This document shows positions 1 to 64,000 of a stretch of 64,000 bases of DNA, piece by piece. A program made the translations under genes and the position numbers. The stretch lies in NCBI GenBank assembly GCA_012646185.1, contig GCA_012646185.1_4706.1, one strand, 5' to 3'. How positions within the stretch are numbered: position 1 is the first letter of the stretch; every line of letters starts with the position of its first letter. Below the pieces are notes generated by a model. That model was not told the DNA's origin and did not search any database. It worked only from the letters and a program-made list of their open reading frames with translations. Source of the stretch: a phage.

Positions 1-102
1 TGTCGTGAGGAAGGTTGTGTAACATCTGGTTCATACGCTTTTCGAACAAGGGATAATCATCCCAGTAGCGTGATCCTGATACCCCTACACGATAGGGTTC
101 GC

Positions 103-423
103 TTATCTTCCACCGCGCAATGACTTTACGTTGCGTGCGATAAAGGGTGCAACGTAATCACGGAAATTATGGATCCATCCTTTAATGGGTTGGTTGTCGA
201 GTAAGCACTCACGTACCGAAAACGTACTTACTTCTAATACACCAAACTGTAGTCGCCAATAGCGATTGATTTCAGCTTGGGTATGTTCTAATGTCATGTA
301 CTCAGGAACACGAGCCAATAGGTCGTGTTTGAATTGCTCAGCAATCGCTGGTTGATGTGACGCAATTGTCTGCGTGATAACATCAATCAGTTCATGTGCA
401 TGCTTGATAGCAGGTGCGGTCAT
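103..423 (-). CDS. hypothetical protein (106 aa)
   Basis: ORF with ATG start directly downstream of the recombinase gene stop; no recognisable motifs. Confidence 0.45.
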   Translation of the reverse strand: MTAPAIKHAHELIDVITQTIASHQPAIAEQFKHDLLARVPEYMTLEHTQAEINRYWRLQFGVLEVSTFSVRECLLDNQPIKGWIHNFRDYVAPFIARNVKSLRGGR

Positions 424-435
424 TTATTTAGCCTT

Positions 436-1926
436 TTATTTTTTACTCGGACGATTCAATGCGGGTACCGGGTTCTTTGGTTGTTTTGTCTTTTCATCCA
501 TCCAGTACGGGAAGTACTCACCAGTACGCATACGCAATAAGTCCATTGTGGACAGGAACGGCAGCGGGTTAGGATCGTCCAAATACGTCCAGTAACCACG
601 CGTGTTTAACAATACATCCCAATCGAAACCTTTTGCTTTAAGATCGTCGTACAGTTCCTGTGGGGTGCAATACAGCTGTGGGTTTTCGTAAACCTCTTGA
701 CGCCAGAGATTATGCATCTGACACAGCTCCGACGTGATTTCCAGAGCGCGCTGTAAATACTCATCCTCTTCGCAAAGAGAACGAATGGTCGTACGCTGCA
801 ACGCAACATCCGGATAAATATCCAAATATACCGTTGAAGCACCATCAGCTGATTTACCACCTGACGCATGCATACCCCAACCACGCATCCAATCTTTATC
901 ACGCAGGTAGTGGTATTCTGTTAATGATGGTTTAACCCCTTCGCTCTGACTAACCACAATCGGGAACGGTAAGCCGGTGGGTCCGTTTTTAGCACGCATG
1001 TTGAAGACTTGAATCAACTGCAGATCGGTATCCCCGATAAGGTTGTCACCAGGCCCACGCGGATAAAGGACGCGTTTATCGGCGTTCTGAAGAATCGTCA
1101 GTTTATCGATTTTCCAGAGGTTATTCGTATAAAACGTGAAGCGTTCCGGGACGTTCTTAAACTTCTCATCGCCCTTAAACCCTTTCAGTTTTCGTACCGG
1201 CTGCTGTCCCGGCATACCACCGACGTTTACACCGTCACCAAGGTGGGCGGTCATGGTAATGTAGATACCCGCCGACGCTGTGAGTACTGGCATCTGTGAT
1301 AAAATCTGGCTTTTTGCTGCTGCTGAACGCATCGCTTCAGCATTCAGTTTTGCACCACCGGCGGTTTCTTTATCAAACAGTGCATCAACAGCATCGATTG
1401 GTAATCCAGAGAAACTGTCGATGAGTACAACGGTCGGCAACCACCAGGTATAGTTCTCACCATGTTTATTAATAAACGGAACGGCTTTGCGTTGAGATTT
1501 ATCTTTGACCTTGTCGTCACGGAATTTCTTAATCGCATCAAACCAAATGTTACCGCTCATCTGAACAGCATCGGTGATAAACACACGTTCTTCTTCGAAA
1601 AGATCGACACCTGCGATATTAGACATGTTCATCGCAAGCGTTAAGATACGTGTTGTCGTTAACGACATTTCTGTGTCGTAAACGCTACTATTGCTGTTTG
1701 CGTAACGATCGATAACGCGTAACAAGCGAAACATTATGAACGTGGTTTTGTTCATGTTGCCGCGAGCGCCTGCGCCCTCAACAAGCATCATGCCGCCGTT
1801 ACAAATGCTTTCACCGTGTTTACCGACATAGTACCGACCACCAGATGTGGGAATATCCATTAAGCAACCAATGTTGAGATTAAAACGCATCTCTTCACCA
1901 GGAGAAAGGTACTTATTAAGATTCAT
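436..1926 (-). CDS. UvsX/RecA-family recombinase-like ATPase (496 aa)
   Basis: RecA-fold motifs in UvsX-like order: GGMMLVEGAGARGNMNKTTF (P-loop with K-T but no G before K, as in T4 UvsX GPSKSFKS), YDTEMSL, Walker-B-like TVVLIDSFSGL; AAGGAG SD upstream of ATG; ~100-aa C-terminal extension of unknown function. Confidence 0.6.
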   Translation of the reverse strand: MNLNKYLSPGEEMRFNLNIGCLMDIPTSGGRYYVGKHGESICNGGMMLVEGAGARGNMNKTTFIMFRLLRVIDRYANSNSSVYDTEMSLTTTRILTLAMNMSNIAGVDLFEEERVFITDAVQMSGNIWFDAIKKFRDDKVKDKSQRKAVPFINKHGENYTWWLPTVVLIDSFSGLPIDAVDALFDKETAGGAKLNAEAMRSAAAKSQILSQMPVLTASAGIYITMTAHLGDGVNVGGMPGQQPVRKLKGFKGDEKFKNVPERFTFYTNNLWKIDKLTILQNADKRVLYPRGPGDNLIGDTDLQLIQVFNMRAKNGPTGLPFPIVVSQSEGVKPSLTEYHYLRDKDWMRGWGMHASGGKSADGASTVYLDIYPDVALQRTTIRSLCEEDEYLQRALEITSELCQMHNLWRQEVYENPQLYCTPQELYDDLKAKGFDWDVLLNTRGYWTYLDDPNPLPFLSTMDLLRMRTGEYFPYWMDEKTKQPKNPVPALNRPSKK

Positions 1927-2024
1927 TGGGTAAAGACTCCTTCGATTCTTCGACTAATTCTTAGTGTTCAGAGAATAACTATTTTTAGTTAAGACTGACA
2001 ACCGCTATTTCCACGAGGACAATC

Positions 2025-2867
2025 ATGCATAAATTTACCATTCCTGAAGACCCGATTACACTGCAGACCCTTTGGGATTCACATCGTGCTTTATCAATGG
2101 AAGGCTTTGCGCAAGACTTCGCTTCACTTACCGCAGTAACGAACCTTCGTAGTATGTTTACTAACGGTAAGAAGTTCGTTACCGATTGGCTTAAAAAACG
2201 TGATGAGACGGTTTATCCTAAAGTCTTCGATGACCTCGACACCATCTTTAGCAACAACGCTTACAGCGATCTCATTGGGTATCGCGCTTTTATTCCGAAT
2301 GGTTTAAATGCGCCGATGTCAGATTATGTTGTTGCTTTAACCCAGAGTCTGGATAGCGTAATTGGCACCATCCTACCTGATTTGGATAAGTTGACCGTAA
2401 CGTGCGCTAAAGCCGTCAACGACGTTAACTTCCGCCGTAGTAGTGGTATGGCTCAAACGCTACCTAAAAACGATCCAGAGAACGTTCTAGAGACGTTACG
2501 TGCGATGTTCAAACAAGGGACGGTAACACAGACCACTGTAGGCCGTGCATATAAGAACGAAGACGATATTCGTCAGATCGGAAAAGATCTGGATGCTTCC
2601 CGTATCCGTGCGCTTGACGTTAATCCTAAAGACGTGAAGAAGGCAATCGAACGTTTCATGGAGGTGGCTGACCGTTTAACCGAAATCCTGGTTCAAGACT
2701 ACAACGAAGGTGCGGTGAGCAACGCGATGATTCGCGATATTAGCGACGCTATCTACCAAACAGCCAAGCAGGCTGAACTGTACGCGTTTCTCGTGAACGC
2801 TTTGGCTGAGGCGATCATCGCATATAACGATACCTGGGACGCCGTTAAAAAGAACGCGAAAAAATAA
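2025..2867 (+). CDS. hypothetical protein (280 aa)
   Basis: ATG preceded by GAGGA SD; followed by a strong hairpin. Confidence 0.6.
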   Translation: MHKFTIPEDPITLQTLWDSHRALSMEGFAQDFASLTAVTNLRSMFTNGKKFVTDWLKKRDETVYPKVFDDLDTIFSNNAYSDLIGYRAFIPNGLNAPMSDYVVALTQSLDSVIGTILPDLDKLTVTCAKAVNDVNFRRSSGMAQTLPKNDPENVLETLRAMFKQGTVTQTTVGRAYKNEDDIRQIGKDLDASRIRALDVNPKDVKKAIERFMEVADRLTEILVQDYNEGAVSNAMIRDISDAIYQTAKQAELYAFLVNALAEAIIAYNDTWDAVKKNAKK

Positions 2868-2875
2868 CATAATAA

Positions 2876-2911
2876 CCCACCCTACTACCCCGTTAAGGGC
2901 GGTAGGGTGGG
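2876..2911. terminator. GC-rich hairpin between convergent genes (CCCACCCTAC...GTAGGGTGGG)
   Basis: 10-bp perfect stem read directly from sequence, lying between the stops of the 2025..2867 and 2919..3350 genes. Confidence 0.55.
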
Positions 2912-2918
2912 ATAAGGT

Positions 2919-3350
2919 TTATTTGCCGTATAGTTGTACCACTCGTTGTGTCGTAGGAACGCAGACTCTTACCAGAAGCTTTTTAATCTCCTGACGAATC
3001 GTTGCTTTATCGTCATAATAAAGCCATGGCGGAACGCGTTGCATTATGCACTGCACGGCTTCATCGTAGTTCGTCGTCCCATTAAGTAACGTCTCACTAT
3101 CCAGATCTTTCCACGCAGTAATACCAAGTCGCGCAGCAAACATCAACGCTGAAACCGACTCAGCTATCTCCAATCGCTCATTCATATCCGCAAGACCTTT
3201 TAGCATGATGTAATTATCATCATGCTGATGTAAGGTGCCATACAAACTTCCGAAGAGAAGTATACGTTTAGCTTTTGCGGTTAAGAGGAACGATAGGAGA
3301 GCGTGTTTCAACGGTTGTTTCTCACGTTCTACCTGTTCGACCATCACCAT
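2919..3350 (-). CDS. hypothetical protein (143 aa)
   Basis: ATG with GGAG SD; 4 nt downstream of the RNase H gene stop. Confidence 0.55.
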   Translation of the reverse strand: MVMVEQVEREKQPLKHALLSFLLTAKAKRILLFGSLYGTLHQHDDNYIMLKGLADMNERLEIAESVSALMFAARLGITAWKDLDSETLLNGTTNYDEAVQCIMQRVPPWLYYDDKATIRQEIKKLLVRVCVPTTQRVVQLYGK

Positions 3351-3353
3351 TGA

Positions 3354-4880
3354 TTACTCCAACACATAACGTGGGTTACTGTATATGTTAGCCCATATAC
3401 CAACGTCGGCACCTGACTCAATAATCACGGCGAAACGAAACGCAACATCAGACTCACGATAAGTTACCGCGTACGCTTTCGTTTCCGGTGATGCTAAATA
3501 GCTCAAGTTCAGACGTTGAGGCAGGTCTAACCCCAAGGACATGGTACAAGACGTAACGCCCTGCTTATCGGGGTTCAGTCTGTAATTCACGTCCACCTTC
3601 AAGCTTTTCGTAACCTGCGTAATCGCACTATGCACTTTGGTAACCGTTTTGCCTTTCTTATCCTTTTCTGTTTCGAAAAGAACGTCGGTAATTTCGGTTA
3701 CAACCAGACGCGGTGTGGATTCGCGGTTAGCGTCAAGCCATTCATCCAGTAACGTCTTTAAGAAGTTCAAGGAATCAATTGCACGCCAAGCAAGGTTAGG
3801 CGGGTTGCACGCTTCCATTAAAATGGCTGTGTTCGATCCACCTAGCGGAAGATGCACGCTCTTACCGAGGCCTGTCGGACGCATCGTAAGATCGCACTCA
3901 CCCTCAAGAATATCGCGATGATATTGACGATGATGAAGGTTATCCGTGTATGCGATATACACTGACTCCGTTGTCCCATGCTCTAATACCCGAGATGCAT
4001 GCGTACGCATAATCTCAACAGCATCATCCGGCTTGCTTAGATAGATAACACTGTACGCACTATCGCTAATCCTTTTCCCTAACTCAAGACGTCCCTTGTT
4101 GTCTTTATCAGTGTTACCACCGAAATAGATGTAGCGGCCATCTTTCGCACGCTCTTGCTGCTGGTTGGTGGTAAAGTAGCAGCGTGAGAACGTAAAGAAC
4201 GGGCTTATTTCCGGTTCGGGGCTCCAATACCCCTTAGCCGGAAGTTCGCGGCGTATTTGGGTTCTTACAGCCCAGTCCTGGTTTTGTGACAGATATGTTC
4301 CACGCGTTGCCAGCATATCCGCACGTTCGTTACCAACATTGCCCTCATGTCCAGGAACGTAGCGCAGCGAAATATCGATAGCGTCACGCTTCGCATCCCT
4401 TATCGCGCTATCGAGTTTCCGCCACCGTTCCGCATTCATTAACGGTTTATTGTCGGATTTAACCCAGTTGTTCTCTCGCCAGTTAGCAAGATGGTTGGTG
4501 GCACCTACAACAACATATTGGCTGTCCGACAACAGCTGGATCCGTTTTGCCCCCTTTGCTTTTCCAAGTTCAATCGCACGTATTGCAGCATCCAACTCAG
4601 CCTGATTGTTCGTTACGTTGAAACCCAAAGCCTCTAACTCATCCACGTATTCCTTGGGTTCGACCAGCACAGCGTCTTTAGGAAAGTCGAGTTTAGGGTC
4701 AACATAACCGTATTGCGTTGGTTTGGGCTTCCCGCTTTTTGAGGGTTCCAAGGTGCCTTTTATTTCTTTCACCATATCGTAGGTGTAGCCGTGCACGCCA
4801 TAGCCACCATACCCACTCGATGTTGGACGGGATCCTCCATCGCAGTAGAAAACGGCACCAAGCTCAGTATTTCCTGCCAT
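3354..4880 (-). CDS. rnh: RNase HI-domain protein with ~300-aa C-terminal extension (508 aa from second ATG)
   Basis: N-terminal RNase HI catalytic motifs in canonical order: FYCDGGS (Asp), NNQAEL (Glu), LSDSQYV (Asp), GHEGNVGNERADMLA (His/Asp), with an insertion after strand 1; second in-frame ATG (4880) has GAGGT SD whereas the first ATG (4892) has none. Confidence 0.8.
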   Translation of the reverse strand: MAGNTELGAVFYCDGGSRPTSSGYGGYGVHGYTYDMVKEIKGTLEPSKSGKPKPTQYGYVDPKLDFPKDAVLVEPKEYVDELEALGFNVTNNQAELDAAIRAIELGKAKGAKRIQLLSDSQYVVVGATNHLANWRENNWVKSDNKPLMNAERWRKLDSAIRDAKRDAIDISLRYVPGHEGNVGNERADMLATRGTYLSQNQDWAVRTQIRRELPAKGYWSPEPEISPFFTFSRCYFTTNQQQERAKDGRYIYFGGNTDKDNKGRLELGKRISDSAYSVIYLSKPDDAVEIMRTHASRVLEHGTTESVYIAYTDNLHHRQYHRDILEGECDLTMRPTGLGKSVHLPLGGSNTAILMEACNPPNLAWRAIDSLNFLKTLLDEWLDANRESTPRLVVTEITDVLFETEKDKKGKTVTKVHSAITQVTKSLKVDVNYRLNPDKQGVTSCTMSLGLDLPQRLNLSYLASPETKAYAVTYRESDVAFRFAVIIESGADVGIWANIYSNPRYVLE

Positions 4881-4930
4881 TGTAAACCTCATTAATCATT
4901 GTCCGTATGATAGCCCAAAGTTGTACGGTA

Positions 4931-5482
4931 TTACCGATTACCGTCGGTTGACGTCGGTTGATCGCGATTGACTTTCATTGACCGCAGTTTTCCACCGTTA
5001 ATTACGCATTGATTGCGTTGTTTGGCGGAGGTCAGACTATTGCAGACGTAATAGGTATCGATAAAACGTTCAACGCGTTCTTGAAACTCCCTCTCGTCAA
5101 CTTTATCTTTTTCAAAGGTTCGTAACGCTCGATCAACCTCACCCTGGAGAATCCGGTTCTGTTCAACCATACTGTCGATTAAACGGCCTCGTACTTCGTT
5201 CGATGTGTAAAGTTGACGAATCAGTTCTCGGTTGGTGTCTCGCGCATAACGCAATGTTGCATTTTCCTGACGTAAACTACTCACGTCAGCCATCAAGGTA
5301 ATGATTTTTTCGCCAGCGAATAACGTCACGATACCCAATACGATGAAAAAGCCCGTAATCAAGAATATCGAGGACTGTCGAGCTCCATCTCGACGATAGC
5401 GTGTGGGCGGTCGCTTACTTCGCCGAAACAACTCGCGAAGAAAAGGGAAAAGCCAGGGCAACGCCTTGAGTGTAGTAAACAT
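4931..5482 (-). CDS. membrane-anchored coiled-coil protein (183 aa)
   Basis: Internal ATG with AAGGA SD chosen over the unsupported upstream start; hydrophobic segment IFLITGFFIVLGIVTLFAG followed by heptad-rich charged region. Confidence 0.5.
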   Translation of the reverse strand: MFTTLKALPWLFPFLRELFRRSKRPPTRYRRDGARQSSIFLITGFFIVLGIVTLFAGEKIITLMADVSSLRQENATLRYARDTNRELIRQLYTSNEVRGRLIDSMVEQNRILQGEVDRALRTFEKDKVDEREFQERVERFIDTYYVCNSLTSAKQRNQCVINGGKLRSMKVNRDQPTSTDGNR

Positions 5483-5536
5483 GCGTGTGTCCTTGATAGT
5501 ATGAAATTTCCAATACAACTTAACCGAGGACGTCGA

Positions 5537-6877
5537 ATGATTAGTATTTTTGGTTTTTATACGTACAAAGGGTACGCTAATAACCACCCAAAAACCACGG
5601 CGAAATTCGGTGAGTTCAGTCAGCACAGTGCTACGTTCAGTCGCGAAATCGGCATCTATACCAACACGGCGTACGCACGTACGACCTTATTAGTGTTGAA
5701 TGCCGAAAACGAAGCTGGTGAAGCACAAACGCTGAATGACGACACCGCAGGCCGTATTCTTCAGGTTGGTCAATGGTTGCTGGAAAAAGCCGCATCGGGC
5801 GAAATCCAGGAAGACCGAGACCAGGTTATCAGTTACCTAAAAGACGACTTCACAACGTATCTGGATTCTATCGACATCCCAACACCCACCACCGATGGTA
5901 CAGTCTATCTACCGGCGTGGATCAGTTTCAAGATAACCGCCACCGGCGATGTCGTCAAGATTTGGTTGTCTGATAGCGTATTCCAAAGTCAATATCCAAA
6001 ATACGAATATGAAGTCGTTCCCCCTGTTCCTAAGGATCAGTTAGATACCTTCTTCGAAGATCTGGCAACATTGAAGAAACTGGTTGACAGTCGAAGCAGC
6101 GAGAAACTGACCGAAGAAATCAACGAGGTGCGCGACCAATTCCCAGACACACAATTGTGGACGAAAACCTATAAAGCGTACGATTACACCGACGATTCGA
6201 AATACATTAATACCGATTGGACGGTGATTATCTACGGTGCAGCAGGTAACAACATTGATAATATCAAGGAGTTCCTGCAAAACTGGATTCTTAGCAATAG
6301 TACGCATGGACGTCCAGACTGGGAAATCGTTCTGCCGGATCTTTTTATCCCGACAGAACACATCTTCATTCCAATCTGGAACCGCCACAGTGCGCCAGAA
6401 ATGACCAATCAGGCACGTATCTATAGTCCTATCTTCGATGATTCGTTGATGGATACCTACCTGAAAAACTTTGCTGATGGTTACGGCGAAACCGCCGAAG
6501 TCCGTAAATCGCTTCAAGCGGTGCCGACGTTGTGGCGCTCGATCGGTTTCTTAAGCGTTGGTAACTCACGTAACCGAGACGGTAAACTTAAGTTCTACGA
6601 TCGTTGGCCGCAATACGCGCTCATCAGCACAACCAGCATCGATATTAACCGTATCGATGATGCGACACGTGAATTCATCACGTTCACTTACGAAATGCTG
6701 AAACTGGCAGAATCGCTGACCGAAGACGACCCGGTACCGTTGGGTTATAGTCGTGTTACGCGTGGTAGCAATAGCTTCTTAGCGAAAAGCCACAACGATG
6801 TTCAGTATCTCTTCTTAACAAAAGAAGCGTTCCTGAAGAAAATGCCGGATGAAGCCGACACGCCTGTTGGAGGTTGA
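5537..6877 (+). CDS. hypothetical protein (446 aa)
   Basis: ATG at 5537 has GAGGA SD (the ATG at 5501 has none); stop lies 3 nt before the next gene start. Confidence 0.55.
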   Translation: MISIFGFYTYKGYANNHPKTTAKFGEFSQHSATFSREIGIYTNTAYARTTLLVLNAENEAGEAQTLNDDTAGRILQVGQWLLEKAASGEIQEDRDQVISYLKDDFTTYLDSIDIPTPTTDGTVYLPAWISFKITATGDVVKIWLSDSVFQSQYPKYEYEVVPPVPKDQLDTFFEDLATLKKLVDSRSSEKLTEEINEVRDQFPDTQLWTKTYKAYDYTDDSKYINTDWTVIIYGAAGNNIDNIKEFLQNWILSNSTHGRPDWEIVLPDLFIPTEHIFIPIWNRHSAPEMTNQARIYSPIFDDSLMDTYLKNFADGYGETAEVRKSLQAVPTLWRSIGFLSVGNSRNRDGKLKFYDRWPQYALISTTSIDINRIDDATREFITFTYEMLKLAESLTEDDPVPLGYSRVTRGSNSFLAKSHNDVQYLFLTKEAFLKKMPDEADTPVGG

Positions 6878-6879
6878 TT

Positions 6880-7506
6880 ATGGCTGTAACACGCATGACG
6901 CCAAGTCCCGGTGCGGTCGGGGTATTCACAGTATCAGCGCCGTTTACCGTTGGTGCGTCAACGCTATATACCGTTACAGCGTTGCGAAGATTCAGCGAAG
7001 TCATCGGTAGTGGAATCGATCTATTTGCGGAACTGTACGAACCGTTATCAATAGACAAATCCACATTCGAAGCGCATCTCGAAGCGAATGCTTATCTCGT
7101 CACGTTGCAACCGGATTACGGTGCACCCGTACTGGTACCTGATACGTATATCACGTCGTACCCAAAGAACGATTCCTTGCGGTATCGTCGCATTATTCTG
7201 GGTATCGATTTCGGGCCTCTTCCTCCCGGTCTTGACCTTTCGTATTTAACAACGATATTGAAAGGTAAGGCTAGTGATATTCTTGGTGTCGAACCTGAAG
7301 TTAAAACGATGGAAATCACTCTCGATGATACCGTTACTCAGGAACAACATCAGATAAACGAAGCCTGTCGTCAGGCTGCGATAAAAGAGCGGGATACCAT
7401 TTACGCACGCTGTGAAACGCAAGAGAAGCAGATAACGGCTTTACTTGCAACCCAAAAGCAACTTATTAAATTGCTTCAAGACGCCGGTATTAATCCGACA
7501 CCTTAA
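6880..7506 (+). CDS. hypothetical protein (208 aa)
   Basis: ATG with GGAGG SD embedded in the end of the upstream gene (the track start at 6874 is TTG). Confidence 0.55.
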   Translation: MAVTRMTPSPGAVGVFTVSAPFTVGASTLYTVTALRRFSEVIGSGIDLFAELYEPLSIDKSTFEAHLEANAYLVTLQPDYGAPVLVPDTYITSYPKNDSLRYRRIILGIDFGPLPPGLDLSYLTTILKGKASDILGVEPEVKTMEITLDDTVTQEQHQINEACRQAAIKERDTIYARCETQEKQITALLATQKQLIKLLQDAGINPTP

Positions 7507-7512
7507 CATATT

Positions 7513-7544
7513 CCCTCCTCCTTCCCTGTTGGGTTGGAGGAGGG
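7513..7544. terminator. conserved CT/GA hairpin (CCCTCCTCCTTCCC-TGTT-GGGTTGGAGGAGGG)
   Basis: Member of the intergenic hairpin family; lies between convergent genes. Confidence 0.6.
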
Positions 7545-7558
7545 TTATGCCGTCAAGC

Positions 7559-7602
7559 AAAAAAAAAAATGATAGTCACAGGCTCTCCAATGAAGGAGAG
7601 CC
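7559..7602 (-). terminator. hairpin GGCTCTCC-AATGA-GGAGAGCC plus T11 run on the minus strand
   Basis: Downstream of the 7615..8316 stop in minus orientation; the T-run starts ~11 nt after the stem, so this is a non-canonical intrinsic terminator at best. Confidence 0.4.
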
Positions 7603-7614
7603 GTGACCGTCAGT

Positions 7615-8316
7615 TTAAGATGCAGATAATCTCGCGTACTTCTGGCGAACATGGTTCTTACGGCGAACTTCGTCGTCCTCGTCACGCCATTCGAGGTAAG
7701 CAACGAATCGACGTAACTGCGCCGCCGTCATCGTTGACGAGTGGTCTTCTACGTCTAGAACAACGTAACGAACGTCACCAACACCATCACAATCAACGTA
7801 ACTGAATACCAAAAGACCATCACCGTATTCAACGATGGTAACTTCGAATCGTTTATCGAACAAATAAAACAGTTCCGATTCAATGATCATCGGAATGACG
7901 CACATATCAGCACGATTGAGGATTTCCATCATCACCCGTAACGCGCGAGGAGTATGGCGAGCGAACTGGTCGTTAAAACGTTGTTTCATCGCTTGTTCCA
8001 CGCCATCTGTTTTTGTTCCAAACCACGGACGTACTACAGATTTCGGTGGTGTAAGACGAAAGCGATATGCTTGTATAAACAACAGAATATCAGCGACGTT
8101 GGGAAATTCTTCCTGGTCTTCGTATATCTTGCGGATAATATCCGGAATCGTAACCATCAAGTATTTCTTATCGCCTCCCACTTTCTCGAGATTAGCAATA
8201 TGCCCTTCTACCACCGGCTGGTAAATGAAATTATACCAATGACGGTATCTTGCAGTACGTTGGTAGTTTGGGATAAAATTAAGAATAATACTCACTGCGC
8301 GTTTTAACGGGTTCAT
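7615..8316 (-). CDS. hypothetical protein (233 aa)
   Basis: ATG with AAGGA SD. Confidence 0.55.
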   Translation of the reverse strand: MNPLKRAVSIILNFIPNYQRTARYRHWYNFIYQPVVEGHIANLEKVGGDKKYLMVTIPDIIRKIYEDQEEFPNVADILLFIQAYRFRLTPPKSVVRPWFGTKTDGVEQAMKQRFNDQFARHTPRALRVMMEILNRADMCVIPMIIESELFYLFDKRFEVTIVEYGDGLLVFSYVDCDGVGDVRYVVLDVEDHSSTMTAAQLRRFVAYLEWRDEDDEVRRKNHVRQKYARLSAS

Positions 8317-8330
8317 CGAAAGGATCCTTC

Positions 8331-8744
8331 TTATGTTTTAATATGCACATCGTCAATCCCCTCGGTAATCCAGCCGATGGGAAGGACAACCGTTGTTATC
8401 CTGTTATGGGTGTAGTGGTTGAGAAAATGGAAATAGTAATTTTTGTTAGACTGTTCGATCCGTAGGTCGAGGTGCGCGTCTTCAGGTAACCGTAACCAAG
8501 CACCGTACAGCTCATTAAACTTACGCTGAATTTTACCGGGGTTCATTGGAACCCCACGACCACGACGATGTAGCTGACGTAATGATTCAATCAAACACTC
8601 AGAGATACCCGTTGTCGTTCCGTTATCGCTTGTATCAATAACGATGAACTCTCGTGACCCACGACCGAGATAAAACCCAGCGACAAAAGCTGCAGCAACA
8701 AAAATTATCGTACCGATACCAATATACCAATAGTAAGTATCCAT
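8331..8744 (-). CDS. membrane protein with N-terminal TM helix (137 aa)
   Basis: ATG at 8744 with GTGAGGT SD (track start 8765 is TTG); hydrophobic YIGIGTIIFVAAAFVAGFYL. Confidence 0.5.
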   Translation of the reverse strand: MDTYYWYIGIGTIIFVAAAFVAGFYLGRGSREFIVIDTSDNGTTTGISECLIESLRQLHRRGRGVPMNPGKIQRKFNELYGAWLRLPEDAHLDLRIEQSNKNYYFHFLNHYTHNRITTVVLPIGWITEGIDDVHIKT

Positions 8745-8755
8745 AACGACCTCAC

Positions 8756-9283
8756 TTATACCCAATAGTCGGCAAGCGGTTTTACCTTATTAATGGGCAA
8801 CTGTACTTTACCGATGTTCTCTACATCCGCATCAGCGTAGAGAACAATTTTATCATCGTCTCTTTCCCAACGAATAGTAAATCGACCAGGAAGAAGATTA
8901 CTCTGTTCAAGAGACGCAGTAACCTGCTGCGTCAAAACAGACAACCAAGCAGGCATCAATGTTGCAATATCTAAGTCATTTGACCACTCAGCACGTTGCT
9001 CCACTGGGCGTAACATACGTTCGACGGTGCGTTGAACCGTTGCGGTGATATAGCCTTTATCTTCGTCACTGATTGGATCAGGACGAGACACAAAACGTTC
9101 AGCAGGTTTACGGGAAATATGCTCATGCAAATCGATGAGTGGTGTTGTCATAGTACTCGCTCCATCAGAATGTAATTGGGTAACCCGTAGGGTTGTCTGC
9201 ATGCTATTCAGAAGCGCAAAAGCGCCATAAACAACAACGATACCAAGTATAGCCAAAACAGAAATCATTAACGTGTATTGCAT
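8756..9283 (-). CDS. membrane protein with N-terminal TM helix (175 aa)
   Basis: Second ATG has GGGGAG SD at proper spacing; hydrophobic LMISVLAILGIVVVYGAFALL. Confidence 0.5.
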   Translation of the reverse strand: MQYTLMISVLAILGIVVVYGAFALLNSMQTTLRVTQLHSDGASTMTTPLIDLHEHISRKPAERFVSRPDPISDEDKGYITATVQRTVERMLRPVEQRAEWSNDLDIATLMPAWLSVLTQQVTASLEQSNLLPGRFTIRWERDDDKIVLYADADVENIGKVQLPINKVKPLADYWV

Positions 9284-9319
9284 TGTCATCTCCCCCTACA
9301 TACGCATCTTGAAGATCGG

Positions 9320-9379
9320 TTAAAAACAACAAAAGAAAAAACGATATAAAGCAAGGTCCTCTGATATCAGAGGACCTTG
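9320..9379 (-). terminator. 13-bp perfect-stem hairpin (CAAGGTCCTCTGA-TA-TCAGAGGACCTTG) followed by T-rich tract on minus strand
   Basis: Immediately downstream of the 9386..10042 stop; canonical intrinsic-terminator architecture in minus orientation. Confidence 0.6.
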
Positions 9380-9385
9380 GATCAA

Positions 9386-10042
9386 TTAGCTTGCAGCTTC
9401 TTCATTTGTATCAGGTTTGCTTCCCCCTAACAAACCGTCAAACAGACCCGTATGTTTCAGGTAGAAGAGAGCGATAGCGCCCATTGCTGCTGCGCTCGTC
9501 GCCGTTAACGCAACCCCGGCACGATACTGCCATTTACGGTCAGGCTTTTGATCGAGAGCCATACGACGCATGTATTCAGCCTCTGCTTCATTCCGATGAA
9601 TTTCGGATTCAGCCAAGCGGGCTAAGGTATCGCGGTCAAGGTTATCATAACGTACGTTCATGGTGGTTTCCTCTTGTTTGGAAGTTGATTGCTTAGTGGA
9701 TTCTTGGTCAACAGTCGTTTCAGATGGTTCAAACGGCTGGTTGTTCATTTTCTGATCTTTATTGGTCATGATAGACTCCTTCAATTTTTGAGACGAAATT
9801 GATTTAAACCATCGTGGATGACGGTATTCAGTTTTACATGTGCAGTTAAGTTTCTCGTGCAGGAAAGCGTAAAAACGTTTTGCGCCTACACGTAAGGCTT
9901 TCAGCATTACCCATCCACGAGCACTCAAACGGTGTAGCTGTTGCGGTATGTCGAGTTTCCTAGCCAAGCGAAAGTATCTTTCAATCACTTCGATAGGAAA
10001 CCATTGTTGTTCCACATCGGTGAGACTGAAAGTCTTATCCAT
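9386..10042 (-). CDS. C-terminally membrane-anchored protein (218 aa)
   Basis: ATG start; C-terminal hydrophobic segment GVALTATSAAAMGAIALFYL; start codon ~24 nt from motif copy 1. Confidence 0.5.
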   Translation of the reverse strand: MDKTFSLTDVEQQWFPIEVIERYFRLARKLDIPQQLHRLSARGWVMLKALRVGAKRFYAFLHEKLNCTCKTEYRHPRWFKSISSQKLKESIMTNKDQKMNNQPFEPSETTVDQESTKQSTSKQEETTMNVRYDNLDRDTLARLAESEIHRNEAEAEYMRRMALDQKPDRKWQYRAGVALTATSAAAMGAIALFYLKHTGLFDGLLGGSKPDTNEEAAS

Positions 10043-10066
10043 GAATGAAATCTCGCTGGCTTACTT

Positions 10067-10093
10067 CACTTAAGTAATATAGCCGTGAAAAAT
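10067..10093 (-). promoter_or_regulatory. conserved 25-nt motif copy 1 (plus strand TCACTTAAGTAATATAGCCGTGAAA)
   Basis: One of four near-identical intergenic copies; minus-strand reading contains TATATTAC. Confidence 0.45.
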
Positions 10094-10192
10094 GTTGGAT
10101 TAAGTTAAATACCGCAACCGCAGCTAATTTTATAGGCTTTTAGCCTAAACCAATCATCTTCGGAATCATCATCTTTGAAACAGGAATCTATC

Positions 10193-11014
10193 ATGGAAAA
10201 AGTATTTGTTTGTAAGTTGTTTACTAACGGCAATAGCCAACCAATGTACCTGACCGATCCAGTTCTAGGTAATCGGAACAGCACCGTATTCAAAGAAGCT
10301 ATCGAATACGCTAAAAATAAAGCCGTGAGAACACTGACGTCCGATGACTGTATCAACGGTATCACGTGGGCAGAGTTATTCGGTGATGCTGTTAGACACT
10401 TCGTTCGGGACGCAAGAAAACGGGAAATCTGTCTCACGACTATCGTTGTGCGTGAAAATGCAGAAATTTTATCAAACGTTTTGGTTGATTTTAATGACGT
10501 TTGCGTGTTTAATCCAGAGAACACGTTTGAACAATACCTTACTGCCCTGAACAACCAGCTCGGTAAAGATATTCATCCCGAATTCGCCAAGTTAACATAT
10601 CAGTTACTTTTTGACGACGACGATCCAAATACGAATATCGATACCAGCTTATCGCCCCTGGTAAAGAAATACGGATCGGTTCTCGCTACGGCAACACCCA
10701 CCACCGATGGCGGTTATGATATCGAATTGGATGGTCCATTAAAAGAACAAGAGCCTACTGGGGTTAGGGCGGTACATCACAACCTCGTCGTTAAATCTGA
10801 TGGGTGCGATGAACATTACGCTATGATAAACGATGAAAACAATTACCGTTTAAGTCAAGCGATTGGTGTTCTACGCTATACCGAACCCACTGTTGTAGAC
10901 GATTATACATCGACAACAACGCACACCACGTGTTTCATTTTCATCTATCCCAATGAAAGTGTGTACATTACTGACTGCTACGGCAATACCGTAGATAGCT
11001 TACGTCGTTACTAA
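10193..11014 (+). CDS. hypothetical protein (273 aa)
   Basis: ATG at 10193 with AGGA SD (track start 10175 is TTG); followed by intrinsic terminator. Confidence 0.55.
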   Translation: MEKVFVCKLFTNGNSQPMYLTDPVLGNRNSTVFKEAIEYAKNKAVRTLTSDDCINGITWAELFGDAVRHFVRDARKREICLTTIVVRENAEILSNVLVDFNDVCVFNPENTFEQYLTALNNQLGKDIHPEFAKLTYQLLFDDDDPNTNIDTSLSPLVKKYGSVLATATPTTDGGYDIELDGPLKEQEPTGVRAVHHNLVVKSDGCDEHYAMINDENNYRLSQAIGVLRYTEPTVVDDYTSTTTHTTCFIFIYPNESVYITDCYGNTVDSLRRY

Positions 11015-11020
11015 TCGTCG

Positions 11021-11048
11021 AGCCTGTCCTTCGGGGCAGGCTTTTATG
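11021..11048 (+). terminator. intrinsic terminator (AGCCTGTCC-TTCG-GGGCAGGCT then TTTTAT)
   Basis: GC stem with TTCG tetraloop and 3' T-tract, 7 nt after the stop codon. Confidence 0.65.
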
Positions 11049-11116
11049 CTGTTAAATATCAGGAATAAGAATTAACAAAATAGGAAAATGGTGTGAATAT
11101 AACACAAAGGAGGGAG

Positions 11117-11239
11117 ATGATCATGTTACTCATTCTAATGGAGAGAGCATTGCTGGCGGGTATCTGCGCATTCTCTGTTAAACACGCTGTTGCTATCATG
11201 GCTGAAGAAAGGCGTAATACGCATAATGTATTACGCTGA
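11117..11239 (+). CDS. small hydrophobic peptide (40 aa; MIMLLILMERALLAGICAFSVKHAVAIMAEERRNTHNVLR)
   Basis: Unannotated short ORF with strong SD AAGGAGGGAG at ideal spacing; one predicted TM-like segment. Confidence 0.35.
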   Translation: MIMLLILMERALLAGICAFSVKHAVAIMAEERRNTHNVLR

Positions 11240-11349
11240 AAACACTGTGTGCATTAGTGTATGACGAGAAATCGTCGAGGCCCCCGTCTTCACGAGGGCC
11301 AACACCTATGCATGATTATTCATCGTCTGTTAAACAAAAGGTTATAAAC

Positions 11350-11658
11350 ATGAGCAATTTGAACGTTGAATTTACTTCAACAACGCCTGTCATGAATGGT
11401 GTTGGCACTGAAACCAAAATCGTATTAGAACCCATTCCAGGGTTACGCGATCTCGGTGATTTTTATCCACTGATGCCGCGTATACGGAAGGCCTTAAATA
11501 GTATCGATCTTGATTCCAATAAAGATTTCCAACACGATACAGAAAATACCGATCATGTATTGCTGCCATCGGGGATCGCAAAATTCACCTACACGCAAAC
11601 ATTGAAAGCCTCCGATGGTGAAATCCGTCGTTTTATCGTTGAAGTAGAAAGCGCATAA
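11350..11658 (+). CDS. hypothetical protein (102 aa)
   Basis: Internal ATG with AAGG SD preferred over the unsupported upstream start at 11257. Confidence 0.45.
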   Translation: MSNLNVEFTSTTPVMNGVGTETKIVLEPIPGLRDLGDFYPLMPRIRKALNSIDLDSNKDFQHDTENTDHVLLPSGIAKFTYTQTLKASDGEIRRFIVEVESA

Positions 11659-11662
11659 AAAC

Positions 11663-11694
11663 CATCCTCCCTTCCCTTACGGGTTGGGAGGATG
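11663..11694. terminator. conserved CT/GA hairpin (CATCCTCCCTTCCC-TTAC-GGGTTGGGAGGATG)
   Basis: Hairpin-family member between convergent gene ends. Confidence 0.6.
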
Positions 11695-11711
11695 AAATAT
11701 GCCGTTAAACG

Positions 11712-12341
11712 TTATTCAACAAACCCTGCATTCAACAGATTGTCGTAAACACGATTAGCGACATCAACAGGAGAATGTGTGTTACTGGTGTCTATACACA
11801 ACGTTTTCGCATCGCCGAGATAGTCCATAAAATCCATGTAACGATAACGTCGTTTATTGAATGTCGCTTCATCGATGTTATCAAACATCTGATGTTTAGC
11901 GTGACGAACACGGAACCGTCTTAAATACGTAGGATAGTCAATATCCAGATAAACATAGTAAGACGGCATGATAATCGACGGTAGGTTCGGCAACAACGCG
12001 TCAAACAACTTAACGTTAGCGTCATTAACCTGGTAAACATACGTCGAAGCAATCGAACGATCGCTAAGCACAGTCTTCCCTTCGTTAAGGGCTGGATGAA
12101 TCACCTTGTTGAAGAGATGATTACGTTGCGACATCATCGCCAATAGTTCAGTTTCTGGATCGAATCTGTTTGTTGGTGTTTGGTCTTCCAGGATAAGTTT
12201 ACGAATGGCTTCTCCGTAGAGAGTACCACCGGGTTCACGTACAACACAAACATTGTTTAAACGACTGTGTAAAGACGAGATAACCGAACTCTTTCCTGAA
12301 TAATCCAGACCTTCAATAACGATATATTTATTACGAGACAT
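11712..12341 (-). CDS. tmk: thymidylate kinase (209 aa)
   Basis: P-loop IVIEGLDYSGKSS, TREPGGT-like VREPGGT, DRS...STYVYQ motif; ATG at 12341 with GGAG SD (track start 12353 is TTG). Confidence 0.85.
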   Translation of the reverse strand: MSRNKYIVIEGLDYSGKSSVISSLHSRLNNVCVVREPGGTLYGEAIRKLILEDQTPTNRFDPETELLAMMSQRNHLFNKVIHPALNEGKTVLSDRSIASTYVYQVNDANVKLFDALLPNLPSIIMPSYYVYLDIDYPTYLRRFRVRHAKHQMFDNIDEATFNKRRYRYMDFMDYLGDAKTLCIDTSNTHSPVDVANRVYDNLLNAGFVE

Positions 12342-12357
12342 TCCCCGCTCCAATTAA

Positions 12358-13536
12358 CTACTTCGTTTTCGCCGTTATCGGCTGCGATACTGTAATCTCG
12401 ACCCGATCGACATCGGTACGTTTAACGATGATAAGGCTGCGTTCATCACCGAATGGTTCTGAGATCTTACAAGCCTCTTTAAGATTTTCGAGAATCGTGC
12501 CATGGGGTTCAAACACCGCAAAACCGGAACTAGCGTCGATTTTTACTAAATATACACGCACATTGTTTACGGTAATGGTGTCATCCGTCTTGAACCCACA
12601 GCAGGAGGGTAGACAGAACTGGCCGGGAATACCGGCTACGTATGCCTCACCACCGAACATTTCTATTAACGTCACCGGTTTAAATGTTTTCTCTGGGAAA
12701 GCATTATTAAGGATATCGTTTCCATTCACAAACCAGATCGTCACTTTATCTTCAGAATACGCTAGTCGGTATGGTTGAGTTGCGGACGCTTGCGCTTTAT
12801 GCTGGTTAAATAATTTTGATTTTGTCGCAATCACAGCACGGCCTTGGGCGTCAAAGTACAGAACTTCATACCCAACACATCCGATAAACACGCGACGGTT
12901 ATTAAGTTCCGGAATTCTGACTAATAATGCTTCACCGTTGTATCCAGTAGGAACAATACCACGTAGGATGATAGATTCGTTATTCAATACTGAGTTGTCC
13001 ACGACGATGCTTCGCATTACCGCTGGGGTTACTGTTTTATCTGCGGTAGGTTCAGGTTGCTCAGCAATACGGTCAAAAGGTTCGATGGATACCATGGGAA
13101 CGAAGTATTCAACTATATGCTTGTTTTCAGCACCAACGTCCATGACGGTGATCTGCAAACGCGTAGCATCCGAATTCAATGCTTGTTTCACACGTTCTGC
13201 ATTAGGAGTATCACGGTCAATATGAATCAAGGCTTTTACCACACCGTCGTCTTCCAACCATCCCGTTAAAACGCGACCGACGATATCATTCACATCACGA
13301 ATCGGGAAGCACAGTTCAGCACCATCGAGCACCGCTTCGATTTTACTGCTAATGACGGGCACCTTACCGTCGTTAAGATGCGCCAGCAGACCGGTTACTG
13401 CACCTTCACTAACCGGATGTTTTGTCGTCGTACTGACCAACGGTACGATAAAACGATCTTCGCTGTATTTCTCTGCACCACAGATAACCGGGACTTGAGG
13501 ACAATAATCAACCAGCCCCCATTCAACAGTATTCAT
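12358..13536 (-). CDS. hypothetical protein (392 aa)
   Basis: ATG with AAGGA SD; no recognisable motifs. Confidence 0.6.
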   Translation of the reverse strand: MNTVEWGLVDYCPQVPVICGAEKYSEDRFIVPLVSTTTKHPVSEGAVTGLLAHLNDGKVPVISSKIEAVLDGAELCFPIRDVNDIVGRVLTGWLEDDGVVKALIHIDRDTPNAERVKQALNSDATRLQITVMDVGAENKHIVEYFVPMVSIEPFDRIAEQPEPTADKTVTPAVMRSIVVDNSVLNNESIILRGIVPTGYNGEALLVRIPELNNRRVFIGCVGYEVLYFDAQGRAVIATKSKLFNQHKAQASATQPYRLAYSEDKVTIWFVNGNDILNNAFPEKTFKPVTLIEMFGGEAYVAGIPGQFCLPSCCGFKTDDTITVNNVRVYLVKIDASSGFAVFEPHGTILENLKEACKISEPFGDERSLIIVKRTDVDRVEITVSQPITAKTK

Positions 13537-13568
13537 AACGTTTTCCTTCTTGGGTTTTGTACGTGTTG

Positions 13569-14183
13569 CTAACGGCGTTTCGTACCGACCTTCCCATTTC
13601 GATGGTCATCAAGAATACGCCATTCTTCGAACAGGAGTTCAGCAGCGAAATAACCTACAGCGATGCTGTCTATCGCATGCTCATCAAGATTCGCTAACAC
13701 AACACCATTCCTGGGTGTGATGTTCATGAGGTTCAATACTTTCTGGCGAACATCGTCCTTACCAACACGGGACGTCATGATCCCAACGGCGCGTTTTGCG
13801 CTTCGGTTATCAACCCCTAAGAAAGACACCGTAGGGTCAAAATCGATAACCGTTGTCTGAATCGCTGAAAACAGCTCGCTGAGCGCCATACCGCTTTGCT
13901 TGAAACGACCGATGAATGGCGTCTCACAAGCGACCGCTTGCGGCTGGTACTCTTGCAATAACGTTGTCAGCGAACGACGGTGTTCTTGGATACGTGCGGC
14001 ACGATTACCGTATCCAAGCGCAATATCGCCATCGGGATCATATCGACGTGAAGCGTGCCATGTCCCTGCATACAGCAGTTCAATATCTTCGACACGCACG
14101 TCCAAACGTAGTAACGACGCACCGAGTGTATCGGTGCCAGGGTCGATTGCCAGAATATCGTAAGCGTATTCTGGTGGGATCAT
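13569..14183 (-). CDS. RuvC-like Holliday junction resolvase (204 aa)
   Basis: N-terminal ILAIDPGTDTLG and C-terminal DEHAIDSIAVG resemble RuvC catalytic acidic motifs; ATG overlaps upstream stop as ATGA. Confidence 0.7.
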   Translation of the reverse strand: MIPPEYAYDILAIDPGTDTLGASLLRLDVRVEDIELLYAGTWHASRRYDPDGDIALGYGNRAARIQEHRRSLTTLLQEYQPQAVACETPFIGRFKQSGMALSELFSAIQTTVIDFDPTVSFLGVDNRSAKRAVGIMTSRVGKDDVRQKVLNLMNITPRNGVVLANLDEHAIDSIAVGYFAAELLFEEWRILDDHRNGKVGTKRR

Positions 14184-14992
14184 GGTGTTACAACAGCCTC
14201 TACTGACCATGGGAAGGTTTTCGCAATAACACCTTCCAGGAAGCGTTCAACTTCCGATTGCTCATACACCGAAAGCTTTTCAAACGGCGTTTGGTCTTCG
14301 GTTAAACCTACCGCATGAATAGGACCCAGGTCTTTAACCAGGGTAACTTCGCCTTTAACGCCTTCGCGCTTAACGATGATCGCGTGGTCATTAACCTTAG
14401 GATCGTACAGCACGCGCATCATGGTTACGGCGTCATCCGGTTCATGACCGAAATCGATGGCAACACGAGCATTCGTCCCTTCATCATCCAGAAGCTTGCT
14501 CAGCGCTTTACAACGGTCTTCAATCCAATCCAACGCAACCACGGTTTCTTGGCGTAGCTGAACCTCAACTTCTTTTCCTTGTTCGTCGATACGTTTCACG
14601 GTAACAAAATCGTGTAATAGGCGGTCAGGAAGGAGGGAAGCAATAAGCTCAACGTCGGGTTCAGGTTTTTCGTTTTCCAGAATGATAGTCGCTTGTGCGT
14701 CCAGATGTTCTTTAAAACGGATGTAACGTGTTAATCGCAGAACTTCATCTTGGGATTTTGCGTCTTCGGGAATAATCTCCGTCATGACGTTATAAATCTT
14801 TTCAGCGAACGTCGGAATTACGGTGATTGTAATTCGTGCTGGTGTACCACGCTCCTGGTACTCATCGGCTAACTTCTTCGCCATCCCGTTAAAATAAGTC
14901 TGGAGAAACGGTTGCTGCGTTAAAAACATTTTCTCCAGATCGGAATAGCGATGCTTGCGTGCATGGCCTAGCTTCTTCATGGGCTTTTTCAT
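14180..14992 (-). CDS. hypothetical acidic protein (270 aa)
   Basis: ATG with AAGGA SD (track start 14995 is TTG); no phosphoesterase (Mre11/SbcD) motifs seen. Confidence 0.55.
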   Translation of the reverse strand: MKKPMKKLGHARKHRYSDLEKMFLTQQPFLQTYFNGMAKKLADEYQERGTPARITITVIPTFAEKIYNVMTEIIPEDAKSQDEVLRLTRYIRFKEHLDAQATIILENEKPEPDVELIASLLPDRLLHDFVTVKRIDEQGKEVEVQLRQETVVALDWIEDRCKALSKLLDDEGTNARVAIDFGHEPDDAVTMMRVLYDPKVNDHAIIVKREGVKGEVTLVKDLGPIHAVGLTEDQTPFEKLSVYEQSEVERFLEGVIAKTFPWSVEAVVTP

Positions 14993-15013
14993 CAACAGAA
15001 ATCCTTATTTGTC

Positions 15014-17470
15014 TTAAATAATCGTGACGTGTTCGTTATATGTTTCAGGGAGAATGATGTTCGTTTTATCAAGAACCATACACTCGGCTTTACGGAACGA
15101 CGCATGGTTGATAACATAGTGGCTGATGAACCACACCTGGCTTACGCGGTGACCATCAACCAAACGACGAACAAAATCCATGGCATTAGATTGGTGCTGT
15201 GGATCAAATGTTGATGCGAATTCGTCTAACATCAACGGATAATCCGTGAACCCTTTGTAATGCATCATCGCGATGATGAACGCGATATTGATAATTTCCT
15301 TTTGTCCCTTACTCCCATAAACAATATCTTTTCGCGGTGTCGGATACTTCTCAGTTAAAAGCGGAAAACGATAGTTCAATCCTTGCGCGTCGATAGCACA
15401 CGGGAGTATCTGAAGTTGGTATTCCCAAATACTTGCAATGATGCCGTTCATGTACTCAACGAACGCGTTGATGGGACCCGCGATTGTTTCGGCAATCAAT
15501 CCGTTAGATGGACTTAACTCATCCAGAACAAGTTGTGCGTAACTGAGCTGTTCTTCCACCTCTTTTTGTGTCGTTTCCAACTGAGCCAGAAGCTGCTGGT
15601 CGGTTTTAGCTTCCTGTAACTGCTGTTCGACATGACTTATTCGGCGAACCGTATCAGACATCGCAGCACGTAACGATTTCGTGTAGAGGTGTTGCAGATA
15701 CTCTAACCACAGTTGCGTTAACGCTTTATCGCTGTTATCAGAACGTACCTGATCTTCCATAATCGCCGTAATGGTTTCCAATCTACCTTCCGTGGCTGTG
15801 ATAGCTTGTGTTAACCGCTCAACGGTTGTTAACAACTCTGTCCTGTTCTTATAAAGCAATTCTCGACGTTGCTGTAACGGTTCAACATCAACCGCTTGTA
15901 CCCGTTCGAGCATACCTTGAAGATGCTTCCGTTCCTGTTCGGCTTGTGTGTAACGCGCGAGTTTCTCAAACGCAAGCAACCAGTCATTAATGATTCCAAT
16001 GCTGCGGAATCCTAAACCGTTTTTACGTCCTTCTTCCAGCAGATTGTCCCACATGGGTTTAATGGCGTAATAATCTTTCGTCCAACGTGTTAACTGACGA
16101 TGCTGTTCCATCCAGAGCGTATAGCGCTGAACCTTCTCACTAAGCTCGGTTAACGATTTCTCCTGTTCTTCAACCCAGGCACGGCCCTTCTGAATACGTT
16201 GTTCAATACCCGCTTTGCTGGTCTTTTCTGTCTCACCAACATGAAAGCGATAATTGCATTTTGGACAGCTGGTCTGGGGTTGATGATTCAGGTGGTCAAG
16301 ATGCGCTTCCAAATCGGCTAACGCATGTTTCGCGTTACGCAAACGCATTCTTGCCGCCTCTTCCTCCTTGATGTAAGCTTCAGCATCGTAAACATGATAG
16401 GTGTTGTCGGTATCAATCCATTCTTGCAGTAATTCCGTTAACGGAGCCTGAACTTGCGTGAGCTGTTGTAAACAAACCGCAGCGTCCAGATTCATTGTTA
16501 AAAGCTCACCTGGATGATCTTGCTGAAGTTGTTCGTCTAAACGTGCAATGCGGGCTTTAATTTGATCGATATCACCTTCGCCAGACTGTTTCAACTGGTC
16601 AAGGATATTATCGATACCCAACAGCTCGTCAACCTGACTTTCGAGTTTTGCATTCGCATTCGCGAGTTGCTCTCTTAGTTCAGCCAGATTCTGCTGTTCT
16701 TGTTGCGATGTTCCTCCTTGGTAACGAACAACCGCACGAAGAAGCTCACGATTAAAATGATGGGCGCGTTGTGCGGATTCCAGAAGCTGTCGTTGATCAA
16801 CATCGCTATCGAATAACGGCAATCCCATCATCGCTTCGAGCGCTGAGCGTTGCTGTTTTAACTCTGCTTCCAATCCCTGGTGGTCGGTGCCGGTGTATTT
16901 CGCTTCGATGCGCTGTGATGTTTCAACCAACTTATTCAGTGTATGCTCATTCACCGCTTTCAGTGAACGTACTTGTTGCTTAACCACCTGAAACAACTCG
17001 AGTGCGTAATCGACGTTAACCGGACATATCTGCGTTAATCGTTCGCGACGTTTCATCGGTCCCATTTCGGTGAACTGGTAAGCCGTTTCGTAACCTAACA
17101 ACAAACGAATAGTGTCATCATTAAGTTCGAAATGTTCTTCGATCAGTTTCCACTGAGCGGGTTGTGTGCCACCACCATTCAGGTTCTCGCTGTCGTTAAC
17201 GTAGAACTCATGCTTAAACCCTTTTTCTAAACGACTGATAAGACGGTATTGCTTATTACGGTGTTCGCAGCGGTACTCGTAATACCCGTCTTTATCAAAA
17301 TCGGCACGCTCAGGAACGGTCGGATACAGCAAAGGCAATAGACTACTCTTACCCGAACCGTTGCTGCCTAAAATGAGTTGTACGGGATTATCTGGCCGGA
17401 TGACCAGCTCCCGAATCATCCCGGTATCAAAACGATTGAATCCACGTAAGTGGAGATAGGTGCATCGCAT
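15014..17470 (-). CDS. SbcC/Rad50-like SMC-family ATPase (818 aa)
   Basis: Walker A GSNGSGKSS ~36 aa from the chosen ATG, long heptad-rich middle with CPKC zinc-hook-like motif, signature-like SKGQKE, Walker B LMLDEF, H-loop FISHY. Confidence 0.8.
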   Translation of the reverse strand: MRCTYLHLRGFNRFDTGMIRELVIRPDNPVQLILGSNGSGKSSLLPLLYPTVPERADFDKDGYYEYRCEHRNKQYRLISRLEKGFKHEFYVNDSENLNGGGTQPAQWKLIEEHFELNDDTIRLLLGYETAYQFTEMGPMKRRERLTQICPVNVDYALELFQVVKQQVRSLKAVNEHTLNKLVETSQRIEAKYTGTDHQGLEAELKQQRSALEAMMGLPLFDSDVDQRQLLESAQRAHHFNRELLRAVVRYQGGTSQQEQQNLAELREQLANANAKLESQVDELLGIDNILDQLKQSGEGDIDQIKARIARLDEQLQQDHPGELLTMNLDAAVCLQQLTQVQAPLTELLQEWIDTDNTYHVYDAEAYIKEEEAARMRLRNAKHALADLEAHLDHLNHQPQTSCPKCNYRFHVGETEKTSKAGIEQRIQKGRAWVEEQEKSLTELSEKVQRYTLWMEQHRQLTRWTKDYYAIKPMWDNLLEEGRKNGLGFRSIGIINDWLLAFEKLARYTQAEQERKHLQGMLERVQAVDVEPLQQRRELLYKNRTELLTTVERLTQAITATEGRLETITAIMEDQVRSDNSDKALTQLWLEYLQHLYTKSLRAAMSDTVRRISHVEQQLQEAKTDQQLLAQLETTQKEVEEQLSYAQLVLDELSPSNGLIAETIAGPINAFVEYMNGIIASIWEYQLQILPCAIDAQGLNYRFPLLTEKYPTPRKDIVYGSKGQKEIINIAFIIAMMHYKGFTDYPLMLDEFASTFDPQHQSNAMDFVRRLVDGHRVSQVWFISHYVINHASFRKAECMVLDKTNIILPETYNEHVTII

Positions 17471-17584
17471 GCTATGATAATCCTTCTTCGATACCTTCTG
17501 AACCACGGGTTCAGAATGCGAAGCTGAAGCCATACTTCAGCGTTATTTTCTATATCGTTATTTAAATCAGTAGGAGATTACAGC

Positions 17585-18673
17585 ATGAGCGACCTGGCAA
17601 CAGACAATCGCACAAAAGGGAGTCAGCTAGCTCCAGACAACAACGTAAGCGTTTTCCGTATCTATGCCTTGGGTACTGTTGCTGCCGACTTTTCCAATAA
17701 AAGTCTGGAGGAAGATCCTAACCAGGCGCTGGAGGTCTTTCTTGATGAGATGATGTCAGGCGCTGATGGGAAAGTTGAAGCGGCGGGAAGCGTGAAAGAA
17801 GTCAGTGCAACAGACGCTCAAGGGAACAGCTATACGGCGAAAGCGGCAACAACAACCAGCGTACAGTGTTATTGGTTACCTTTCGGTAGTAACCGGATGA
17901 CAGCACCTAACTTGAGGAAAGGTCAACGTGTGGTGGTCTGGCGTACCGCCGATGAAGAACAACTCTACTGGCAGCCCAAAGGAGGGGATAGTGAGCTGAT
18001 GACCATGGAATCGGTTATCCTCACCGTCAGCGCACGTCCTAGCGCTAAGAAGGACCGTAAATCGATTTCAACGGAAGACTGCTATTACCTAATGGTTGAT
18101 ACCTTCCTCAAGAAAGCGGTTATCGGTACAAGCGCACAGCTTGGTGAAGTTACCCAAGTCTACATGGAACTTAATCTGGACGAGGGTTACCTACAGGTTG
18201 CGGACAGCGTCCATCAAAATCTGTTGTTACTCCATTTTGTCGAGCATATGCTGCGTTATCAAAATCAGGATGACAGCATCATCGACGTGACAAAAAAGAA
18301 CATCACATTCCAATGCGAGGATACGCTCAAAGCAATCGCTAAGAACGATATCCGAATGAAAGCAAAAAATATTTATACCGAATGTGAGAACTTTGAACGT
18401 ACCAGCAAAACAGAAAGCGTTACGAGTCAGAATGTTTCTTTGAAGTGTGATCGTTACACCGCGCAAGTATCAGGACAGACCACGTTTAAATGTCCGAATA
18501 CGGTATTCACTGGAGCTGTAAGCTTCACAGGTGAAGACGGAAACACGATGACGTTGAATGGAAACTTCATACACATCGCAGGCTCTTGGCGTTCACCAAC
18601 CGGAACAAACGTATACACCCACGATCACGGCGGTGTAGATCGTGGTAGCGGTCGCACAGACCCGTTCCAATAA
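17585..18673 (+). CDS. hypothetical protein (362 aa)
   Basis: ATG with AGGAG SD; lone plus-strand gene inside a minus-strand block; followed by hairpin. Confidence 0.6.
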   Translation: MSDLATDNRTKGSQLAPDNNVSVFRIYALGTVAADFSNKSLEEDPNQALEVFLDEMMSGADGKVEAAGSVKEVSATDAQGNSYTAKAATTTSVQCYWLPFGSNRMTAPNLRKGQRVVVWRTADEEQLYWQPKGGDSELMTMESVILTVSARPSAKKDRKSISTEDCYYLMVDTFLKKAVIGTSAQLGEVTQVYMELNLDEGYLQVADSVHQNLLLLHFVEHMLRYQNQDDSIIDVTKKNITFQCEDTLKAIAKNDIRMKAKNIYTECENFERTSKTESVTSQNVSLKCDRYTAQVSGQTTFKCPNTVFTGAVSFTGEDGNTMTLNGNFIHIAGSWRSPTGTNVYTHDHGGVDRGSGRTDPFQ

Positions 18674-18699
18674 ACAAAAGAAAAAGAAATGCTATATAA

Positions 18700-18734
18700 C
18701 CTCCTTCCCTAGCCGTCAAGGCCGGGGAAGGAGG
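18700..18734. terminator. CT/GA hairpin variant (CCTCCTTCCC...GGGAAGGAGG)
   Basis: 10-bp stem; between convergent gene ends. Confidence 0.55.
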
Positions 18735-18749
18735 ATTATAGTTTATTTA

Positions 18750-19139
18750 TTAACGCGTTGCATTCTGGATGATTTCTTTTCCGATCTTAACCAAAGCGGG
18801 TATCTGTACAGCGGTTGCGCCTCGATGACGAAACGCGGTCGTTAACGCGGTATCGATACTCACCGCACGTCCGTGAAGACGATCGAAATAGACTTGAGTG
18901 ATTGCGGTAGCGTAATCCTTTCGCTGTTTCTTGGTTTGGCTCAACAGCACCGCACTATGACTAACGATGAAGTAAGCGATTAAGAAGAACGCTGCTGACC
19001 GCGAACCGGGTAGAAAACCTTGTCGCTTAGGGAGCATCTCACAATCGCGAACACTATTATCGTTCGCAAGATCTTCCATATCAACACAGCATAATTTTGC
19101 ATAGGTGTGGAGATAGTGGGTAAAAGTTGAATTTAACAT
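18750..19139 (-). CDS. hypothetical protein with one hydrophobic segment (129 aa)
   Basis: ATG with GAGGAAAG SD; last gene of an 8-gene minus-strand operon. Confidence 0.5.
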   Translation of the reverse strand: MLNSTFTHYLHTYAKLCCVDMEDLANDNSVRDCEMLPKRQGFLPGSRSAAFFLIAYFIVSHSAVLLSQTKKQRKDYATAITQVYFDRLHGRAVSIDTALTTAFRHRGATAVQIPALVKIGKEIIQNATR

Positions 19140-19244
19140 TTTCTTTCCTCGATTACAATGAGTTCAATGTATAGCTTAAACGTCACAGAACGACGTATAA
19201 CAGTTTGTTTTAATTTCTAAGGGGTTTCCCTATCTAAGATTGAT

Positions 19245-19607
19245 TTAAAGCGTTCTGAAGAGTTCTGTCGCGTTCTCGTCACGTAAACAGGCTTCGTTCA
19301 ACAATTCAGCTAACAGCTTCGACCGAACTTCAACAAATGTCCTGAGGCGATGCTCCCATTCTAAACGGATGGTGTACGTATTATCCAGGTTTTTGTAATC
19401 AACGACAGATGTAGAACAACGGGCTTCGCGTTTGTTCACGGCACCCCAAACATCACGGATAACCGTCACGCCTTTCTTGGTGCATGTAAACGTTAAAATA
19501 AAGCGATTATTCGCAGCTTCTTCACGGACGCCAACAAATTCACTTCGTAACGATGAGACTTTGATCAGTCGGTCAATAGCTAACGATAAACCGATACGTT
19601 GTTGCAT
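19245..19607 (-). CDS. hypothetical protein (120 aa)
   Basis: ATG with AGAGGGGA SD placed in the end of the upstream gene. Confidence 0.5.
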   Translation of the reverse strand: MQQRIGLSLAIDRLIKVSSLRSEFVGVREEAANNRFILTFTCTKKGVTVIRDVWGAVNKREARCSTSVVDYKNLDNTYTIRLEWEHRLRTFVEVRSKLLAELLNEACLRDENATELFRTL

Positions 19608-19608
19608 A

Positions 19609-20034
19609 TCAAATCCCCTCTTTCAGAATCTCATTAAGACCGTCAGTAATCCAGTCGAACTTCGTCTTAATCATGGCTGGGTTCAATCCATATACTTCCC
19701 ACACAAGCTGGGGTTTATGTGTTCCATCGTCCAAACAAAGCACATCGATTGAGAGTACCATACCACCCGTCAATTTCATGTTCTCGCAACTACGAAGATA
19801 TGCGGATTCTAGCAATACTTTCCCTAACGCAGTGCAAGCAAATGTTAACCGGGAAGAGTACAGGTACGATGACGTTTTACAGTAGGTTGCTGATATCGGT
19901 TGAATATGTTTGCGGAGTTTGGCGTCTTCACGTAAAAGCAATAACGTGTGATGTAACCGCGTATGCTCGGTAACCGATGAGCTATACTCACCGATACACT
20001 CTTCGGCGACTGATTTAGGCCATTTAATTTTCAT
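19609..20034 (-). CDS. hypothetical protein (141 aa)
   Basis: ATG with GAGGAA SD. Confidence 0.5.
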   Translation of the reverse strand: MKIKWPKSVAEECIGEYSSSVTEHTRLHHTLLLLREDAKLRKHIQPISATYCKTSSYLYSSRLTFACTALGKVLLESAYLRSCENMKLTGGMVLSIDVLCLDDGTHKPQLVWEVYGLNPAMIKTKFDWITDGLNEILKEGI

Positions 20035-20049
20035 GTTCGATTCCTCGTA

Positions 20050-20493
20050 TTAACACTGTGTTCCATTCGATAAGCGGGTGGTATCAAAACGATCCAGTTG
20101 GTGTACAATGCTATCAGCAACACGATGCAAATAGTGTATTTTGTCCATTCGTGAAATCGCAGAAATCGTCCAGCAAGCCTCTGACGTCCAATAGGTGCCG
20201 TCTTCACTAAGGCTAACGTTATAAACTAACTTCGTCATCACATTTCTCGCCTTATGCTCAGCAGACCAGAATATGTTTTCTAACACATCCTTCCCCGTTT
20301 GTGAAAACACGAACCCAAGCTTCACGTCGAAGTCGGATGCTTCAAGATTAACGCAGTGAAGATGATTCTCTAACGGCGCAAAAGAGGCTAAACGTTCCAG
20401 CGCATGTTGCAGTGTGGGATGATCGAGCTTTTCGAGATCGTCCACAGGTTGTTCAGGTACAATCGCGATCGATTTACAGAATTTAATTTCCAT
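20050..20493 (-). CDS. hypothetical protein (147 aa)
   Basis: ATG with AAGAGGAA SD; weak N-terminal resemblance to the 19609..20034 product. Confidence 0.5.
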   Translation of the reverse strand: MEIKFCKSIAIVPEQPVDDLEKLDHPTLQHALERLASFAPLENHLHCVNLEASDFDVKLGFVFSQTGKDVLENIFWSAEHKARNVMTKLVYNVSLSEDGTYWTSEACWTISAISRMDKIHYLHRVADSIVHQLDRFDTTRLSNGTQC

Positions 20494-20605
20494 GGTAGGT
20501 TCCTCTTGATAGTGGTTGATGATAGTAACGGGGACGGCGATGTCCCCTTGGTTTCTTATTGCCCCGCCCGAACCCGATGGGGTACAGGCGGGTGATGTTG
20601 ATGCG

Positions 20606-21013
20606 TTATAGCGGCATCAGACGTTCTTTAAGTTGGGTTAACTTATTTGCAACGATGTTCTCAACGTCGATCATCTTGTTCATGTTGTCGAGGGTATCCT
20701 GCCAGATGAAAATATCCACGGAACCGGTTCCGACTAACGCGTTCTCAGGACGATGGTCACGGGTCACGTAGCGTGGTCTCTGCGGGCAGGTTTGTAACTC
20801 GATCCAAAGCGCATCTAACGGACCGTGGTCCGTGACACCTAAGGCGAAGAATTCACCTCGTACGACCAGAACATCATCAGCCGTCCTGACACGGGTTGAT
20901 CCTTCGTACACCAATTCCATCTTTGCTCGACAGGCTGGGTTCTCGTTCCACGCCTGGACGGCATCGGCAAGGGCTATTGACGTTGCGGTGGTGTTCGTTT
21001 GATCATGTTGCAT
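20606..21013 (-). CDS. hypothetical protein (135 aa)
   Basis: ATG with GAGGAG SD. Confidence 0.5.
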   Translation of the reverse strand: MQHDQTNTTATSIALADAVQAWNENPACRAKMELVYEGSTRVRTADDVLVVRGEFFALGVTDHGPLDALWIELQTCPQRPRYVTRDHRPENALVGTGSVDIFIWQDTLDNMNKMIDVENIVANKLTQLKERLMPL

Positions 21014-21050
21014 TCTAAGCTCCTCAATCGTTCTACAACGAACTTTTAAT

Positions 21051-21073
21051 GGAAGGGAATATGTTTCCCTTCC
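21051..21073 (-). terminator. hairpin GGAAGGGAA...TTCCCTTCC (attenuator/terminator candidate)
   Basis: 9-bp stem between two operon genes; no T-tract, so possibly a processing or attenuation site. Confidence 0.35.
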
Positions 21074-21091
21074 TTGGGTTAGGTTATTGCG

Positions 21092-21367
21092 TTACACGGC
21101 TTTACAGCTTGCGTAAACCACAACTGTTCCGTTGTTGATTGCTTCAACCACATCCCGGGTTAACACAACGGCGTTATCGCTTCGAGACGACGGTGCGTAA
21201 TACCCTTCACCGTTCTCGGTAATCAGGCGATAACGGACTAAGCCTATGCTCGGTTCAACACGTAGCACCTTCTCAAGTTTGTATTTGATGATCTTCGTCA
21301 GGCTGACTGTGTCTGACGCGTAGATTGCTTTATAAACCTTGTTCTTTGCTGTCGGTTTCATCAACAT
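21092..21367 (-). CDS. hypothetical protein (91 aa)
   Basis: ATG start; weak SD. Confidence 0.45.
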   Translation of the reverse strand: MLMKPTAKNKVYKAIYASDTVSLTKIIKYKLEKVLRVEPSIGLVRYRLITENGEGYYAPSSRSDNAVVLTRDVVEAINNGTVVVYASCKAV

Positions 21368-21407
21368 GATTTCTGTTGTATTTTCCTTTTCGCTTGTTGG
21401 TGTTGGA

Positions 21408-21707
21408 TTAAGGTTTAGGTTCCGTTTTGTATTGTGCGAGTAATGTGTTGATCTGCTCCCGTTGTTCTTTTAAGTATGCGGGAAGCTGGTCTTCCCGTAC
21501 CGTTCCGATTTCCAACGTGATGTACCAGCGTTGTTCGGAAGCCTGCCATTGAAAACTGCTCTGTAGCCGTAGGATGCTAGGATCACGTACCTTGCTTGCA
21601 CTGTAGTGATCGAACCAATCCAGGTATTCTGCTTTCCCTTCCTCATCGGCAACGTAACGCTGCACGCTGTTCTTCCCTTTGTTTTCGTATCCCGTTGCAC
21701 GTATCAT
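21408..21707 (-). CDS. hypothetical protein (99 aa)
   Basis: ATG overlapping the upstream stop (ATGA) with AGGAGA SD; preferred over the 58-nt-overlapping upstream start. Confidence 0.45.
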   Translation of the reverse strand: MIRATGYENKGKNSVQRYVADEEGKAEYLDWFDHYSASKVRDPSILRLQSSFQWQASEQRWYITLEIGTVREDQLPAYLKEQREQINTLLAQYKTEPKP

Positions 21708-22486
21708 GCGAACGTTTCTCCTGTAATGTGTTGCGGATGGCGTAGCATGGTAGCATCCCATTGTACGATCCGGCTCCGGCTTACCAGCATCATGACGGAT
21801 TCATCGTCAAGCCCTGGCTGCGCAACCGGCAACCAACGTTCGTTAAGCACCTTCGCTTCAACACGTTTCTTGCGGGGATTGTAGCGCACTTCGCTAACCC
21901 AAGCGAATCCAAGTGGATGCACAACCCGTGGATAATACATGCGAAGCAATTGATGCATCCGATCCGTTGCCTCCAGATTGCAATCCACCATGTAAGGTTT
22001 CACCATGGTAAGCTTTTTGGTGTAATACGTTCCAACGGTATGGTTACGCCAACTTGGCAAGGCATGATCCCCTTCTCTCAGTTTGCTATCCGAGTTCATC
22101 GGCCAGACCTGCTGTTTACCGGCCAGCATCGCGTACTGCCGATCAACGCAACGAACCTGATCGGCGAACAATGGATCCAGAACATCATCCACCGCACCCT
22201 TATTGCGATAACCGTGATGTACCACCAACCTGCTTGCGCTCATCGATGCGGGATGCTGGCTCTTATGCGCATACAGCCCACCGTCACCGCGAGGGTCGTA
22301 AAGATAGCCGCATGCGCCACGCCATATCACCTTGCCTACGGTTCTCTCGTTTTCAAGCAGCATCGTCGGCCCATCAAGCAAATTGGTGAACCACTGCACC
22401 TTCACGCATTCCGCTTGGACATGCTCAGGTAATGCCTGATACTCTTTTTGGGTGTATAAGGTATCAAAAATGATTTCATCGTTCAT
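21704..22486 (-). CDS. hypothetical protein (260 aa)
   Basis: ATG with GAGGA SD; first gene downstream of motif copy 2. Confidence 0.55.
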   Translation of the reverse strand: MNDEIIFDTLYTQKEYQALPEHVQAECVKVQWFTNLLDGPTMLLENERTVGKVIWRGACGYLYDPRGDGGLYAHKSQHPASMSASRLVVHHGYRNKGAVDDVLDPLFADQVRCVDRQYAMLAGKQQVWPMNSDSKLREGDHALPSWRNHTVGTYYTKKLTMVKPYMVDCNLEATDRMHQLLRMYYPRVVHPLGFAWVSEVRYNPRKKRVEAKVLNERWLPVAQPGLDDESVMMLVSRSRIVQWDATMLRHPQHITGETFA

Positions 22487-22568
22487 TTAAAAAGTTCCTC
22501 TGTTTTTCACGTTAATTAAACAACGTATTGATTTCTATTTGACGCAATACGAACATTGTACGTATGCA

Positions 22569-22593
22569 TCACTAAGGTAATATAGTCGTGAAA
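22569..22593 (-). promoter_or_regulatory. conserved 25-nt motif copy 2 (plus strand TCACTAAGGTAATATAGTCGTGAAA)
   Basis: ~83 nt upstream (minus orientation) of the 21704..22486 start. Confidence 0.5.
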
Positions 22594-23286
22594 GGATTTG
22601 TGTTACAGAAAGGGTTTTGTTGTGTTTTAAGAAGGGATGGATTTAGAAGAGGTGTTTCATGGAAGGTAAACGAGGATAGGTATTTTGATTTAAGTAAGTA
22701 AGATGTTATCTGTATTCGTTAAAAGTGTATTGTTTATCTTAGGTTATGTCTTATTGTTTAATCGTTTAATATTTTTATCTAAGTAGGTTTAACTCTATCT
22801 TGTTTGTATATTTAAATTAAATCAATAAGCTTATCTTCAAAACAATGGATAACATGTGTTTACTACCTTAACGGTAACACATGTCATCTGTGCATTACAC
22901 TCCGTTATCACTTCGTTACATGCTTATAAGTTGGATAACTCAAAAAAACATTTGTGATACTCTTCTTCACGTTGTTCATCAGAGTATCTCGTCTATACTC
23001 ATTGCATTCGTATACGACATAACCGTTATACGCTAACGCTACGCTTATAGCTTGATAACTCTAAGGATAAAAACATAAACTCGCTTCGCTCGTTTAGTTT
23101 TTCTTTTTCTTAGAGTTATCCTGTTGCTCGTCTCTAAAGGACTTCGCTCCTCCCCCGTCCCCCGAAGGGGCCGGAGTCGTGGAAATTTTACTTTCCAAAT
23201 ACATTTACAACATCTGTAAACTTTTACTCCAGGTACTTAATCTTATCATTAGAAATTATAAAGAGAAGAATAAACACAAACATAAA

Positions 23287-23318
23287 CCTTCCTCCAACCC
23301 AACAGGGAAGGAGGAAGG
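23287..23318. terminator. conserved CT/GA hairpin (minus-strand reading CCTTCCTCCTTCCC-TGTT-GGGTTGGAGGAAGG)
   Basis: Directly downstream of the 23335..24228 stop. Confidence 0.6.
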
Positions 23319-23334
23319 GAGAGCTTGATTTTAA

Positions 23335-24228
23335 TTAATCGGCGGTGTTATAACCGAATACTGCTTTACCGTAGGTGTGAGTACCGTTAGCTAACGACAG
23401 CACCAGCACATGGTTGTACGTAGCGTTAACGCCCTTGTCAGTAGACTCGGTGGTAGCACCGTTATAGACAAAGGTAGCCGTTTGCAGATTGGCTTTCAGC
23501 TCGGTGATGATCTCATCACTGACACCTGTCTGCTCTTTGATCAGCGTAGTCAGGTTACCTGCCAGGCTTGCATCGATATTTACTTCGTTGCCAGTAATAG
23601 CTTGTAAACCTGCGGTGTAAGTACTGAAGTCTAACGGATAGGTTAACAGACGTGCTGACGTTTTGGTACCATCGCCATCATCAACGTAGGTTAAGTTACC
23701 CAGGTTGGTAACCTTGATGATGTTAGCCAGATCCAGCGTGGTGTTATAAACTTTAACTTGAACAGAGCCATACCACGCCAACGAATCTTCTTTGGCTTCC
23801 AGGGTGATCGTCTGGATACCATGCTGGTCGAAGGTAACCGGCGTAGCTAACGTTTCGGCTTTGATGTCTTTATCTTTATCCAGGAACTTCTCACCGGTCG
23901 GCGTGATCATACCGTAGCGTTGAGCTACAAGGTCAACCACATCACCGATGGTGGTGTCAGCAGTAACGTTAACACGTACAGCGATTTTCTGGAACCACTT
24001 AGCCAGATCCAGACGATGGTAGGTAACATCGCGGTTATTGAAGTAAGGTGTACCATCACCAGGGCTAAGCGTTAAAGTTGCTTCTGGAGCAGAAGCGCTT
24101 TTGGATTTAAGAACGTATTTAAGATCACTGTATTGGAAGCTGGCACCAGTGTCGGCGTTGAGCTGATTGATCTCATCAACGATAAGTTGCCAAGGTGTTT
24201 TTAAAGTAAGCGATACTTGAGTTGCCAT
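23335..24228 (-). CDS. virion-type protein, paralog-family member (297 aa)
   Basis: ATG with GAGGT SD; shares Y-x-R-N, YxRLDL and LAWxGSV motifs with the 35294, 37116 and 37978 products; strongly host-optimised codon usage. Confidence 0.6.
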   Translation of the reverse strand: MATQVSLTLKTPWQLIVDEINQLNADTGASFQYSDLKYVLKSKSASAPEATLTLSPGDGTPYFNNRDVTYHRLDLAKWFQKIAVRVNVTADTTIGDVVDLVAQRYGMITPTGEKFLDKDKDIKAETLATPVTFDQHGIQTITLEAKEDSLAWYGSVQVKVYNTTLDLANIIKVTNLGNLTYVDDGDGTKTSARLLTYPLDFSTYTAGLQAITGNEVNIDASLAGNLTTLIKEQTGVSDEIITELKANLQTATFVYNGATTESTDKGVNATYNHVLVLSLANGTHTYGKAVFGYNTAD

Positions 24229-24369
24229 TTTCTACCTCTATGGTTGTTACATCACTCTCAAAAGATGTAACTGTTTACAGAAATTAATATATTTTATATT
24301 AACGTAAATAATATGGAGAACGACTCCGAATCTCCTTTTCGACCATCAAAAATCAGAGGACACATTATC

Positions 24370-24912
24370 ATGGCCTTAGACTTTAACAAAGCAGCGAAAT
24401 CCCTTCTGCTTGATCTTATCAACACCAAAGCAACCCGCCCACTGACTGAAGAAGAACTGCAGTTCGGTACTCCGGGAGCATCTTCCGAACATGAAAAGAA
24501 CACCGTTATTCAGCTGGATGCTGCAGTTGGTGCAGAAAACCTGCAGGGTAGTCAGCAGTTCTACTACGATCGTCTGGCTCTGTCCGAAGTTTTCGCTGAA
24601 GTAACCGGCGATGTTACTTTCGAACTGCCGCACGGTACCGACAGCATCCAGGCTTCTGAACTGGTAAGCAAGCTGGTCACCAAATTCGGCCTGGCTTCCC
24701 TGACCGGTGAAATCAAAGAAGAAACCTTCCAGCTGTCTGCAGGTACTGTTGCTCAGGTAACTCTGAACGCGATCGAGAACGGTCTGGTATATACCGGCAC
24801 TCTGCAGGTTGCCCTGACCTATGCAGCAGCACCGAAAGACCAACTGGCAACCGTTCTGGCGGATAACGTAGCTGATGGCTTCGTGAAACCGACCGTTAGC
24901 GTTGTTGGCTAA
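24370..24912 (+). CDS. abundant small protein (180 aa)
   Basis: ATG at 24370 with GAGGA SD (ATG at 24313 lacks one); very strong codon bias (ctg/ggt/cgt/aac) suggests high expression. Confidence 0.6.
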   Translation: MALDFNKAAKSLLLDLINTKATRPLTEEELQFGTPGASSEHEKNTVIQLDAAVGAENLQGSQQFYYDRLALSEVFAEVTGDVTFELPHGTDSIQASELVSKLVTKFGLASLTGEIKEETFQLSAGTVAQVTLNAIENGLVYTGTLQVALTYAAAPKDQLATVLADNVADGFVKPTVSVVG

Positions 24913-25111
24913 TAAGCACATAGAGCAATAGTATGGGTTTTGTACAGCTCGGCTATTGCTCTTCTACAATTTGGTTGTAACAATCTGCGTGGTTGCACGC
25001 TTATCTTTCTCATTGAGCGCTTCGTATGAAGCGTGGTGTTGAAAGGGTTGTGGATCTCCTCAAGCGGCCAGGGACCCAGACCAACCTGAATAAACACGAA
25101 CACCTGTTAAG

Positions 25112-25143
25112 CCCCTCCTCATCCGTTATTGGGTGAGGAGGGG
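25112..25143. terminator. CT/GA hairpin variant (CCCCTCCTCA...TGAGGAGGGG)
   Basis: 10-bp perfect stem ~200 nt downstream of the 24370..24912 stop, between convergent genes. Confidence 0.55.
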
Positions 25144-25206
25144 TCTTATACGTCTTTATGCGTTCCGTTCGTTCTGGAGCGTTTTAGGACGGTTTACGGC
25201 AGGGTT

Positions 25207-25842
25207 TTATTCAACACTGAAACCGTTCAAACGAATAGCTTCATAACGCTTACGTTCACGTCGTTTACGCGCCTGCCAGCCGTAAATGAACTTCTCGTCT
25301 TTCTCACGACGTTCAGCTAATTCGATGTAATAGGTGCTCTGCATGTCCAGCATCGCGTCGATGAGATAATCCTTACCGGTTGCACCACGCTTAGAGATGT
25401 AAGCATCAAGAGCTGCCAGTGATTTGGGGCCCATTGCACCATCAGCATCAATATCTTTCCAGTAAGTTTGACGGTTATTCATGACGTTCAGATAACGCTG
25501 GAGGTTCTTAACCGCAACCGTTTTACCTGCATTGATACCCAGGTCAAAGAGACGGTCAGCTAAAAACACAGAACGTTTCATGACTTCGTCAAGTTTCATC
25601 TTATCCCAGAAGTGGGTCTTGTAGATAAAGAACGCCATTTCCGTGGTAAGGTTACGCATGTTACCGTCCCAGCCGAATTTCGTTTTCAGCGTGGTTTTGT
25701 ATTGATTGGCAAGCGCTTGCGTCACGCCGTGGTTCGTGATTCCGCCCGAGTCATCTGGATCGTCGACATAACCTGCCTCGATGCTGGTCTTGTCGCGAAT
25801 GATGAATTCGCAGGTGAAATCTTTTTCAGTAATCTTAGCCAT
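25207..25842 (-). CDS. endolysin, GH108-type muramidase with C-terminal peptidoglycan-binding region (211 aa)
   Basis: N-terminal EAGYVDDPDDSGGITNHGVT motif typical of GH108 lysozymes; GAGGAG SD. Confidence 0.8.
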   Translation of the reverse strand: MAKITEKDFTCEFIIRDKTSIEAGYVDDPDDSGGITNHGVTQALANQYKTTLKTKFGWDGNMRNLTTEMAFFIYKTHFWDKMKLDEVMKRSVFLADRLFDLGINAGKTVAVKNLQRYLNVMNNRQTYWKDIDADGAMGPKSLAALDAYISKRGATGKDYLIDAMLDMQSTYYIELAERREKDEKFIYGWQARKRRERKRYEAIRLNGFSVE

Positions 25843-25944
25843 TAGAACTCCTCGTTGGAATAACGATTTAGAGGAACAGGAAGGGTCTAGAACGCGATAA
25901 ACGATTTAATCCAAGCAAACCCCAGACTAAACTTTTCGAAGCGT

Positions 25945-25958
25945 TAGAACGCGTTCTA
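25945..25958. promoter_or_regulatory. 14-bp perfect palindrome TAGAACGCGTTCTA (operator candidate) with a TCTAGAACGCG half-site copy at ~25886
   Basis: Read directly; lies in the 126-bp gap upstream of the endolysin start. Confidence 0.4.
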
Positions 25959-25968
25959 GAGTGCAATA

Positions 25969-28017
25969 TCAAATACCCTTGGTTCCTTTCACGTGATGTG
26001 CGATTTCTTCAACCATTGCACGCAGAGCACGAAGCTGTTGGTCGTGTTCGTACCAACCACCTAACAGAACCCCGCTATACACCATGGTGTCAAGACTTAA
26101 CAGTCCTTTATCTGATACGTTGATCATTTCAGGGAACTGTTCTTGAACACGCTGTGCGATAACACCGATCTTCTCGACATCAGGATCGTAGTTGTGACGG
26201 AAACGGGCAAGCCCGCTGCGCGCCATTTCACGTAAACGTTCACTGAGAGATTCCGGATGATCTTTCAGATAACGGATGTCGTGTTTACTACGCTCATCCG
26301 AGCGAATGTAAGCGTTAGGAACATCGATATTGCTGTTGAAGTACAGCGCACTACCACCGCCTGCAGAGTTCCCCCAATAGAAGCGTGTGATCTCACCGCC
26401 GCCATTTTCCGTGATGATAACATGTTTACCTAAACGCGTACCACCATTACCATCAACGAAGACCAGTTTGTTTCCGCTGTAAGAACCCCAGAACAAGCGT
26501 GTATCGATGATGTGCGTCGCAGCGAGACGGGCGTTACGTGGTGTAGAATACACGGTGTTCACATCTTGCTGTGCATGCGCATCGGAAGCGATACCGTAGT
26601 TCTGTACGTTACCCAATCCTACCTGCGCTTTTGTAACAGCATGTGGGTTGTCTCGACGGTTAGCGTGAGCGTTAACCAGATCACCCGCTAATTTCTGAAT
26701 TGCCCAGTTGGTAGACTGTGGCGTCATGTAACGGTTCGTTGCAGAACCACCTTGCGCTTCAGCTTGGTTAGCGGTTGGATAGTTCTCAACACTTCCTAAC
26801 CCTACTTGTGCTTTAGACACTTGGTGTGGGTTATTCTTGTCAGCGATGTGTGCATTAAGCGGAACTAACGCAAAGGTCTCAATGGACGCTTTGGTTGTGT
26901 TCGGTGCCATTAATCGGTTAGCTGCAACACCGGCACGCGCTTCTTCTTCAGACGCCATTGGGTAGTCTTGCACATTCCCTAACCCAACCTGTGCTTTGGT
27001 CACCCTGTGTGGGTTGTTGTAATCGGCTTTATGCGCATTAAGTGGAATCAATGCGAACTGTTCGATCGCGGCAACGGTACGTAGCGGTGTCATGAAACGG
27101 TTGTTCGCTGTTCCGGCTTTCGCCTCATCATCCGAAGCGGTCGGGAAGTTATCAACGTTCCCAAGGTTAACCTGTGCTTTGGTGACGCTATGCGGGTTAT
27201 CCCGACGGTTAGCATGCGCGTCGACTAGATCGCCCGCCAGTTTAGCAATCGCCCATCCAACCGTTTGTGCGGTCATGTATCGGTCAGGTGCAGTACCGGC
27301 TTCTGCCTCCGCCTTGTTGGCGGTAGGATAGTTCTGTACGTTACCTAGTCCGACTTGGGCTTTTGTTACTTCGTGCGGGTTATCGGTACGGTTAGCATGC
27401 GCGTAATGCAGATCGGTCAGATCTTTATCCGCTGCTTGCATGTCTTTGCGTAGCTGATCGATTGCCGCCCAGAGACGGTTATCGGATGCGGCGTCACCGA
27501 TAAGTATTGCGGCTTTCAGTGAATAGATCGCTAAGCAAAGATGTTCGGTACCGTAGATAGCACTAACGTGGTGGATGTGTGGTTCAGGCGGATAGAGTTC
27601 CGGTTTGTTCTTGATGTCATCCCAGTTGATCGGACGATCGTCAAGTTTGAGTTCTTCGATAGCCTGATATAACGCGTCAATAAGACTTACGTAAACACCA
27701 CCGATGATACGATAGTCGTTAACTAATGTACCCTCGATATCATCGTTGATAATGGCGATGGCTGCACAGATTTCTTTACCCGCGTAAAGCGTTGCATCCT
27801 GATACAAGAAGATGGGTTTATAATCCACGCCTCGTACCAGTGTCTTACCGGTAAGCTTTTCAGTGATGACCAGACTTTCGGTGAAGAACGGTCCGCCATC
27901 GAGGGCGTAACATTTATTCTCGGTTCGTGGAACGGTATGCTCTTCACCAACGATGTGGTTGCTGGCGAGTGTACCGGTCCAGTCCTCGGGGTACTTCAGG
28001 GTAATTGGTGTCGACAT
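25969..28017 (-). CDS. tail fibre protein with phage fibre repeats and C-terminal S74-like intramolecular chaperone (682 aa)
   Basis: Five copies of NPHxVTKAQVGLGNVxNY repeat; C-terminal SDERSK motif resembling the autoproteolytic chaperone domain of endosialidase-type fibres. Confidence 0.85.
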   Translation of the reverse strand: MSTPITLKYPEDWTGTLASNHIVGEEHTVPRTENKCYALDGGPFFTESLVITEKLTGKTLVRGVDYKPIFLYQDATLYAGKEICAAIAIINDDIEGTLVNDYRIIGGVYVSLIDALYQAIEELKLDDRPINWDDIKNKPELYPPEPHIHHVSAIYGTEHLCLAIYSLKAAILIGDAASDNRLWAAIDQLRKDMQAADKDLTDLHYAHANRTDNPHEVTKAQVGLGNVQNYPTANKAEAEAGTAPDRYMTAQTVGWAIAKLAGDLVDAHANRRDNPHSVTKAQVNLGNVDNFPTASDDEAKAGTANNRFMTPLRTVAAIEQFALIPLNAHKADYNNPHRVTKAQVGLGNVQDYPMASEEEARAGVAANRLMAPNTTKASIETFALVPLNAHIADKNNPHQVSKAQVGLGSVENYPTANQAEAQGGSATNRYMTPQSTNWAIQKLAGDLVNAHANRRDNPHAVTKAQVGLGNVQNYGIASDAHAQQDVNTVYSTPRNARLAATHIIDTRLFWGSYSGNKLVFVDGNGGTRLGKHVIITENGGGEITRFYWGNSAGGGSALYFNSNIDVPNAYIRSDERSKHDIRYLKDHPESLSERLREMARSGLARFRHNYDPDVEKIGVIAQRVQEQFPEMINVSDKGLLSLDTMVYSGVLLGGWYEHDQQLRALRAMVEEIAHHVKGTKGI
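26520..27420. repeat. five tandem ~183-bp coding repeats (61-aa fibre repeat)
   Basis: GTGGGTT/GCGGGTT landmarks recur at ~183-bp spacing. Confidence 0.7.
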
Positions 28018-28030
28018 AACCTGGAGGTCC

Positions 28031-30634
28031 TTATAACGTGACTGTACCTAATTTGGTTGTCTTATTGAGATTAATGACAGAGATCTGGGTATCGCTGGTC
28101 GTGATGGTGCCAATATTAACGCGCTGTCCTTTATCATCTTCTTGCTTGTAGATGGTTAACTCCAGTTCTAACTGGTCGCCATTAGGAACAACGGAAACGT
28201 ACCATGTTTTATTACCTGGTGAACTATTATAGTCTTTTAGGTTATAATGACCTTTAGGTAAGGTCATGACCTTACCGGCAAACAAGCAAGTGATGTCTTC
28301 GTTGATGTAGATATCGTAACCGGAAGCAGCAACGACCGTAGAAACCATGTAACGGCTTTTAACAGCGAGAGCTTTATATTCCGCAACGGAATTACCGACA
28401 GCACTAAAGACCTGACCACCATTACCCATCACCGTAGAGACTGCGGTATCAACATAACCGATTCCCCACACTGGATGCACGTTCCAGCGCCAGCCGCTTG
28501 TCTGTAGGTAAGCATACATACCTTCAAATGCGATGGTTGTCCAGTTCCCATCGTTTTGTCGCCCAGCTCGGAACTGGTAGGTGTTCTGGTTCCCTGCAGC
28601 CTGCCGGGAATACGGAACATGTCCCGCAACAAGCCACCCATCACTCACCTTCTTGTAAGCTAATGCACCCCAGGCAGCATACTGACTACCGATAGTTGTT
28701 GTATCGGCTTCCTCGACATAACCCAGCAGTTTGGTTACACCCGTCACCGTAATAGCACCTTTACGTGCGGATACGGTAACTTCCGCAGCGATTCGTCCAT
28801 GTACGCGCGTGCTGTTATTACAGCCAGCAACAAACAGAATACAGGGTGCGTTTGTACCATCTGGAGGTACGGCTAACGCATGCTGCCACTGACTTACCCC
28901 TGATAACTTAGATCCTGTATATGCGTTCCACACGAGCTGTCCGCCTGCTTGCAGGTTGGCTGCGGTTATGCTGACGGCTTCACCGGAAGGTGCGAGTTTG
29001 GTGGCGTCATATCCGATATTACCGGATAAGTTTGAATCGGTTAAATAAGACCCGCTAACTACCGTATTGTCGTCACTTAAATGTACGGTTAGGAAAGGTC
29101 GCGACAACTGACCTGCGCTAACCACCACGTTGTTGGAAGGTGGAAAACCGTAAACGTCTATACCCTCACCTCGATAACGATAGCTAAGGTTCCAATCGTA
29201 GGTCACCAAACGGGCTTCGAAATTACCTTGCCCGCCAGCCGTACGCGAGTTAACGAAAACCTTGTTTTTAGCAAAGAAACCCAGGTAACCATGGGACGCA
29301 AGTGCACCGACGATACGATCGTCAACGCTTTTCCAGTTTGAGTCGTACTGTATTCCACCAGTAGGACCGAGTTTGGCAAGTTCGTCAAACACGTTTCCAG
29401 AGAAACCTCTGATAGTGTACGATCGTGCGTAGGGGGCGGATAAGTTGTCGTTTTGAATCACAGCGACTTGACCACGTTCATCGATTTCAATATTTCCCGT
29501 ACTGTTACCCGAACCCCACTGCCAGAAACCGTCATTATACCCGCTTGTCCCCGCCGTCGTGTTGGAAGGTCCTACCCAGTCTATTCCGCTATCGGTTGAC
29601 ACGTACGTGGATTGTCCAGCACCTGGGTTCATGCTGTAACTGTTGTTGGTGGTTTCAAAATCCAGATAGAACTGATGTACCCCGTTCTTTTGCTGATTTT
29701 TGCGGTTGTTTGTCCACCATGACGAAGCAATCAGAATACGTGCTTTCGTGCCTTTGGTTGCTGCATGCAGACGAATCTGAGCACGCCAGACGATTTGACC
29801 GATCCCGTCAGAAGGGAAATCATTCGTAGTTATGCGGTTGCAGACAATCATCTCGGCACTGTTGCTTATCGCCGTTCCTTCTATCGTTCTACCGCTAATA
29901 TTCGTAAGCTGCGTAGCCGCTACGCTGCCACCGCTGGGACCGATGGAAGATTTAGTTACGGTATAAACATTTAAGTAGAGTTTATAACTGTTAGTGCCAG
30001 CAATAGCGATGTAGATTTTACCGTTAATTTCCCAACAGCAGATATGCGGTGACGTATCAACAAAGTTGGCAAGACTACCATCGAGATACATGGCGACGTG
30101 TTTGGATGCATCAAACGTTCCGTCTGTCAATGCGATAAACATTTTAGGGCTGCTACCGTCTTCAAAAGCAGCTTGACCTAACATGATACCGTTCTGGTGA
30201 CAGTATATCACCGTAGGAATACGATCGAGCGTTGCGGGCTCATAGCGACGGCTGGTTGGAATAACTTCAGTGATCTGTCCGTTTTGATTTGTTTTACAGA
30301 TAACGTAGTAAACCCCTTTCTTTACGCTGTTCGTTGCCGAACGCAGTAACACGATAGTACCGTCGGATTCACGACATACGCCGTAACGACGATAGTCGAC
30401 GGTTAAGGCGATAGCACCATCAGCGGAGCCTTCGATTGCCAGAGGAAAATAACTTTGGTCCCCAACCTGTTCGATATCGGTTACGCCAATATCGATGTAT
30501 TTTTCCATCTCAGTGTTGAACTCAGCGGTACTGTAGGCACCGAGATCGCTCGCGTTTAGTCCCGTTGGATTGTTGCGACTGGCGATACGCGTAGTAACGC
30601 TATTCACCAGCTCGCTGAACTTTTTCATTGCCAT
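28031..30634 (-). CDS. tail fibre / receptor-binding protein (867 aa)
   Basis: N-terminal NNPTGLNASDLGA motif shared with neighbouring fibre genes; Gly/Ser/Thr/Asn-rich beta-type composition; position in fibre cluster. Confidence 0.6.
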   Translation of the reverse strand: MAMKKFSELVNSVTTRIASRNNPTGLNASDLGAYSTAEFNTEMEKYIDIGVTDIEQVGDQSYFPLAIEGSADGAIALTVDYRRYGVCRESDGTIVLLRSATNSVKKGVYYVICKTNQNGQITEVIPTSRRYEPATLDRIPTVIYCHQNGIMLGQAAFEDGSSPKMFIALTDGTFDASKHVAMYLDGSLANFVDTSPHICCWEINGKIYIAIAGTNSYKLYLNVYTVTKSSIGPSGGSVAATQLTNISGRTIEGTAISNSAEMIVCNRITTNDFPSDGIGQIVWRAQIRLHAATKGTKARILIASSWWTNNRKNQQKNGVHQFYLDFETTNNSYSMNPGAGQSTYVSTDSGIDWVGPSNTTAGTSGYNDGFWQWGSGNSTGNIEIDERGQVAVIQNDNLSAPYARSYTIRGFSGNVFDELAKLGPTGGIQYDSNWKSVDDRIVGALASHGYLGFFAKNKVFVNSRTAGGQGNFEARLVTYDWNLSYRYRGEGIDVYGFPPSNNVVVSAGQLSRPFLTVHLSDDNTVVSGSYLTDSNLSGNIGYDATKLAPSGEAVSITAANLQAGGQLVWNAYTGSKLSGVSQWQHALAVPPDGTNAPCILFVAGCNNSTRVHGRIAAEVTVSARKGAITVTGVTKLLGYVEEADTTTIGSQYAAWGALAYKKVSDGWLVAGHVPYSRQAAGNQNTYQFRAGRQNDGNWTTIAFEGMYAYLQTSGWRWNVHPVWGIGYVDTAVSTVMGNGGQVFSAVGNSVAEYKALAVKSRYMVSTVVAASGYDIYINEDITCLFAGKVMTLPKGHYNLKDYNSSPGNKTWYVSVVPNGDQLELELTIYKQEDDKGQRVNIGTITTSDTQISVINLNKTTKLGTVTL

Positions 30635-30646
30635 TATTCACCTCGA

Positions 30647-31132
30647 TTAAATAGGCGAGTCAGGAAGCTGTCCGTCGTCGATTTCAACGGTGCCGATCTT
30701 ACGTGTTGCCGCGAGGTGCACGGTACCCTGAATTTTGTTCCATGTCCCGATACGCATCACGTTTCTGTAATTACTGTTGCTATCTGTTAACGTGTAGGCG
30801 AAACCGCTATCGGTGACAGCAAGATAAACCCAGCCAACAGATTCACTTACACCAGACACATCCAACGTCGTTGCAGGAACAACACCCTCTTTGGTATTGT
30901 ATTCGGCAACACCTTCCGACAAACTTATTCTTCCGTTGTTGTAAGAACCAGACGGTACGATACGATCGCGACTGAAAAAAAGAAAGGGAAGGTAACGCTG
31001 GGTAACAAGCGGTGCAAGTTTAGGAGCCACTTCGGTCTTAACGTAGACATTTGTTTGTGCTGGCGTTACCTCGTGAGGGTTCTTTTGGGTGAGATACGCT
31101 CCCCATTCAGAAAGCAATGTTGATAGCTTCAT
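30647..31132 (-). CDS. tail-fibre-associated protein (161 aa)
   Basis: N-terminal KNPHEVTPAQ fibre-repeat-like motif; within fibre cluster. Confidence 0.5.
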   Translation of the reverse strand: MKLSTLLSEWGAYLTQKNPHEVTPAQTNVYVKTEVAPKLAPLVTQRYLPFLFFSRDRIVPSGSYNNGRISLSEGVAEYNTKEGVVPATTLDVSGVSESVGWVYLAVTDSGFAYTLTDSNSNYRNVMRIGTWNKIQGTVHLAATRKIGTVEIDDGQLPDSPI

Positions 31133-31136
31133 GCGG

Positions 31137-31646
31137 TTACCCCATGTAACGTTTTTGGCCGAGGATGAAGACTTTGTTAAATACCACCGAAGTGATTCCT
31201 GTTGCGTTACAGCTCACCTGCCCGACGCGAATTGCTGTTGACGTATCGACCCCAGCACTACTCTGCCAGATCCAATCGATCGATCCGTCTTTCTGACGAA
31301 TGAAAAGATAACCGGTTTTGTTCGCCCAGTCGGAAGTAAGTTTTTTGATGTCTAGCGTTCCTTTCGCCAGAATATAGTCGGTACCGGCGATCATGACGGG
31401 TATTTCAGGATACGAGATTACCGTACCGCTGGCGGTAACGTTGCTGATGCGATCACTACGAATATCGGTACAGTCACCGAAATACGCTACGGGGAGTATC
31501 CCCTTAGGGAGCTTTTTGCCGATTCTCGTATCGATCGTGTTTTTATCGGGTGCGTCGATTTGCGCTGCAGTGACTTGGTTAGGGTTATCCTTCCTTGCGT
31601 ACCATGCCGTCATGCGAGCACCCAATTCACTCATTTTTGTGCCCAT
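31137..31646 (-). CDS. tail-fibre-associated protein (169 aa)
   Basis: N-terminal KDNPNQVTAAQ motif; first ATG is residue 3 of the track ORF (track start is GTG). Confidence 0.5.
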   Translation of the reverse strand: MGTKMSELGARMTAWYARKDNPNQVTAAQIDAPDKNTIDTRIGKKLPKGILPVAYFGDCTDIRSDRISNVTASGTVISYPEIPVMIAGTDYILAKGTLDIKKLTSDWANKTGYLFIRQKDGSIDWIWQSSAGVDTSTAIRVGQVSCNATGITSVVFNKVFILGQKRYMG

Positions 31647-31655
31647 TTTCACATC

Positions 31656-31697
31656 CTATCGAAAAATAAAAAGAAGGAAAGGTGGGTAGAACCCACC
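31656..31697 (-). terminator. hairpin GGTGGGT-AGA-ACCCACC followed by T-rich tract on minus strand
   Basis: Immediately downstream of the 31704..33857 stop. Confidence 0.6.
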
Positions 31698-31703
31698 CAT
31701 CCG

Positions 31704-33857
31704 TTATAACGTTTCGAAGTCGGTTGCTTTGATAACCGCGTTGAAGTTGGCAAGGAATTCCTTAAGCAATGCTTGGAAGACATCACGAAACGCTGTGTTC
31801 GTCTGCAAGCTGGTTAAATAATCGTTCTTAAGGTAATCGCTCAGCTTACCGATCTTCTGCATCTTCTCGCCGTCTTGGTTCTCTCCAGGTTCTTGGCTGT
31901 TGATGTTAACCCATTTGATCCCTTCGAGATCGCCATCGGCAAGGAAGTTAGCGGGCGTCTCATCGTCGTTCAGGATTTTAATCGTGTCGCTGGATTCAAT
32001 ACCACCGTAAGCTTCCAGAAGCTGGTTGACTGTTAGCTTATTAGTGTTGATTGAACCATTGACACCATCGATACCGATGCCTGCACCTGTGATGGATGTC
32101 GCCGAAAGATCGATTGGTCCGGTTAACTTACCCCCGTTGATCGGTAACGCACCAACTTGCTCTGCGGTGTGTGTATGGTCAGCTAACGCCGCAAACGCCG
32201 TGATAGACTTATATGTCGAATACGGCGTCATATACGCTGATTGGTTGGTGTTGTCAGCCGCTTCAGTATCGGTAGCGACATTAAAGTTCTGCACGTTGCT
32301 GAGACCGACCTGCACCTTCGTTACTTCATGCGGGTTGTTCTTATTGACAACGTGTGCTGCAAAACCGTCACCGGCTAAAGCAGTGATTGCCGCTTTTGTC
32401 GCAGCCGGTGTCATATAGCGGTTGGTTGCTTCACCCGTTTGCGCCTCTTCGTCGGAAGCAACAGGATAGTTCTCAACGCTCCCCAACCCAACCTGAGATT
32501 TTGTTACTTGGTGTGGGTTTTCGGTATTCGCAATATGACTACTGAACCCTTGACCCGCCAGTTGCTCGATTGCGTAACGAACAAGTATTGGCGTCATGTA
32601 CTTGTTGTTAACCTGACCATCGATAGCTTCTTGGGTGGTGGCAACCCCGAAGTTTTGCACGCTCCCCAACCCAACTTGCGCTTTCGTAACAGCGTGAGGG
32701 TTATTGGTGTTACCGATGTGATCGGTAACCGTTGGGGTGATTAATCCTGCGATAGCGGCTGCCGTGGTCGCAGGGGTCATGTATTTATCGTTAGCAACAC
32801 CCGCAGCAGCTTCTACGTTAGATGCTACACCGTAGTTCAATACATTTCCTAACCCAACTTGAGCCTTGGTTACCCCGTGGGGGTTGTTCCTGTCTCCGGT
32901 ATGGGTTGTCAACGTAGCGTTGACATGATCGATACGCGTACTTAAGCCGTCGGTGATTGCTTTGATTGCGGCTCGTACACCCGCTGGTGTTGTGTACAGA
33001 TTGGTGGCCGTACCGGTAATGGTTGCATTACTATCGGCTGTACCGTAGTTCTCAACGTTTCCGAGTCCCACCTGGGCTTTCGTTACCTTGTGTGGGTTGT
33101 TATAGTTGCTGATGTGTGCAGCAGCACTATCACCACTCAGGTTAGCGATCATCTTACGCGTCATCGCCAACGTCATGTACAGATTTTCACCGATGGTTTC
33201 CAGATCGCTCTCGGTCGCCGTTGTGAAGTTCTGAACATTCCCCAAACCAACTTGTGCCTTGGTTACGCCATGTGGGTTATCGCGACGATTCTCGTGCTGC
33301 AGCAATGCGGTCATTGCTTTATTGAACCCTTCTTCAAGCGGTTCTTTCAATGATTCGATTGCAGCCACCACATCGTCCCACGTCATTGTGTCGGTTTCGA
33401 CATTATGTTGGTGGTTGATTGGCGGGAATACGGAAGGAACGTCAGCAACCTTTTCCCAGAACGTAACGCGGGGATCGTAAAGGTTGTTGGCTAAAACGTT
33501 AAGAATTTGTTGTTGATCAAGTGTAAACTCACCCCCCAGTGAATAGTAGTTCAGTTGCAACTGTCCACTGAATGCGGTGTCCAACAGCATGATGGAACCG
33601 TATAATTCCAGGCCGGTCAGCGCAGCCATGGCACGGAAGGGGTGAGTGCATAAAAAGTCAACGCCTTCTTCCAGATACGCGTTTGTTTCAGGGTTGTAGA
33701 TCTTTAACCCATTACGAAAATAGGGTGCGTATTTAGGAACGAGAAAGTTAAATCCGGTCCCCGTGGAAGGACGGACAGTGACGAGTTCTTCTGGAACCCA
33801 TGCGCCATCCAAATTCCCCTGCGGGTTATACGGAAGGCGTTTAATTTCATCTGTCAT
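31704..33857 (-). CDS. tail fibre protein with phage fibre repeats (717 aa)
   Basis: At least six copies of NPHxVTKAQVGLGNVxNF repeat. Confidence 0.85.
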   Translation of the reverse strand: MTDEIKRLPYNPQGNLDGAWVPEELVTVRPSTGTGFNFLVPKYAPYFRNGLKIYNPETNAYLEEGVDFLCTHPFRAMAALTGLELYGSIMLLDTAFSGQLQLNYYSLGGEFTLDQQQILNVLANNLYDPRVTFWEKVADVPSVFPPINHQHNVETDTMTWDDVVAAIESLKEPLEEGFNKAMTALLQHENRRDNPHGVTKAQVGLGNVQNFTTATESDLETIGENLYMTLAMTRKMIANLSGDSAAAHISNYNNPHKVTKAQVGLGNVENYGTADSNATITGTATNLYTTPAGVRAAIKAITDGLSTRIDHVNATLTTHTGDRNNPHGVTKAQVGLGNVLNYGVASNVEAAAGVANDKYMTPATTAAAIAGLITPTVTDHIGNTNNPHAVTKAQVGLGSVQNFGVATTQEAIDGQVNNKYMTPILVRYAIEQLAGQGFSSHIANTENPHQVTKSQVGLGSVENYPVASDEEAQTGEATNRYMTPAATKAAITALAGDGFAAHVVNKNNPHEVTKVQVGLSNVQNFNVATDTEAADNTNQSAYMTPYSTYKSITAFAALADHTHTAEQVGALPINGGKLTGPIDLSATSITGAGIGIDGVNGSINTNKLTVNQLLEAYGGIESSDTIKILNDDETPANFLADGDLEGIKWVNINSQEPGENQDGEKMQKIGKLSDYLKNDYLTSLQTNTAFRDVFQALLKEFLANFNAVIKATDFETL
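32180..33305. repeat. about six tandem ~183-bp coding repeats (fibre repeat)
   Basis: Periodic recurrence of the repeat at the DNA level, similar to 26520..27420. Confidence 0.7.
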
Positions 33858-33961
33858 GATGCGCCCTTTACAAGTTGTTAGTAAGTATGGGATACCCTGG
33901 GGTATCCTGTGTTAACAGCGGTAAAATATTACTGTAACTATAAAATAAGGGGGCCTCTCCC

Positions 33962-35242
33962 ATGTATACATTGGTAAAAACTTACGGGTTACCCGTAGGT
34001 TCTGGCACGGCCTGGACAGCGCTTGAGGCGGGTGAAAGTGTCCTGAGTACGTTGTTCTCAACGTATCAAAAACTCAAGATCCAGGTCCATGAAAGCTATG
34101 CTGACCAGCAACAAGTTATTGATCTGTACGCGTTCCAATCCGAGCTTCAAAACAGTAGAGATACGCTTAATGCGTGGCTGAAGGCGAAATCGGATGCGCA
34201 TACCAACCTTCGAGGACAGCCTGGTGAACTGTCGATTAAAACCCACAAGCTTTATTGTCATGACGTTGTTACTGTAGGCTTTCTCCCTAAAGTCGGTAAT
34301 AGCGGTTATCATCCGAGCAACGCGATCCCTGAGTCGGAACGCACCGATATCCTGTTGACGAAAGCGAATACGAATTACGAAAATATCGGCAAACACTGCC
34401 TGTTCACCGTAGGTGGTTATGTTCATCCTCACGTCTACGGTAAAGACGTTGGTGTCTATATCCAGGGCGGGTTCAAGACGGCACAGCGTAGCCAAGAAAA
34501 CGATATCGGCATGATTGATTTTAGCCGTATCGGGAGTTTGGAAATCCATGCTATCACAGAAGAGATGATTGCTGATTCCACGAAGCTCTTGCCGTATAAG
34601 GACGAGATGTACTTGCGGTTACCGCGCAAGGTCGCCGAAGATGAAACCGTCGCGCTGGTGTTCGGGGGATATTTACATCTTCTTGACGATTGTTACACGA
34701 TCGTTAGTGACACGACAGCGAAAATAAACTGCATTAACATGTTTCTTTATGAAAGATACTTCCGTTCCCGCAAATACCTTGATCTAACATCTCTTGGTAT
34801 TCTGTTGAACGAAGAAGACCCACAGTCTGACATTGTTGCCAATCGTTTATTGTCGGATAAAGCATTAAAAGCGTGGGTGACGCATCCTTGCAGTTTCTGG
34901 GTGTATATCAAAGCAACATCGATTCAGGTTACGCAAGAACCCTTACCACGAAGTGGTGTACCAGGACAATATTTCTTAGGTAAGAAACCGGAAGGATTGA
35001 TTCGAGCTGATCTCGGCGAGTTACCGGCTTACGTGCAGACCTATGAAAAACCGTTATGGGTACTTCACTCGCGCTGGGGACTTCGTAAGAATATGTTGTT
35101 TGAAAATACGTTGTACAAACATACCCGCGTTAAGCGACTTAACGATACGCCTTATCTTCACCAGGTTTGGTTGGAAACGCATGCAACGTTGCAGACAGTA
35201 CACAAGCTCGAATTGATCGATTCCAGTCAGAAAAACAAATAA
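33962..35242 (+). CDS. hypothetical protein (426 aa)
   Basis: ATG with AAGGGGG SD; followed by conserved hairpin. Confidence 0.6.
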   Translation: MYTLVKTYGLPVGSGTAWTALEAGESVLSTLFSTYQKLKIQVHESYADQQQVIDLYAFQSELQNSRDTLNAWLKAKSDAHTNLRGQPGELSIKTHKLYCHDVVTVGFLPKVGNSGYHPSNAIPESERTDILLTKANTNYENIGKHCLFTVGGYVHPHVYGKDVGVYIQGGFKTAQRSQENDIGMIDFSRIGSLEIHAITEEMIADSTKLLPYKDEMYLRLPRKVAEDETVALVFGGYLHLLDDCYTIVSDTTAKINCINMFLYERYFRSRKYLDLTSLGILLNEEDPQSDIVANRLLSDKALKAWVTHPCSFWVYIKATSIQVTQEPLPRSGVPGQYFLGKKPEGLIRADLGELPAYVQTYEKPLWVLHSRWGLRKNMLFENTLYKHTRVKRLNDTPYLHQVWLETHATLQTVHKLELIDSSQKNK

Positions 35243-35252
35243 CCAAACATAA

Positions 35253-35284
35253 CCCTCCTCCTTCCCTTACGGGTTGGAGGAGGG
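35253..35284. terminator. conserved CT/GA hairpin (CCCTCCTCCTTCCC-TTAC-GGGTTGGAGGAGGG)
   Basis: Archetype of the hairpin family; between convergent gene ends. Confidence 0.6.
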
Positions 35285-35293
35285 CATATGCTG

Positions 35294-36199
35294 TTATGCT
35301 ACATATAACGTTAGATAACCATCGATGAGCGTATTCATCACACTGAGTTGGAGTACGACAGCTTTACTAACATCCGTACGTACACCGAACGGTAGTGTTT
35401 TGAATTGCTCTGGATCGGCTATTACTCTCGCGTTCTGCAAGTTGAGTGGTCCAGGCATTGACGACAATACCCAGCGATCGTTGACCATAAGGCCGTCGAT
35501 CTCTTCAGAGAGACCCAATTGCAGTGTGTTCATTTCTGCGATTAGTGCCTCCGATTGCGTATCGCCTGAGGTTAATGTGTACCCATCGGTAAGTGATGCC
35601 AGAACACCAGCAGATACGAACCAGTTGTACGAAACAATAGCGCCTGGGAGTTTACTGCTATCTCGATCGATGATATAATTCAACCCAGCCAACATATTGT
35701 TGCGAACGAGGTTGTTGAGGTCGTTATGTCCTGAGGTTAACTCAACAAGTAACTGACCAACCCATACTTGGTTACCAGGTTTAGGTGTTATCACAACCTG
35801 TATCGGTGACTTGGACTTATCCAGATCCGCGTCGACAATCTCGGTTTTGTTGAGAAGGATACCGTACGTCGATGCTAAGACAGGTAGGATCTCAGAGACC
35901 TTGGTTAATGCATCTAAGGTTTCGATCTCGATGGGCCAGTGGTGCTGTCCGCCAGGCCAAGTACCCAGTTTACCAAGATCGATGCGGTTATAATAGATGT
36001 CGACAGAGTTCACCAGCCCTGAACCCGGTTGGGGATGCACGGTTAACTTGCTGTTACGCTTGTACCCTGTGCTTTCAGAAGCCTCACCGATAACCAGTTT
36101 ATCCAGCGTTACGCCTCGAGCATCGAAATCGCTATGCTTTCGAATCAGCCGAAAGAGGATTTCTTTCGATTCTAACCCCAGGATTTCACTGTACTCCAT
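35294..36199 (-). CDS. virion-type protein, paralog-family member (301 aa)
   Basis: AAGGGGTG SD; YKRN...YYNRIDLG...STYGILL motifs shared with paralogs. Confidence 0.6.
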   Translation of the reverse strand: MEYSEILGLESKEILFRLIRKHSDFDARGVTLDKLVIGEASESTGYKRNSKLTVHPQPGSGLVNSVDIYYNRIDLGKLGTWPGGQHHWPIEIETLDALTKVSEILPVLASTYGILLNKTEIVDADLDKSKSPIQVVITPKPGNQVWVGQLLVELTSGHNDLNNLVRNNMLAGLNYIIDRDSSKLPGAIVSYNWFVSAGVLASLTDGYTLTSGDTQSEALIAEMNTLQLGLSEEIDGLMVNDRWVLSSMPGPLNLQNARVIADPEQFKTLPFGVRTDVSKAVVLQLSVMNTLIDGYLTLYVA

Positions 36200-36214
36200 T
36201 TAACACCCCTTAGG

Positions 36215-37099
36215 TTACGGTAGGATTTCTGCGCCCGTCGGGCCTGCCTTACGAGCTTCCAACGCACCAAGGTCGTATTTCAGCGTCAGCGTATCGTTGG
36301 TGGTATAAAGGTTGTGGTAAGTCGAAATCAGATCGGTAACCTGCGCGCCGACGATTTCGTTCATGTCGAAGGCTGAACCTTGACCATCATCAGCACGAAC
36401 GATTTTATCGCCAGCAGAGACCATCCCAATTTCAGAAATAACCGCGTACTCTTCACCACCTTCGGTGAGTTTAGCTACATTGAGATATTCGTTAATATCC
36501 CACGGCGTCCAAACCAAAGAGACTTTACAGCTGTAGTCGTAGTACTCTCCGGTTGCTACCAGAATTCCGGTTGTTGGGATATCCGGTCGGGCAGGGTTGA
36601 GGTTCGCGTCGGTTGGGTGCCATTCGATGGTCTGAGCGACGCCGTCGACGTATTTGGTATAACGCATGGAGCGGACAACGTTATCGAAATCGATCCGGCG
36701 ACCGTAATAACAGATATACTTTTTACCGCTTTCCAGTGTCTCAATACGACGTAACCCAAATTTAGCGCGTTCGTCTGTGGTCAAATCGTTACCAACTTCA
36801 CGCATTACGAAAGGCTTGATTTTCCACGGTGAAAGATCGCTTGCTTCGTGAGCGATCGGCATCGAGGAAGGGATACCGTTAGCGTTGCGGATGAATTCAT
36901 GACCTTGGTTGCCGATACAGAAGTAACGTACAGCAGGATTACCCTCGGGGTAAACCTTTGATTGAATCTGAAGTTTTTCATTCAAGGTGCTGTGTTCTTC
37001 CCATGCATGAGGAAGACCGAGCGTAAGGTTAGTTTGTACTTGACCGCCGATAATCGTACGGACGATACGATCGGTAGCACGGATTTGTGTAGAAGCCAT
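36215..37099 (-). CDS. hypothetical structural-module protein (294 aa)
   Basis: ATG with AGGAAAAG SD; only weak similarity to the flanking paralogs. Confidence 0.6.
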   Translation of the reverse strand: MASTQIRATDRIVRTIIGGQVQTNLTLGLPHAWEEHSTLNEKLQIQSKVYPEGNPAVRYFCIGNQGHEFIRNANGIPSSMPIAHEASDLSPWKIKPFVMREVGNDLTTDERAKFGLRRIETLESGKKYICYYGRRIDFDNVVRSMRYTKYVDGVAQTIEWHPTDANLNPARPDIPTTGILVATGEYYDYSCKVSLVWTPWDINEYLNVAKLTEGGEEYAVISEIGMVSAGDKIVRADDGQGSAFDMNEIVGAQVTDLISTYHNLYTTNDTLTLKYDLGALEARKAGPTGAEILP

Positions 37100-37115
37100 G
37101 TCTTTTCCTATTTAA

Positions 37116-37967
37116 TCAGTTATATTGCATCAACAGGATACCGCCGTAGTTCGTGCAGTAATCTTGGCTAAGCGTAACGATAACAGCGTTAGCGAACGCA
37201 GGGTTAACCGGATAACCCTGTGCGATAAGTTCTGTTGTTTTACCGGTTGCAAGCACGGTGGCTCCGTAAAGGTTGTTTTCGTCTTCACGGCCGTTATAAA
37301 CCCATGGGGTTGGCGCAACGTTGTTGAATAAGCTAACCATTGCGCTTAAATTACCGCCAACTTTTAACCCGGCGAGATCGGAACGGATAGCCGTACAGTC
37401 TATAGCGTAACTGTAGACCAGTGCCTGGATACGATTTGCGGTGTAGTACGGGAAATTGAGGCCGGTCATCACCGTGGACTTCATCATCCCCGCAACATCG
37501 TGGGCACTATCGAGGAGATAGAACGTAACACTTCCCGTCCAAGCCAATCCGGTTGTTTTCAACTCTACGGTGTGAGGGAACGGATATTCATCACCTCGTA
37601 CAATCGGAGAATCGACGCAGCTATCCTGATCGATAACGATTCCGTACGTTGATTGAATCAGAGGGATAAGATCGTGCGTCGTTTTAACCCCAGCATCGAT
37701 AGCAAGCTTCGGTTCCATTCCCAAGAAGAAGTCTTGGATAGGGATACGATCGTACCACACGTAGCTGCTTTCACGGTATTGTGCTGGTGTTACTGTTGCC
37801 GAAGGTGATACCTTAGCGCGTGTGTTCCGTTTATACGCGTGGTTTCCGTTTTCAGCAACATCCGTGATATCAAGTGCATCGAAGTTAAAGTCGAAGTCAG
37901 GATTGGCTGCCTGAATAAGTTCAGCGACCAGTACTTTAGGACTTTTGTTTAACAATTTCTGACTCAT
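37116..37967 (-). CDS. virion-type protein, paralog-family member (283 aa)
   Basis: AAGGA SD; YKRN...WYDRIPI...STYGIVI...LAWTGSV motifs. Confidence 0.6.
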   Translation of the reverse strand: MSQKLLNKSPKVLVAELIQAANPDFDFNFDALDITDVAENGNHAYKRNTRAKVSPSATVTPAQYRESSYVWYDRIPIQDFFLGMEPKLAIDAGVKTTHDLIPLIQSTYGIVIDQDSCVDSPIVRGDEYPFPHTVELKTTGLAWTGSVTFYLLDSAHDVAGMMKSTVMTGLNFPYYTANRIQALVYSYAIDCTAIRSDLAGLKVGGNLSAMVSLFNNVAPTPWVYNGREDENNLYGATVLATGKTTELIAQGYPVNPAFANAVIVTLSQDYCTNYGGILLMQYN

Positions 37968-37977
37968 TGTTTATTCC

Positions 37978-38913
37978 TTAGCCTTGTTCTTCTGGAGAAC
38001 GACCCTGGAGGCTTGCGGTATGTCCGTCGACGTTGTAATAGAAAATCAATGGACCGCCGACGGCAGTACAGTAGTTTTCATCCAGACCGATCTCGATACC
38101 GTATTGGTAACCTGCTCGTGCTGGAATACGTCCGCCTAACTCGCCGTTGAAAGCCACTTTAGCGTTATACAGGTTATACGGTGCGATGTTGTCGTCTAAC
38201 ACCCAACGATCGGCGGTCATTTCAGCCAGAAGATCGGCGACCACCACATCGCTAATGACCGTACCTGTTACCAGCGAAGCTAGCAACTCACCGTAATCAG
38301 AAGTATCACGACTGTAACTGTAGATCTCACCGCTAGCGCGTACGCCCTGTCCGAAGAACTTAAGACCATCAAGCTCTTTGATCGCGATAATATCATCAAG
38401 ATTCGGTACACGCGACTTCATCAAGATACGAACACTTCCCGTCCAAGCCAGGCAGTTAGATGCGACACGAAGCAATTGTCCGTTAACGGTATCCCAGTTA
38501 AGTTCGTCGTTGACGATTTCCTCCGCGGTAAGGCCAAGACCGAAACGTTCTTTGATGATAGGCCAGATATCACGCATCTTGGTGGCGTCTGGCGCATCGA
38601 TAAGAATAGGCGCTACGTTACGCAGATACGCACCGATATTGATACGATCGTAATACAGCGTCGTCGAACCTTCGTAATCGTCTAACTCAGTAAGCTTAGC
38701 GGTTGCTGTCGCCGTAATCTGGGTGTCGCGCTCATAGGCGCTTTGGTTGGTGGTTGGTGTTCCTAAAACCAATAATTCAGGGGTTAGGATATGCTCTCCG
38801 TTCTGAGGTGGGTTATCGTGGTTGATAAGACCATACACGAGATCGGATGAGGGTAAAGAGACGTCGACCGGGTAAAGTTCGGTGTCGTCAATAGTTGTTA
38901 CCGTATCACTCAC
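37978..38913 (-). CDS. virion-type protein, paralog-family member (311 aa, GTG start)
   Basis: GTG preceded by strong GAGGAGG SD; YERD...YYDRINIG...ERFGLGL...LAWTGSV motifs. Confidence 0.6.
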   Translation of the reverse strand: MSDTVTTIDDTELYPVDVSLPSSDLVYGLINHDNPPQNGEHILTPELLVLGTPTTNQSAYERDTQITATATAKLTELDDYEGSTTLYYDRINIGAYLRNVAPILIDAPDATKMRDIWPIIKERFGLGLTAEEIVNDELNWDTVNGQLLRVASNCLAWTGSVRILMKSRVPNLDDIIAIKELDGLKFFGQGVRASGEIYSYSRDTSDYGELLASLVTGTVISDVVVADLLAEMTADRWVLDDNIAPYNLYNAKVAFNGELGGRIPARAGYQYGIEIGLDENYCTAVGGPLIFYYNVDGHTASLQGRSPEEQG

Positions 38914-38972
38914 GGTGACCTCCTCGCCGGGAATTAGATAAAAAAGACTTTACGATTTGCTGCGCTATCACG

Positions 38973-41384
38973 TTAAACGTCCTCGATAGGCAAAGGTTTA
39001 ACAATCAAACGATTGAGCGGATTCGATAGACGCATACTGATAGGCTTATACGCAGCATGATTCGTCTCACTTAGAGCCACTGATCTGAAACGACCGTTCA
39101 ACTGTTTGTAAATCGGTTCTATCCAGAGACCTCGAAGATCACGTTTACGGAAACGTTGTTCGAACGGTTTGATTGGGGTTACGGTTAACCCACGCAACGA
39201 CTCTGACGGCAGACGCTCACGAAGGTCGCGTGGTGCCCGACCTGGGAACGGTGCAAGCCACAACCCGTCAAGCGGATTTTTACGGAAACGTAACGAGACA
39301 GGATCACTAATGACTTGTGCCCAATATTGCGTACTGAATCGAACGGTTTGGGTATTCTCGTAACCGCTACAGTCACACCAGGTTGGTTTCGGAGGTGCTT
39401 CCAAACTTTCAACCGCTGATTCACGCCAGTTCGTCATCGGGTTGTTATCATGTACGAATTTGATAACTTCCGTAGCCTGGTTATCCGTATCATGAACGTT
39501 TGCCTGTGCCCAGTCTTCCCACAGTTCTTCACTACCACTTACTAAACTCGAACCAAGACGAACGGCGATTTTGTTTAGTGGTTTGATTGGATCACTGTTG
39601 ATTGTCTGGATAAAATGGATGGTGTAACTGCTCAATGTCTTAAGCAGCTGCAGCATTCCGTATTGAATATCCTTAAGACTGGTGACATCTTCCAAATCTT
39701 GACCGGTGGCCTTTGTGAAGATATCGAGAGCCAGAATTCCCGCCTCTTCTTGACTGATTGCGTCAAGCTCCCAATCCATCGCTAAGAACCATTCCTTGTA
39801 AAGCTGCCCAATACCGAAGTCGACACCAACATCCATGTAAAAGTTTTCAACGATTGCTTCAGCCATACCTCGAGCTTGATAATGCTCTTGGAGCTGGTAC
39901 ATGAACTGATGACGACGCCAGCCCTGGTAGATCTCGGTAACGGCGGTCAGAAACTCTTCAGTACTGACGACCGGACGCAATGTTACTTGCTTATCCAAAC
40001 ACCACCAGATCAGTTTATCGGGAATGATAGCAGGATCGGTAATGCTACGGAGATGGTCGAATGTCGGTAGCGTTAACACCCTGACGTGGTTAGCATGGAT
40101 CTTAGGTACTTCAATCAGCGTCATGCCCATCGAATAGTTCAGCAAATACAAGAACAGCTTGTAGGCATCTTTCATCGACATCGTCATGGTATCACCCGTC
40201 ACCGGGTTGGTTGTCGTTAACCGTGACTGATACATGCCTATCGCGCTAAGATGAATCCATTCGTTCAGCAGGAAATCATACTTAGGATACAGTTCACTGT
40301 CTGTAAGGTCTTCGGCTTCACTTTCCAACACCTTGGTCGTTAAGGTATTGTTGTCGTGCATCGACATCTTCTCTATCGTGCGGTTAAGCTCGGTATAATA
40401 CTCCGCTTCGTTATCCCGCGCTAGAGGGAACTGTTGTTGCATCACGGTAGTGACCTTACGTCTTACCGTGCCATTACCGACGATCTCTTGAAGGTTAAGC
40501 GGTTTACGCTCCATGTAAACAGCAGGTTTTAACGTCTGGGGTATCTCGGAAGCGTCTTGTTTGATCGAGAACGCACCGATTGGAATCCCACGATCGGTTA
40601 ATACCTTTTGAATGAGCTTATCGTAGTTTTCCGTTCTGCCCATGTTTCTTTCAACGTAAGCGATGTTACGATAGAACCAGAGCATTTGGGATTCGGTCAT
40701 GTATCGCTTGAATCGATCAAGACCTTGATGACTTGCCAGATAACTCCAGATATGGAAGCTATGGGCATAATGGGTATGACAGTTTTCCCAACGAATACCT
40801 TTTATCATCTCAGGTATTTGTGTGAATAGGATGGCGTATAGCGCAGGCCAATGAAGCATATCGACGCTCTCGTATGCCGGATGTTCCCAGCGTCTGAAGT
40901 AATCGTCGATTTCTTGCTGTAAACGTGGAATAAGATTGGCCTCGCGCGACTCAACCTCTTGTGTATCGTACCAGAGAATCTCATGATTGCGTGCCGCAAT
41001 TGCTTTCTCGATATCGATGGGGTTAAGGATACCCAAGATCAACATACGTTGTTCCGGGTACCGCGCAATTAAACGATTGAAATAATCTCCACCATACGCG
41101 TATTCCCTTGCCGTCATGCGATGCCGTAACATGTTTTCCTTAGTGAACTCGATCTCTTCGAGCGTATCCAGGGAATTTACGGTCATCATTGTCTGACAAG
41201 GATGATACTCGCCAGCGAGATTCATGTAGTATAACCACGTGCGTGGGTCGTCCCCGACGGCCATCTGGTAGACTTCGGAAACCTTGAGGTTTAACCGTTC
41301 TGCCGTGATGTCGCTTTTAATAATCAGGGTGTCCGTTAGACGCTGCACGCTTTCCGAATAAAGCTGATAGTCAGTGTTGGACAC
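38973..41384 (-). CDS. large hypothetical protein (about 803 aa; start uncertain)
   Basis: Long ORF; track start 41453 is TTG without SD, first in-frame ATG is at 41264; GTG at 41384 has a GGAGGA SD but that sequence would also be coding if translation begins upstream; C-terminal tandem RFRK-x-L-x-GLW motif. Confidence 0.45.
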   Translation of the reverse strand: MSNTDYQLYSESVQRLTDTLIIKSDITAERLNLKVSEVYQMAVGDDPRTWLYYMNLAGEYHPCQTMMTVNSLDTLEEIEFTKENMLRHRMTAREYAYGGDYFNRLIARYPEQRMLILGILNPIDIEKAIAARNHEILWYDTQEVESREANLIPRLQQEIDDYFRRWEHPAYESVDMLHWPALYAILFTQIPEMIKGIRWENCHTHYAHSFHIWSYLASHQGLDRFKRYMTESQMLWFYRNIAYVERNMGRTENYDKLIQKVLTDRGIPIGAFSIKQDASEIPQTLKPAVYMERKPLNLQEIVGNGTVRRKVTTVMQQQFPLARDNEAEYYTELNRTIEKMSMHDNNTLTTKVLESEAEDLTDSELYPKYDFLLNEWIHLSAIGMYQSRLTTTNPVTGDTMTMSMKDAYKLFLYLLNYSMGMTLIEVPKIHANHVRVLTLPTFDHLRSITDPAIIPDKLIWWCLDKQVTLRPVVSTEEFLTAVTEIYQGWRRHQFMYQLQEHYQARGMAEAIVENFYMDVGVDFGIGQLYKEWFLAMDWELDAISQEEAGILALDIFTKATGQDLEDVTSLKDIQYGMLQLLKTLSSYTIHFIQTINSDPIKPLNKIAVRLGSSLVSGSEELWEDWAQANVHDTDNQATEVIKFVHDNNPMTNWRESAVESLEAPPKPTWCDCSGYENTQTVRFSTQYWAQVISDPVSLRFRKNPLDGLWLAPFPGRAPRDLRERLPSESLRGLTVTPIKPFEQRFRKRDLRGLWIEPIYKQLNGRFRSVALSETNHAAYKPISMRLSNPLNRLIVKPLPIEDV

Positions 41385-41411
41385 GATCGGTCCTCCAAGG
41401 AGCCAGTGTAA

Positions 41412-44321
41412 ATGAACGATATAAATAAAGGGCGCGTCGCCCTCGAACGTCAAATGAGCAATAATGACGTTGCGAAGGCACTCATGAACAAATTTGTCGC
41501 TCCTGCTCCGCAGTCACGTCTTTATAATACACGTGATGCGGAAGGAGCGAACGGTCGTTTCGGGTTAGTTGTTCCCGACCAAATGACGATGAACACGGTT
41601 ACGCGTGCGACCGCGACAAACATCGAGGATAATAAAAACATCCTCGAGTTGTTCCCTGAACTTAAACGCGTGATGCAGATCTATGTTGCCGCGTTGACGA
41701 ACCCTAACGATCTTAAGACGGTCGAGATGTTTATCGACAGCGAAGATTTCCCCGGCAGAGTCGCAGAAATCGTTCAGCCGATGATCGATACCATCGACAC
41801 GCATTTTAAGAATATCTATAAAATAAAGACGCTTATCCCTCGTATCATCGAAGACGTCTTCTTTATCAAGGGCAGTTATAACTTCGTTGTTCTGCCAGAA
41901 AGCACGCTCGACCGCGCGATTAATGGTAACGGTCAACTGAAACTTGAAGAATACGGATTTAAAGACAACCATTTTGCAAGTTGGGGGCTTCTAGGTAACG
42001 ACAGTCGCAAACGCCACGAAAATCAATTACCCGCGACGGTTTCGATGGAAGATTATTTCTCGGGTGTTAATGAAACCATACCGTACGATCCTGTTGTTCG
42101 CATAGACAGCATTAAGTTTACCAATACCCTGCTTCGCGATAAGGACGGTAAATTCATTGAAGCGAAGATCGATATTCCGGATATGGTTACGGTTGTCGAT
42201 AACCCAGACATCCTCCGCATGCCCATTCTGCATCAACGTCGAGCAGCGACAGCAGTGCAGCGTGCGTTACGCGCAAACACGTTAGGAGGTAGTGGTTTGG
42301 TAACGCTGTCAGGCGATCCGACCCTAACCGCTAACCGACGCGAGCTAACGCAAGAACAGGTTAACGAGATCTGGAATAAGCTCAACATCCAACGTCACAC
42401 TAAGGTATCTCCCGTTTACGCGTTGGCGACTCCAGATACGCTTGATCGTCAAAGCGTCGGTCATCCTGGTGTGATGCACGTACCACCTGAGGCATTAGAA
42501 CCCGTACATGCGCCCGGTGATCCTGAGAACCATATCGGGTATTTGGTTCAGTTGGATGAGTTTGGTTATCCGGTGCGTTTGGTTGAAGATGCTGCATATT
42601 ACAAGCAGTTGGAAGGTCGGTTGTCGAAGATCACTGCAGATATCGCAGGCACGTCAAGCAACGGCATGGCGAGCGAGATGATTGGTGCGGCCAAGAACAT
42701 GATCCAAGGTACGTCATGTAATCAGGTAGACATGTCGGCCTTCGTATCGTCGTACGAATCGCTGATGCAACGTTACATCGTTGAACGTATTGTCAACGGT
42801 TATCTTGGCAGTGCGGTGGAGATCGGTGCGACATCATCGTTTTACCTATCGATGCTTGCCCGTAGCCTCGCTCACAAGCAGACCCGTGTTTTGTTTATTC
42901 CTCGAGAGATGGTGACTTACATCGCCTATGAATACAACAAATACGGTATCGGTCGTTCGCTGCTTGAAAGTACGAAGATGATCTCGTCGCAACGAGCCAT
43001 GCTCATGGTTCAAGAACTAATGGCGAAAATCAAAAGTTCGTTGAACTATACGACGTTAAGCGTAATGCTTGAAGACACCGACAGAAACCCGGTCGATACC
43101 GTCGAACAAGCACTGCATAGTTTCGCTCGTGTCTACCAGTCTGGTTTCCCGTTGGGTGAAACTAACCCGATGGATATCATCAACGCGTACGAACGAAGCT
43201 CGATTCGATTGAAGGTTGAGGGGAATAACCCACGCTTCCCGAAATTGAATACAGACGTCAGCGTTGAGCAGCGTAACTATCAGTCTCCTGATAATGAGCT
43301 GATGGATCGTTACCGTCGTGACCATTTCATGGGCTTGGGTGTGTCTCCGGAGATTATCGATACTTCCTACCAATCTGAATTCGCAGCTTCTGTGATTACA
43401 GCTAACGCGATGCAAGAGAAACAGTTCACGGTTTGTCGTGAGGTGATCACGAATGGATTATCGGACCACATCAAGAAATATACGGCATACAGTCCCGTGT
43501 TGTTGACGTCGTTACGAAACACGGTTCGTGCGAACATGTCTAAGCTCTCCCAGGCACAATTGAAGCAGCTTTTTGGTAGCGATTTCGAAAACGGTGTTAT
43601 CCGTAACGTTAACGCCTATCAGGAGATTGACGACCAATCAGCAACAATGGATCTGGATTACACTAAACCAGAAGTCCAGGAAGTTATTGCCGATGCTTAT
43701 GTGTCCATGTTCTTAAACAGCCTGCGTGTGCGTTTACCAGATAGCAATGCTCGTCGCCTTGAAGATCAGGTACGTGAATATAATCAGTACAAGGAAGCGA
43801 TTACTGCGCAACTTGATGATTATTTAACGCCTGATTACGTCATGGGTCTGGGTGGGGTTGATGAAACAACGCTGCAGATGATCCGCGCATGCATTATTGG
43901 TACCGCGATGCGTACGTGGGCAAAAGAGAACAACTTCAATCAGGAGCTGGCTGATCTCTTCAGTCTTGACGATAAGAAGAATGCCGTGCAAGATTGGAAA
44001 CGTATGTCCATGGAACATATTGAAGTCATGGGTAAATGCATGGGTGATTTTGCATTGTATATTCAGAATCTGACGAAGAAGATTGAAGAGAAGATGGGAG
44101 CTCAAGCACAGGACGGCAGCGTTTCATCTGACGGTTCGTGGTCATCCGATTCAAGTAGCGATACCGGTTCTTCTGATGACTTCGGTGGCGGTGACGATTT
44201 CGGAGATACTGATTTCGATACCGAAACGATGGAGGAAACCTCAACAGAAGAAACAACCACATCTGAGGATACGACGACCGACACAACGTCAGAAGACGAT
44301 ACTTCAGGTGGCGTTGTCTAA
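41412..44321 (+). CDS. large structural-module protein with acidic Ser/Thr/Asp-rich C-terminal tail (969 aa)
   Basis: ATG with AAGGAG SD; function not assignable (portal is one possibility, unsupported). Confidence 0.65.
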   Translation: MNDINKGRVALERQMSNNDVAKALMNKFVAPAPQSRLYNTRDAEGANGRFGLVVPDQMTMNTVTRATATNIEDNKNILELFPELKRVMQIYVAALTNPNDLKTVEMFIDSEDFPGRVAEIVQPMIDTIDTHFKNIYKIKTLIPRIIEDVFFIKGSYNFVVLPESTLDRAINGNGQLKLEEYGFKDNHFASWGLLGNDSRKRHENQLPATVSMEDYFSGVNETIPYDPVVRIDSIKFTNTLLRDKDGKFIEAKIDIPDMVTVVDNPDILRMPILHQRRAATAVQRALRANTLGGSGLVTLSGDPTLTANRRELTQEQVNEIWNKLNIQRHTKVSPVYALATPDTLDRQSVGHPGVMHVPPEALEPVHAPGDPENHIGYLVQLDEFGYPVRLVEDAAYYKQLEGRLSKITADIAGTSSNGMASEMIGAAKNMIQGTSCNQVDMSAFVSSYESLMQRYIVERIVNGYLGSAVEIGATSSFYLSMLARSLAHKQTRVLFIPREMVTYIAYEYNKYGIGRSLLESTKMISSQRAMLMVQELMAKIKSSLNYTTLSVMLEDTDRNPVDTVEQALHSFARVYQSGFPLGETNPMDIINAYERSSIRLKVEGNNPRFPKLNTDVSVEQRNYQSPDNELMDRYRRDHFMGLGVSPEIIDTSYQSEFAASVITANAMQEKQFTVCREVITNGLSDHIKKYTAYSPVLLTSLRNTVRANMSKLSQAQLKQLFGSDFENGVIRNVNAYQEIDDQSATMDLDYTKPEVQEVIADAYVSMFLNSLRVRLPDSNARRLEDQVREYNQYKEAITAQLDDYLTPDYVMGLGGVDETTLQMIRACIIGTAMRTWAKENNFNQELADLFSLDDKKNAVQDWKRMSMEHIEVMGKCMGDFALYIQNLTKKIEEKMGAQAQDGSVSSDGSWSSDSSSDTGSSDDFGGGDDFGDTDFDTETMEETSTEETTTSEDTTTDTTSEDDTSGGVV

Positions 44322-44355
44322 ACGGACGTAAAAAAAAAAAATAACACATAGTTAA

Positions 44356-44389
44356 CCTTCTCCCCTTCCCTTACGGGTTGGGGAGAAGG
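44356..44389. terminator. conserved CT/GA hairpin (CCTTCTCCCCTTCCC-TTAC-GGGTTGGGGAGAAGG)
   Basis: Between convergent gene ends; A12 run 15 nt upstream on the plus strand. Confidence 0.6.
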
Positions 44390-44406
44390 GCTATGCGCTA
44401 TTTAAC

Positions 44407-44682
44407 TTATCTCGAGGTTAACCACGATTCAATTGTGGTGAGGTTGCTTCGCAATACGCGCCAACTAGGGTGTGGTGGGATCACAGCACCTTGGTCGATT
44501 ACGGTTAGCTGAGCCTGGTACTTCTGTTTCATACGGGCTACCGTAGCGTTTACCGAAAGGAAAAGCTGGTAACGTTCGTACGCCGTCAGTACAGCATCCA
44601 TTTGGATTGCTTCGGTTGCTAAAACGATTTCGCGTAAGTCCTTTGCGTCCATCGGGACAGTAATGAGTTTATAATGACTCAT
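44407..44682 (-). CDS. hypothetical protein (91 aa)
   Basis: ATG with AAGGAAA SD. Confidence 0.55.
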   Translation of the reverse strand: MSHYKLITVPMDAKDLREIVLATEAIQMDAVLTAYERYQLFLSVNATVARMKQKYQAQLTVIDQGAVIPPHPSWRVLRSNLTTIESWLTSR

Positions 44683-44731
44683 AGGGTTTCCTTATCAACC
44701 AGGGTATCGCGTTAACAATACCCATCGTCAA

Positions 44732-47269
44732 TTACTGCTCTTCACGTTCCAGCAGATACTCGGAAGCGGTAATACCGTTTACCGTACGTACTGCTTTCAG
44801 ACGAGTATCATCGCTCAGAATTACAGTAACAGATTGCAGACCTTTTACTTTGGTTTCGAAGGTCTTGAACACCTGATCCAGCATACGAGCAATGCTTGGG
44901 TTGGTTGCAGCAGATGCGTGAGTGTAACCGCTCTGGTTCAGCTTCAGAATCTTGGCGTTGGTCGGTACGCGAACAACAACATGCGGACGCATCGCGAACA
45001 CGCTGTGATTGAACCAGTAAGCATCGTTGCTATCTTCGTCGGTAACGATGTCTGGATTAACACGCATATCCTCGATAGCCGCATCCGCCAAACGACGTTC
45101 GATTTCGTCAGCATCCAGAGAACCATCTTTCTCCAGTTCTGCACGATACTCACTCATGGCAACCAGATGACGTTCACGATTCGCTGCGGATTTTTCGTGA
45201 GCGGCTTTCAGGTAGTCATGCATGTTGTACAGTTCTGCCATGGAAAGACGAATGTTCCACTGACCTTCGCCGTCACGATTGCAGTAGAGACACTTCAGCA
45301 TGTTGACCCAGGTATAGTAGCAATTGGAGAATTCATCTTCAATGAACTTCTGGTCCATTTTAAGATCGTGAATCAGCCAACCGGACAGTTCTCCGATATC
45401 ATCAACGAAGCTAGAGATGGTGGTTTCAGAGAAGTTCTTCGGTACGATACGTTTGATCAGCTTGTTAACGTCTTTGGTCATGCTATCATTCAGGAAATGC
45501 CAGATACGCAGAGGAATGACATCTCGATACTGTTGCATGATCTGACGATAAGCTTTGATATCGTCGCTACGACCTTTATCAATAGACAACGCATCCAGGA
45601 ATTCATGGATTGCATCCAGCTCTTTGTCGGTATAGGTTCCCAGATAGGAATTGACGGTGGCCAGGAATGCTAATGCGTCGTTTTGGTTGACGTCGGTGTT
45701 GGTCTGCTGAATGATCGCTACTGAAGCTTTGGTTTCAGCATCCTCAACGCTTGACGCTGCGATCGCGTCGGTGACGGTAAACAGTTTCATTTCGCGCTGC
45801 TCACCGACAACGATTGGCTCACGCTGAACCGGCTTGTTAAGACTAACACGAACAACTTCTGCTTGCGCGATACGATCCAGTTTTGCCATTTCCTGCTCTG
45901 CCATACGACGAGCGGTTGGATCTGATTCAAGTTCGATGTATTCCACTTCTTCCTCCGTGAGGGATGTAATGTCAACAATGGTTTCATGAAGAATTCCGTT
46001 TTCGTCGATACGTGCTCGACGAGCGAAGTGCCTGAAGTCATACAACGTCGGCCAACGACTATTAGGTGCAAAGTCTTTGGCTTTCAGACGCATCTGCATA
46101 AATTCTTCATGTTGAACAACACGACCGTAACGCTTAGCATCTTCGGTCGCATCAATTGGATTAACGGTCTTTGTTGCCGTAGCGGAACGAGCCGTACGAA
46201 CCGGTTCAGGTTGAACGGGTTTCTGCTGCCCAGCCTTAACATGCCATTCTGGCTCTTCGTACTGCTCAGCAAATTGCTCAGCGGCTGCAAAGATATCGTT
46301 GATACCACCAATATCTCCTTCAGGATTTGTCGAGTAAATCCGTGGTTGTGGTGCCTCGTAACGCGGCGCTGTAGCAGCAGGTGCGTCATCAACGATAGGA
46401 TCGTCATCACCAACATCATACAAACGGTTGAACGCACAATCCTTCGAATCAATGTACGATGGCGTTTGTGGTTGGACAACCGTCGGCCGAGGTTGTGTGC
46501 CGTATCCTGGTGTTGTTGGAGCCATACCACGCATAACTGCTGGGTTAGGTTGGTATTGTGGTTGCGGGTAGGTTCCACCATACATGGCGTACGCAGGCTG
46601 TTGCGGTTGACCATACCCGTTGCTAACCATCGCACTTGCTTGCGGACCACGATAAGTCATCCCCATCTGCATCACCTGCTGCTTCAAACCACGTGACTTC
46701 TGAGCGATTTGCGCTAGGCTTCCGCTTTTATTCAGCTGCGTGTACTTGTTCGCGGCTTCCGGGTTAATGCGTGATAATTCAATCGCGCGATAATATTCCG
46801 GGTACTGATTCGGTTCAAAGAGCCACGTTACAAGATGATACAGCGCAACTGTGCTCACAGCAGCAGAGACGATCTGGTCGTCGGACGCGTTCTGTGGCAT
46901 CGGGTTGATGTAAGAGAACACGTTCCAACAACAGTCTTCAACAAGCGATTCCATCATCATATCGTTATTGGTATAACGTGCGACGAACTCGGTTTGTATT
47001 TTGTCTTGCTGAGCGAAGTCTTTCAGGACATTAAAGATGGCTTGACGGATTTTGACGATCGTCGCTTCTTGGGTGATGAAGTTATAGTTCTGCTGATATG
47101 AGGGTTGTTGGTATTGTGGTGGTTGATAGGCGTTATTCGGGTATGCGCCGTACGGCGATTGCTGATACTGTTGCTGACGAACCCGTTCAGCCGCATAATT
47201 AACCGTGCTCGTATAGGGGTTTTCGCTATAGCCCATTTGTTGATACATGTTGTTACTGCCATTATACAT
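44732..47269 (-). CDS. large protein with Q/Y/P-rich low-complexity regions (845 aa)
   Basis: ATG with AAGGA SD; N-terminal and central Gln/Tyr/Pro-rich low-complexity segments. Confidence 0.65.
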   Translation of the reverse strand: MYNGSNNMYQQMGYSENPYTSTVNYAAERVRQQQYQQSPYGAYPNNAYQPPQYQQPSYQQNYNFITQEATIVKIRQAIFNVLKDFAQQDKIQTEFVARYTNNDMMMESLVEDCCWNVFSYINPMPQNASDDQIVSAAVSTVALYHLVTWLFEPNQYPEYYRAIELSRINPEAANKYTQLNKSGSLAQIAQKSRGLKQQVMQMGMTYRGPQASAMVSNGYGQPQQPAYAMYGGTYPQPQYQPNPAVMRGMAPTTPGYGTQPRPTVVQPQTPSYIDSKDCAFNRLYDVGDDDPIVDDAPAATAPRYEAPQPRIYSTNPEGDIGGINDIFAAAEQFAEQYEEPEWHVKAGQQKPVQPEPVRTARSATATKTVNPIDATEDAKRYGRVVQHEEFMQMRLKAKDFAPNSRWPTLYDFRHFARRARIDENGILHETIVDITSLTEEEVEYIELESDPTARRMAEQEMAKLDRIAQAEVVRVSLNKPVQREPIVVGEQREMKLFTVTDAIAASSVEDAETKASVAIIQQTNTDVNQNDALAFLATVNSYLGTYTDKELDAIHEFLDALSIDKGRSDDIKAYRQIMQQYRDVIPLRIWHFLNDSMTKDVNKLIKRIVPKNFSETTISSFVDDIGELSGWLIHDLKMDQKFIEDEFSNCYYTWVNMLKCLYCNRDGEGQWNIRLSMAELYNMHDYLKAAHEKSAANRERHLVAMSEYRAELEKDGSLDADEIERRLADAAIEDMRVNPDIVTDEDSNDAYWFNHSVFAMRPHVVVRVPTNAKILKLNQSGYTHASAATNPSIARMLDQVFKTFETKVKGLQSVTVILSDDTRLKAVRTVNGITASEYLLEREEQ

Positions 47270-47303
47270 TTCTTACGATCCTTTTTATTTATTCGGTTAT
47301 GTG

Positions 47304-49100
47304 TCAATCGATTATGTCGTGATCGTTAATTTCTACAATTTCTTCATCGAATCGACCGACGTCTTTCTTCAAGCCTGCATTGGTTGCTGCAACGTCATTT
47401 GCAATTTGTGGGGTAATGATTAACCGACCGCGCTCATCGATAGGTGCGTACATACTGAACTTCTGACGTCCGGTTGGTTCGGAGTGTGGAAGATTCAGAT
47501 AGCTTGCACAGAACGGGATGGAACCACTAACCAAACGACTCTCGTCAGCCAATGCAGCACCGCCTGCGTTTTGGCTCTGGAGAACAACATGCGTGCTCAC
47601 TTTGAACAGCATGCAATCACCAGGTGACTGAATCGATGTTGCCACTTTCTCACGTTTATCACGATTGCTCTGGATATTGAGAATCGCTTCCGTTGCAACT
47701 TGATTTCGCAACGCCTTCTGTACATCGCGATTGGTCATCTCTTTACGGTTGTTCTGTCGTTTACCACGTTCTGTGGTTTTAAGATGGAACCCCAGTTTAA
47801 AGATGCTCTTACGCACATCCTCCATGACATATTCCAACACCATCAATTCCTTACCGAACATCGTCGTGGTGTCAACACGACTCATTTCGATAGTGACATT
47901 GTCAATCAGATACGCCATAAATTCATAGAAGTCGTCGCAAGGAATATTTTCCTGTTTGAACTTCTTCTGCTGAATTTCGTCAACGTAAAGATCGAGACTG
48001 TCGATGTGGTGGTTTACATCACGCAACAAACGCGCATCCGCATTGTTGTTATTAAAGATAATCAAACCGAGTAATGTACGCCAATGGTCTGGCGCATTCG
48101 CGAACTCTTCAACCGGATAGTCTTCCGGAAAACGATCGTAATAACGGTCGATGAGATACAAGAATGCACCGACAAGGCCAAGAACAATACGTTCCGTGCC
48201 TCCACGTCTTACAGCAATTTGAATATCAGGATGTTTGTAACGTACAGCGCTAGCGCTACGGCTTTTACCGCTTTTGCTGATACTAAAGCCTTTAGGAATA
48301 ACCCCCATGGTGCGATAGATTACCCATTGGTCACGCGGAAAATCACGTTCAGCAAGGTTCCGTCCGGTTACGGCTTCGACACCTGCAAAACGTCGGAAAC
48401 ACTCACCCACCCCGTACTTCGCAAAGAGATAGTGACCCAGTGTGGTTACGCTGGTGTGGTTGATGTTGTCACCGTTCACTTTACTTTGTTTAGTAAGATG
48501 ATAGATTTGCGACCAGGGTAATGACAGGTAATGACGATAATCGATACCGGTCGGTGTATCGTTGCTCAGGAACTGATACGGTGTACGTTTAACCGTGATT
48601 TTGTCACGCGGAAGCATGATGAACGCCATGTCTTTCGTGTAACTGATTACGGGGTCAGCGAGTACCGCACTGAGAATGAAGTTCGCACCACGTAGACGCA
48701 TTTTACCACCCTGACCTACCGCGGGTAATAGGAGAGGATGTCGGATAATGCAGTAGTCCTTTCCGGGTTCACGACGGTCACCTGATTCCATCGCGCCGTA
48801 CCAGCGGAATTCTAGCATCACCATAAACACATCGGAAGGCGCAAGGTCGAAGGTCAGCTTACCGCTATCCTTCCCTTTGGTTTTCTTTCCTCCGCTTAAG
48901 TAGTGGAACTGTTCGCGGGCCATACAGCGACGCAGGCCATGATACACCAGATCCTTAGGTAAACTATCTTTGCTGTTCCGCCAAAGACGATCAACATAGG
49001 ACTCAACATCTTGCATCTTATCGACGACGATGTTGCGTGCTATCTTCTCGTTCATCTTCGGTGCAAGCTCAGCGACAGCTTTGCAGAATCTAGGATCCAT
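47304..49100 (-). CDS. hypothetical protein (598 aa)
   Basis: ATG with AAGGAG SD (track start 49103 is GTG). Confidence 0.6.
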   Translation of the reverse strand: MDPRFCKAVAELAPKMNEKIARNIVVDKMQDVESYVDRLWRNSKDSLPKDLVYHGLRRCMAREQFHYLSGGKKTKGKDSGKLTFDLAPSDVFMVMLEFRWYGAMESGDRREPGKDYCIIRHPLLLPAVGQGGKMRLRGANFILSAVLADPVISYTKDMAFIMLPRDKITVKRTPYQFLSNDTPTGIDYRHYLSLPWSQIYHLTKQSKVNGDNINHTSVTTLGHYLFAKYGVGECFRRFAGVEAVTGRNLAERDFPRDQWVIYRTMGVIPKGFSISKSGKSRSASAVRYKHPDIQIAVRRGGTERIVLGLVGAFLYLIDRYYDRFPEDYPVEEFANAPDHWRTLLGLIIFNNNNADARLLRDVNHHIDSLDLYVDEIQQKKFKQENIPCDDFYEFMAYLIDNVTIEMSRVDTTTMFGKELMVLEYVMEDVRKSIFKLGFHLKTTERGKRQNNRKEMTNRDVQKALRNQVATEAILNIQSNRDKREKVATSIQSPGDCMLFKVSTHVVLQSQNAGGAALADESRLVSGSIPFCASYLNLPHSEPTGRQKFSMYAPIDERGRLIITPQIANDVAATNAGLKKDVGRFDEEIVEINDHDIID

Positions 49101-49139
49101 CACACACTCCTTTCAGAAAGTTGCTTAAGCAGATTAAAG

Positions 49140-50576
49140 TTACTTTTTCGATGACGCCTTTTCAAGAATCTTGAAAAAGGTCATACCTATACCGACAACG
49201 GCCGCGGTTATGCTCGCAGCGGCTTTCCAAACATCGACGTTACGTTGACGTCGCGCTTCTTCCGCTTCACGTTGTCTTTTTGCCTCTTCATCACGTCGAC
49301 GTATCTCAGCAGCAAACTCGTCGTGCTTACGTTTGGCTTCTTCGTCTCGACGACGAAGTTCAGCGACGAATTCTTCATGTTTGCGTTTAGCCTCGTCATC
49401 ACGACGTTTTAAATCAGCTTGATAATCTTCGTGTATTTGTTTACGTAGATCATCTTGACGCTTCATTTCGGCTTGGTGTTGTTCCATCCTACGTTTTTGT
49501 TCGTCTTTAAGCTGATCGAGTTCGGCTTTATGTTGTTCATCGCGCAGCTTTGCGTCGGCGCGATGCGCCTCATGCATCTGTGCGATAACTGCCTTGTGTT
49601 CATCCGCCATACGCCGCATTTCAGCCATCACCCCTTTAAGGGTTTCTTCTGATGCCTTACGTTCGTAGCTACGCTGGTCGAAATCATTTTTGTAGGCTTC
49701 TTTTTGGATGGGGTCGCGCCAATGCAATGCCGATTCACGTGTCGGAAAAACATTGTACTTCCACATCTCTTTTTCCAAATCTTCGACCGGTACGAAGATG
49801 GAGTCATTATTCCCGAAGGTAACCAACATACCTGGCGCGCCTGCTCCATTCGTTGGTTTTATTTCGAACGCTTTCCCCAGCACGTTAACCCATAAGCTAT
49901 ACGGATTATGAAAGTCGGGTGGCGTCCAATGGATAGTGAGTTGCGTTCCGAGAATCCGGAAACCCTCTGTTTTTCCCGTCAAGCTCCGCGCGCACGTTGC
50001 GATGTAGGGGTGATCAATCCCTTTCGTAACGTGGTCTGCGCTTTTGTATTCTCCTTTAACTTTTACGATTGCCACGTTGATTTGCGCGACATAAGCAGGT
50101 TGATTAAAGTTCAGCGTGTTGAGGTCAATTTGACATATTTCATCCAGCGTATCGTACCAGTCTTGCTGGTCTAATAGACGCGGCATTTTCTCAGCGTTAA
50201 CAATACGACGGATATGCGGTTTCCTTATCGCGTAACCTGTGCCGTTTTTAACACGGAGTATATCCCGACGTCTACCCGCGTAGACGAAGTTTCTGAATGC
50301 ACCATTCGCATTAGATACGTCATGGCTGTCAACTATTACAGGACTACGAAATTTTGAACGTCGTACGATCCTGAATGTATTGCCGTCCTCAACCCTACCA
50401 GGAATGTACTGGAACATATTGTCGGAGGTGATAACCAACACGGTATGGCCAGATTCATTAATACATGCCCATCCTAATTCCAGGTCATATAACGGTTCAG
50501 CATAACCGTCAATGCGATAAGCGTGCGTACCATCCCACGGTTCGAACGCGGTATCACATATTGGCATGGAGGGCAT
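49140..50576 (-). CDS. protein with charged coiled-coil repeats and C-terminal TM anchor (478 aa)
   Basis: ATG at 50576 with GGAGG SD (track start 50582 is TTG); tandem RRDEEAKRKH-EF-AE-RR repeats then hydrophobic AAASITAAVVGIGMTFF. Confidence 0.6.
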   Translation of the reverse strand: MPSMPICDTAFEPWDGTHAYRIDGYAEPLYDLELGWACINESGHTVLVITSDNMFQYIPGRVEDGNTFRIVRRSKFRSPVIVDSHDVSNANGAFRNFVYAGRRRDILRVKNGTGYAIRKPHIRRIVNAEKMPRLLDQQDWYDTLDEICQIDLNTLNFNQPAYVAQINVAIVKVKGEYKSADHVTKGIDHPYIATCARSLTGKTEGFRILGTQLTIHWTPPDFHNPYSLWVNVLGKAFEIKPTNGAGAPGMLVTFGNNDSIFVPVEDLEKEMWKYNVFPTRESALHWRDPIQKEAYKNDFDQRSYERKASEETLKGVMAEMRRMADEHKAVIAQMHEAHRADAKLRDEQHKAELDQLKDEQKRRMEQHQAEMKRQDDLRKQIHEDYQADLKRRDDEAKRKHEEFVAELRRRDEEAKRKHDEFAAEIRRRDEEAKRQREAEEARRQRNVDVWKAAASITAAVVGIGMTFFKILEKASSKK

Positions 50577-50725
50577 CGTCAACCTCCATCTGATTGAAAA
50601 CTATCACGCATAATGCATTTCCCTTTTCTTGTTCTTATCGAGCCGACAGCCGACGGTTTCAGCATCGTTCCTAGCGCGAGAACGACCTTACGTGTTGTCT
50701 ATGCCTTATTCATCGCAGGCGTCTG

Positions 50726-50750
50726 TCACCTAGGTAATGTAAGCGTCAAA
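50726..50750 (-). promoter_or_regulatory. conserved 25-nt motif copy 3 (plus strand TCACCTAGGTAATGTAAGCGTCAAA)
   Basis: Between the family hairpin and the 49140..50576 start (minus orientation). Confidence 0.5.
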
Positions 50751-50784
50751 TTTTTTCTATTCGCAACAATAAACGGCATAGAAA

Positions 50785-50814
50785 CCTCCCCCAACCCTTA
50801 CGGGCTGAGGGAGG
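50785..50814. terminator. conserved CT/GA hairpin (CCTCCC-CCAACCC-TTAC-GGGCTGA-GGGAGG)
   Basis: Downstream of the major structural gene stop in minus orientation. Confidence 0.6.
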
Positions 50815-50913
50815 CTGACTTATGTATCACGGTGCCGGATGAATGTCCGGTGCAATGAAACCATCCGCAACGTTGTCGTCAAGAATATCGTCCAACGAAG
50901 CAGCTACGGTAGT

Positions 50914-53136
50914 TCAGTTAGTCTGAACCGGCAGCTTGATGTTTTCAGTGTAGACCTTACGCAGGTTCACAACGTTAATCAGACCCAGCAGCGGGCAGTT
51001 GTTAACGAAGCGGCAGCGCGGCTGAACCATGGTTTCTTTAGAAACCTGACCGTTACGGGTAACCTGAGCAACAGATACCAGTTCCGGTACATACAGGAAC
51101 ATACCGAAGGTCAGCGGATCCGGAGAACCCTGGATACCACGAGACAGGGTCACGAAGATCTTATCGCGCAGCATGACGTTCGGGTTATCTACAACCACGA
51201 AGTTGAAGCTTACACCAACGGTACGGAAATCGCCATCGGTCTGCAGGAACTGCGGGATGTAGTTGTCAGTTGCTACTACGCAACGCGGTTTCTCATCAGC
51301 GTTGGAAGACAGCAGCTGCAGAGCTGGCTGATAACCAGACTCGGAGTACATGCGGTATGCCATCTCACGAATCACGTTCATGATCGCAGCAGACACTTCA
51401 GCACGACGTTCTGCAGTGGTGGTACCCTGAACAGATTTCTCCAGGTCCAGATTGATTTCTTCGAACCACGGACGGATCAGGTAACGACCGAAACCTTCGA
51501 TCTGGATGTCGCCGAACTGACGGAAGCGAGAGGTCGCAACCGCTTTCAGTGCGTCTTTGTAGCTGAACAGTTTCTCAACCATCAGGTTGTCGAAACGTGC
51601 GTTAGCAGCTTGGATCAGAACGTCCAGGTCAGCAGCGTTTTCTTCCCAATCCAGCGGACGAGGAATGGAGAACGGAGCCAGCAGGCCGATTGCGTAACGT
51701 TCTTGCTTCATGTTGAAGTCAAGGTGCTTACCGCGCTCACGACGGTTGCTGTTGTTACGGCGGATACGCAGTTCGTAACCAACCAGTTTGAAGCTCAGGT
51801 CTTCAGCCAGCTGTTTGAACTCTTCGCCCTTACGCGGTTGTTCGATGTTGTCACGATCGACCAGACGATACAGTTCAGCGTTAGCGCCGTTAACACGCAG
51901 ACCGGCTTTCTCTACGTTGGAAGAACCGTAAACTTCGATTGCCAGCTGAGCAGCGGATTTCGAATCGATGATGTCCTGCAGCGCTTCAGCTCGTGCACCT
52001 TTAACGTCAACGGTGTTCTCATCAACGAAGATGGAGTGGGTGTCGAACGCCAGGGTCATTTTGCGGAAGTCGCCTTCCAGGGATTTCTGGAAACCGTTGG
52101 TGATCAGACCAGATACGTCGAACGGTACGTAAGAGGTTTTGCTGTGCTTGGTAGATTTGATTTCCACCAGGATTTTGGTCAGCGTGATCTGGGCGTCCAG
52201 CGCGTCGGTGTTGTCGCTGTAACCGTTAGCCAGGATGCTATCGTCTTCAGCGATACCGATCATGTCGATCAGTTTATCAACAGCCAGGTAAGACGTTTTA
52301 TAAGTTACGCCTTTAATTTCGATGTCGCGCGGAGCAACGATAGCTTTGTCAACGAAGTACTGTGCGTTAGCATCGTCAGCACGATAGATCGGATGCAGAT
52401 CGGTCACGTCGTTGGACAGAACGTCGTTGTACATGAACGCATCCAGCAGCGGACGACGTACCCAATCAGCCGGAGTACCGTCAGCGTTACGACGCAGGTG
52501 GTTGAACACCAGCGGACGACGGAAAGATACGTCGTAACCGATCTGGTTCGGAGCCAGAACGATGGTGTTGTACAGTTCGTTACCCATGCGGCTCAGACGA
52601 GAAGCCTTCACGTTGAACACAACGGAGTACGGCATCATGTCACGCAGTTCTTTCTGGTCGTAGGACAGCTGAACCAGTTCTTCAGATTCGCAACCGCAGG
52701 AATCAGCAGCCATCATGACGAAGTTAGAGCTGTCAACTTCACGGCCAGACGGAGTGGTGCTGATGTTCATGGAACGTGCTTGTTTAGCATATTCCACCGG
52801 GTTACCATGAGCCAGCATGATCAGTGCTGCTGCACGAGCCTGCTGTGCGTTCATGGTGAACAGCTGTTCTTCAATACGCTGCTTCTCTTCCGGAGTGGTG
52901 GTTTCGAAGCCCAGCATGGACAGAACCGGTTCTTCGGCTTTACGGATGTCGCTGCTGAAGCTCTTAACATCCATTTCGTTAACCAGTTTGTCCATGGATT
53001 TGAAATCAACCTTAGAAGCAGATTCCATAGACAGGAAGGTGTTCTCCAGACCTTTGTCTGCTGGTTTGCTACCATTAGCGGTCAGGAACTGGCGAGTGGC
53101 CGCGACCTGTTGGCTAAGAAGGGTTTTATCATTCAT
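50914..53136 (-). CDS. major virion structural protein (major capsid or tail sheath candidate, 740 aa)
   Basis: Strongest codon-usage bias in the window; ATG with AAGGA SD; length matches phiKZ-type major capsid proteins but also sheath proteins; no motif-level assignment possible. Confidence 0.55.
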   Translation of the reverse strand: MNDKTLLSQQVAATRQFLTANGSKPADKGLENTFLSMESASKVDFKSMDKLVNEMDVKSFSSDIRKAEEPVLSMLGFETTTPEEKQRIEEQLFTMNAQQARAAALIMLAHGNPVEYAKQARSMNISTTPSGREVDSSNFVMMAADSCGCESEELVQLSYDQKELRDMMPYSVVFNVKASRLSRMGNELYNTIVLAPNQIGYDVSFRRPLVFNHLRRNADGTPADWVRRPLLDAFMYNDVLSNDVTDLHPIYRADDANAQYFVDKAIVAPRDIEIKGVTYKTSYLAVDKLIDMIGIAEDDSILANGYSDNTDALDAQITLTKILVEIKSTKHSKTSYVPFDVSGLITNGFQKSLEGDFRKMTLAFDTHSIFVDENTVDVKGARAEALQDIIDSKSAAQLAIEVYGSSNVEKAGLRVNGANAELYRLVDRDNIEQPRKGEEFKQLAEDLSFKLVGYELRIRRNNSNRRERGKHLDFNMKQERYAIGLLAPFSIPRPLDWEENAADLDVLIQAANARFDNLMVEKLFSYKDALKAVATSRFRQFGDIQIEGFGRYLIRPWFEEINLDLEKSVQGTTTAERRAEVSAAIMNVIREMAYRMYSESGYQPALQLLSSNADEKPRCVVATDNYIPQFLQTDGDFRTVGVSFNFVVVDNPNVMLRDKIFVTLSRGIQGSPDPLTFGMFLYVPELVSVAQVTRNGQVSKETMVQPRCRFVNNCPLLGLINVVNLRKVYTENIKLPVQTN

Positions 53137-53285
53137 TGAAAGTATCCTTTACAGAATTAACTTATATAAGTCGGTCGATAGACCATAGCGTACACGCGTG
53201 CATGCGCCACTATAGTATCAGTAAACACTTACCGTTATTGAGGTCGTGATACAACACTAAAAATGCCGCATAACTTTTCCCTACG

Positions 53286-53906
53286 TCACAAACGACGCAG
53301 GCGATAATGGATGGAACGATTGGTGCAATATGAACGGAACAGCGGCAATTGCGCAACTTCCGCAAGACTCATATTAATTCGCAGGTGTTCAATAACGGCG
53401 CTGTAGTTATCAGCAATACGATCGCTCAATAACTCTTCTGCCAATAAAGGAAGACAATCGACAACAATCGCGATCACATCCTCATTAACATAACGCACCC
53501 GAACACTCAGCGGACGTTTGTCTGGGCTGTAAGTTGGATCCGCCAAACGACGTTCAATATCACGCGGATAGCTCGTCAGTAAATGGTAATAACCATTGTC
53601 ATAACGATTGATGTACTCACACAGCACATCAACATTCTTCTCTGGCGGCAAACCTGTTTCGTCATAGTGATACGCAAACATACCACCAAGCAGGTTGTTA
53701 AGATGAACCGCAGGGTTCGCTTGTTCGTGTTCTTTCGTGATGAAGAAAGGCACGTTCTGGGCTGCGAAATAAAAACCTACATCATTGGGCGATAGTATGC
53801 CGAAAAGACTTTTAGGGTCTAATAACACCTGTAAGTCATCACGCGCATTTCGAATAATCGCGTGTTCTACCCAATTCGGAACGACGAGATATCGGAGTTC
53901 CTTCAT
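53286..53906 (-). CDS. hypothetical protein (206 aa)
   Basis: ATG with AGAGGT SD; divergent from the 53946 gene. Confidence 0.55.
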   Translation of the reverse strand: MKELRYLVVPNWVEHAIIRNARDDLQVLLDPKSLFGILSPNDVGFYFAAQNVPFFITKEHEQANPAVHLNNLLGGMFAYHYDETGLPPEKNVDVLCEYINRYDNGYYHLLTSYPRDIERRLADPTYSPDKRPLSVRVRYVNEDVIAIVVDCLPLLAEELLSDRIADNYSAVIEHLRINMSLAEVAQLPLFRSYCTNRSIHYRLRRL

Positions 53907-53945
53907 TATGATTACCTCTTTGCAAGTATCGAAAGGATTGAGTCG

Positions 53946-55556
53946 ATGGACCCAAAACAGATAGCCATTAAGATTATTACGTTACTGTTTCGTAATGCAC
54001 AATTGAACCATCCCGATCCCAGTACGATCGAACATGTTAAATCCGTCTTAGATAAAGTCGAACCCCCGAAAAACCATCTCGCTACAGACGTAGATAGAGA
54101 GGTTTTCAACAACCTGATGAATACCATTCATTGGATGTTGGAACAACCATTATCGGAACCTTTCGATAAACAACAGTTGTTACAAAGGATACGTTTGGAT
54201 TGCCTTGAACAAAGCAATCTTTACGAGATTCTTGCCGACGGACTGTACGATATCGAAGACGACGCTCATATCAGTAAGGTCTGTTCGCTCTATTACAATG
54301 AATTACGTAATCTGATTACCCGGCGTCGTGTTTTCGAAACCTTTAAAAACACGTACATGGATATCAGTAACGGGCGACTTGGGGATAAAGAATTTTTCGA
54401 TGCGATGGCGAATCTGAAATTATCGCTAGACAGTATCGAAATGGATACCGAAAATCCCGAAGAGATGTCGTGTATGATTGACGGCTTTATCGCTGACAGC
54501 GAAGACGATATCGAGAAAGTTGAACGTATGTTCGTCAAAGCGATGGAACGTAACAGTCCTGAAGGTGGATTTGTAACCGGCTGGCAAGGCTTTAATAAAA
54601 TGTTGGGGTCGGTCGGCGTTTTACGTCGCGGTACCTTAGGACTGATTGGTGCAATGCAGCACCGGAACAAGTCAGGCGTGTTGTTAAAACTGTTCACACA
54701 TCTGGCATTGTACAACAAACCCCATTTCTTTTTCCCAGAGCGAGCAAAGAAAGCATTACTGATTCATTTGTCGACAGAAAACGAAGTGGAAGAAAACACG
54801 CTTCAGATATACAAGAACATGCGAGAACAGGAAACGGGCGAATATGTCGATATTCGTAAGATTGACCCTCGCGAGGCATCACGTTATGTGTTGAAGGTGT
54901 TCAACGATGCGGGTTTCTCTGTTTGTATGCGTCGTGTTGATGGGATGAGTTATAAACAACTCGCTAATCTCATCGACCATTTCGAACGCATGGGTTATGA
55001 AGTCATGGCGTTGTTCATTGACTATCTGAAAATGTTCTCATCGGAAGGGTTGGATAGAAATGGACCGACCGGCGCATGGCTCCAAGAACTCTTCAACAAA
55101 GTCCGTAACCTCTGCAGCGTTAAACGTATTTTAGGTATGACGGTACACCAGCTGTCATCCGATGCGAAGATGCGTGCGCGTGATGGTAACGATGAAGAGT
55201 TTGTTGACCAGGTCGCAGGTTTAAGTTACTGGGATGGTTGTAAAGGGATCGACCGTGAGATTGACCTTGAGGTGATTGTTGATATCGTTAAGGAGCCGGG
55301 CAAACGTCAAAGTTGGCAGGTCTTTGCGTTAGGGAAAGACCGTCAACCGGATAACGGTTCAACGAAACCTGAAGACAAACATTTCGCGATGCCATTCCAA
55401 ACCATCGGGATGCTTCCTGATGATTACGGTAAGAAAGCAGTATACTGCCGCAAGGTTGGCGGACAACCTGTCTCCGAGGGAGGTAAAGGTCCGTGGAACA
55501 AGTTCGATGAAAACGCAGCACCGAGTAATGAATTACAATTTGATTTAGAATTTTAA
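53946..55556 (+). CDS. hypothetical protein (536 aa)
   Basis: First ATG (53946) has AAAGGA SD; track start 53862 is GTG and would overlap the divergent gene. Confidence 0.55.
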   Translation: MDPKQIAIKIITLLFRNAQLNHPDPSTIEHVKSVLDKVEPPKNHLATDVDREVFNNLMNTIHWMLEQPLSEPFDKQQLLQRIRLDCLEQSNLYEILADGLYDIEDDAHISKVCSLYYNELRNLITRRRVFETFKNTYMDISNGRLGDKEFFDAMANLKLSLDSIEMDTENPEEMSCMIDGFIADSEDDIEKVERMFVKAMERNSPEGGFVTGWQGFNKMLGSVGVLRRGTLGLIGAMQHRNKSGVLLKLFTHLALYNKPHFFFPERAKKALLIHLSTENEVEENTLQIYKNMREQETGEYVDIRKIDPREASRYVLKVFNDAGFSVCMRRVDGMSYKQLANLIDHFERMGYEVMALFIDYLKMFSSEGLDRNGPTGAWLQELFNKVRNLCSVKRILGMTVHQLSSDAKMRARDGNDEEFVDQVAGLSYWDGCKGIDREIDLEVIVDIVKEPGKRQSWQVFALGKDRQPDNGSTKPEDKHFAMPFQTIGMLPDDYGKKAVYCRKVGGQPVSEGGKGPWNKFDENAAPSNELQFDLEF

Positions 55557-55582
55557 ACGCAAAAAAAAAAGATTGTGCGGTT

Positions 55583-55615
55583 CCCTCCTCCAACCCGTAA
55601 GGGAAGGAGGAGGGG
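55583..55615. terminator. conserved CT/GA hairpin, inverted orientation (CCCTCCTCCAACCC-GTAA-GGGAAGGAGGAGGGG)
   Basis: Exact reverse complement of the 35253 copy; between convergent gene ends; A10 run upstream. Confidence 0.6.
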
Positions 55616-55630
55616 TTATGACCGCTTTGA

Positions 55631-55957
55631 TTAACTTATTGTCATGAATTCATTAGGTGAAAATTTCCAGCCGTTCTCAGTGAGAAGCGTGTTGAGTTTC
55701 GCTGCAACGATAAGCCATGCATGCATGGCTGTTACATCGTATTGGCGATTCACTCGACGTTGGTTTTCGATATTGATTTGCTCCTGTTCAGTGATGTTTG
55801 GATAAAGTGCGATAGCGCTAGGTTTACCCAGCGCGCTAGTCATCACCGCCGTACATTCACTGATAATGTTGTTTAAGTGGTAGTTATACACCGTTCCACG
55901 CATGACGCGATGACGGCATTCGATAATAGCGTCGTAAATGATTTCTCGAGTAATCAT
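55631..55957 (-). CDS. hypothetical protein (108 aa)
   Basis: ATG start, weak SD. Confidence 0.5.
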   Translation of the reverse strand: MITREIIYDAIIECRHRVMRGTVYNYHLNNIISECTAVMTSALGKPSAIALYPNITEQEQINIENQRRVNRQYDVTAMHAWLIVAAKLNTLLTENGWKFSPNEFMTIS

Positions 55958-55963
55958 GATAAT

Positions 55964-56365
55964 TTAAAACATACGGTCGTTTTTAGCACGGGCGTCCATT
56001 ACCAGATCGTAGATGCCTGCGGTTCGTAAGCACTCTTCGTAGTAACGATGTGTGCCTTCCTCAGCCATCCACGATAACCCACGGCTATCCGCAACAATAA
56101 CCAGTTTGTTATTGTTGAACGCACACACCACACGGTAGGTCGCGTTGTTATTCGGATCGCGAGTGATAAGTTCGTAAACGCCGTTAACAGGTTTACTGAA
56201 TTCACCGTTTAACGGAACGAGTTCGGTAGTACCTTCAGCAAACGTTACGTTGATCGGTGATGGGTCTTTAGCGATAACAGTATATTCCACATTGTGTTCT
56301 TTACTGGTCATAATACCGAAGTAAGAACTCACAGGGGAACGTGGTACACTAAGAATATTAAACAT
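55964..56365 (-). CDS. hypothetical protein (133 aa)
   Basis: ATG with AAGAGGA SD. Confidence 0.55.
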   Translation of the reverse strand: MFNILSVPRSPVSSYFGIMTSKEHNVEYTVIAKDPSPINVTFAEGTTELVPLNGEFSKPVNGVYELITRDPNNNATYRVVCAFNNNKLVIVADSRGLSWMAEEGTHRYYEECLRTAGIYDLVMDARAKNDRMF

Positions 56366-56435
56366 AGATGTTGTCCTCTTAATTGGATTTAGATTGTTGG
56401 GTGTGTTATTGGGAAATGAAAACGTTGTTTCGGTT

Positions 56436-57005
56436 TTAGACGATGAGTGACCAGGTGGTAAGCACCCCGCTTGCGAATTCGAGCTTAAGACGTTTACCGA
56501 TAAGTTGTTGTTGGATCATCTTCTCGGTGATACGTCGATCATGCTGAACCGCTTTATCAAACGCTTCTTTCGCTTCAGCTTGGTAGAAGTTCGTTTCTTC
56601 GTTTTCGTCGATCTCTTCGAGAGCATCGTCGTCGATGTCAGCAAGTTTCACTCGACCGTTTTCATCAGGTTGTTCTGCAGGTTCATTGTCATACGGCGTG
56701 TCTTTTGTTGGTGCGACACGATGTTGCAACTCGACCTGCGTTAACATGATCTCCATCTCACCATCGATAGGAATGATTTCATCGGCGCTGCCGTTTTCGG
56801 TCAGCTCTCGACTTTCCAGTAATGTCGTCGTAACAGAGAACACCTCTTCAACAGGAACCTCATCATCGTCGATGGTGTTAACCGTATTGCTGGTAACTTC
56901 GGCAACAACCATCAAATCAAATGCGTGAGGGTCACCTGGCATTTTGATTCCTGGAAGTTTGTTGAGGTACCAAGGATCAAGAATCATGATTTCTGGATTA
57001 AACAT
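56436..57005 (-). CDS. highly acidic protein (189 aa)
   Basis: ATG with AAGGT SD; Asp/Glu-rich (DDDEVPVEE, DIDDDALEEIDENEE); ~200 nt downstream of motif copy 4. Confidence 0.55.
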   Translation of the reverse strand: MFNPEIMILDPWYLNKLPGIKMPGDPHAFDLMVVAEVTSNTVNTIDDDEVPVEEVFSVTTTLLESRELTENGSADEIIPIDGEMEIMLTQVELQHRVAPTKDTPYDNEPAEQPDENGRVKLADIDDDALEEIDENEETNFYQAEAKEAFDKAVQHDRRITEKMIQQQLIGKRLKLEFASGVLTTWSLIV

Positions 57006-57207
57006 CGTATTTTACCTTTCTATGTTAGGTGGATTGCGGATAGAAGAATCAATGCATAGATTGATAGTTCTTTGTTAGAAATTATTGCCGAACCGGTTAT
57101 GGTTATAACGCGTGTTTTCGTATTCTGACGGGTCGCGTATTAATAAGGCCATGACTGTATCCTCGATTATTAAGAGAAATTTACAACGATAACAGTAACC
57201 GCTGTTA

Positions 57208-57232
57208 TCACCTAGGTAATGTAGTCGCGAAA
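57208..57232 (-). promoter_or_regulatory. conserved 25-nt motif copy 4 (plus strand TCACCTAGGTAATGTAGTCGCGAAA)
   Basis: 35 nt from the family hairpin at 57268; same arrangement as copy 3. Confidence 0.5.
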
Positions 57233-57267
57233 TAAACTGGAGTAATGCGAAATAAGACAGCATAGAA

Positions 57268-57299
57268 CCCTCTCCCAACCCATCAGGGAAGGGAGAGGG
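57268..57299. terminator. conserved CT/GA hairpin (CCCTCTCCCAACCC-ATCA-GGGAAGGGAGAGGG)
   Basis: Directly downstream of the 57304..58671 stop. Confidence 0.6.
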
Positions 57300-57303
57300 A
57301 ATA

Positions 57304-58671
57304 TTAAACGGTTGGGCGAACGGTGTTGTCTTTTTCTGGTGCAAGCCATAACGTGACCGTACCATGGCATGTCCACTGTGGTTCACGTACAGAAGAACCT
57401 GCCATCGTAACAGCACAATCGGTACGCATGATAACCCCGTATGCTTCGCAGAGATTGTTATCCTGCATCCACACAACTTTAGCAGGCATGCCAGGATACA
57501 ACAAATCCATGTTTGCGTATTCCCACACCAACTGCATTGTTCTGCCGCGTAATCCAGCAGTATTACTTAATTCACGCCATCGGTTATCGGTTACGCGCCC
57601 CATCCCTTTCGCCACCTTCACGTTATCGCTACGTTCTTCAGTTACGTACTCGCTAACGTTTACGGTACGACTGATTATCGTATCACCCCCTTTTGATAAT
57701 GTCATTCCCTGACTCATCTGACTTGCCGAAACAAAACGCCCGCCCGCATTACCTAACAACGAAGCCGCGTTATTGATGTCGCTTACCGACGCCCCTCTCG
57801 TACATGCAATTTCCACGTATTTGTCACGATTGATCCAGGTCTTGTCCATGCCCGGAAACATATCGGCAGGATAGTTGTAAAAGATAGCCGTACGGCGGCC
57901 ATCAGAGAAACGGGTTTCGTCATAGAGAGGATAAATATACAGATACGGGGATTGATAATAACAACCGACATCCGCTGAATAAATACCGACCTGGTTCTGG
58001 ATTTTGTCTACGAGATCCATTGCGTTGGTACCGTGTGGAAGAATAAGCAACTTGAACAGGTTGTCGTTATTCGGTGCAACAATATCCACACCCTGCATTT
58101 TGAACCCGGTATCGGCTTCAACCGCAGAAAGTATCTTGCTGAATTCGAGCCGTAACACATCCAGCACTTTCGACCCGGTATAGTTTTCACCGGTTTCTGA
58201 TTGCATGAAGCTTTCAAGAACAGGATCGAACAGTTGAAATTGAAGATCGACCATTTGTTCGTAGTCTTTCTTCGAAGAATCGGTTGCGGTACGTTCGTCG
58301 TTAGCAGACATACGACTGTCTACGGTTGTTAAACAAACCGCCCGGTAGACGTAAGCTTGCGCAGCATCGTCTACGGTTTGGCGTTGTCCGCGCATCAGGC
58401 TGTACGCCTGCACGATGATGCGCATTTTAAGTTGTTGTTGGTATGGTAGAATGTATTTTCCGTAACTGCCCGGTGGGAACTTTACAGAAATATAAAGTTC
58501 ATCCCCTGCGTTACGTTCATAGTCTCGATACGTGTGGACTTGAGTCACTAAAGGAACAGACACCGTCATTGACGGCGTGATTAATTCCGCGGTGACTTTA
58601 TACGCAACAGCAACTGCTTCCTGCGCAAATGTACCGATATACCGTCCTAACGGCGTCTGTTTGTAATCCAT
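57304..58671 (-). CDS. hypothetical structural-module protein (455 aa)
   Basis: ATG start; tightly packed with neighbours. Confidence 0.6.
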   Translation of the reverse strand: MDYKQTPLGRYIGTFAQEAVAVAYKVTAELITPSMTVSVPLVTQVHTYRDYERNAGDELYISVKFPPGSYGKYILPYQQQLKMRIIVQAYSLMRGQRQTVDDAAQAYVYRAVCLTTVDSRMSANDERTATDSSKKDYEQMVDLQFQLFDPVLESFMQSETGENYTGSKVLDVLRLEFSKILSAVEADTGFKMQGVDIVAPNNDNLFKLLILPHGTNAMDLVDKIQNQVGIYSADVGCYYQSPYLYIYPLYDETRFSDGRRTAIFYNYPADMFPGMDKTWINRDKYVEIACTRGASVSDINNAASLLGNAGGRFVSASQMSQGMTLSKGGDTIISRTVNVSEYVTEERSDNVKVAKGMGRVTDNRWRELSNTAGLRGRTMQLVWEYANMDLLYPGMPAKVVWMQDNNLCEAYGVIMRTDCAVTMAGSSVREPQWTCHGTVTLWLAPEKDNTVRPTV

Positions 58672-58673
58672 GT

Positions 58674-59279
58674 TTAACGACCCCGTTGCTGTTGTTGAAT
58701 GATGAATTCTTCGATCTTCGTACCACGGAATTCGCTGTGACGAACCGCTTGCAGTTGCTCTTCAACGGTTGGGCCTGCGTTGAGACCGCCACGACGTGCG
58801 CGGTTGATGCCGATTTTACGACGCTGACCGATTTCACGTAAACGTGAAGATAATCCGCTCATTTCGGTTGGGTCTTTAATACGACCGCGTGCAACGTTCC
58901 ACAGACCACCCATGAACTCTTCGAGGATACGGCTGGCTTCGAGAGACGGTACGCGTGCGTTGGGATCGTTTTCGAGATTGTATTTAACGTATTCCGTGTG
59001 TTCCAGAAGAAGCATGAACATCTTCATGGCGTTCACGTCAGGATTTGCAATACGCATAGGGACACCACGAGAATGTTTTTCAGCAGCCTGCGGTACAGTG
59101 AGCTGTGCGGGCACCTCTTCGTTCATGGCCATATCGTCGATTTCTGCAACCCCTGAAGAGTAGACACCGCTGACTTCGTTGGTGTAGTTATCCACCATGA
59201 ATTTACGGGGAATCCAGAATTCGAATTTACGTTCAAATAGACGTTTGGTTGGGGTATCTTTAACGTGTTGTAGACTCAT
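58674..59279 (-). CDS. hypothetical protein (201 aa)
   Basis: ATG overlapping the upstream stop (ATGA). Confidence 0.6.
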   Translation of the reverse strand: MSLQHVKDTPTKRLFERKFEFWIPRKFMVDNYTNEVSGVYSSGVAEIDDMAMNEEVPAQLTVPQAAEKHSRGVPMRIANPDVNAMKMFMLLLEHTEYVKYNLENDPNARVPSLEASRILEEFMGGLWNVARGRIKDPTEMSGLSSRLREIGQRRKIGINRARRGGLNAGPTVEEQLQAVRHSEFRGTKIEEFIIQQQQRGR

Positions 59280-60592
59280 GGTTCAATAGCTCCTGCTCGT
59301 AACAGCATAATAACGAACGGTGTGAAATAATAACGATCTAGCGGAGAAAGCAACGGTATTGCGTCAACCATCTGTTTCAGTGCCGGATGGCTGATCGCTT
59401 TCTCATCGACCATATCACGTACCATACTCTCAATAATCGTCATTGGGGCTTGATTGCGGTAGAAAGCCTCTGTGAAAACATAGTACGGATCGTCCGCTAC
59501 CGATGGAAACAACGGAACGCCGTCATACTCCATCGATGTAAGGTTGGTCACCAACGGATTTGTCGGTGGTGTGTTTTCAGGTACAGCCAACTCTTTACCT
59601 ACGTCTTCACCGAGCGACGTGGTCGCAGGCCACATACAGAACCGCGCACCACTAAAACGAATCCCACCTGCAGCCGGGTACTGATAGAAACGCTTTGTTG
59701 ACAACAGTGTGAATTTCACCGTCAACCGTGCTTCGTCTTCCCGACGTCCGTCCATGACCCATTCAAAGACAGAAATCGCGTTCGCTTCCTGGCTGTCGTC
59801 TACGTTAAGGCGTCCGAAGTTCCATGAAGGTTTTCCTTCAAGCGACGACCATAATTTCGTAAACGCGTTAACGCACCAGGGATCGTAGGTTGCAGCATCT
59901 TGACCAGGAACAAGCAATGTGTTTAATTCACGGCTGTAGAATTCATGGTAGTACGCGTGACAAAGTCCCAGTGCACGACGGAGATAATCGTACTTACGAT
60001 TGTATTTCTCCGTTGCCATTACGGGATGTTTTCCGTGCTTTAACTGGTCTTGGTCGTACAGCGTATCCTCAACGATTTTCGCTTCCAGTTCGATAAGCTG
60101 TTTTTCGTCAAGAATACGTTGGAAGGAAATATCACATTCGTAAGCCGGTGCTAAGCTGATGTTCTTCGGCGTGATTCGGGTGATCGTGTACACCGCGATA
60201 CGATGATCGAGACCGGAGATTAACAGCATGTTACCTAAAAGAGGAACCGATACCGCCGGAAGTATACACGTACCCTCGGATTGAAAACGTGCGGTCCCGT
60301 TGTCGTACGACGGCGTCAATGACGACATTAACTTGATAGGGTAATGTCTGATGCGACGGTACTGCTGCTCGGCAATATCACGGTTAGCTTGAAAACTGCT
60401 TTGTTCATCATCACGACCGAGAATCTGTTCGTAATAATCACATTCTACGGAATAACCGGATGCGTAATTCACTAACCCGATTTGACTATTGTATTGCTCA
60501 TCCACCACTGCAGAACGATAAACATCGTCGCGAGCCTTCGCGGGTTGTTGGGGGTTGATGATGGGTTTCGCGGGCTTCTTAGCGAGCGCCAT
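59276..60592 (-). CDS. hypothetical protein (438 aa)
   Basis: ATG with AGGAGTG SD; 14-nt overlap with upstream gene. Confidence 0.6.
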   Translation of the reverse strand: MALAKKPAKPIINPQQPAKARDDVYRSAVVDEQYNSQIGLVNYASGYSVECDYYEQILGRDDEQSSFQANRDIAEQQYRRIRHYPIKLMSSLTPSYDNGTARFQSEGTCILPAVSVPLLGNMLLISGLDHRIAVYTITRITPKNISLAPAYECDISFQRILDEKQLIELEAKIVEDTLYDQDQLKHGKHPVMATEKYNRKYDYLRRALGLCHAYYHEFYSRELNTLLVPGQDAATYDPWCVNAFTKLWSSLEGKPSWNFGRLNVDDSQEANAISVFEWVMDGRREDEARLTVKFTLLSTKRFYQYPAAGGIRFSGARFCMWPATTSLGEDVGKELAVPENTPPTNPLVTNLTSMEYDGVPLFPSVADDPYYVFTEAFYRNQAPMTIIESMVRDMVDEKAISHPALKQMVDAIPLLSPLDRYYFTPFVIMLLRAGAIEP

Positions 60593-62144
60593 AGCGTTTC
60601 ACTCCTACGATGGTACCGACAAGAATTCTCGGTACGAATAAACTACGATGTTTGAACCATGAAGCGGTTGTTGGGATACGTTTGATGGCTTCGATAAGCC
60701 CGATTAGCGTATAGCATCCCCGACTGTTCTTCCTAGGCCAGTACTTTTTATCTAGACCTAATACTGCAAACAGTTCATCCACCAGATTGGGATAACAACA
60801 CAACGCTTCAAGTGTTTCAACCTGTAACTGACTTAAATCTAACAGTATCGCTAGACGAACGTGGTAATCACTCCGTAAGTCTAACGGATCTTTCGCTTCA
60901 AGATCACCAACGTCGGTTAATGTCCACGCGTCTCTTGCGTAGCGGTATTTGCCCTTCCAAACCTCAAGGAAAAAAGGAGATTGGTAGTGGCATTTTGACC
61001 ATTCTGGGTACTCACGGAACCACCGAACAAGATCGGGATGGAATTCACCTTCTTCGGCTAACGAGTCCAACGTCACCAATAGGTTAGGTTGTTCAGGATC
61101 GATGGCAAGCAGCGCGGTGAAAAGCGTGCTTGATGGAAGTTCGGTTTCCACGCTCGATGGCGGTAGCCATTCATCCAAATCAGGATACCGATACGCTTGA
61201 ATCGATGCGCCCTGTTCAGGCAAGAACGAATCACGAAGAATGTCCTGATACTGCACCACCATACCACCACGACGCGCACGGGATTTATCACGCACCGAAA
61301 GGCTCGGTTTGTAAAGGTACTCTTCGGGGAGTATCTGTTGGTGTACTTGAACCGGATACCGTGCTACGATGTGTGTTGGCGTGTCGTACGTGTAACGGTA
61401 AGAGAAGGTTGCGTTGTACGAAGAACTGTTCTCATTCTTCTCGGGTTTCGGAGCGTCGGTGAAATCAAATTGACCAGAGATCTCTTCTTGCATTTCCCTG
61501 ATAACCAATTTAACGCTCTTACCGTCACCGGCAACTGTCGTCATGGTGGTTGCACGGTTGTCGAACCCATCCCTAAGGTATTCGCTGAACTTATCCCCGT
61601 AACCCGCTATTGCTTCTCGGTGTGTATGAATAACTTTTAACAACATGAGAAACTGTGTTGGGATCGCATAGCTGTATTCGGCGCTAAGAAAGGCGGCAAC
61701 ATGCTGACTTGTGAGCAACCGTTTCATGTCGTACCACCAACGTTCGGCAGTGACCTGATCTTCGAACCGTTTGGTGATCTGCATGGTTGCAACCATCGTA
61801 CTGTAAACAGGTACCAGCGATACACCAAGGTTACGGTCTTCAAATACGGGAAGACTGTTTCGTTTGTAAACAGTATCGTACATAGAGGCCTGTTCTTCAG
61901 GGACAATGTTAAGCTCAATTTGGATAAACCCGTCAGCAGGCCCCTTTACATCCTGATCAACAACTTGCGGCGGTTGCTCGTTCGCAGCACTCATTTTAGC
62001 GTGAAGCGCTTCCCCTCGAAAAAGAATGTTCTCCCGACTATAATCCCACCCGCAAAGCTCGCTGATCTGCCGTAACACCGCGATTGCAACCGGACGTGTT
62101 ACCGTCGCGTATACGTCATTGATTTTTCGATCAAGTTTAGGCAT
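60579..62144 (-). CDS. hypothetical protein (521 aa)
   Basis: ATG at 62144 with GAGGA SD (track start 62171 is GTG with no usable SD). Confidence 0.55.
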   Translation of the reverse strand: MPKLDRKINDVYATVTRPVAIAVLRQISELCGWDYSRENILFRGEALHAKMSAANEQPPQVVDQDVKGPADGFIQIELNIVPEEQASMYDTVYKRNSLPVFEDRNLGVSLVPVYSTMVATMQITKRFEDQVTAERWWYDMKRLLTSQHVAAFLSAEYSYAIPTQFLMLLKVIHTHREAIAGYGDKFSEYLRDGFDNRATTMTTVAGDGKSVKLVIREMQEEISGQFDFTDAPKPEKNENSSSYNATFSYRYTYDTPTHIVARYPVQVHQQILPEEYLYKPSLSVRDKSRARRGGMVVQYQDILRDSFLPEQGASIQAYRYPDLDEWLPPSSVETELPSSTLFTALLAIDPEQPNLLVTLDSLAEEGEFHPDLVRWFREYPEWSKCHYQSPFFLEVWKGKYRYARDAWTLTDVGDLEAKDPLDLRSDYHVRLAILLDLSQLQVETLEALCCYPNLVDELFAVLGLDKKYWPRKNSRGCYTLIGLIEAIKRIPTTASWFKHRSLFVPRILVGTIVGVKRYGAR

Positions 62145-62520
62145 CGATGTCGTCCTCGCTAATTTCCTCACCTCCTTGTTGTCGATATCCGGTATAATGA
62201 ATCAGACTGCTCTGTAGAAGCTCTTTAACGAGCCCTAGACGCGTTTTATCTGTTTCATTGGACGTTTCCATTAATGTTTCTATTTCGTTGTTTAAAACAG
62301 CGTATAGCGCTTCTAACGGCAATCCTTGGATGATTGGTTTGATGGTACCTTCCGGTAGTGCCGCAACAGGAATCTGCACGACGGTTTCATGTGAGGTATG
62401 TGGGTTAATACGGCAAATATACATACCGGGTACTGAATGTCGCGGGCACGCCGCTACCAAGCATGTCTGTTGCTGCGCACCGTTAAGTGCGAGTGAGAGA
62501 AATTTTGCTTCACGTGTCAT
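62137..62520 (-). CDS. hypothetical protein (127 aa)
   Basis: ATG with AGGA SD. Confidence 0.5.
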   Translation of the reverse strand: MTREAKFLSLALNGAQQQTCLVAACPRHSVPGMYICRINPHTSHETVVQIPVAALPEGTIKPIIQGLPLEALYAVLNNEIETLMETSNETDKTRLGLVKELLQSSLIHYTGYRQQGGEEISEDDIDA

Positions 62521-62608
62521 CGCAGATTCCTGTTTGAAAGATAAGATATCACATGATGGTCGACAGCATAAAGCCCACCCCGAAGGGCGGGCTGTTTATG
62601 CGTACGGA

Positions 62609-64000
62609 TTACTTGTAGGCACCGCAATGGGCTTTGATGAGGAAAAGCACCGCTTGCATCGGTTTATTGAACTGTTGCCATAACGTCAATGCCGGATGGA
62701 ACAACCAATCTTCCAGACCAAGAACGATACCGTAGTTAACGACATTATTAACATCGTTCTCAACGTTGAGTTCGCTATCCAGGAATTTATCGATTGAACG
62801 CAGGGTCTGCATGGCGTTGTCAGCAATAAGCCAAGCTTCATGTGCTTCACGAGCCGCACGCAGCACTGCCTCCAGTTCGCTGATAGTAGCTACCGGTAAT
62901 TCCTCACTGGTGAGGTCGTCAGAAACCGTAAACTGGCGATTGATACCGGTGTAGATCCACTGCATCAGTTTCGCTGCTTCCTCGTTCGGGTTGTTACGCG
63001 TTGTCGCATAAGTCGCGCTCACCTTCACGATATGCGTTTCACCAAGATACGCTTTGGAACCAACACCTTTACGATCGCTGTCTTTCCACGGTTGTACGGT
63101 AGCGACCATGAGCTTATCCCATTTCTGAATAGGAATACGCTTCAGACCAACAACCGATCCAGCGGATGTTTCGGACTGGTTGCTCTTCCGCACGTCGCTG
63201 AGCTCACGATCGATAGCAACGATTAATTCACGCGTCATGTTACCAAGCATTTTGATTTCACCCAACGCAGCGATGAGCTTCTTCACGTCAGTAACAGGTT
63301 CACCACCGATGGTAAGATGACGGATGAAACGTTTCAGAATAATCCGTTCTGCTGCTGGGTTACCACGACGCGCTTTAGCCAACGCTTGCTGTGTTTCGGC
63401 GAACAGCTTATCCCATGGAGCCGTAGCGGCGGTATAGTAACGATGGTTGGTTTCGATCCAGTTACCGATACGGTTGACCGCGCTCTTAACGGTATCCATG
63501 AATCCTTCCATCGCAATTTCGGTAGCTTCGACGTTACCCTGGAAGTTATCAGGACCGATTTCGCGTGCCGCTACCAGAATACCTTCCACCGCACTCACCG
63601 CATGACGACCGATAGCCAGATTTCGCTGTGCTTCTTCAGCACGCTCAACGAATTCCACTACCGCAGGATCGTCAACGATTTCCGCCTCGGCAACAGCACG
63701 CGTACCCGCATCACCTTCCAGCGTTTCGATAGTGACAACCGGATCGTTTTCACCGGCAACATCCTGATACTCTTCCTGTTTGAGATCGCCGTTATCAGCC
63801 GCTGCGACAGCGGTGAGTATACGGACGGTAACATCACCGAGTTCTTTTGCAGCGAATCCGTAAACGGTGCATGCTGTTTTTGCAAAGTTCATTAGAATGC
63901 GTGTACGTTTAACGATGTAACCAACGCCGTAGTCACTACCGCTATTATCGATGTCACGGATTAACTGCTCAGCCGTTTCTTGAAGGATAGATACTGACTT
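62609..64000 (-). CDS. hypothetical protein, probably 5'-truncated by the window edge (427 aa or more)
   Basis: The ATG at 63892 has no SD and the reading frame stays open to the window end, so the true start is probably beyond 64000. Confidence 0.45.
   Translation of the reverse strand, partial: KSVSILQETAEQLIRDIDNSGSDYGVGYIVKRTRILMNFAKTACTVYGFAAKELGDVTVRILTAVAAADNGDLKQEEYQDVAGENDPVVTIETLEGDAGTRAVAEAEIVDDPAVVEFVERAEEAQRNLAIGRHAVSAVEGILVAAREIGPDNFQGNVEATEIAMEGFMDTVKSAVNRIGNWIETNHRYYTAATAPWDKLFAETQQALAKARRGNPAAERIILKRFIRHLTIGGEPVTDVKKLIAALGEIKMLGNMTRELIVAIDRELSDVRKSNQSETSAGSVVGLKRIPIQKWDKLMVATVQPWKDSDRKGVGSKAYLGETHIVKVSATYATTRNNPNEEAAKLMQWIYTGINRQFTVSDDLTSEELPVATISELEAVLRAAREAHEAWLIADNAMQTLRSIDKFLDSELNVENDVNNVVNYGIVLGLEDWLFHPALTLWQQFNKPMQAVLFLIKAHCGAYK

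Follow-up and report, generated by a model that had tools for sequence, protein, structure and literature searches.

The 199 nucleotides that lie between the stop codon of gp23 and its terminator hairpin in the phage genome analyzed here are strongly constrained, and the substitutions accepted there among related genomes fit a multi-helix RNA read from the plus strand; on this comparative evidence, the stretch (hereinafter Element A) is most likely a functional structured 3'UTR. The window, that is, the whole stretch of 64,000 nucleotides that was analyzed, is 96.8% identical at the nucleotide level to Escherichia phage Goslar across its entire length, and judged by its sequence the phage is closely related to Goslar, a jumbo phage that forms a nucleus (chimallivirus). 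Our reading of the whole region, to which we give somewhat more credence than doubt, is a gp22/gp23 module of a Goslar-like chimallivirus, with abundant late virion genes, divergent transcription by the non-virion RNA polymerase of the phage (nvRNAP) and a constrained RNA in the gp23 3'UTR. The protein side of this picture is already explained, in that the codon bias reflects the abundance of the two proteins, which are the most abundant non-capsid ones of the virion, as confirmed by recent proteomics; the novelty lies in the 3' region, where a non-coding element evolves at a slower pace than most of the proteins encoded around it. The mRNAs of chimalliviruses are made inside a proteinaceous nucleus, exported and translated outside, and a constrained structured 3'UTR on a highly expressed late message would provide a mutable handle on the stabilization, export and dosing of mRNA.

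The two genes of the pair and the major structural gene with which they are compared below are the following:

23335-24228, minus strand: gp22, a 297-aa DUF7941 virion protein, orthologue of Goslar gp022, with an N-terminal domain, a linker and a C-terminal domain
24370-24912, plus strand: gp23, a 180-aa DUF7941 protein, orthologue of Goslar gp023, with the N-terminal domain and linker/tail only
50914-53136, minus strand: MCP, the major capsid protein, 740 aa

The gp022-gp023 locus is 94.5% identical to that of Goslar at the nucleotide level, with synteny kept, and the 297-aa gene is 93.6% identical to gp022. Both proteins match the Pfam family PF25613 (cut-off 27 bits), the 297-aa protein with 172.8 bits over profile positions 4-275 of 276 and the 180-aa protein with 76.3 bits over positions 4-174; this coverage, with gp22 full-length and gp23 devoid of the C-terminal domain, agrees with the description of the Goslar proteins in a recent preprint (10.64898/2026.04.21.720040). 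Both proteins also match PHROG 1037 and 2935 ('virion structural protein'). The 297-aa protein matches PHIKZ127 in PDB 9xqd (E = 3.2e-6), and the sequence search of the 180-aa protein against solved structures yielded no significant match. Altogether, five DUF7941 members are encoded in the window, namely, this pair and the products of 35294-36199, 37116-37967 and 37978-38913. The chimallivirus DUF7941 family includes gp126/gp127 of phiKZ, which belong to the peripheral baseplate, and the pair in the window is orthologous to the Goslar members. According to the same preprint, which combines mass spectrometry and negative-stain EM, Goslar gp22 makes filaments, head-to-tail, and gp22 and gp23 rank among the most abundant virion components; the preprint covers proteins only and includes neither codon bias and the control region nor the hypervariability of gp23 and the 3' RNA element. 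In published Goslar RNA-seq data, knock-down of ChmA cuts the reads of gp022, gp023, gp024 and MCP 16-40-fold (log2 3.5 to 5.4 for gp022/gp023) and leaves gp021 unchanged. The two genes are late and dependent on the phage nucleus in Goslar, an assignment that we carry over to the present pair by orthology. An upstream ATG at 24313, which would open a 199-aa ORF, was rejected as the gp23 start, given the CAI of only 0.22 for the extension and the indels that break the frame in relatives. ARAGORN predicted no tRNA or tmRNA in the whole window.

The codon adaptation index (CAI), computed per gene with the E. coli weights of Sharp & Li, is not uniform across the window (median 0.288, mean 0.307, sd 0.079). 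It reaches 0.745 for MCP, 0.687 for the 180-aa gene (Nc 34.5), 0.461 for the 297-aa gene and 0.453 for the endolysin. The preliminary description of this region had called the codon usage of both genes of the pair strongly host-optimised, which holds for the 180-aa gene but overstates the case for the 297-aa gene, the bias of which is moderate and close to that of the endolysin. A reference-free principal component analysis of RSCU in 59 genes gives the same ranking as CAI: MCP comes first, followed by the 180-aa gene in second place (2.7 sd) and, in fifth place, the 297-aa gene (1.4 sd). As also proposed, the codon usage of the pair resembles that of MCP, unlike that of most neighbours (RSCU correlation with MCP 0.89 for the 180-aa gene and 0.77 for the 297-aa gene, against a median of 0.43). 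Alleles of gp23 with protein identity down to 46-55% still have CAI values of 0.48-0.70. The high expression that had been read from the codons is borne out by virion proteomics of the 94%-identical Goslar orthologues, with about 2,140 copies of gp23 and about 580 copies of gp22 in the virion (preprint 10.64898/2026.04.21.720040); for the present phage, the codon bias is consistent with such high copy numbers, which are known for the Goslar orthologues. Thus, gp22 and gp23 carry host-like codons because they are abundant virion proteins, and these codons result from selection for translation efficiency that is graded with copy number, MCP > gp23 > gp22.

The two genes and a gap of about 140 bp between them had been noted previously; the gap measures 141 bp and contains the following features:

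24229-24369, either strand: divergent intergenic region, 141 bp, from the alignment of 17 relatives
24246-24271, minus strand: inverted repeat GTTACATC-N10-GATGTAAC, which would fold in the gp022 5' leader
24264-24280, either strand: invariant core GATGTAA-N4-TTTACA(G) with TGTAA/TTACA half-sites; the minus strand reads T(C/A)TGTAAA
24284-24311, either strand: AT-rich spacer TTAATATATTTTATATTAACGTAAATAA between two putative start sites, AT-rich in all relatives
24312-24315, plus strand: TATG, putative gp023 late promoter, matching the phiKZ nvRNAP late-promoter consensus
24355-24360, plus strand: gp023 Shine-Dalgarno sequence AGAGGA, inside the predicted 55-nt leader

This gap probably holds back-to-back late promoters together with both 5' leaders. 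In phiKZ, nvRNAP recognizes the late promoter 5'-TATG-3' and initiates transcription at the G (Ceyssens 2014; Yakunina 2015; as summarised in PMC12809450). The present locus is similar in that gp23, a late structural gene, is preceded at a distance of 55 nt by a TATG with AT-rich surroundings; transcription of gp023 would start at G24315, giving a 55-nt leader. The TATG is invariant in 18 closer distinct sequences, with position -4 varying, and the distant L022 and L023 are unalignable here; the AT-rich spacer, which includes the previously noted stretch TATATTTTATATTAA at about 24288-24302, has grown by TA repeats in L007. The similarity to phiKZ does not extend to gp22, the upstream region of which contains no TATG in this genome: the counterpart is TCTG, and the relatives have TATG, from which we guess that gp22 starts at TCTG. 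The core at 24264-24280 is shared, apart from a variable spacer, by the 17 closer distinct sequences that cover this part of the gap, but differs in the distant L022 and L023; the distant clade and L026 carry TATGTAAA in place of TCTGTAAA of the window. The region upstream of MCP reads TTAATTCTGTAAA, the counterpart of TTAATTTCTGTAAA in the core of the gp22/gp23 gap. Under the scenario that we infer, nvRNAP would transcribe gp22 and gp23 divergently, starting at T(C/A)TG-TAAA for gp22 and at TATG for gp23; these two motifs stand back to back at a distance of about 37 bp, with the AT-rich spacer between them. A motif of 4 nt is common by chance, and TATGG is found in non-coding DNA 6 times, with 4.8 occurrences expected. 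The scan for sigma-70 promoters and simple terminators remained at the background level and says little because the phage uses its own polymerases. The 5' hairpin predicted for the gp23 leader does not reach significance (z = 0.27).

The 8-bp inverted repeat that had been singled out in the gap is present at 24246-24271, but the hairpin is not conserved among the relatives: the repeat is 8 bp long in this genome only and at most 7 bp in most of the relatives, and the alignment of 17 relatives shows variation in the left arm and, in most of them, a broken outer pair. The variants of L027 and L026 pair via G.U on the minus-strand RNA only (as judged by eye), and the region folds with -11.1 kcal/mol (z = -1.84). 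There are 41 perfect inverted repeats with arms of 8 bp or more and loops of 3-20 nt, compared to 14 +/- 3.3 in dinucleotide shuffles; given so many expected by chance, a single 8-bp repeat is weak evidence. Under the scenario of divergent start sites, the repeat would lie near the 5' end of the gp22 leader and would be a modest, poorly conserved stem-loop rather than an operator.

Downstream of the two genes are the terminator hairpins:

25112-25145, plus strand: terminator hairpin of the CCCTCC...GGAGGG family, common to the convergent gp023 (plus) and endolysin (minus)
23287-23318, minus strand: terminator hairpin of gp022, 16 nt past the gp022 stop

The family of G+C-rich two-tier stems CCCTCC...GGAGGG has at least 12 members in the window, with (T)TATG(C) coming next in most cases. 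The membership in this family that had been assigned to the hairpin downstream of gp23 is confirmed, with the core at 25112-25143; the stem fits, the tail UCUUAUAC is a near match, and the hairpin is a predicted terminator. Of the 17 distinct sequences, 12 have U.G at pair 210-228 of A1, which is valid on the plus strand only; the Goslar GenBank record puts this hairpin on the minus strand. Reading the orientation of the hairpins from the pyrimidine- and purine-rich arms was uninformative because this property is strand-symmetric. The notion that the TATG after every terminator is a promoter was also dropped: several such sites face antisense DNA only, which makes it more likely that the motif belongs to the terminator signal. 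Conserved terminator motifs and sRNAs have been described in 201phi2-1 and phiKZ by ONT-cappable-seq (PMC11512511). The window resembles these phages in the reuse of a sequence-conserved family of long two-tier terminator hairpins and in the presence of a conserved structured non-coding RNA next to structural genes. The sRNAs reported there, to which the window is likened by description, derive from 5'UTRs or lie between genes, as is the case upstream of phiKZ gp182, and there is no 3'UTR element of any DUF7941 gene among them.

Element A and its predicted helices are located as follows:

24913-25111, plus strand: Element A, structured non-coding RNA region, probable 3'UTR of gp023, supported by conservation and covariation
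24922-24962, plus strand: helix H1
24965-24979, plus strand: helix H2
24987-25000, plus strand: helix H3
25017-25034, plus strand: helix H4
25045-25087, plus strand: helices H5/6
25036-25040 with 25093-25097, plus strand: long-range helix

The distance of 199 nt from the gp23 stop to the terminator hairpin compares with 4-35 nt for 9 other genes; the figure of about 230 nt of non-coding sequence given previously is reached only with the hairpin included (231 nt with the core and 233 nt with the 25112-25145 span), and the convergent endolysin stop is 294 nt away from that of gp23. The 10-bp inverted repeat AGAGCAATAG...CTATTGCTCT that had been noticed here was found at 24922-24931 and 24953-24962; given that 10 inverted repeats of at least 10 bp were observed and 1.4 are expected from dinucleotide shuffles, it is unlikely to be due to chance. 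The divergence of Element A is 0-0.097, compared to 0.11-0.54 at the four-fold sites of the adjacent endolysin, that is, 4- to 40-fold below the neighbouring synonymous-site divergence, and in most of the 11 comparisons it is even below the amino-acid divergence of the endolysin. Perfect identity with Goslar over 185 nt was rejected as evidence of constraint because the 284-nt run to which it belongs is only about the 24th in the mosaic window; the argument relies instead on 18 relatives and the four-fold-site baseline.

The substitutions follow the predicted helices. Variable columns account for 10 of the 106 paired positions and 24 of the 74 unpaired ones (p = 1.7e-4), the cells of Element A are canonical in 99.7% of the cases on the plus strand compared to 88.4% on the minus strand, and 8 consensus G.U pairs are valid on the plus strand only. 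Among the close relatives, 10 one-sided changes in the stems keep the pairing by G.U and a single pair is compensatory, which was matched by 29 of the 500 shuffles, so covariation at this distance is minimal. The covariance model of Element A finds the distant L022 with 47.6 bits (E ~1e-11), where the primary sequence is unrecognisable; helices 1, 3, 4, 5, 6 and 8 are kept through compensatory changes, and helices 2 and 7 are not. In total, 15 compensatory pairs were counted, compared to 1.0 +/- 1.0 in shuffles, 14 of which were contributed by L022 alone, the alignment having been fitted to the covariance model. Folding energy was discarded as evidence: z is -5.8 when the terminator is included but no more than -1.76 when it is left out (9 of 200 shuffles fold as well), so the case rests on conservation.

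Element A would be transcribed as the 3'UTR of the gp23 mRNA and could act in cis on this very abundant late transcript by way of 3'-end protection, processing or the binding of a factor from phage or host; in addition, it may build up as a stable 3' fragment. The loops and linkers are highly conserved as well, more than the structure requires, and given this conservation in excess of the needs of simple stabilising hairpins, plain 3'-end protection is probably incomplete as the function. Stabilising stem-loops at 3' ends are known, and in enterobacteria sRNAs such as CpxQ and SroC derive from 3'UTRs. Like the structured 3'UTRs of bacteria and phages, Element A lies between the stop codon and the own terminator of the mRNA and combines multiple hairpins with conservation above the neutral expectation; it differs from them in that it extends over about 190 nt with a long-range helix, is conserved far more strictly than a nuclease barrier requires, and belongs to a phage whose mRNAs must exit a protein-walled nucleus.

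Element A borders a gene that varies greatly. Alleles of gp23 are down to 46-55% identical, compared to 90-99% for the flanks, with a sharp conservation boundary at the gp23 stop codon; L027 combines a distant gp23 allele with a near backbone, the breakpoint lying within the gp23 leader, and the divergence from Goslar is a mosaic with perfect runs of up to 625 nt. The locus shows gp23 to be an exchangeable hypervariable allele between stretches of conserved non-coding DNA, which fits its proposed role in host recognition. A second ultra-conserved non-coding block, Element B, is located beyond gp22, at 22,945-23,225; the complementarity between Elements A and B, and that of either one to the remainder of the window, is at the chance level only.

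The preliminary description had left the choice between a structured 3'UTR and a separate small RNA; the structure is backed by conservation and covariation, and a separate sRNA with its own internal start is unlikely because the conserved H1 begins 9 nt past the gp23 stop codon, so that the RNA must start within or upstream of gp23. In a broader form, in which Element A is mainly a trans-acting sRNA that is processed from the gp23 mRNA or starts internally and regulates targets or titrates a protein, we consider this alternative rather unlikely: the conservation of loops and linkers beyond structural need, the terminator shared with the mRNA, as is the case for 3'UTR-derived sRNAs, the sRNAs reported in the related phages 201phi2-1 and phiKZ (PMC11512511) and the TATGG at 24932-24936 inside the element would suit it, but the complementarity of Element A within the 64-kb window does not exceed chance, a start at the internal TATG would drop the perfectly conserved 5' arm of H1, and the Rfam 15 covariance models gave no match with E <= 1 on either strand of 22300-25400. 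Conservation at the level of DNA, with Elements A and B being homology anchors homogenised by frequent recombination, in which co-infecting phages swap the hypervariable gp22/gp23 cassette, or with a protein-binding DNA site, would account for the contrast between the gp23 alleles and their flanks, for the sharp boundary at the stop codon, and for the mosaics seen in L027 and in the comparison with Goslar. It appears quite improbable, given that homogenisation predicts neither the loop-biased variation nor the one-strand wobble changes nor the compensatory changes in L022, and that Element A is more conserved than the adjacent coding DNA in most comparisons and not merely in some mosaic blocks; a functional RNA and a recombination anchor are nevertheless compatible. 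That the 3' region is coding, whether as a small ORF, as an extension of gp23 by read-through or frameshift, or as a decayed C-terminal domain, we hold to be extremely unlikely. There are ORFs of 15 aa (plus strand) and 64 aa (minus strand) and 37 codons in frame past the stop, and the missing C-terminal domain (about 117 aa) is near the 294-nt gap in size, but single-base indels in L011-L013 and L024-L026 disrupt all reading frames, the tandem stop TAATAA speaks against read-through, and the region is too conserved for a pseudogene; tblastn of the five DUF7941 paralogues against it gave noise (E >=0.6), save for gp023's own overlapping C-terminal codons.

For the control region, the reading that competes with divergent late promoters is that the 8-bp repeat, the TGTAA/TTACA half-sites and the palindrome TTTACA-ACATC-TGTAAA, the related element that had been pointed out and was found at 23204-23220, serve as the operators through which a dimeric regulator of the phage co-controls the pair. 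The TGTAA-N4-TTACA core is invariant in all 17 of the closer distinct sequences that span it while its spacer varies, the 9-mer TCTGTAAAC at 23212-23220 (plus strand) occurs again at 24281-24273 (minus strand), and [CT]TGTAAA is found in non-coding DNA 6 times against 1.8 expected. The 8-bp repeat itself, however, is not conserved, and 4.6 kb of non-coding DNA can be expected to contain one such repeat by chance; in the case of MCP and gp029, the motif directly adjoins the ribosome-binding site (TGTAAAGG) and thus may be leader or Shine-Dalgarno sequence. We know of no regulator of this kind and regard operators as highly doubtful.

A further observation pertains to MCP, the UGA stop codon of which is followed by an in-frame extension of 31 codons (…VQTN, stop, TTVAASLDDILDDNVADGFIAPDIHPAP, stop). 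The C-terminal tail of gp23, LATVLA[DN]NVA[DE]GF.KP, is the most conserved part of the 180-aa protein, and this motif recurs in the extension past the UGA; a word-indexed protein search with the MCP C-terminus returned fragments only. Speculatively, and with a low probability in our estimate, programmed read-through of the UGA could yield a minor MCP isoform with a DUF7941-type docking tail, so that gp23/DUF7941 filaments would be tethered to the capsid too and not just to the baseplate, with the RNA of the gp23 3'UTR involved in dosage control. In other chimalliviruses, the homologous tail is the ordinary C-terminus of MCP, without an intervening stop.

The only megablast match to positions 23100-25200 was Escherichia phage vB_EcoM_Goslar (94.5% identity), which aligns with 63.6 kb of the window at 96.8% identity; Goslar is a nucleus-forming jumbo phage of the Chimalliviridae. 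The features considered here are as follows.

23335-24228, minus strand: 297-aa ORF, corresponding to Goslar gp022, annotated 'virion structural protein'
24370-24912, plus strand: 180-aa ORF, corresponding to Goslar gp023, annotated 'virion structural protein'
24913-25111, plus strand: Element A, a conserved non-coding stretch between the gp23 stop codon and its terminator
25112-25143: terminator hairpin of the two-tier family CCCTCCTCC-TT-CCC-loop-GGG-TT-GGAGGAGGG
25207-25842, minus strand: endolysin gene gp024, convergent, downstream of gp023
23287-23318: gp022 terminator, on one side of the non-coding Element B (22945-23225)
22487-22948: variable stretch, on the other side of Element B
50821-50916, minus strand: extension TTVAASLDDILDDNVADGFIAPDIHPAP (then a stop) directly after the stop codon of the 740-aa major capsid protein (MCP)

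Both proteins of the divergent pair match Pfam DUF7941 (172.8 bits for the 297-aa protein and 76.3 bits for the 180-aa protein; cut-off 27 bits), the shorter one covering only the first ~174 of the 276 profile positions. Three more DUF7941 paralogues are encoded in the window, at 35294-38913, and the 297-aa protein also matches PHIKZ127, from a solved phiKZ structure. A study of the Goslar virion describes DUF7941 proteins as two domains, N-terminal and C-terminal, joined by a linker and docking head-to-tail; it reports ~2,140 copies of gp23 and ~580 copies of gp22 per virion by mass spectrometry, shows gp22 filaments in negatively stained samples, and places a proposed 'fibre cloud' at the peripheral baseplate (2026 preprint 10.64898/2026.04.21.720040). 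When formation of the phage nucleus is blocked, RNA-seq of Goslar gp022, gp023, gp024 and MCP drops 16-40-fold, with no change for gp021 (10.1101/2023.09.20.558163, supplementary table), indicating that both genes are late and depend on the nucleus, and that an early operon lies across the 848-bp gap, beginning with gp021 as the neighbour of the pair.

The preliminary description assigned strongly host-optimised codons to both genes. The codon adaptation index (CAI; E. coli weights of Sharp & Li) is 0.745 for MCP, 0.687 for gp023, 0.461 for gp022 and 0.453 for the endolysin, with a window median of 0.288. In a check that needs no reference weights, principal component analysis of relative synonymous codon usage (RSCU) over 59 genes, MCP, gp023 and gp022 rank first, second and fifth on the main axis, and RSCU correlates with that of MCP at 0.89 for gp023 and 0.77 for gp022 (median 0.43). 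Thus, the claim is strong for the 180-aa gene and only moderate for the 297-aa gene. Alleles of gp23 with only 46-55% protein identity keep the bias (CAI 0.48-0.70), which is the expected signature of abundance. It is almost certain that gp22 and gp23 are DUF7941 proteins of the virion, made late and in abundance, and that translational selection acts on them. A longest-ORF gene call is misled by a 766-aa ORF (50839-53139, plus strand; Nc 31.7) opposite MCP; it is not a gene, given that the Goslar annotation has MCP here, and is an artefact of the extreme codon bias of MCP, which strips stop codons from the opposite strand.

The distance from the gp23 stop codon to the terminator is 199 nt, compared with 4-35 nt for nine other genes of the window. 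Positions 24814-25097 are perfectly identical to Goslar, which is unremarkable by itself because that comparison is mosaic; therefore, relatives were gathered for Element A. Across 18 distinct sequences, Element A retains 89-99% identity, the endolysin gene falls to 83-92%, and gp23 to 70-76% at the nucleotide level and about 50% in amino acids. Divergence of Element A is 0-0.097 vs 0.11-0.54 at four-fold-degenerate sites of the endolysin gene, and in 8 of 11 comparisons is below endolysin amino acid divergence. Element A encodes no conserved peptide, one-base indels in six relatives breaking all reading frames; no similarity to the DUF7941 C-terminal domain was found in it, and no Rfam family matched. 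Strong purifying selection on Element A is nearly certain.

The RNAalifold fold of this region comprises five hairpins, a long-range helix and the terminator. Variable columns are depleted in stems (10 of 106 vs 24 of 74 outside, p = 1.7e-4), and nearly all stem changes turn G-C or A-U into G.U, with one compensatory change and three that break helix-end pairs. With eight consensus G.U pairs, 99.7% of pairs are canonical on the plus strand vs 88.4% on the minus strand. A search with a covariance model derived from these sequences matches the 3' region of L022, one of the two most distant loci (gp23 46% identical), at 47.6 bits (E ~1e-11), where blastn gave no match; family terminator hairpins elsewhere score at most 24.5 bits. 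The model-fitted alignment contains 15 pairs with compensatory changes vs 1.0 +/- 1.0 in shuffles and 0-2 in slid controls, although it was fitted to the model and one sequence supplies most of the signal. These changes support helices 1, 3, 4 and 6, the long-range helix and the terminator, and none support helices 2 and 7. The folding energy is unexceptional once the terminator is left out (z = -1.76). A plus-strand structure at the RNA level is well supported.

The preliminary description proposed a structured 3'UTR or a separate small RNA. The first helix begins 9 nt past the gp23 stop codon and both its arms are invariant, so the RNA must start within or upstream of gp23, which favors the 3'UTR and argues against an independently initiated gene. 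We favour a role for Element A in cis, on the gp23 mRNA; a processed trans-acting RNA and a recombination anchor are less likely alternatives.

The gene upstream of this element is hypervariable (24370-24912; 46-96% amino acid identity to loci L009-L013 and L022-L030 of relatives), its alleles forming two groups, about 50% identical, within otherwise 85-99% identical DNA. The boundaries of the cassette lie in the 5' leader and at the stop codon, and in L027 the allele is of the 'distant' type and the backbone of the 'near' type; by these comparisons, gp23 is an exchangeable allele. Its C-terminal tail is the most conserved part, with the last ~20 residues nearly invariant.

The two-tier hairpin family has at least 12 members in the window (including 2876, 7513, 11663, 18700, 23287, 25112, 35253, 44356, 50783, 55583 and 57268), located 4-35 nt past stop codons and usually followed by (T)TATG(C), mostly within 1-4 nt. 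Since this occurs even where antisense DNA alone follows, TATG here is more likely to belong to the termination signal than to act as a promoter. In the Goslar record, the 25112-25143 hairpin is a minus-strand feature assigned to the endolysin. Two features fit the plus strand, a U.G pair found in 12 of 17 distinct sequences and the tail UCUUAUAC; on the minus strand, Goslar-type sequences have the tail UUUGUUUGUGUUUAUUC, which is similar to the one following the gp22 hairpin. The terminator is probably bidirectional.

All sequence features listed in the preliminary description are present at the positions it gives. Perfect inverted repeats of 8 bp exceed the number in shuffles only about three-fold (41 vs 14), and those of at least 10 bp seven-fold (10 vs 1.4). 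The 141-bp divergent gap (24229-24369) was aligned across 19 relatives from IMG/VR, metagenome and assembly collections. Its reported inverted repeat (24246-24271) exists, but as an 8-bp hairpin in this genome only: the outer pair is broken in most relatives, L009 has an internal mismatch, and the distant clade has another, shorter repeat. Each of the 17 closer distinct sequences that span the core GATGTAA-N4-TTTACA (24264-24279) has it unchanged, and TATG (24312-24315) is likewise invariant in 18 of 18 closer sequences. The non-virion polymerase of phiKZ has TATG as its late-promoter consensus and starts at the G (PMC12809450). A gp23 transcript starting at G24315 would have a 55-nt leader with a good Shine-Dalgarno sequence, AGAGGA, at 24355-24360. 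An upstream ATG at 24313 (199-aa ORF) was rejected as the gp23 start (frame not conserved, poor codons). Read along the minus strand, this core is TCTGTAAAC in the window; L026 and the distant clade carry TATGTAAA. Given the near-identical TTAATTCTGTAAA preceding the MCP start, gp22 transcription may begin near 24278, and its leader would then run for 7 nt before reaching the inverted repeat. Hairpin variants of L027 and L026 keep pairing through G.U on minus-strand RNA only, which is weakly consistent with a hairpin in that leader.

Following the MCP TGA (50916-50914) are 31 in-frame sense codons, ending 5-12 nt before the MCP terminator. The encoded peptide resembles the gp23 tail (profile E = 9.8e-5; next best 0.89 among all six-frame peptides) and in 14 genomes has only three variable sites, all synonymous third positions. 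In Erwinia phage pEa_SNUABM_48 and Salmonella phage SA002, a homologous tail (…LDGLN..P.P, then the stop codon) is the normal MCP C-terminus, without an intervening stop. The extension and the homologous tails in these two other chimalliviruses suggest possible programmed UGA read-through, which would link the capsid to the DUF7941 proteins. Residue 740 is the last in deposited Goslar MCP chains, and no mention of MCP read-through was found in the literature searched, including the Goslar structure preprint. Upstream of gp040, a ~200-nt non-coding leader with predicted hairpins occupies the interval to the MCP terminator (50577-50780, minus strand), its conservation compared in four close genomes.

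Element B (22945-23225, ~270 nt, minus strand) is non-coding, more conserved than Element A and unannotated in Goslar, diverging by 0.7-4.8% vs 11-41% at endolysin four-fold sites; no Rfam match was found. It includes the TTTACA...TGTAAA palindrome of the preliminary description (TTTACAGATGTTGTAAA), several hairpins, among them CUCCG-CCCC-UUCG-GGGG-CGGGG, a 12-bp repeat (GGATAACTCTAAG/CTTAGAGTTATC) and, at its minus-strand 3' end, a stem followed by T7. Pairing survives a CT/TC swap and the changes in a variable patch on the minus strand only, and a few wobble and compensatory changes are valid on that strand only. Element B is absent from L009 and L022, and in L009 a 717-aa divDNApol gene takes its place. 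The motif CTATATTAC, inside cacgNCTATATTACyTtAGTGA, occurs in only two copies in the window (22577-22585 and 10074-10082, both minus strand), each ~90 nt upstream of the start of a minus-strand operon (gp021 and gp004 homologues). We take it to match TATATTAC, the early promoter of phiKZ type that the virion polymerase uses. In published RNA-seq, gp021 behaves as an early gene (10.1101/2023.09.20.558163).

Follow-up and report, generated by a model that had tools for sequence, protein, structure and literature searches.

How does a phage vary its tail fibres when they are built from a tandem repeat? In a 64,000-nt stretch of phage DNA (hereafter the window), two minus-strand genes encode proteins of 682 and 717 amino acids (aa), each containing an array of a 61-residue repeat. 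A first-pass annotation had called them tail-fibre genes, and proposed that recombination between long near-identical DNA repeats would change fibre length or swap distal domains. Both open reading frames have the extents it gave (Table 1). Our reading, to which we assign a probability of roughly 0.75, is that the locus is a fibre module with ancient and now stable repeats, an S74 domain on one fibre, and detached distal cassettes encoded by gp26, gp27 and gp28.

A fibre module in a Goslar-like phage

Across the entire region, the window has 94.6% DNA identity and no indels relative to the Escherichia coli jumbo phage Goslar (vB_EcoM_Goslar, NC_048170; Chimalliviridae, nucleus-forming), and the Goslar counterparts of its five module proteins have 82–99.6% protein identity. 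Judged by these alignments, the window is a close relative of Goslar. By coordinate, the module consists of the orthologues of gp25, gp26, gp27, gp28 and gp29, beyond which the gp30 orthologue is transcribed divergently. Pairwise matches to phiKZ (gp30 to gp130, gp29 to gp131, gp25 to gp135, and gp32 to gp139) occur in the same gene order and divergent orientation, and by homology and synteny we assign the region to a Goslar-like chimallivirus as its tail-fibre module, corresponding to phiKZ gp130–gp135.

Table 1. Features of the fibre module, with positions in the window.
Feature	Position	Strand	Evidence
gp25 orthologue, fibre, 682 aa	25969..28017	-	Goslar gp25, 99.6% protein identity
682-aa fibre, Peptidase_S74 intramolecular chaperone domain (predicted), aa 573–682 + stop codon	25969..26301	-	PF13884
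682-aa fibre, five tandem 61-aa NPH units, aa 206–506	26500..27402	-	
682-aa fibre, HxH motif	27571–27633	-	
682-aa fibre, gp131-like N-domain	27643–28017	-	
gp26 orthologue, virion protein, 867 aa	28031..30634	-	
gp26 orthologue, all-beta body, predicted beta-propeller(s)	about 28355–30385	-	
gp26 orthologue, N-terminal helix + degenerate half-repeat	30506–30577	-	
gp27 orthologue, 161 aa, most divergent gene of the module	30647..31132	-	82% protein identity to Goslar
gp27 orthologue, N-terminal half-repeat	31052–31087	-	repeat HMM, E = 0.012
gp28 orthologue, 171 aa (GTG) or 169 aa (ATG, as in Goslar)	31137..31652	-	phrog_3573, E = 1e-10
gp28 orthologue, N-terminal helix + terminal half-repeat	31557–31601	-	repeat HMM, E = 0.004
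gp29 orthologue, phiKZ gp131-type fibre, 717 aa	31704..33857	-	Goslar gp29, 98.9% protein identity
717-aa fibre, six tandem 61-aa NPH units, aa 187–558	32184..33299	-	
717-aa fibre, gp131-like N-domain, aa 1–125	33483..33857	-	tblastn to PHIKZ131
gp30 orthologue, 426 aa, phiKZ gp130 homologue	33962..35242	+	BLASTP, E = 7e-26

The two fibres are paralogues with one layout: an N-domain, a KPxxFPPxxHxH motif (near aa 144 in the 717-aa fibre) with a long helix, a repeat shaft, and different distal ends. phiKZ gp131 matches the 717-aa fibre with an E-value of 2e-42 in BLASTP searches, and PHIKZ131 matches its residues 9–155 in tblastn searches (E = 1e-20); the 682-aa fibre hits phiKZ gp135 (E = 2e-31) and gp131 (E = 1e-29). 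Used as a tblastn query, residues 9–155 match 287 phage records, almost all of them from jumbo phages. Residues W132, P139 and H147 (numbered as in the 682-aa protein, row 1 of the alignment) are invariant, and AF2 pLDDT exceeds 90 in the N-domain of the 682-aa fibre.

All five Goslar orthologues (gp25–gp29) were detected in virions by mass spectrometry, and gp25 and gp29 are labelled as tail fibres, in Table S4 of a 2026 preprint. Together with the N-domain homology and the phiKZ gene order, this bears out the original assignment as tail-fibre genes. According to the phiKZ structural atlas (PMC13250141), gp131-type N-domains occupy 12 fibre sites, six per site, and the fibres dock under gp130. 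Because the locus matches phiKZ gp130–gp135 in both order and sequence, we consider the Goslar-like fibres to be gp131-type peripheral baseplate fibres, whose N-domains would, by analogy, dock beneath the gp130 homologue on the peripheral baseplate. In Goslar itself, cryo-EM failed to resolve the fibres and the peripheral baseplate.

The repeat arrays and their variation

At the protein level the arrays are as first described, with the motif NPHxVTKAQVGLGNV in five units spaced at exactly 61 aa in the 682-aa fibre, and in six units spaced at 60, 71, 61, 61 and 61 aa in the 717-aa fibre, where unit 2 has a 10-aa insertion. Eleven columns are invariant over all 11 units. The proposed ~183-bp periodicity is measurable too: the DNA copies are 183 nt apart, and self-identity at this lag is 0.57 and 0.44 compared to a background of 0.28 (z ~7), with no such periodicity in a control gene. 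The repeats are not, however, near-identical in DNA. Nucleotide identity between units is 36–64% (mean 51%), no exact run longer than 17 nt is shared within the region, and Tandem Repeats Finder reported nothing. At conserved residues, codon identity is 0.428, compared to 0.411 expected from codon usage. With synonymous sites saturated, the units cannot have been duplicated or converted recently, and the array has become stable. As a protein-level building block the repeat is ancient and widespread: it is present in 489 phage records and in about 15,000 (15,018) representative proteins, and it has no sequence match in Pfam, NCBIfam or PDB.

Repeat number is fixed among close relatives: all nine Goslar-like genomes have 6 + 5 repeats, and their protein lengths are identical except for one gp25 of 681 aa. 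Among the 120 best homologues it ranges from 3 to 13, and the distal (C-terminal) domains differ. This range would fit arrays that are active recombination substrates, frequently changing length or distal domain by unequal crossing-over within and between both genes, as would a single contig carrying an in-register gp25::gp29 fusion. We think this very unlikely, because the diverged units, their short exact runs and saturated synonymous sites, the constant repeat numbers in 9/9 Goslar-like genomes, and the failure to find a second hybrid in four collections all argue against it. The claim that the repeats serve as recombination substrates is weakly supported as an evolutionary process, but not as one to which the DNA in its current state lends itself.

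The hybrid is contig JAODFR010000112.1 (L003; 1,437 nt), from a fragmented E. coli draft assembly (GCA_025336745.1). Its gp25 part runs through the first half of repeat 3 and is fused to a gp29 part that starts with the second half of repeat 6; the crossover falls inside the conserved motif. Searches of the phage, E. coli complete-genome, IMG/VR and metagenome collections turned up no second gp25::gp29 hybrid, and this one may have arisen by a rare recombination or as an artefact of assembly. Its occurrence as one short contig in a fragmented draft, and its lack of recurrence, make an assembly or library chimera, rather than a real phage gene, a serious possibility that falls somewhat short of an even chance. 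Against a chimera, the exact runs at the junction are just 11 nt long in the closest available parental-type alleles (L006), and short-read assemblers normally use k-mers longer than 11 nt. The join also preserves both frame and repeat register, the contig runs on correctly into the gp29–gp28 spacer, and it was reported in two samples.

Close relatives vary in gp26–gp28, not in repeat number. Among the nine Goslar-like genomes, protein identity is 95–99.4% for gp25 and 92.5–98.5% for gp29, and 52–93%, 78–92% and 78–97% for gp26, gp27 and gp28 respectively. Between the window and Goslar, DNA divergence is 19.8% in gp27 and 8.2% in gp26, versus 2.2–2.7% in gp25, gp28 and gp29; the corresponding protein differences are 18% for gp27, 7% for gp26, and 0.4–1.1% for the two fibre proteins.

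The S74 domain and the intervening proteins

After its repeats, the 682-aa fibre has a short tip followed by the S74 domain; the distal end of the 717-aa fibre is 159 aa long and has no S74. The PF13884 match (E = 1.1e-5; 26 bits, cut-off 22) is above threshold, and the S-D-x-R-x-K arrangement includes a Ser573/Lys578 pair, five residues apart. The protein had been said to end with SDERSK; the motif is present, but at aa 573–578, 110 residues before the C-terminus. It aligns on SDRRIK of phage S16 gp37 (6f45, the sole solved S74 structure matched, weakly, at E = 0.013–0.043), and a G-x-IAQ-x-V...FPE segment aligns as well. In 8/9 sampled PF13884-positive family members, SDxRxK is located ~100–110 residues before the C-terminus, and the GenBank record of Goslar gp25 already carries a Peptidase_S74 note. 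As in the rest of the family, the domain would aid trimer folding and then cleave itself at Ser573, with Lys578 as the base. The predicted cut, R572/S573 (codon 26299–26301), would yield products of ~62.1 and 12.7 kDa.

Among the Goslar virion peptides listed, in a list reaching near 'DM', four from the mature part of gp25 were detected, whereas AMVEEIAHHVK and DHPESLSER from the S74 part are absent, as are three short mature-part peptides. The peptides listed are compatible with removal of the domain, but as evidence for cleavage they are weak. The idea of a self-cleaving chaperone is supported in the sequence, by the domain and its Ser/Lys pair, and for cleavage only indirectly. The domain could instead be a remnant that does not cleave and stays in place as a structural C-terminus of the mature fibre: its Pfam score is just 4 bits over the cut-off, it resembles solved S74 domains only weakly, and AF2 confidence is low over the tip and S74 region. 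We consider this improbable, because the catalytic Ser and Lys are in place, the second segment aligns, the motif is kept in related fibres, and the Goslar virion list contains mature-part peptides but neither of the two testable C-terminal ones.

The three proteins encoded between the fibres, gp26, gp27 and gp28, each begin with a helix and a terminal half-repeat. A repeat HMM searched against 302 ORF segments of the window ranked the gp28 and gp27 orthologues third and fourth best. Their motif was originally taken as a single copy of the repeat; its presence is confirmed, but just HMM positions 4–18 of 61 match, which makes it a half-repeat rather than a complete unit. The two proteins share a common N-terminus (BLASTP E = 1.4e-5), and the C-terminal 86 aa of gp28 are homologous to the gp26 C-terminus (E = 2.8e-5 by hhalign to the gp26 profile). 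The N-terminal motif of gp26 has degenerated beyond the reach of the repeat HMM, gives weak BLAST matches (E = 0.007–0.014, and 2.5e-4 to phiKZ gp132), and lies in a region of low AF2 confidence. In single-chain fibres of other phages, a terminal half-repeat (NPxxVTxAQ...Y/K..E) links the distal domain to the end of the repeat array; in P0024, P0044, P0075 and P0119, the junction that follows the final repeat aligns with the N-termini of gp27 and gp28.

We infer that gp26–gp28 would be distal (receptor-binding) cassettes, detached from the fibres as polypeptides and attached to the fibre complex by their N-terminal half-repeats, and that host range in this lineage would change by cassette exchange, not by repeat number. 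The gp26 protein, with its predicted beta-propeller body, is a probable receptor-binding or glycan-acting component. In Goslar Table S4, gp25 and gp29 have LFQ area/mass values of 9.3 and 8.0, comparable to proteins present in 24–60 copies, and gp26, gp27 and gp28 have values of 1.37–1.52, comparable to 6–12-copy proteins; the ratio of ~6:6:1:1:1 is only indicative, because LFQ copy numbers scatter ~30-fold for proteins of known copy number. An abundance of about one-sixth that of the fibre proteins is unlike one tip per fibre, and gp26–gp28 might instead be peripheral-baseplate or assembly proteins in which the half-repeat is a functionless leftover of gene fission. Fission of an ancestral fibre gene is plausible because in phrog_3573 the N-terminal part of a fibre is fused to a gp26-like body. 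We view this alternative as unlikely, however, because invariance of the gp26 N-terminal motif in homologues down to 35% identity argues for function, the half-repeat is retained in gp26, gp27, gp28 and phiKZ gp132, and the high variability of these proteins and the predicted propeller fold of gp26 fit surface-exposed receptor binders.

Comparison with known systems

Goslar gp25–gp29 (NC_048170) are orthologous to the window proteins and match them in length and repeat number. In the passages of the Goslar preprint and the phiKZ atlas (PMC13250141) retrieved by targeted terms, there is no mention of the repeat architecture or of half-repeat adaptors.

The phiKZ gp131–gp135 cluster (PMC13250141) has a homologous N-domain (E = 1e-20 to 2e-42), the same position adjoining and divergent from the gp130 homologue, the same 61-aa repeat and terminal half-repeat, and a 'headless' short repeat protein: gp132, with a single repeat, in phiKZ, and gp26–gp28 in the window. 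However, phiKZ gp131–135 have 1–2.3 repeats per protein, compared to five and six in the window fibres, and there are four N-domain proteins in phiKZ but two in the window. In phiKZ gp131 the propeller is on the N-domain chain, whereas in the window it is carried by a polypeptide of its own, gp26. S74 was not noticed, without an explicit scan, on the repeat-bearing proteins of the phiKZ cluster, whereas the 682-aa fibre carries one.

The trimeric fibre shafts of T4 gp12 and gp34 are likewise made of short structural units in tandem, but they have no sequence similarity to the 61-aa repeat and differ in unit length and conserved motif. AF2 predicts each unit of the 682-aa fibre to be a 20-residue helix, the conserved loop NPHxVTKAQVGLGNVxN and a short helix. 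Foldseek found weak local similarity between this model and the T4 fibres (5iv5_AI, 5nxh and 5lye; E = 2e-5 to 4e-2), with very low TM-scores because the monomer model is extended; the AF2 models are single chains, whereas the proteins themselves are probably trimeric. Finally, the Peptidase_S74 domains of K1F endosialidase, T5 pb1 and S16 gp37 share the C-terminal position after the fibre tip and the S-D-x-R-x-K arrangement with the 682-aa fibre, whose version is a distant sequence member with predicted cleavage. In the 682-aa fibre a tip of just ~66 residues links the domain to an alpha-helix/loop repeat shaft, instead of to a large beta-helical spike.

A jumbo-phage fibre module

Five consecutive minus-strand ORFs, separated by spacers of 4-51 nt, run from gp29 to gp25 in the window. 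We number these genes after their orthologues in Escherichia phage vB_EcoM_Goslar, a 237-kb chimallivirus with which the region aligns gap-free at 94.6% identity; gp130 to gp139 are proteins of phiKZ. Chimalliviruses transcribe their late genes with their own RNA polymerases. The start of gp28 is ambiguous: the longest ORF begins with GTG (171 aa), and the Goslar annotation starts at an ATG two codons further on (169 aa).

The first 155 residues of gp29 matched 287 phage records, nearly all of them from jumbo phages and including PHIKZ131 (tblastn E = 1e-20). By BLASTP, gp29 matches gp131 (E = 2e-42), gp25 matches gp135 and gp131 (E = 2e-31 and 1e-29), and, outside the five ORFs, gp30 matches gp130 (E = 7e-26) and gp32 matches the spoke protein gp139 (E = 5e-50). 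Gene order is as in phiKZ, and the fibre genes are likewise divergent from the gp130 homologue. All five orthologues were detected by LC-MS/MS in purified Goslar virions (Table S4 of the Goslar cryo-EM preprint). The name given to gp25 and gp29 in the first-pass annotation, tail-fibre genes, is supported: they have gp131-type N-domain homology, a location beside the gp130 homologue, from which they diverge, and near the gp139 homologue, orthologues that are virion components, and a 'Tail fiber' label on those orthologues. Neither carries a propeller on its own chain, the feature specific to gp131.

The locus is thus an ordinary but well organised jumbo-phage fibre module, whose Goslar orthologue is already annotated. 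New here are its tie to the architecture of phiKZ gp131-135, the demonstration that its repeats are ancient and now stable, published peptide data that are compatible with loss of the Peptidase_S74 chaperone domain (S74) of gp25, and the observation that close relatives vary in three 'headless' cassette genes that start with a terminal half-repeat, the part that joins shaft to distal domain in single-chain fibres.

Features of the fibre module and its surroundings
Feature	Coordinates	Strand	Basis
gp29 orthologue, 717 aa	31704-33857	-	ORF
gp28 orthologue, 171 aa	31137-31652	-	ORF
gp28, ambiguous start	31646-31652	-	
gp27 orthologue, 161 aa	30647-31132	-	ORF
gp26 orthologue, 867 aa	28031-30634	-	ORF
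gp25 orthologue, 682 aa	25969-28017	-	ORF
HxH motif, 717-aa fibre	~33400-33440	-	
HxH motif, 682-aa fibre	27571-27633	-	
gp26-gp27 divergence island	28031-31132		comparison with L001, L015 and L017
GH108 + PG_binding_3 lysin	25207-25842	-	
phrog_1037 / phrog_2935 paralogues	23335-24228, 24313-24912, 35294-36199, 37116-37967, 37978-38913		PHROG

The lysin gene lies directly downstream of the module and differs from that of Goslar by 8% in DNA. In Table S4 the Goslar product has a label-free quantification (LFQ) area/mass value of 8.2, close to the values for gp25 and gp29; this abundance suggests that the lysin is virion-associated and not an endolysin alone. Paralogous 'virion structural protein' genes flank the module. 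For two of their five Goslar counterparts, gp22 and gp23, the 2026 preprint proposes that they make up a filament cloud and names them as DUF7941 proteins; the other three are placed with them by PHROG paralogy only. Several Goslar-like proteins (P0121, P0142, P0148 and P0047) are deposited under Salmonella enterica or Escherichia coli assemblies, and some Goslar-like protein clusters have 300-400 member sequences; from these deposits, such phages may often accompany or contaminate enterobacterial isolates.

Ancient and now stable repeats in gp25 and gp29

The motif NPHxV(T/S)xxQ of the 61-aa unit occurs five times in gp25, at a spacing of exactly 61 residues, and six times in gp29, at spacings of 60, 71, 61, 61 and 61 residues; elsewhere in the 64-kb window it occurs only once each near the N-termini of gp27 and gp28. 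In an alignment of the 11 units, 11 columns are invariant and 6 almost so, and the HMM made from this alignment finds 5 + 6 domains, each scoring 89-107 bits. The DNA copies are 183 nt apart, a period visible only with permissive seeds or autocorrelation: self-identity reaches 0.57 and 0.44 at lag 183 (background ~0.28; z ~7), and the control gene, gp26, has no lag-183 signal. Together, periodicity and motif counts make the core repeat observation real, far beyond chance.

The first-pass annotation went on to describe long near-identical DNA repeats, suited to recombination that would alter fibre length or swap distal ends. The copies are far from near-identical. Unit pairs share 36-64% of their DNA sequence (mean 51%), exact runs that recur within the region reach 17 nt at most, and Tandem Repeats Finder reported no 183-nt array in 20000-40000 of the window. 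Where two units have the same residue they share the codon in 42.8% of cases, compared with 41.1% expected from codon usage, so synonymous sites are saturated; by this codon comparison, the units show no sign of having been duplicated or converted recently. The repeat copies are old and are maintained by selection at the protein level.

Repeat number is constant at 6 and 5 in the nine Goslar-like genomes that we compared (the window, Goslar, two IMG/VR contigs and five metagenome contigs). All nine have the SDxRxK motif and encode proteins of 717, 171, 161, 864/867 and 682 aa, apart from one gp25 of 681 aa. The predicted variation in repeat number does appear at greater distance, where the 120 best homologues have 3-13 repeats and C-terminal parts of 23 to 597 residues, but not among close relatives. 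Both marks of a recombinogenic tandem array, near-identical copies and copy-number differences among close relatives, are therefore absent.

One contig looks like a product of the recombination that had been proposed. The database protein P0047 is encoded by L003, a 1,437-nt contig (JAODFR010000112.1) of the E. coli draft assembly GCA_025336745.1. Its nt 1-745 are 96.5% identical to gp25, nt 691-1437 are 86% identical to window gp29, and nt 761-1437, outside the junction zone, are ~96% identical to the L006 allele. In window terms it corresponds to 27708-26964 joined to 32339-31594, and it extends past the gp29 stop codon into gp28. P0047 follows gp25 as far as the middle of repeat 3, switches there to the matching point of gp29 repeat 6 and continues through the gp29 distal domain; the fusion is in frame and in register, and the switch falls within a few nt inside GLGNVQD. 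The contig may be a rare recombinant of diverged sequences at a conserved motif, or an assembly chimera. Between the closest available parental-type alleles, exact runs at the junction are just 11 nt long, so a k-mer mis-join is not an obvious explanation; we found no second copy of the hybrid in IMG/VR (exact 40-mer), complete E. coli genomes, GenBank phages or JGI/ENA metagenome contigs. Because gp25 is downstream of gp29, the hybrid would need unequal exchange or conversion, not a simple deletion. A real recombinant would match the prediction, with a shorter shaft and a swapped distal end. That prediction has in its favour this single hybrid contig and the spread of repeat numbers and distal parts in the wider family, and against it the diverged copies and the constant repeat number in the nine genomes.

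In an AlphaFold2 monomer model (69-sequence alignment) the gp25 N-domain is confident (pLDDT >90 at aa 17-110) and the repeat array has pLDDT 70-89. Each unit is modelled as a helix of ~20 residues, an NPH...GLGNV loop, a short helix and a YMTP turn into the next long helix; in a trimer, coiled-coil segments would plausibly alternate with knots. Foldseek gave only local, low-TM matches of the fibre model, to Klebsiella phage KP1 baseplate chains (E = 1e-5), T4 gp12 (E = 2e-5) and T4 gp34 (E = 1e-2). Neither the full proteins nor the repeat profile retrieved a PDB structure that has the repeat by sequence; matches to ribosomal protein L18e (E = 0.01) were taken as chance. A W-x-x-(I/V)-x-x-KP-x-x-(F/Y)PP-x-x-H-x-H motif is conserved in gp25 and gp29 between N-domain and first helix, and its W132, P139 and H147 (numbered as in the 682-aa protein) are invariant in 69 homologues. 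The motif weakly matches 'tail collar fibers gp4' (PDB 9d93) and may be a metal-binding HxH site, as in other fibres.

The repeat is widespread. It occurs in 489 GenBank phage records, including phiKZ-like phages, Felixounavirus tail fibres, SPbeta-like Bacillus phages and Listeria phage B054. The repeat profile A1, which we built from 26500-27402 and 32184-33299 of the window, matches 15,018 of 1.84 billion representative proteins at E <=0.001, with up to 29 matched stretches in single proteins of 2,400-3,000 aa. Many PHROG families match it. In Pfam and NCBIfam, by contrast, no model covers the repeat, nor do any cover the N-domain, the gp29 C-terminus or gp26-28 (an End_tail_spike match with E = 0.24 was set aside). 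A literature search linking YomR with tail fiber returned no match. We flag the 61-aa unit, a very common fibre repeat without a curated family model, as a candidate new curated repeat family.

The S74 domain of gp25

In endosialidases and T5 pb1, the S74 serine attacks the preceding peptide bond once the trimer has folded. Studies of these proteins place this nucleophile first in the domain, with a lysine five residues later (S-D-x-R-x-K). In gp25, PF13884 matches aa 573-631 (E = 1.1e-5; 26 bits, gathering cut-off 22); the identical database protein P0148 has a precomputed PF13884 annotation, and the GenBank record of Goslar gp25 already has a Peptidase_S74 note. The domain makes up the last 110 of the 682 residues of this gp131-type fibre protein, with Ser and Lys five apart. 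SDERSK had earlier been read as the very end of the protein; the motif is there, but at aa 573-578, 110 residues before the C-terminus. Eight of nine sampled PF13884-positive homologues, P0148 included, have S-D-x-R-x-K ~100-110 residues from the end. Searched alone against the PDB, the S74 segment had one match, to the gp37 long-tail-fibre tip of phage S16 (6f45, E = 0.043); S573-D-E-R-S-K578 aligns on its SDRRIK, and the IGVIAQRVQEQFPEMI segment is likewise aligned.

Cleavage before S573 would divide the 74.8-kDa chain into a mature gp25 of 572 residues (62.1 kDa) and a 12.7-kDa fragment. The part of the Goslar virion peptide list (Table S4) used here runs from initials A to about DM, a range that takes in two of the six C-domain peptides (HNYDPDVEK, IGVIAQR, VQEQFPEMINVSDK and GLLSLDTMVYSGVLLGGWYEHDQQLR fall outside it). 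Within this range, all four of the longer tryptic peptides from the mature part of gp25 are present, and AMVEEIAHHVK and DHPESLSER, with their missed-cleavage and oxidised forms, are absent. The processed C-terminus that had been proposed agrees with the missing C-domain peptides, but three mature-part peptides of 7-8 residues are also missing from the same range; the pattern is compatible with removal of the S74 domain but does not prove it.

Variable gp26-gp28 and the phiKZ fibres

In the Goslar-like set the two fibre proteins stay close to those of the window (gp25 95-99.4%, gp29 92.5-98.5% identical), and the three proteins between them range more widely, with identities of 52-93% (gp26), 78-92% (gp27) and 78-97% (gp28). 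DNA divergence from Goslar is 2.2-2.7% in gp25, gp28 and gp29 and rises to 8.2% in gp26 and 19.8% in gp27. The rise in gp26 and gp27 extends to synonymous changes, which points to imported alleles and not to selection alone. The protein database has 17 distinct 90%-identity clusters of gp26, 87-96% identical to the query, one close cluster of gp25, and three of gp29 at >=87% (one a 594-aa fragment). The gp26-gp27 divergence island is sharp and looks, at the sequence level, like a cassette replacement. Two metagenomic Goslar-like genomes (OGZS01000006.1 and ERZ1026903 NODE-5) have a gp26 only 52% identical to ours and a gp25 that is 98.5-99.4% identical.

gp26 has no Pfam family match and hits only PHROGs of unknown function. 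Its AlphaFold2 model is all-beta between aa ~84 and 760 and exceeds pLDDT 90 in many blocks. Foldseek agrees, with tandem-propeller proteins among the matches; by this predicted propeller fold gp26 is the counterpart of the phiKZ gp131 C-terminal propeller. gp28 and gp26 have homologous C-termini, in gp28 the last 86 residues (hhalign E = 2.8e-5; phrog_3573 E = 1e-10). For gp27, hhalign with the gp26 profile detected nothing significant past the N-terminal motif.

All three proteins share an N-terminal pattern, helix-NP(H/N/T)x(V/L)(T/N)xA(Q/D)..., with matches between gp27 and gp28 (E = 1.4e-5), gp26 and gp28 (E = 0.007), and gp26 and phiKZ gp132 (E = 2.5e-4); in gp26 it is invariant in homologues down to 35% identity. 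Scored against the repeat profile, gp28 (E = 0.004) and gp27 (E = 0.012) take 3rd and 4th place among 302 ORF segments of the window (next best 4.5 bits). The first-pass annotation had noted a repeat-like copy at these N-termini; the motif is there, but it covers only positions 4-18 of 61. For the N-termini of gp27 and gp28, the best alignment is with the junction that follows the final full repeat in other fibres (P0024 546-587, P0044 661-694, P0075 646-674, P0119 484-523), where NPHxVTAAQVGAYxxxExDxxLxxK precedes the distal domain. gp26-28 therefore begin exactly where the distal domains of single-chain fibres begin, and from this alignment we favour helix plus half-repeat as their putative docking element.

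Virion abundances in Goslar Table S4 are only indicative. The LFQ area/mass values of gp25 (9.3) and gp29 (8.0) suggest about equal amounts, comparable to proteins with 24-60 copies; those of gp26, gp27 and gp28 (1.37, 1.47 and 1.52) suggest equal amounts, comparable to proteins with 6-12 copies. Values in that table scatter ~30-fold for proteins whose copy number is known, and we therefore rejected these ratios as a quantitative stoichiometry.

The most far-reaching interpretation, to which we give roughly one chance in four, is a split fibre. The repeat-built shafts, gp25 and gp29, would stay constant, and the gp26 propeller, gp27 and gp28 would plug in through their N-terminal helix and terminal half-repeat, as exchangeable parts in equal amounts, about one sixth of those of the shaft proteins. 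If so, the half-repeat would be a portable docking element by which receptor-binding modules are exchanged without touching the shaft, and the 61-aa repeat (~15,000 representative proteins, no Pfam model) would be a general system for fibre building and docking. For host-range engineering of Goslar-like phages, the variation among close relatives makes gp26-gp28 the targets and not the repeat-bearing fibre genes; in a receptor-prediction preprint, Goslar appears solely as a strain source. None of this overturns current understanding. Tail fibres are the least resolved virion part of nucleus-forming jumbo phages: neither the phiKZ atlas nor the Goslar cryo-EM preprint could model them, and the latter leaves fibres and peripheral baseplate unresolved. 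What we add is a sequence-level parts list: the shaft proteins, shaft length in repeats, a probably processed end, and the genes that vary between relatives.

The phiKZ structural atlas places gp131-type N-domains at 12 fibre-attachment sites below gp130, each with six N-domains and a six-helix bundle (PMC13250141). If these 72 N-domain positions apply here, 36 + 36 fibre copies, as two trimers per site, would fit. phiKZ gp131 has 2.3 copies of the 61-aa repeat, gp133, gp134 and gp135 each have one full repeat and one terminal half-copy, and gp132 (110 aa) is a short protein of barely more than one repeat. In the split-fibre interpretation, gp26, gp27 and gp28 would perhaps form a heterotrimer, mirroring the single gp133, gp134 and gp135 in the phiKZ hetero-hexamer. 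The propeller, which in phiKZ gp131 is the protein's own C-terminus, is in the window a separate polypeptide, gp26.

Follow-up and report, generated by a model that had tools for sequence, protein, structure and literature searches.

A hairpin at positions 35253-35284 of the 64,000-nt phage sequence analysed here (the window) lies between two convergent genes and folds with a free energy of -29.6 kcal/mol on the + strand and -33.4 kcal/mol on the - strand (z-scores of -5.4 and -6.7). The outer stem of this index copy has a 5' arm made of pyrimidines only and a 3' arm made of purines only. The same architecture, in which a 9-10 bp CT/GA outer stem encloses a 2x2 internal loop and then a CCC/GGG clamp capped by a tetraloop, is shared by core copies at 7513, 11663, 23287, 44356, 55583 and 57268; the internal loop is symmetric, with TT/TT on one strand and AA/AA on its complement. 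A wobble-paired variant is present at 50783-50816 behind the major capsid gene, where AG stands in place of the 5' TT; two G·U pairs allow the whole stem to pair, on the - strand only (-29.1 kcal/mol on the sense strand versus -17.4 kcal/mol on the other). Altogether the window carries 7-8 near-identical two-tier hairpins and 3-4 looser variants, all of them intergenic (Table 1).

The origin of the window was assessed by Megablast. With positions 33000-38000 as query, the sole match was Escherichia phage vB_EcoM_Goslar (MK327938 / NC_048170), at 97.3% identity over the full query, and judged by its sequence the window belongs to a phage closely related to Goslar but not identical with it. Goslar is a jumbo phage of 237 kb and, as a member of the Chimalliviridae, forms a nucleus. 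Window numbering runs about 7.5 kb ahead of that of Goslar, positions 1-7500 corresponding to the Goslar right end, and the gene map used for site contexts was curated against the Goslar annotation. A pattern scan of IMG/VR recovered Goslar and two Goslar-like genomes, UViG_3300011560 (237.5 kb) and UViG_3300045988 (182.9 kb), which are 90-98% identical to the window over the shared parts. The phage encodes a phiKZ-type non-virion multisubunit RNA polymerase, as indicated by a homologue of phiKZ gp123 in the window; further genes for beta/beta'-like polymerase subunits are present in the Goslar annotation.

Table 1. Hairpins, their 3' tails and the gp123 homologue in the window. Coordinates are window positions and include the tail or homopolymer run where the range extends beyond the stem.
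Feature	Coordinates	Strand	Context and remarks
Index copy, CCCTCCTCC-TT-CCC-TTAC-GGG-TT-GGAGGAGGG	35253..35284		Convergent genes 33962-35242(+) / 35294-36199(-)
Index copy, tail CATATGCTGT	35285..35294	+	PWM score 12.1
Index copy, tail TTATGTTTG	35244-35252	-	
Core copy with tail TTATGCCGT	7513..7553	+	6 nt past stop of 6874-7506(+)
Core copy, CATCCTCCC-TT-CCC-TTAC-GGG-TT-GGGAGGATG	11663..11705		Convergent; tails AAATATGCCGT (+) and GTTTTTATGCG (-)
Core copy, TT form on -, with tail TTTATGTTTGT	23277..23318	-	16 nt past stop of 23335-24228(-)
Core copy, CCTTCTCCCC-TT-CCC-TTAC-GGG-TT-GGGGAGAAGG	44330..44389		Convergent; + tail GCTATGCGC; order on -: hairpin, TTAACTATGTGTTA, T12 (44330-44341)
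Wobble-paired variant, AGCCTCCCTCAGCCC-GTAA-GGGTTGGGGGAGGTT with tail TCTATGCCGT	50773..50816	-	Directly 3' of major capsid gene (50914-53136, -)
Core copy	55561..55615		Convergent; + tail GTTATGACCG; order on -: hairpin, AACCGCACAATC, T10 (55561-55570)
Core copy, CCCTCTCCC-TT-CCC-TGAT-GGG-TT-GGGAGAGGG with tail TTCTATGCTGT	57257..57299	-	4 nt past stop of 57304-58671(-)
Looser variant, CCCACCCTAC…GGTAGGGTGGG	2876..2911		Convergent; - strand tail TTATTATGTTATTTTTT
Hairpin of second subfamily, CCTCCTTCCC-TAGCCGTCAAGGCCG-GGGAAGGAGG	18700..18734		Convergent; tails ATTATAG and TTATATAG, without TATG
Looser variant, GCCCCTCCTCATCC-GTTATT-GGGTGAGGAGGGGT with CTTATACGT	25111..25144	+	Orthologues differ and remain paired
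9-bp hairpin of reversed polarity, GGAAGGGAA…TTCCCTTCC	21051..21073	-	About -13 kcal/mol, without TATG tail
Short-stem hairpin of the terminator class, GAGCCTGTCC-TTCG-GGGCAGGCTT with tail TTATGCTGT	11020..11052	+	5 nt past stop of 10193-11014(+)
Short-stem hairpin, AGCCCGCCC-TTCG-GGGTGGGCT with tail TTATGCTGT	62563..62593	-	Past stop of 62609-63892(-)
Separate hairpin, GGCTCTCC…GGAGAGCC	7581-7602	-	Followed by 11 nt and T11; past stop of 7615-8316(-)
gp123 homologue (phiKZ beta-like subunit, non-virion RNA polymerase)	47304-49103	-	Match to PDB 7ogp_E, E = 5.8e-41

Recurrence of the hairpins was measured in several ways. The pattern CCCNNNNGGGTTGGRGRRRG, which covers the 3' half, gave 7 matches in the window with at most one mismatch, against 0.00 expected from shuffles, and CCTCCTTCCC gave 8 against 1.55 under the same tolerance. 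Among the 17 strongest hairpins returned by an unbiased enumeration of palindromes in the window, 12 were sites listed in the initial annotation. Folded as RNA with their flanks, the copies had free energies between -26.6 and -33.4 kcal/mol and z-scores between -4.9 and -7.3, and the pyrimidine fraction of the 5' arm in the core copies was 0.86-1.0, so that a C/T-rich 5' arm faces a G/A-rich 3' arm in a stable stem-loop. A chance origin of the family is excluded. The initial annotation had proposed one family of near-identical CT/GA hairpins at gene ends, in both orientations and often between convergent genes, and these points were borne out, with 8 sites between convergent genes and 4 in tandem contexts. 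Its statement that the hairpins always directly follow a stop codon holds for 10 of 12 sites, located 4-34 nt past the stop, and fails for those at 25111 (62 nt) and 50783 (97 nt). Searches against Rfam gave no match at gathering thresholds over the whole window and none at E-values up to 1 in segment 22400-23400, and no tRNA genes were found.

The looser variants listed in the same annotation are of unequal standing. Those at 2876, 18700 and 25111 are strong hairpins with CT/GA stems (-26 to -29 kcal/mol) and inner parts unlike those of the core copies. The hairpin at 18700, with the inner sequence TAGCCGTCAAGGCCG, defines a second subfamily that has three copies in Goslar, with paralogues at Goslar 84366 and 200229. 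At 25111, the fold is more stable on the + strand than on the - strand (-32.2 versus -27.2 kcal/mol) because of G·U pairs. The fourth, at 21051, is weak and of reversed polarity, its stem is conserved neither in Goslar nor in UViG_3300011560, and its membership of the family is doubtful.

A feature missed in the initial annotation is a strand-specific tail, TTATGCYGT, which directly follows the stem on the transcribed strand. Matches to the full form TTAT-K-YY-GT were found at 7513(+), 11663(+), 35253(+), 50783(-) and 57268(-), and also behind the short stems at 11020(+) and 62572(-), which are unrelated to the core family and yet are followed by a tail of the core type. The tail is partial, limited to TATG, at 23287(-), 44356 and 55582(+); TATG is absent from 18700, from 2876 on the + strand and from 55583 on the - strand. 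The tail is poor in U (3-4 in 8 positions). As the initial annotation had noted for most copies, no canonical U-tract, taken as at least 5 U within about 8 nt of the stem, abuts the core copies: their sense tails have 2-7 T in 10 nt, and among the core copies only 11663(-) carries an uninterrupted run (T5), that at 23287(-) being T-rich but interrupted. The missing U-tract is explained by the tail TTATGCYGT. A scan of the window with consensus promoter and terminator models missed nearly all family members because it requires a T-run. Two other hairpins in the window that do carry a U-tract are present at 9347(-) and 31676(-) and form a separate class.

It is this tail that ties the family to terminators mapped in related phages. 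ONT-cappable-seq of phiKZ identified 133 terminators, and among the six phages of that study 84 intrinsic terminators were predicted by ARNold, more than 70% of them from phiKZ (PMC10914365); the phiKZ intrinsic consensus is 5'-BCCYCCCCHWWDGGGRRGGBYTTATKYYGT-3' (E = 1.7e-212; Putzeys et al. 2024, Microlife, PMC10914365). A motif that 'strongly resembles' the phiKZ one was found at 59 of the 132 terminators of 201phi2-1; two motifs can be combined into elongated stems there, and eight terminators tested in a two-reporter assay gave a strong stop of transcription (PMC11512511). When the 3' half of the published motif was searched with at most three mismatches, six sites were recovered in the window, all at hairpin bases, and 62572(-) differs from the phiKZ 3' half by 1 mismatch. 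A MAFFT alignment of the phiKZ and 201phi2-1 terminators was anchored on TATG and left the stems out of register; a position weight matrix (PWM) of the tail, built solely from 20 phiKZ and 201phi2-1 tails, was used instead. Among its best 17 matches in the window, 8 lie at hairpin bases, the best of all being that at 11020 (score of 16.7).

The association of hairpin and tail extends across genera. Scanning about 42 kb around the capsid gene in each genome, we found hairpins followed by TATGYYGT past genes in phiKZ, 201phi2-1, Xoo-sp14, Ea35-70 and PhiEaH1, and directly past the major capsid gene in phiKZ, 201phi2-1 and Ea35-70. The tail TTATGYYGT is kept across genera whose capsid proteins are 25-35% identical, and it is absent in SPN3US-like phages: in SPFM2, plain U-tracts were found and TATG on 0 of 39 hairpin strands. 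The usual distance between the stem and the point of release in intrinsic termination is about 8 nt. In the one case in which a mapped end in a relative was compared, the capsid-gene transcription termination site of 201phi2-1 at 132,419 (PMC11512511), the 3' end lies 8 nt past the last paired base and 2 nt past TATG. Three IMG/VR contigs with the pattern GGCCTCC-TT-CCC-N4-GGG-TT-GGAGGCC followed by TTTTTATGCTG were rejected as candidates; each comes from a Bacillales siphophage and has a single copy with a normal U-tract, and these matches are treated as convergent or chance resemblances, not as family members.

To obtain larger numbers, the complete genome of Goslar (247 annotated CDS) was scanned for hairpins. 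Although intergenic DNA makes up 7% of the genome, 82% of hairpins at or below -20 kcal/mol and 89% of those at or below -22 kcal/mol are intergenic, and 59 strong intergenic loci were obtained. Instances were counted per strand, a sense instance being the strand downstream of a co-oriented gene. TATG within 6 nt past the stem was found in 42 of 74 sense and 3 of 34 antisense strand-instances, with a background of 1.9% in Goslar (Fisher p = 1.6e-4; binomial p about 1e-52). Alignment of the Goslar tails gave the consensus T-T-A-T-G-C-Y-G-T and, conversely, 18 of the 40 TATGCYGT sites in Goslar adjoin a strong hairpin, against 0.75% expected. The elements are mostly intergenic, located downstream of genes and in sense orientation. 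Five family members are labelled 'putative transcriptional terminator' (ARNold) in the Goslar GenBank record and the others are unannotated.

Conservation of the stems was analysed among paralogues and orthologues. In a gapless alignment of 13 paralogous copies, all 155 of 155 cells were paired, and 7 of the 12 pairs changed on both sides (22 cells), whereas slid controls were 50-70% paired; this covariation among paralogues is inflated, as the copies were chosen as hairpins. Between the window, Goslar and the two UViGs, the family stems stay paired throughout, the doubtful hairpin at 21051 not being counted. Compensatory changes that preserve pairing, which the initial annotation had named as a check, were seen in paralogues and orthologues alike, and the loss of stem structure in related phages that would have spoken against that annotation was not observed in these three relatives. 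At 25111 the inner stem has been rebuilt in the orthologues with Watson-Crick or G·U pairing kept on the + strand, and at 20563 single changes in the orthologues yield G·U on the sense strand. A whole stem is exchanged at Goslar 93445, where CCCTCTCCC/GGGAGAGGG with the loop AGCA is replaced by CCCTCCTCC/GGAGGAGGG with the loop GTAA in both UViGs. All counted window copies have orthologues in Goslar, and no presence/absence polymorphism was seen.

Since Watson-Crick compensatory changes fit a role at the RNA level and at the DNA level alike, we examined the asymmetry between strands. Of 43 tandem loci in Goslar, 35 have the more stable fold in the sense RNA and 8 in the antisense RNA (sign test p = 4e-5), with means of -22.2 kcal/mol for the sense and -19.5 kcal/mol for the antisense strand (Wilcoxon p = 6e-5). 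Combined, the greater stability of the sense strand and the strand-specific tail point to a function in transcription or in RNA rather than to a DNA palindrome as such.

The comparison of the four genomes (window, Goslar and the two UViGs) also revealed loci at which the centre of the hairpin, TT-CCC-loop-GGG-TT, is reverse-complemented in at least one genome with arms and flanks unchanged: 11663, 35253, 44356, 55582 and Goslar 134586. The centre at 35253 is flipped with respect to Goslar and both UViGs, that at 11663 with respect to Goslar and UViG_3300011560, and that at 55583 is flipped in UViG_3300045988; at 44356, the centre is flipped and the loop changed with respect to Goslar. The genes on either side of the five flipped loci are in every case convergent or overlapping and opposed, and no tandem copy is flipped. 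The flips are often accompanied by a change in loop sequence, and loops are hypervariable among orthologues in general (TGTT/TGAT, ATCA/GTAA, GTAA/GTCA). Minute inversions of hairpins are known from chloroplast non-coding DNA. Because of the hypervariable loops and the stem swap at 93445, the pattern suggests palindrome-mediated inversion and/or gene conversion among dispersed copies, which may be tolerated where either orientation terminates.

Three copies are flanked by runs of A, as noted in the initial annotation (A11 at 7559-7569, A12 at 44330-44341 and A10 at 55561-55570), and these are the only homopolymers of at least 8 nt in the window. In the window and Goslar together, all homopolymers of at least 9 nt consist of A on the + strand (T on the - strand) and have a strong hairpin no more than 30 nt away. 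Read on the - strand, the order is hairpin, 11-14 nt and T9-17, the spacer being reduced to 5-6 nt if flanking complementarity that extends the stem is included. The sites are convergent and their - strand lacks a good TATGCYGT tail; the lengths of the runs differ among relatives (A11 versus A17, A12 versus A9, A10 versus A9). The T-runs resemble ordinary U-tracts and would serve the - strand of a bidirectional terminator.

From this sequence comparison, the hairpins are most probably factor-independent terminators of a Goslar-like chimallivirus and represent the Goslar-lineage form of the phiKZ-type terminator. Termination, which the initial annotation had taken as their baseline function, agrees with the match of hairpin and tail to the motif mapped in phiKZ and 201phi2-1 (PMC10914365, PMC11512511). 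The enzymes stopped would be the RNA polymerases of the phage itself, and RNA 3' ends would form at the hairpins in this phage. Between convergent genes, the elements are best read as often bidirectional, and the index copy at 35253..35284 is likely to be such a bidirectional terminator. We propose that the nascent RNA would fold into the two-tier stem-loop (about -23 to -30 kcal/mol), that the tail UUAUG(C/U)(C/U)GU would come next and substitute for the U-tract, and that the RNA would be released a few nucleotides into or past the tail, as in 201phi2-1. A near-palindromic element would serve both strands between convergent genes, and in tandem arrays the full tail and the G·U-stabilised stem are carried by the sense strand only. 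We found no published in vitro demonstration of a non-virion polymerase terminating at a hairpin followed by UUAUGCCGU. An RNA-seq time course of Goslar has been published (bioRxiv 10.1101/2023.09.20.558163); 3' ends were not analysed in that paper.

Other roles raised at the outset, as RNA-processing site, as pure mRNA stabiliser or as binding site for a phage protein, found no specific support. The suggestion that the anti-Shine-Dalgarno-like CCTCC is functional was abandoned: the motif is tied up by pairing within the stem, and the polypurine/polypyrimidine polarity runs the other way in several copies, including some in Goslar, and in the other genera represented by Xoo-sp14 and Ea35-70. 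ChmC, a nucleus-associated RNA-binding protein, was also rejected as a binder of the hairpins, published eCLIP data placing its binding near start codons with no motif.

The hairpins might instead act mainly as protectors of mRNA 3' ends or as processing sites, the transcript being stopped or cut elsewhere and then trimmed back to the stem by a 3' exonuclease. Such trimming stops at stable stems in REP elements and in some E. coli 3' stem-loops, and stems of -23 to -30 kcal/mol placed right past stop codons, with no canonical U-tract, would suit this role; furthermore, mapped 3' ends in relatives do not by themselves separate termination from exonuclease trimming. However, a pure exonuclease block needs no conserved TTATGCYGT tail, part of which lies beyond the mapped 3' end, and elements of this type from 201phi2-1 blocked transcription in vivo when placed between two reporters. 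As the main function of the family, protection or processing is improbable; such a role is compatible with termination and probably additional to it.

We likewise give little credence to the hairpins being parts of terminator-promoter cassettes, in which the hairpin would stop transcription and the adjoining TATG would act as a late promoter, restarting transcription for the next gene or making antisense RNA at convergent sites. In favour of this reading, phiKZ late promoters require TATG, to which gp123 binds (PMC4666361, PMC12809450), a gp123 homologue is encoded in the window, the motif is found upstream of the next gene in tandem arrays, and a hairpin-free ATTATGCTGTTA precedes the start of gene 58674-59279 by 30 nt. 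Against this, full + strand tails are present at convergent sites where no gene comes next (window 7513, 11663 and 35253; Goslar 71990 and 93443). The position of TATG does not fit a promoter that would give a following late gene a usable 5' UTR: the motif is equally frequent at convergent sites, and in two Goslar cases (49772 and 166924) the annotated start codon is the motif's own ATG, so that a transcript starting from its G could not encode the protein. Moreover, phiKZ late promoters are not conserved beyond TATG (PMC4666361) whereas the terminator tail is, and in the one case available, the capsid-gene terminator of 201phi2-1, the 3' end maps beside the tail.

It is highly improbable that the elements are DNA-level palindromes (protein-binding sites, cruciform or recombination hot spots, or REP-like mobile repeats) with incidental effects on transcription: the family is dispersed, near-identical and in both orientations, and centre inversions between genomes 91-98% identical together with the whole-stem swap do point to recombination or gene conversion at the DNA level. 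However, at 35 of 43 tandem loci the sense strand is favoured by G·U pairs, each of which would be an A·C mismatch on the opposite strand. The 3' tail, too, is specific to one strand and oriented with transcription, and REP-like strand-independent conservation was not found. The constant presence of the counted copies in Goslar gives no sign of mobility, and the observed flips are at convergent sites, at which the element can serve as a terminator in either orientation.

With termination by the phage polymerases as the preferred reading, the part played by the tail may be considered. The tail overlaps the late-promoter motif TATG bound by gp123. In phiKZ, late promoters need only TATG, whose G is +1 (PMC4666361), and gp123 binds TATG on the non-template strand (PMC12809450). 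It is conceivable, though on balance unlikely, that the pocket of the gp123 homologue that reads the TATG of late promoters would also read the TATG of the tail and cause a sequence-specific pause past the hairpin. Such capture would explain termination free of a U-tract in the nucleus-like compartment, which presumably keeps host termination factors out. In a pairwise phmmer alignment that is too weak for claims, 5 of the 9 pocket residues named in PMC12809450 are identical (Ser144, Lys158, Lys190, Ser334 and Gln466) and 4 are not. If the pocket did read both, one recognition event of 4 bases would serve both the start and the stop of transcription.

No new kind of element is revealed by this analysis. 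Among jumbo phages that form a nucleus, Goslar serves as the model for E. coli; a reliable map of the Goslar terminators would delimit the transcription units and aid the design of knock-downs, transposon screens and phage engineering; the terminators may also provide strong compact parts for synthetic biology. The conservation of the tail across genera and its absence in SPN3US-like phages point to a polymerase-specific stop signal, with which the termination mechanism of non-canonical polymerases becomes testable. If centres flip and stems are exchanged between copies, the set of terminators would evolve in concert.

The family can be compared with several known systems. REP elements are dispersed imperfect palindromes of 30-40 nt that lie past stop codons in both orientations and can stabilise upstream mRNA. 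The hairpins described here resemble the REP/BIME sequences of enterobacteria in that they too are dispersed imperfect palindromes of 30-40 nt past stops and in both orientations; they differ in their strand-specific tail and strand-specific G·U pairing, and neither BIME-like arrays nor signs of mobility were seen for this family. With canonical Rho-independent terminators they share a GC-rich hairpin past the stop codon, bidirectional use between convergent genes, release about 8 nt past the stem (in the relative 201phi2-1) and, in some copies, an A-/T-tract symmetry with T10-12 on the - strand (at 7559, 44330 and 55561); they differ in that most copies have no run of at least 5 U within 8 nt of the stem. 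The resemblance to motifs A and A/B of 201phi2-1 (PMC11512511) includes the tail, stems elongated by combination, strong termination in reporters and the position of the capsid-gene terminator; the stem sequences are different, as compared in a scan of 42 kb of that genome. Finally, the phiKZ motif has the same pyrimidine 5' arm, purine 3' arm and tetraloop, the same TTATG(Y)(Y)GT tail right past the stem with no U-tract, and the same location past genes, with bidirectional use between convergent genes, in a phage with phiKZ-type multisubunit polymerases. The Goslar-lineage tail prefers GC(C/U)GU and is less U-rich than that of phiKZ. Short-stem copies at 11020 and 62572 have the phiKZ geometry directly, whereas the core copies lack the single short stem (about 7 bp, 4-nt loop) of that motif; they have 9-10 bp, a 2x2 loop of U·U (or A·A) and a 3-bp CCC/GGG clamp. 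In conclusion, the family belongs to the published and experimentally mapped class of chimallivirus terminators and has a two-tier stem, a lineage-specific variant that leaves the function-defining features unaffected.

When the window was compared with its relatives (Goslar and two IMG/VR genomes, UViG_3300011560 and UViG_3300045988), hairpins were found whose asymmetric centre, TT-CCC-loop-GGG-TT, is present as its reverse complement in another genome of 91-98% identity, with the arms and flanks remaining constant. The loci with a flipped centre are flanked by convergent or opposed overlapping genes in five cases out of five. In the same comparison, the entire stem and loop was replaced by another family variant at one Goslar locus and the loops of family hairpins were hypervariable. 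Combined, the centre flips, the stem exchange and the hypervariable loops suggest palindrome-mediated inversion, gene conversion between copies at different sites, or both.

All homopolymers of at least 9 nt in the window and in Goslar are A-runs on the + strand, located no more than 30 nt from a strong hairpin, and their length varies among relatives (e.g. A11 versus A17). On the - strand, these runs look like distal U-tracts of bidirectional terminators. The two termini of the deposited Goslar record (1-56 and 237246-237307) share one terminator tail with its A-run, gttatgccgtcaagc followed by A16/A17; this end repeat has the appearance of overlapping assembly ends in a circularly permuted genome, with the cut falling within the homopolymer.

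Two hairpins of the window carry ordinary U-rich tails, CUUUAUAUCGUUUUUUCUUU and UUCUUUUUAUUUUUC respectively, and the phage therefore has canonical-looking intrinsic terminators besides the TATG-tailed class. Unrelated Bacillales siphophages carry a single hairpin each with the two-tier design of the window family and a U-tract after it, which is probably convergence.

In two cases, at Goslar 49772 (about 57263 in the window) and 166924, the terminator tail TTATG supplies an annotated start codon with its ATG, and the hairpin's purine-rich 3' arm serves as an apparent Shine-Dalgarno sequence. Such start calls may be artefacts of gene calling, or real starts subject to hairpin occlusion. The motif ATTATGCTGTTA, found without a hairpin, could be a late promoter sharing an extended motif with the terminator tails.

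One intergenic stretch, roughly 850 bp in length, contains no ORF exceeding 51 aa, and tRNA and Rfam searches gave no match there. Divergence among relatives is higher there than in its flanks. By analogy with the small RNAs reported in phiKZ-like phages, this stretch could be a source of such RNAs.

Coordinates of hairpins, motifs and associated features (Goslar sequences, L002-L006; IMG/VR contigs of Bacillales siphophages, L008, L023 and L028)
Feature	Sequence	Position	Strand	Remark
Flipped centre	window	11663-11694, 35253-35284, 44356-44389, 55582-55615		
Flipped centre	Goslar (L002-L006)	134586-134615		
Stem and loop replaced	Goslar (L002-L006)	93445-93476		
A-runs	window	7559-7569, 44330-44341, 55561-55570	+	T-run on -
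A-runs	Goslar	36823, 48086, 108101, 108114, 146584, 200204, 237292	+	T-run on -
U-tailed hairpin	window	9347-9384	-	3' of - strand gene
U-tailed hairpin	window	31676-31702	-	3' of - strand gene
GGCCTCC-TT-CCC-N4-GGG-TT-GGAGGCC then TTTTTATGCTG	L008; L023; L028	9651-9674; 519-542; 3248-3271		
ATTATGCTGTTA	window	59300-59311	-	~30 nt upstream of start of gene 58674-59279
Intergenic stretch	window	22487-23334		Goslar 14972-15825
UUCG-loop hairpin	window	23150-23179	-	in intergenic stretch
TTATGT without hairpin	window	23079, 23023	-	in intergenic stretch
gp123-homologue gene	window	47304-49103	-	

In phiKZ, the TATG promoter motif is bound by gp123, a subunit of the non-virion RNA polymerase (PMC12809450). 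A window gene annotated in the Goslar record as encoding a hypothetical protein specifies a homologue of phiKZ gp123 (PDB 7ogp_E, E = 5.8e-41). Its position two genes downstream of the major capsid gene is also that seen in phiKZ and PhiEaH1.
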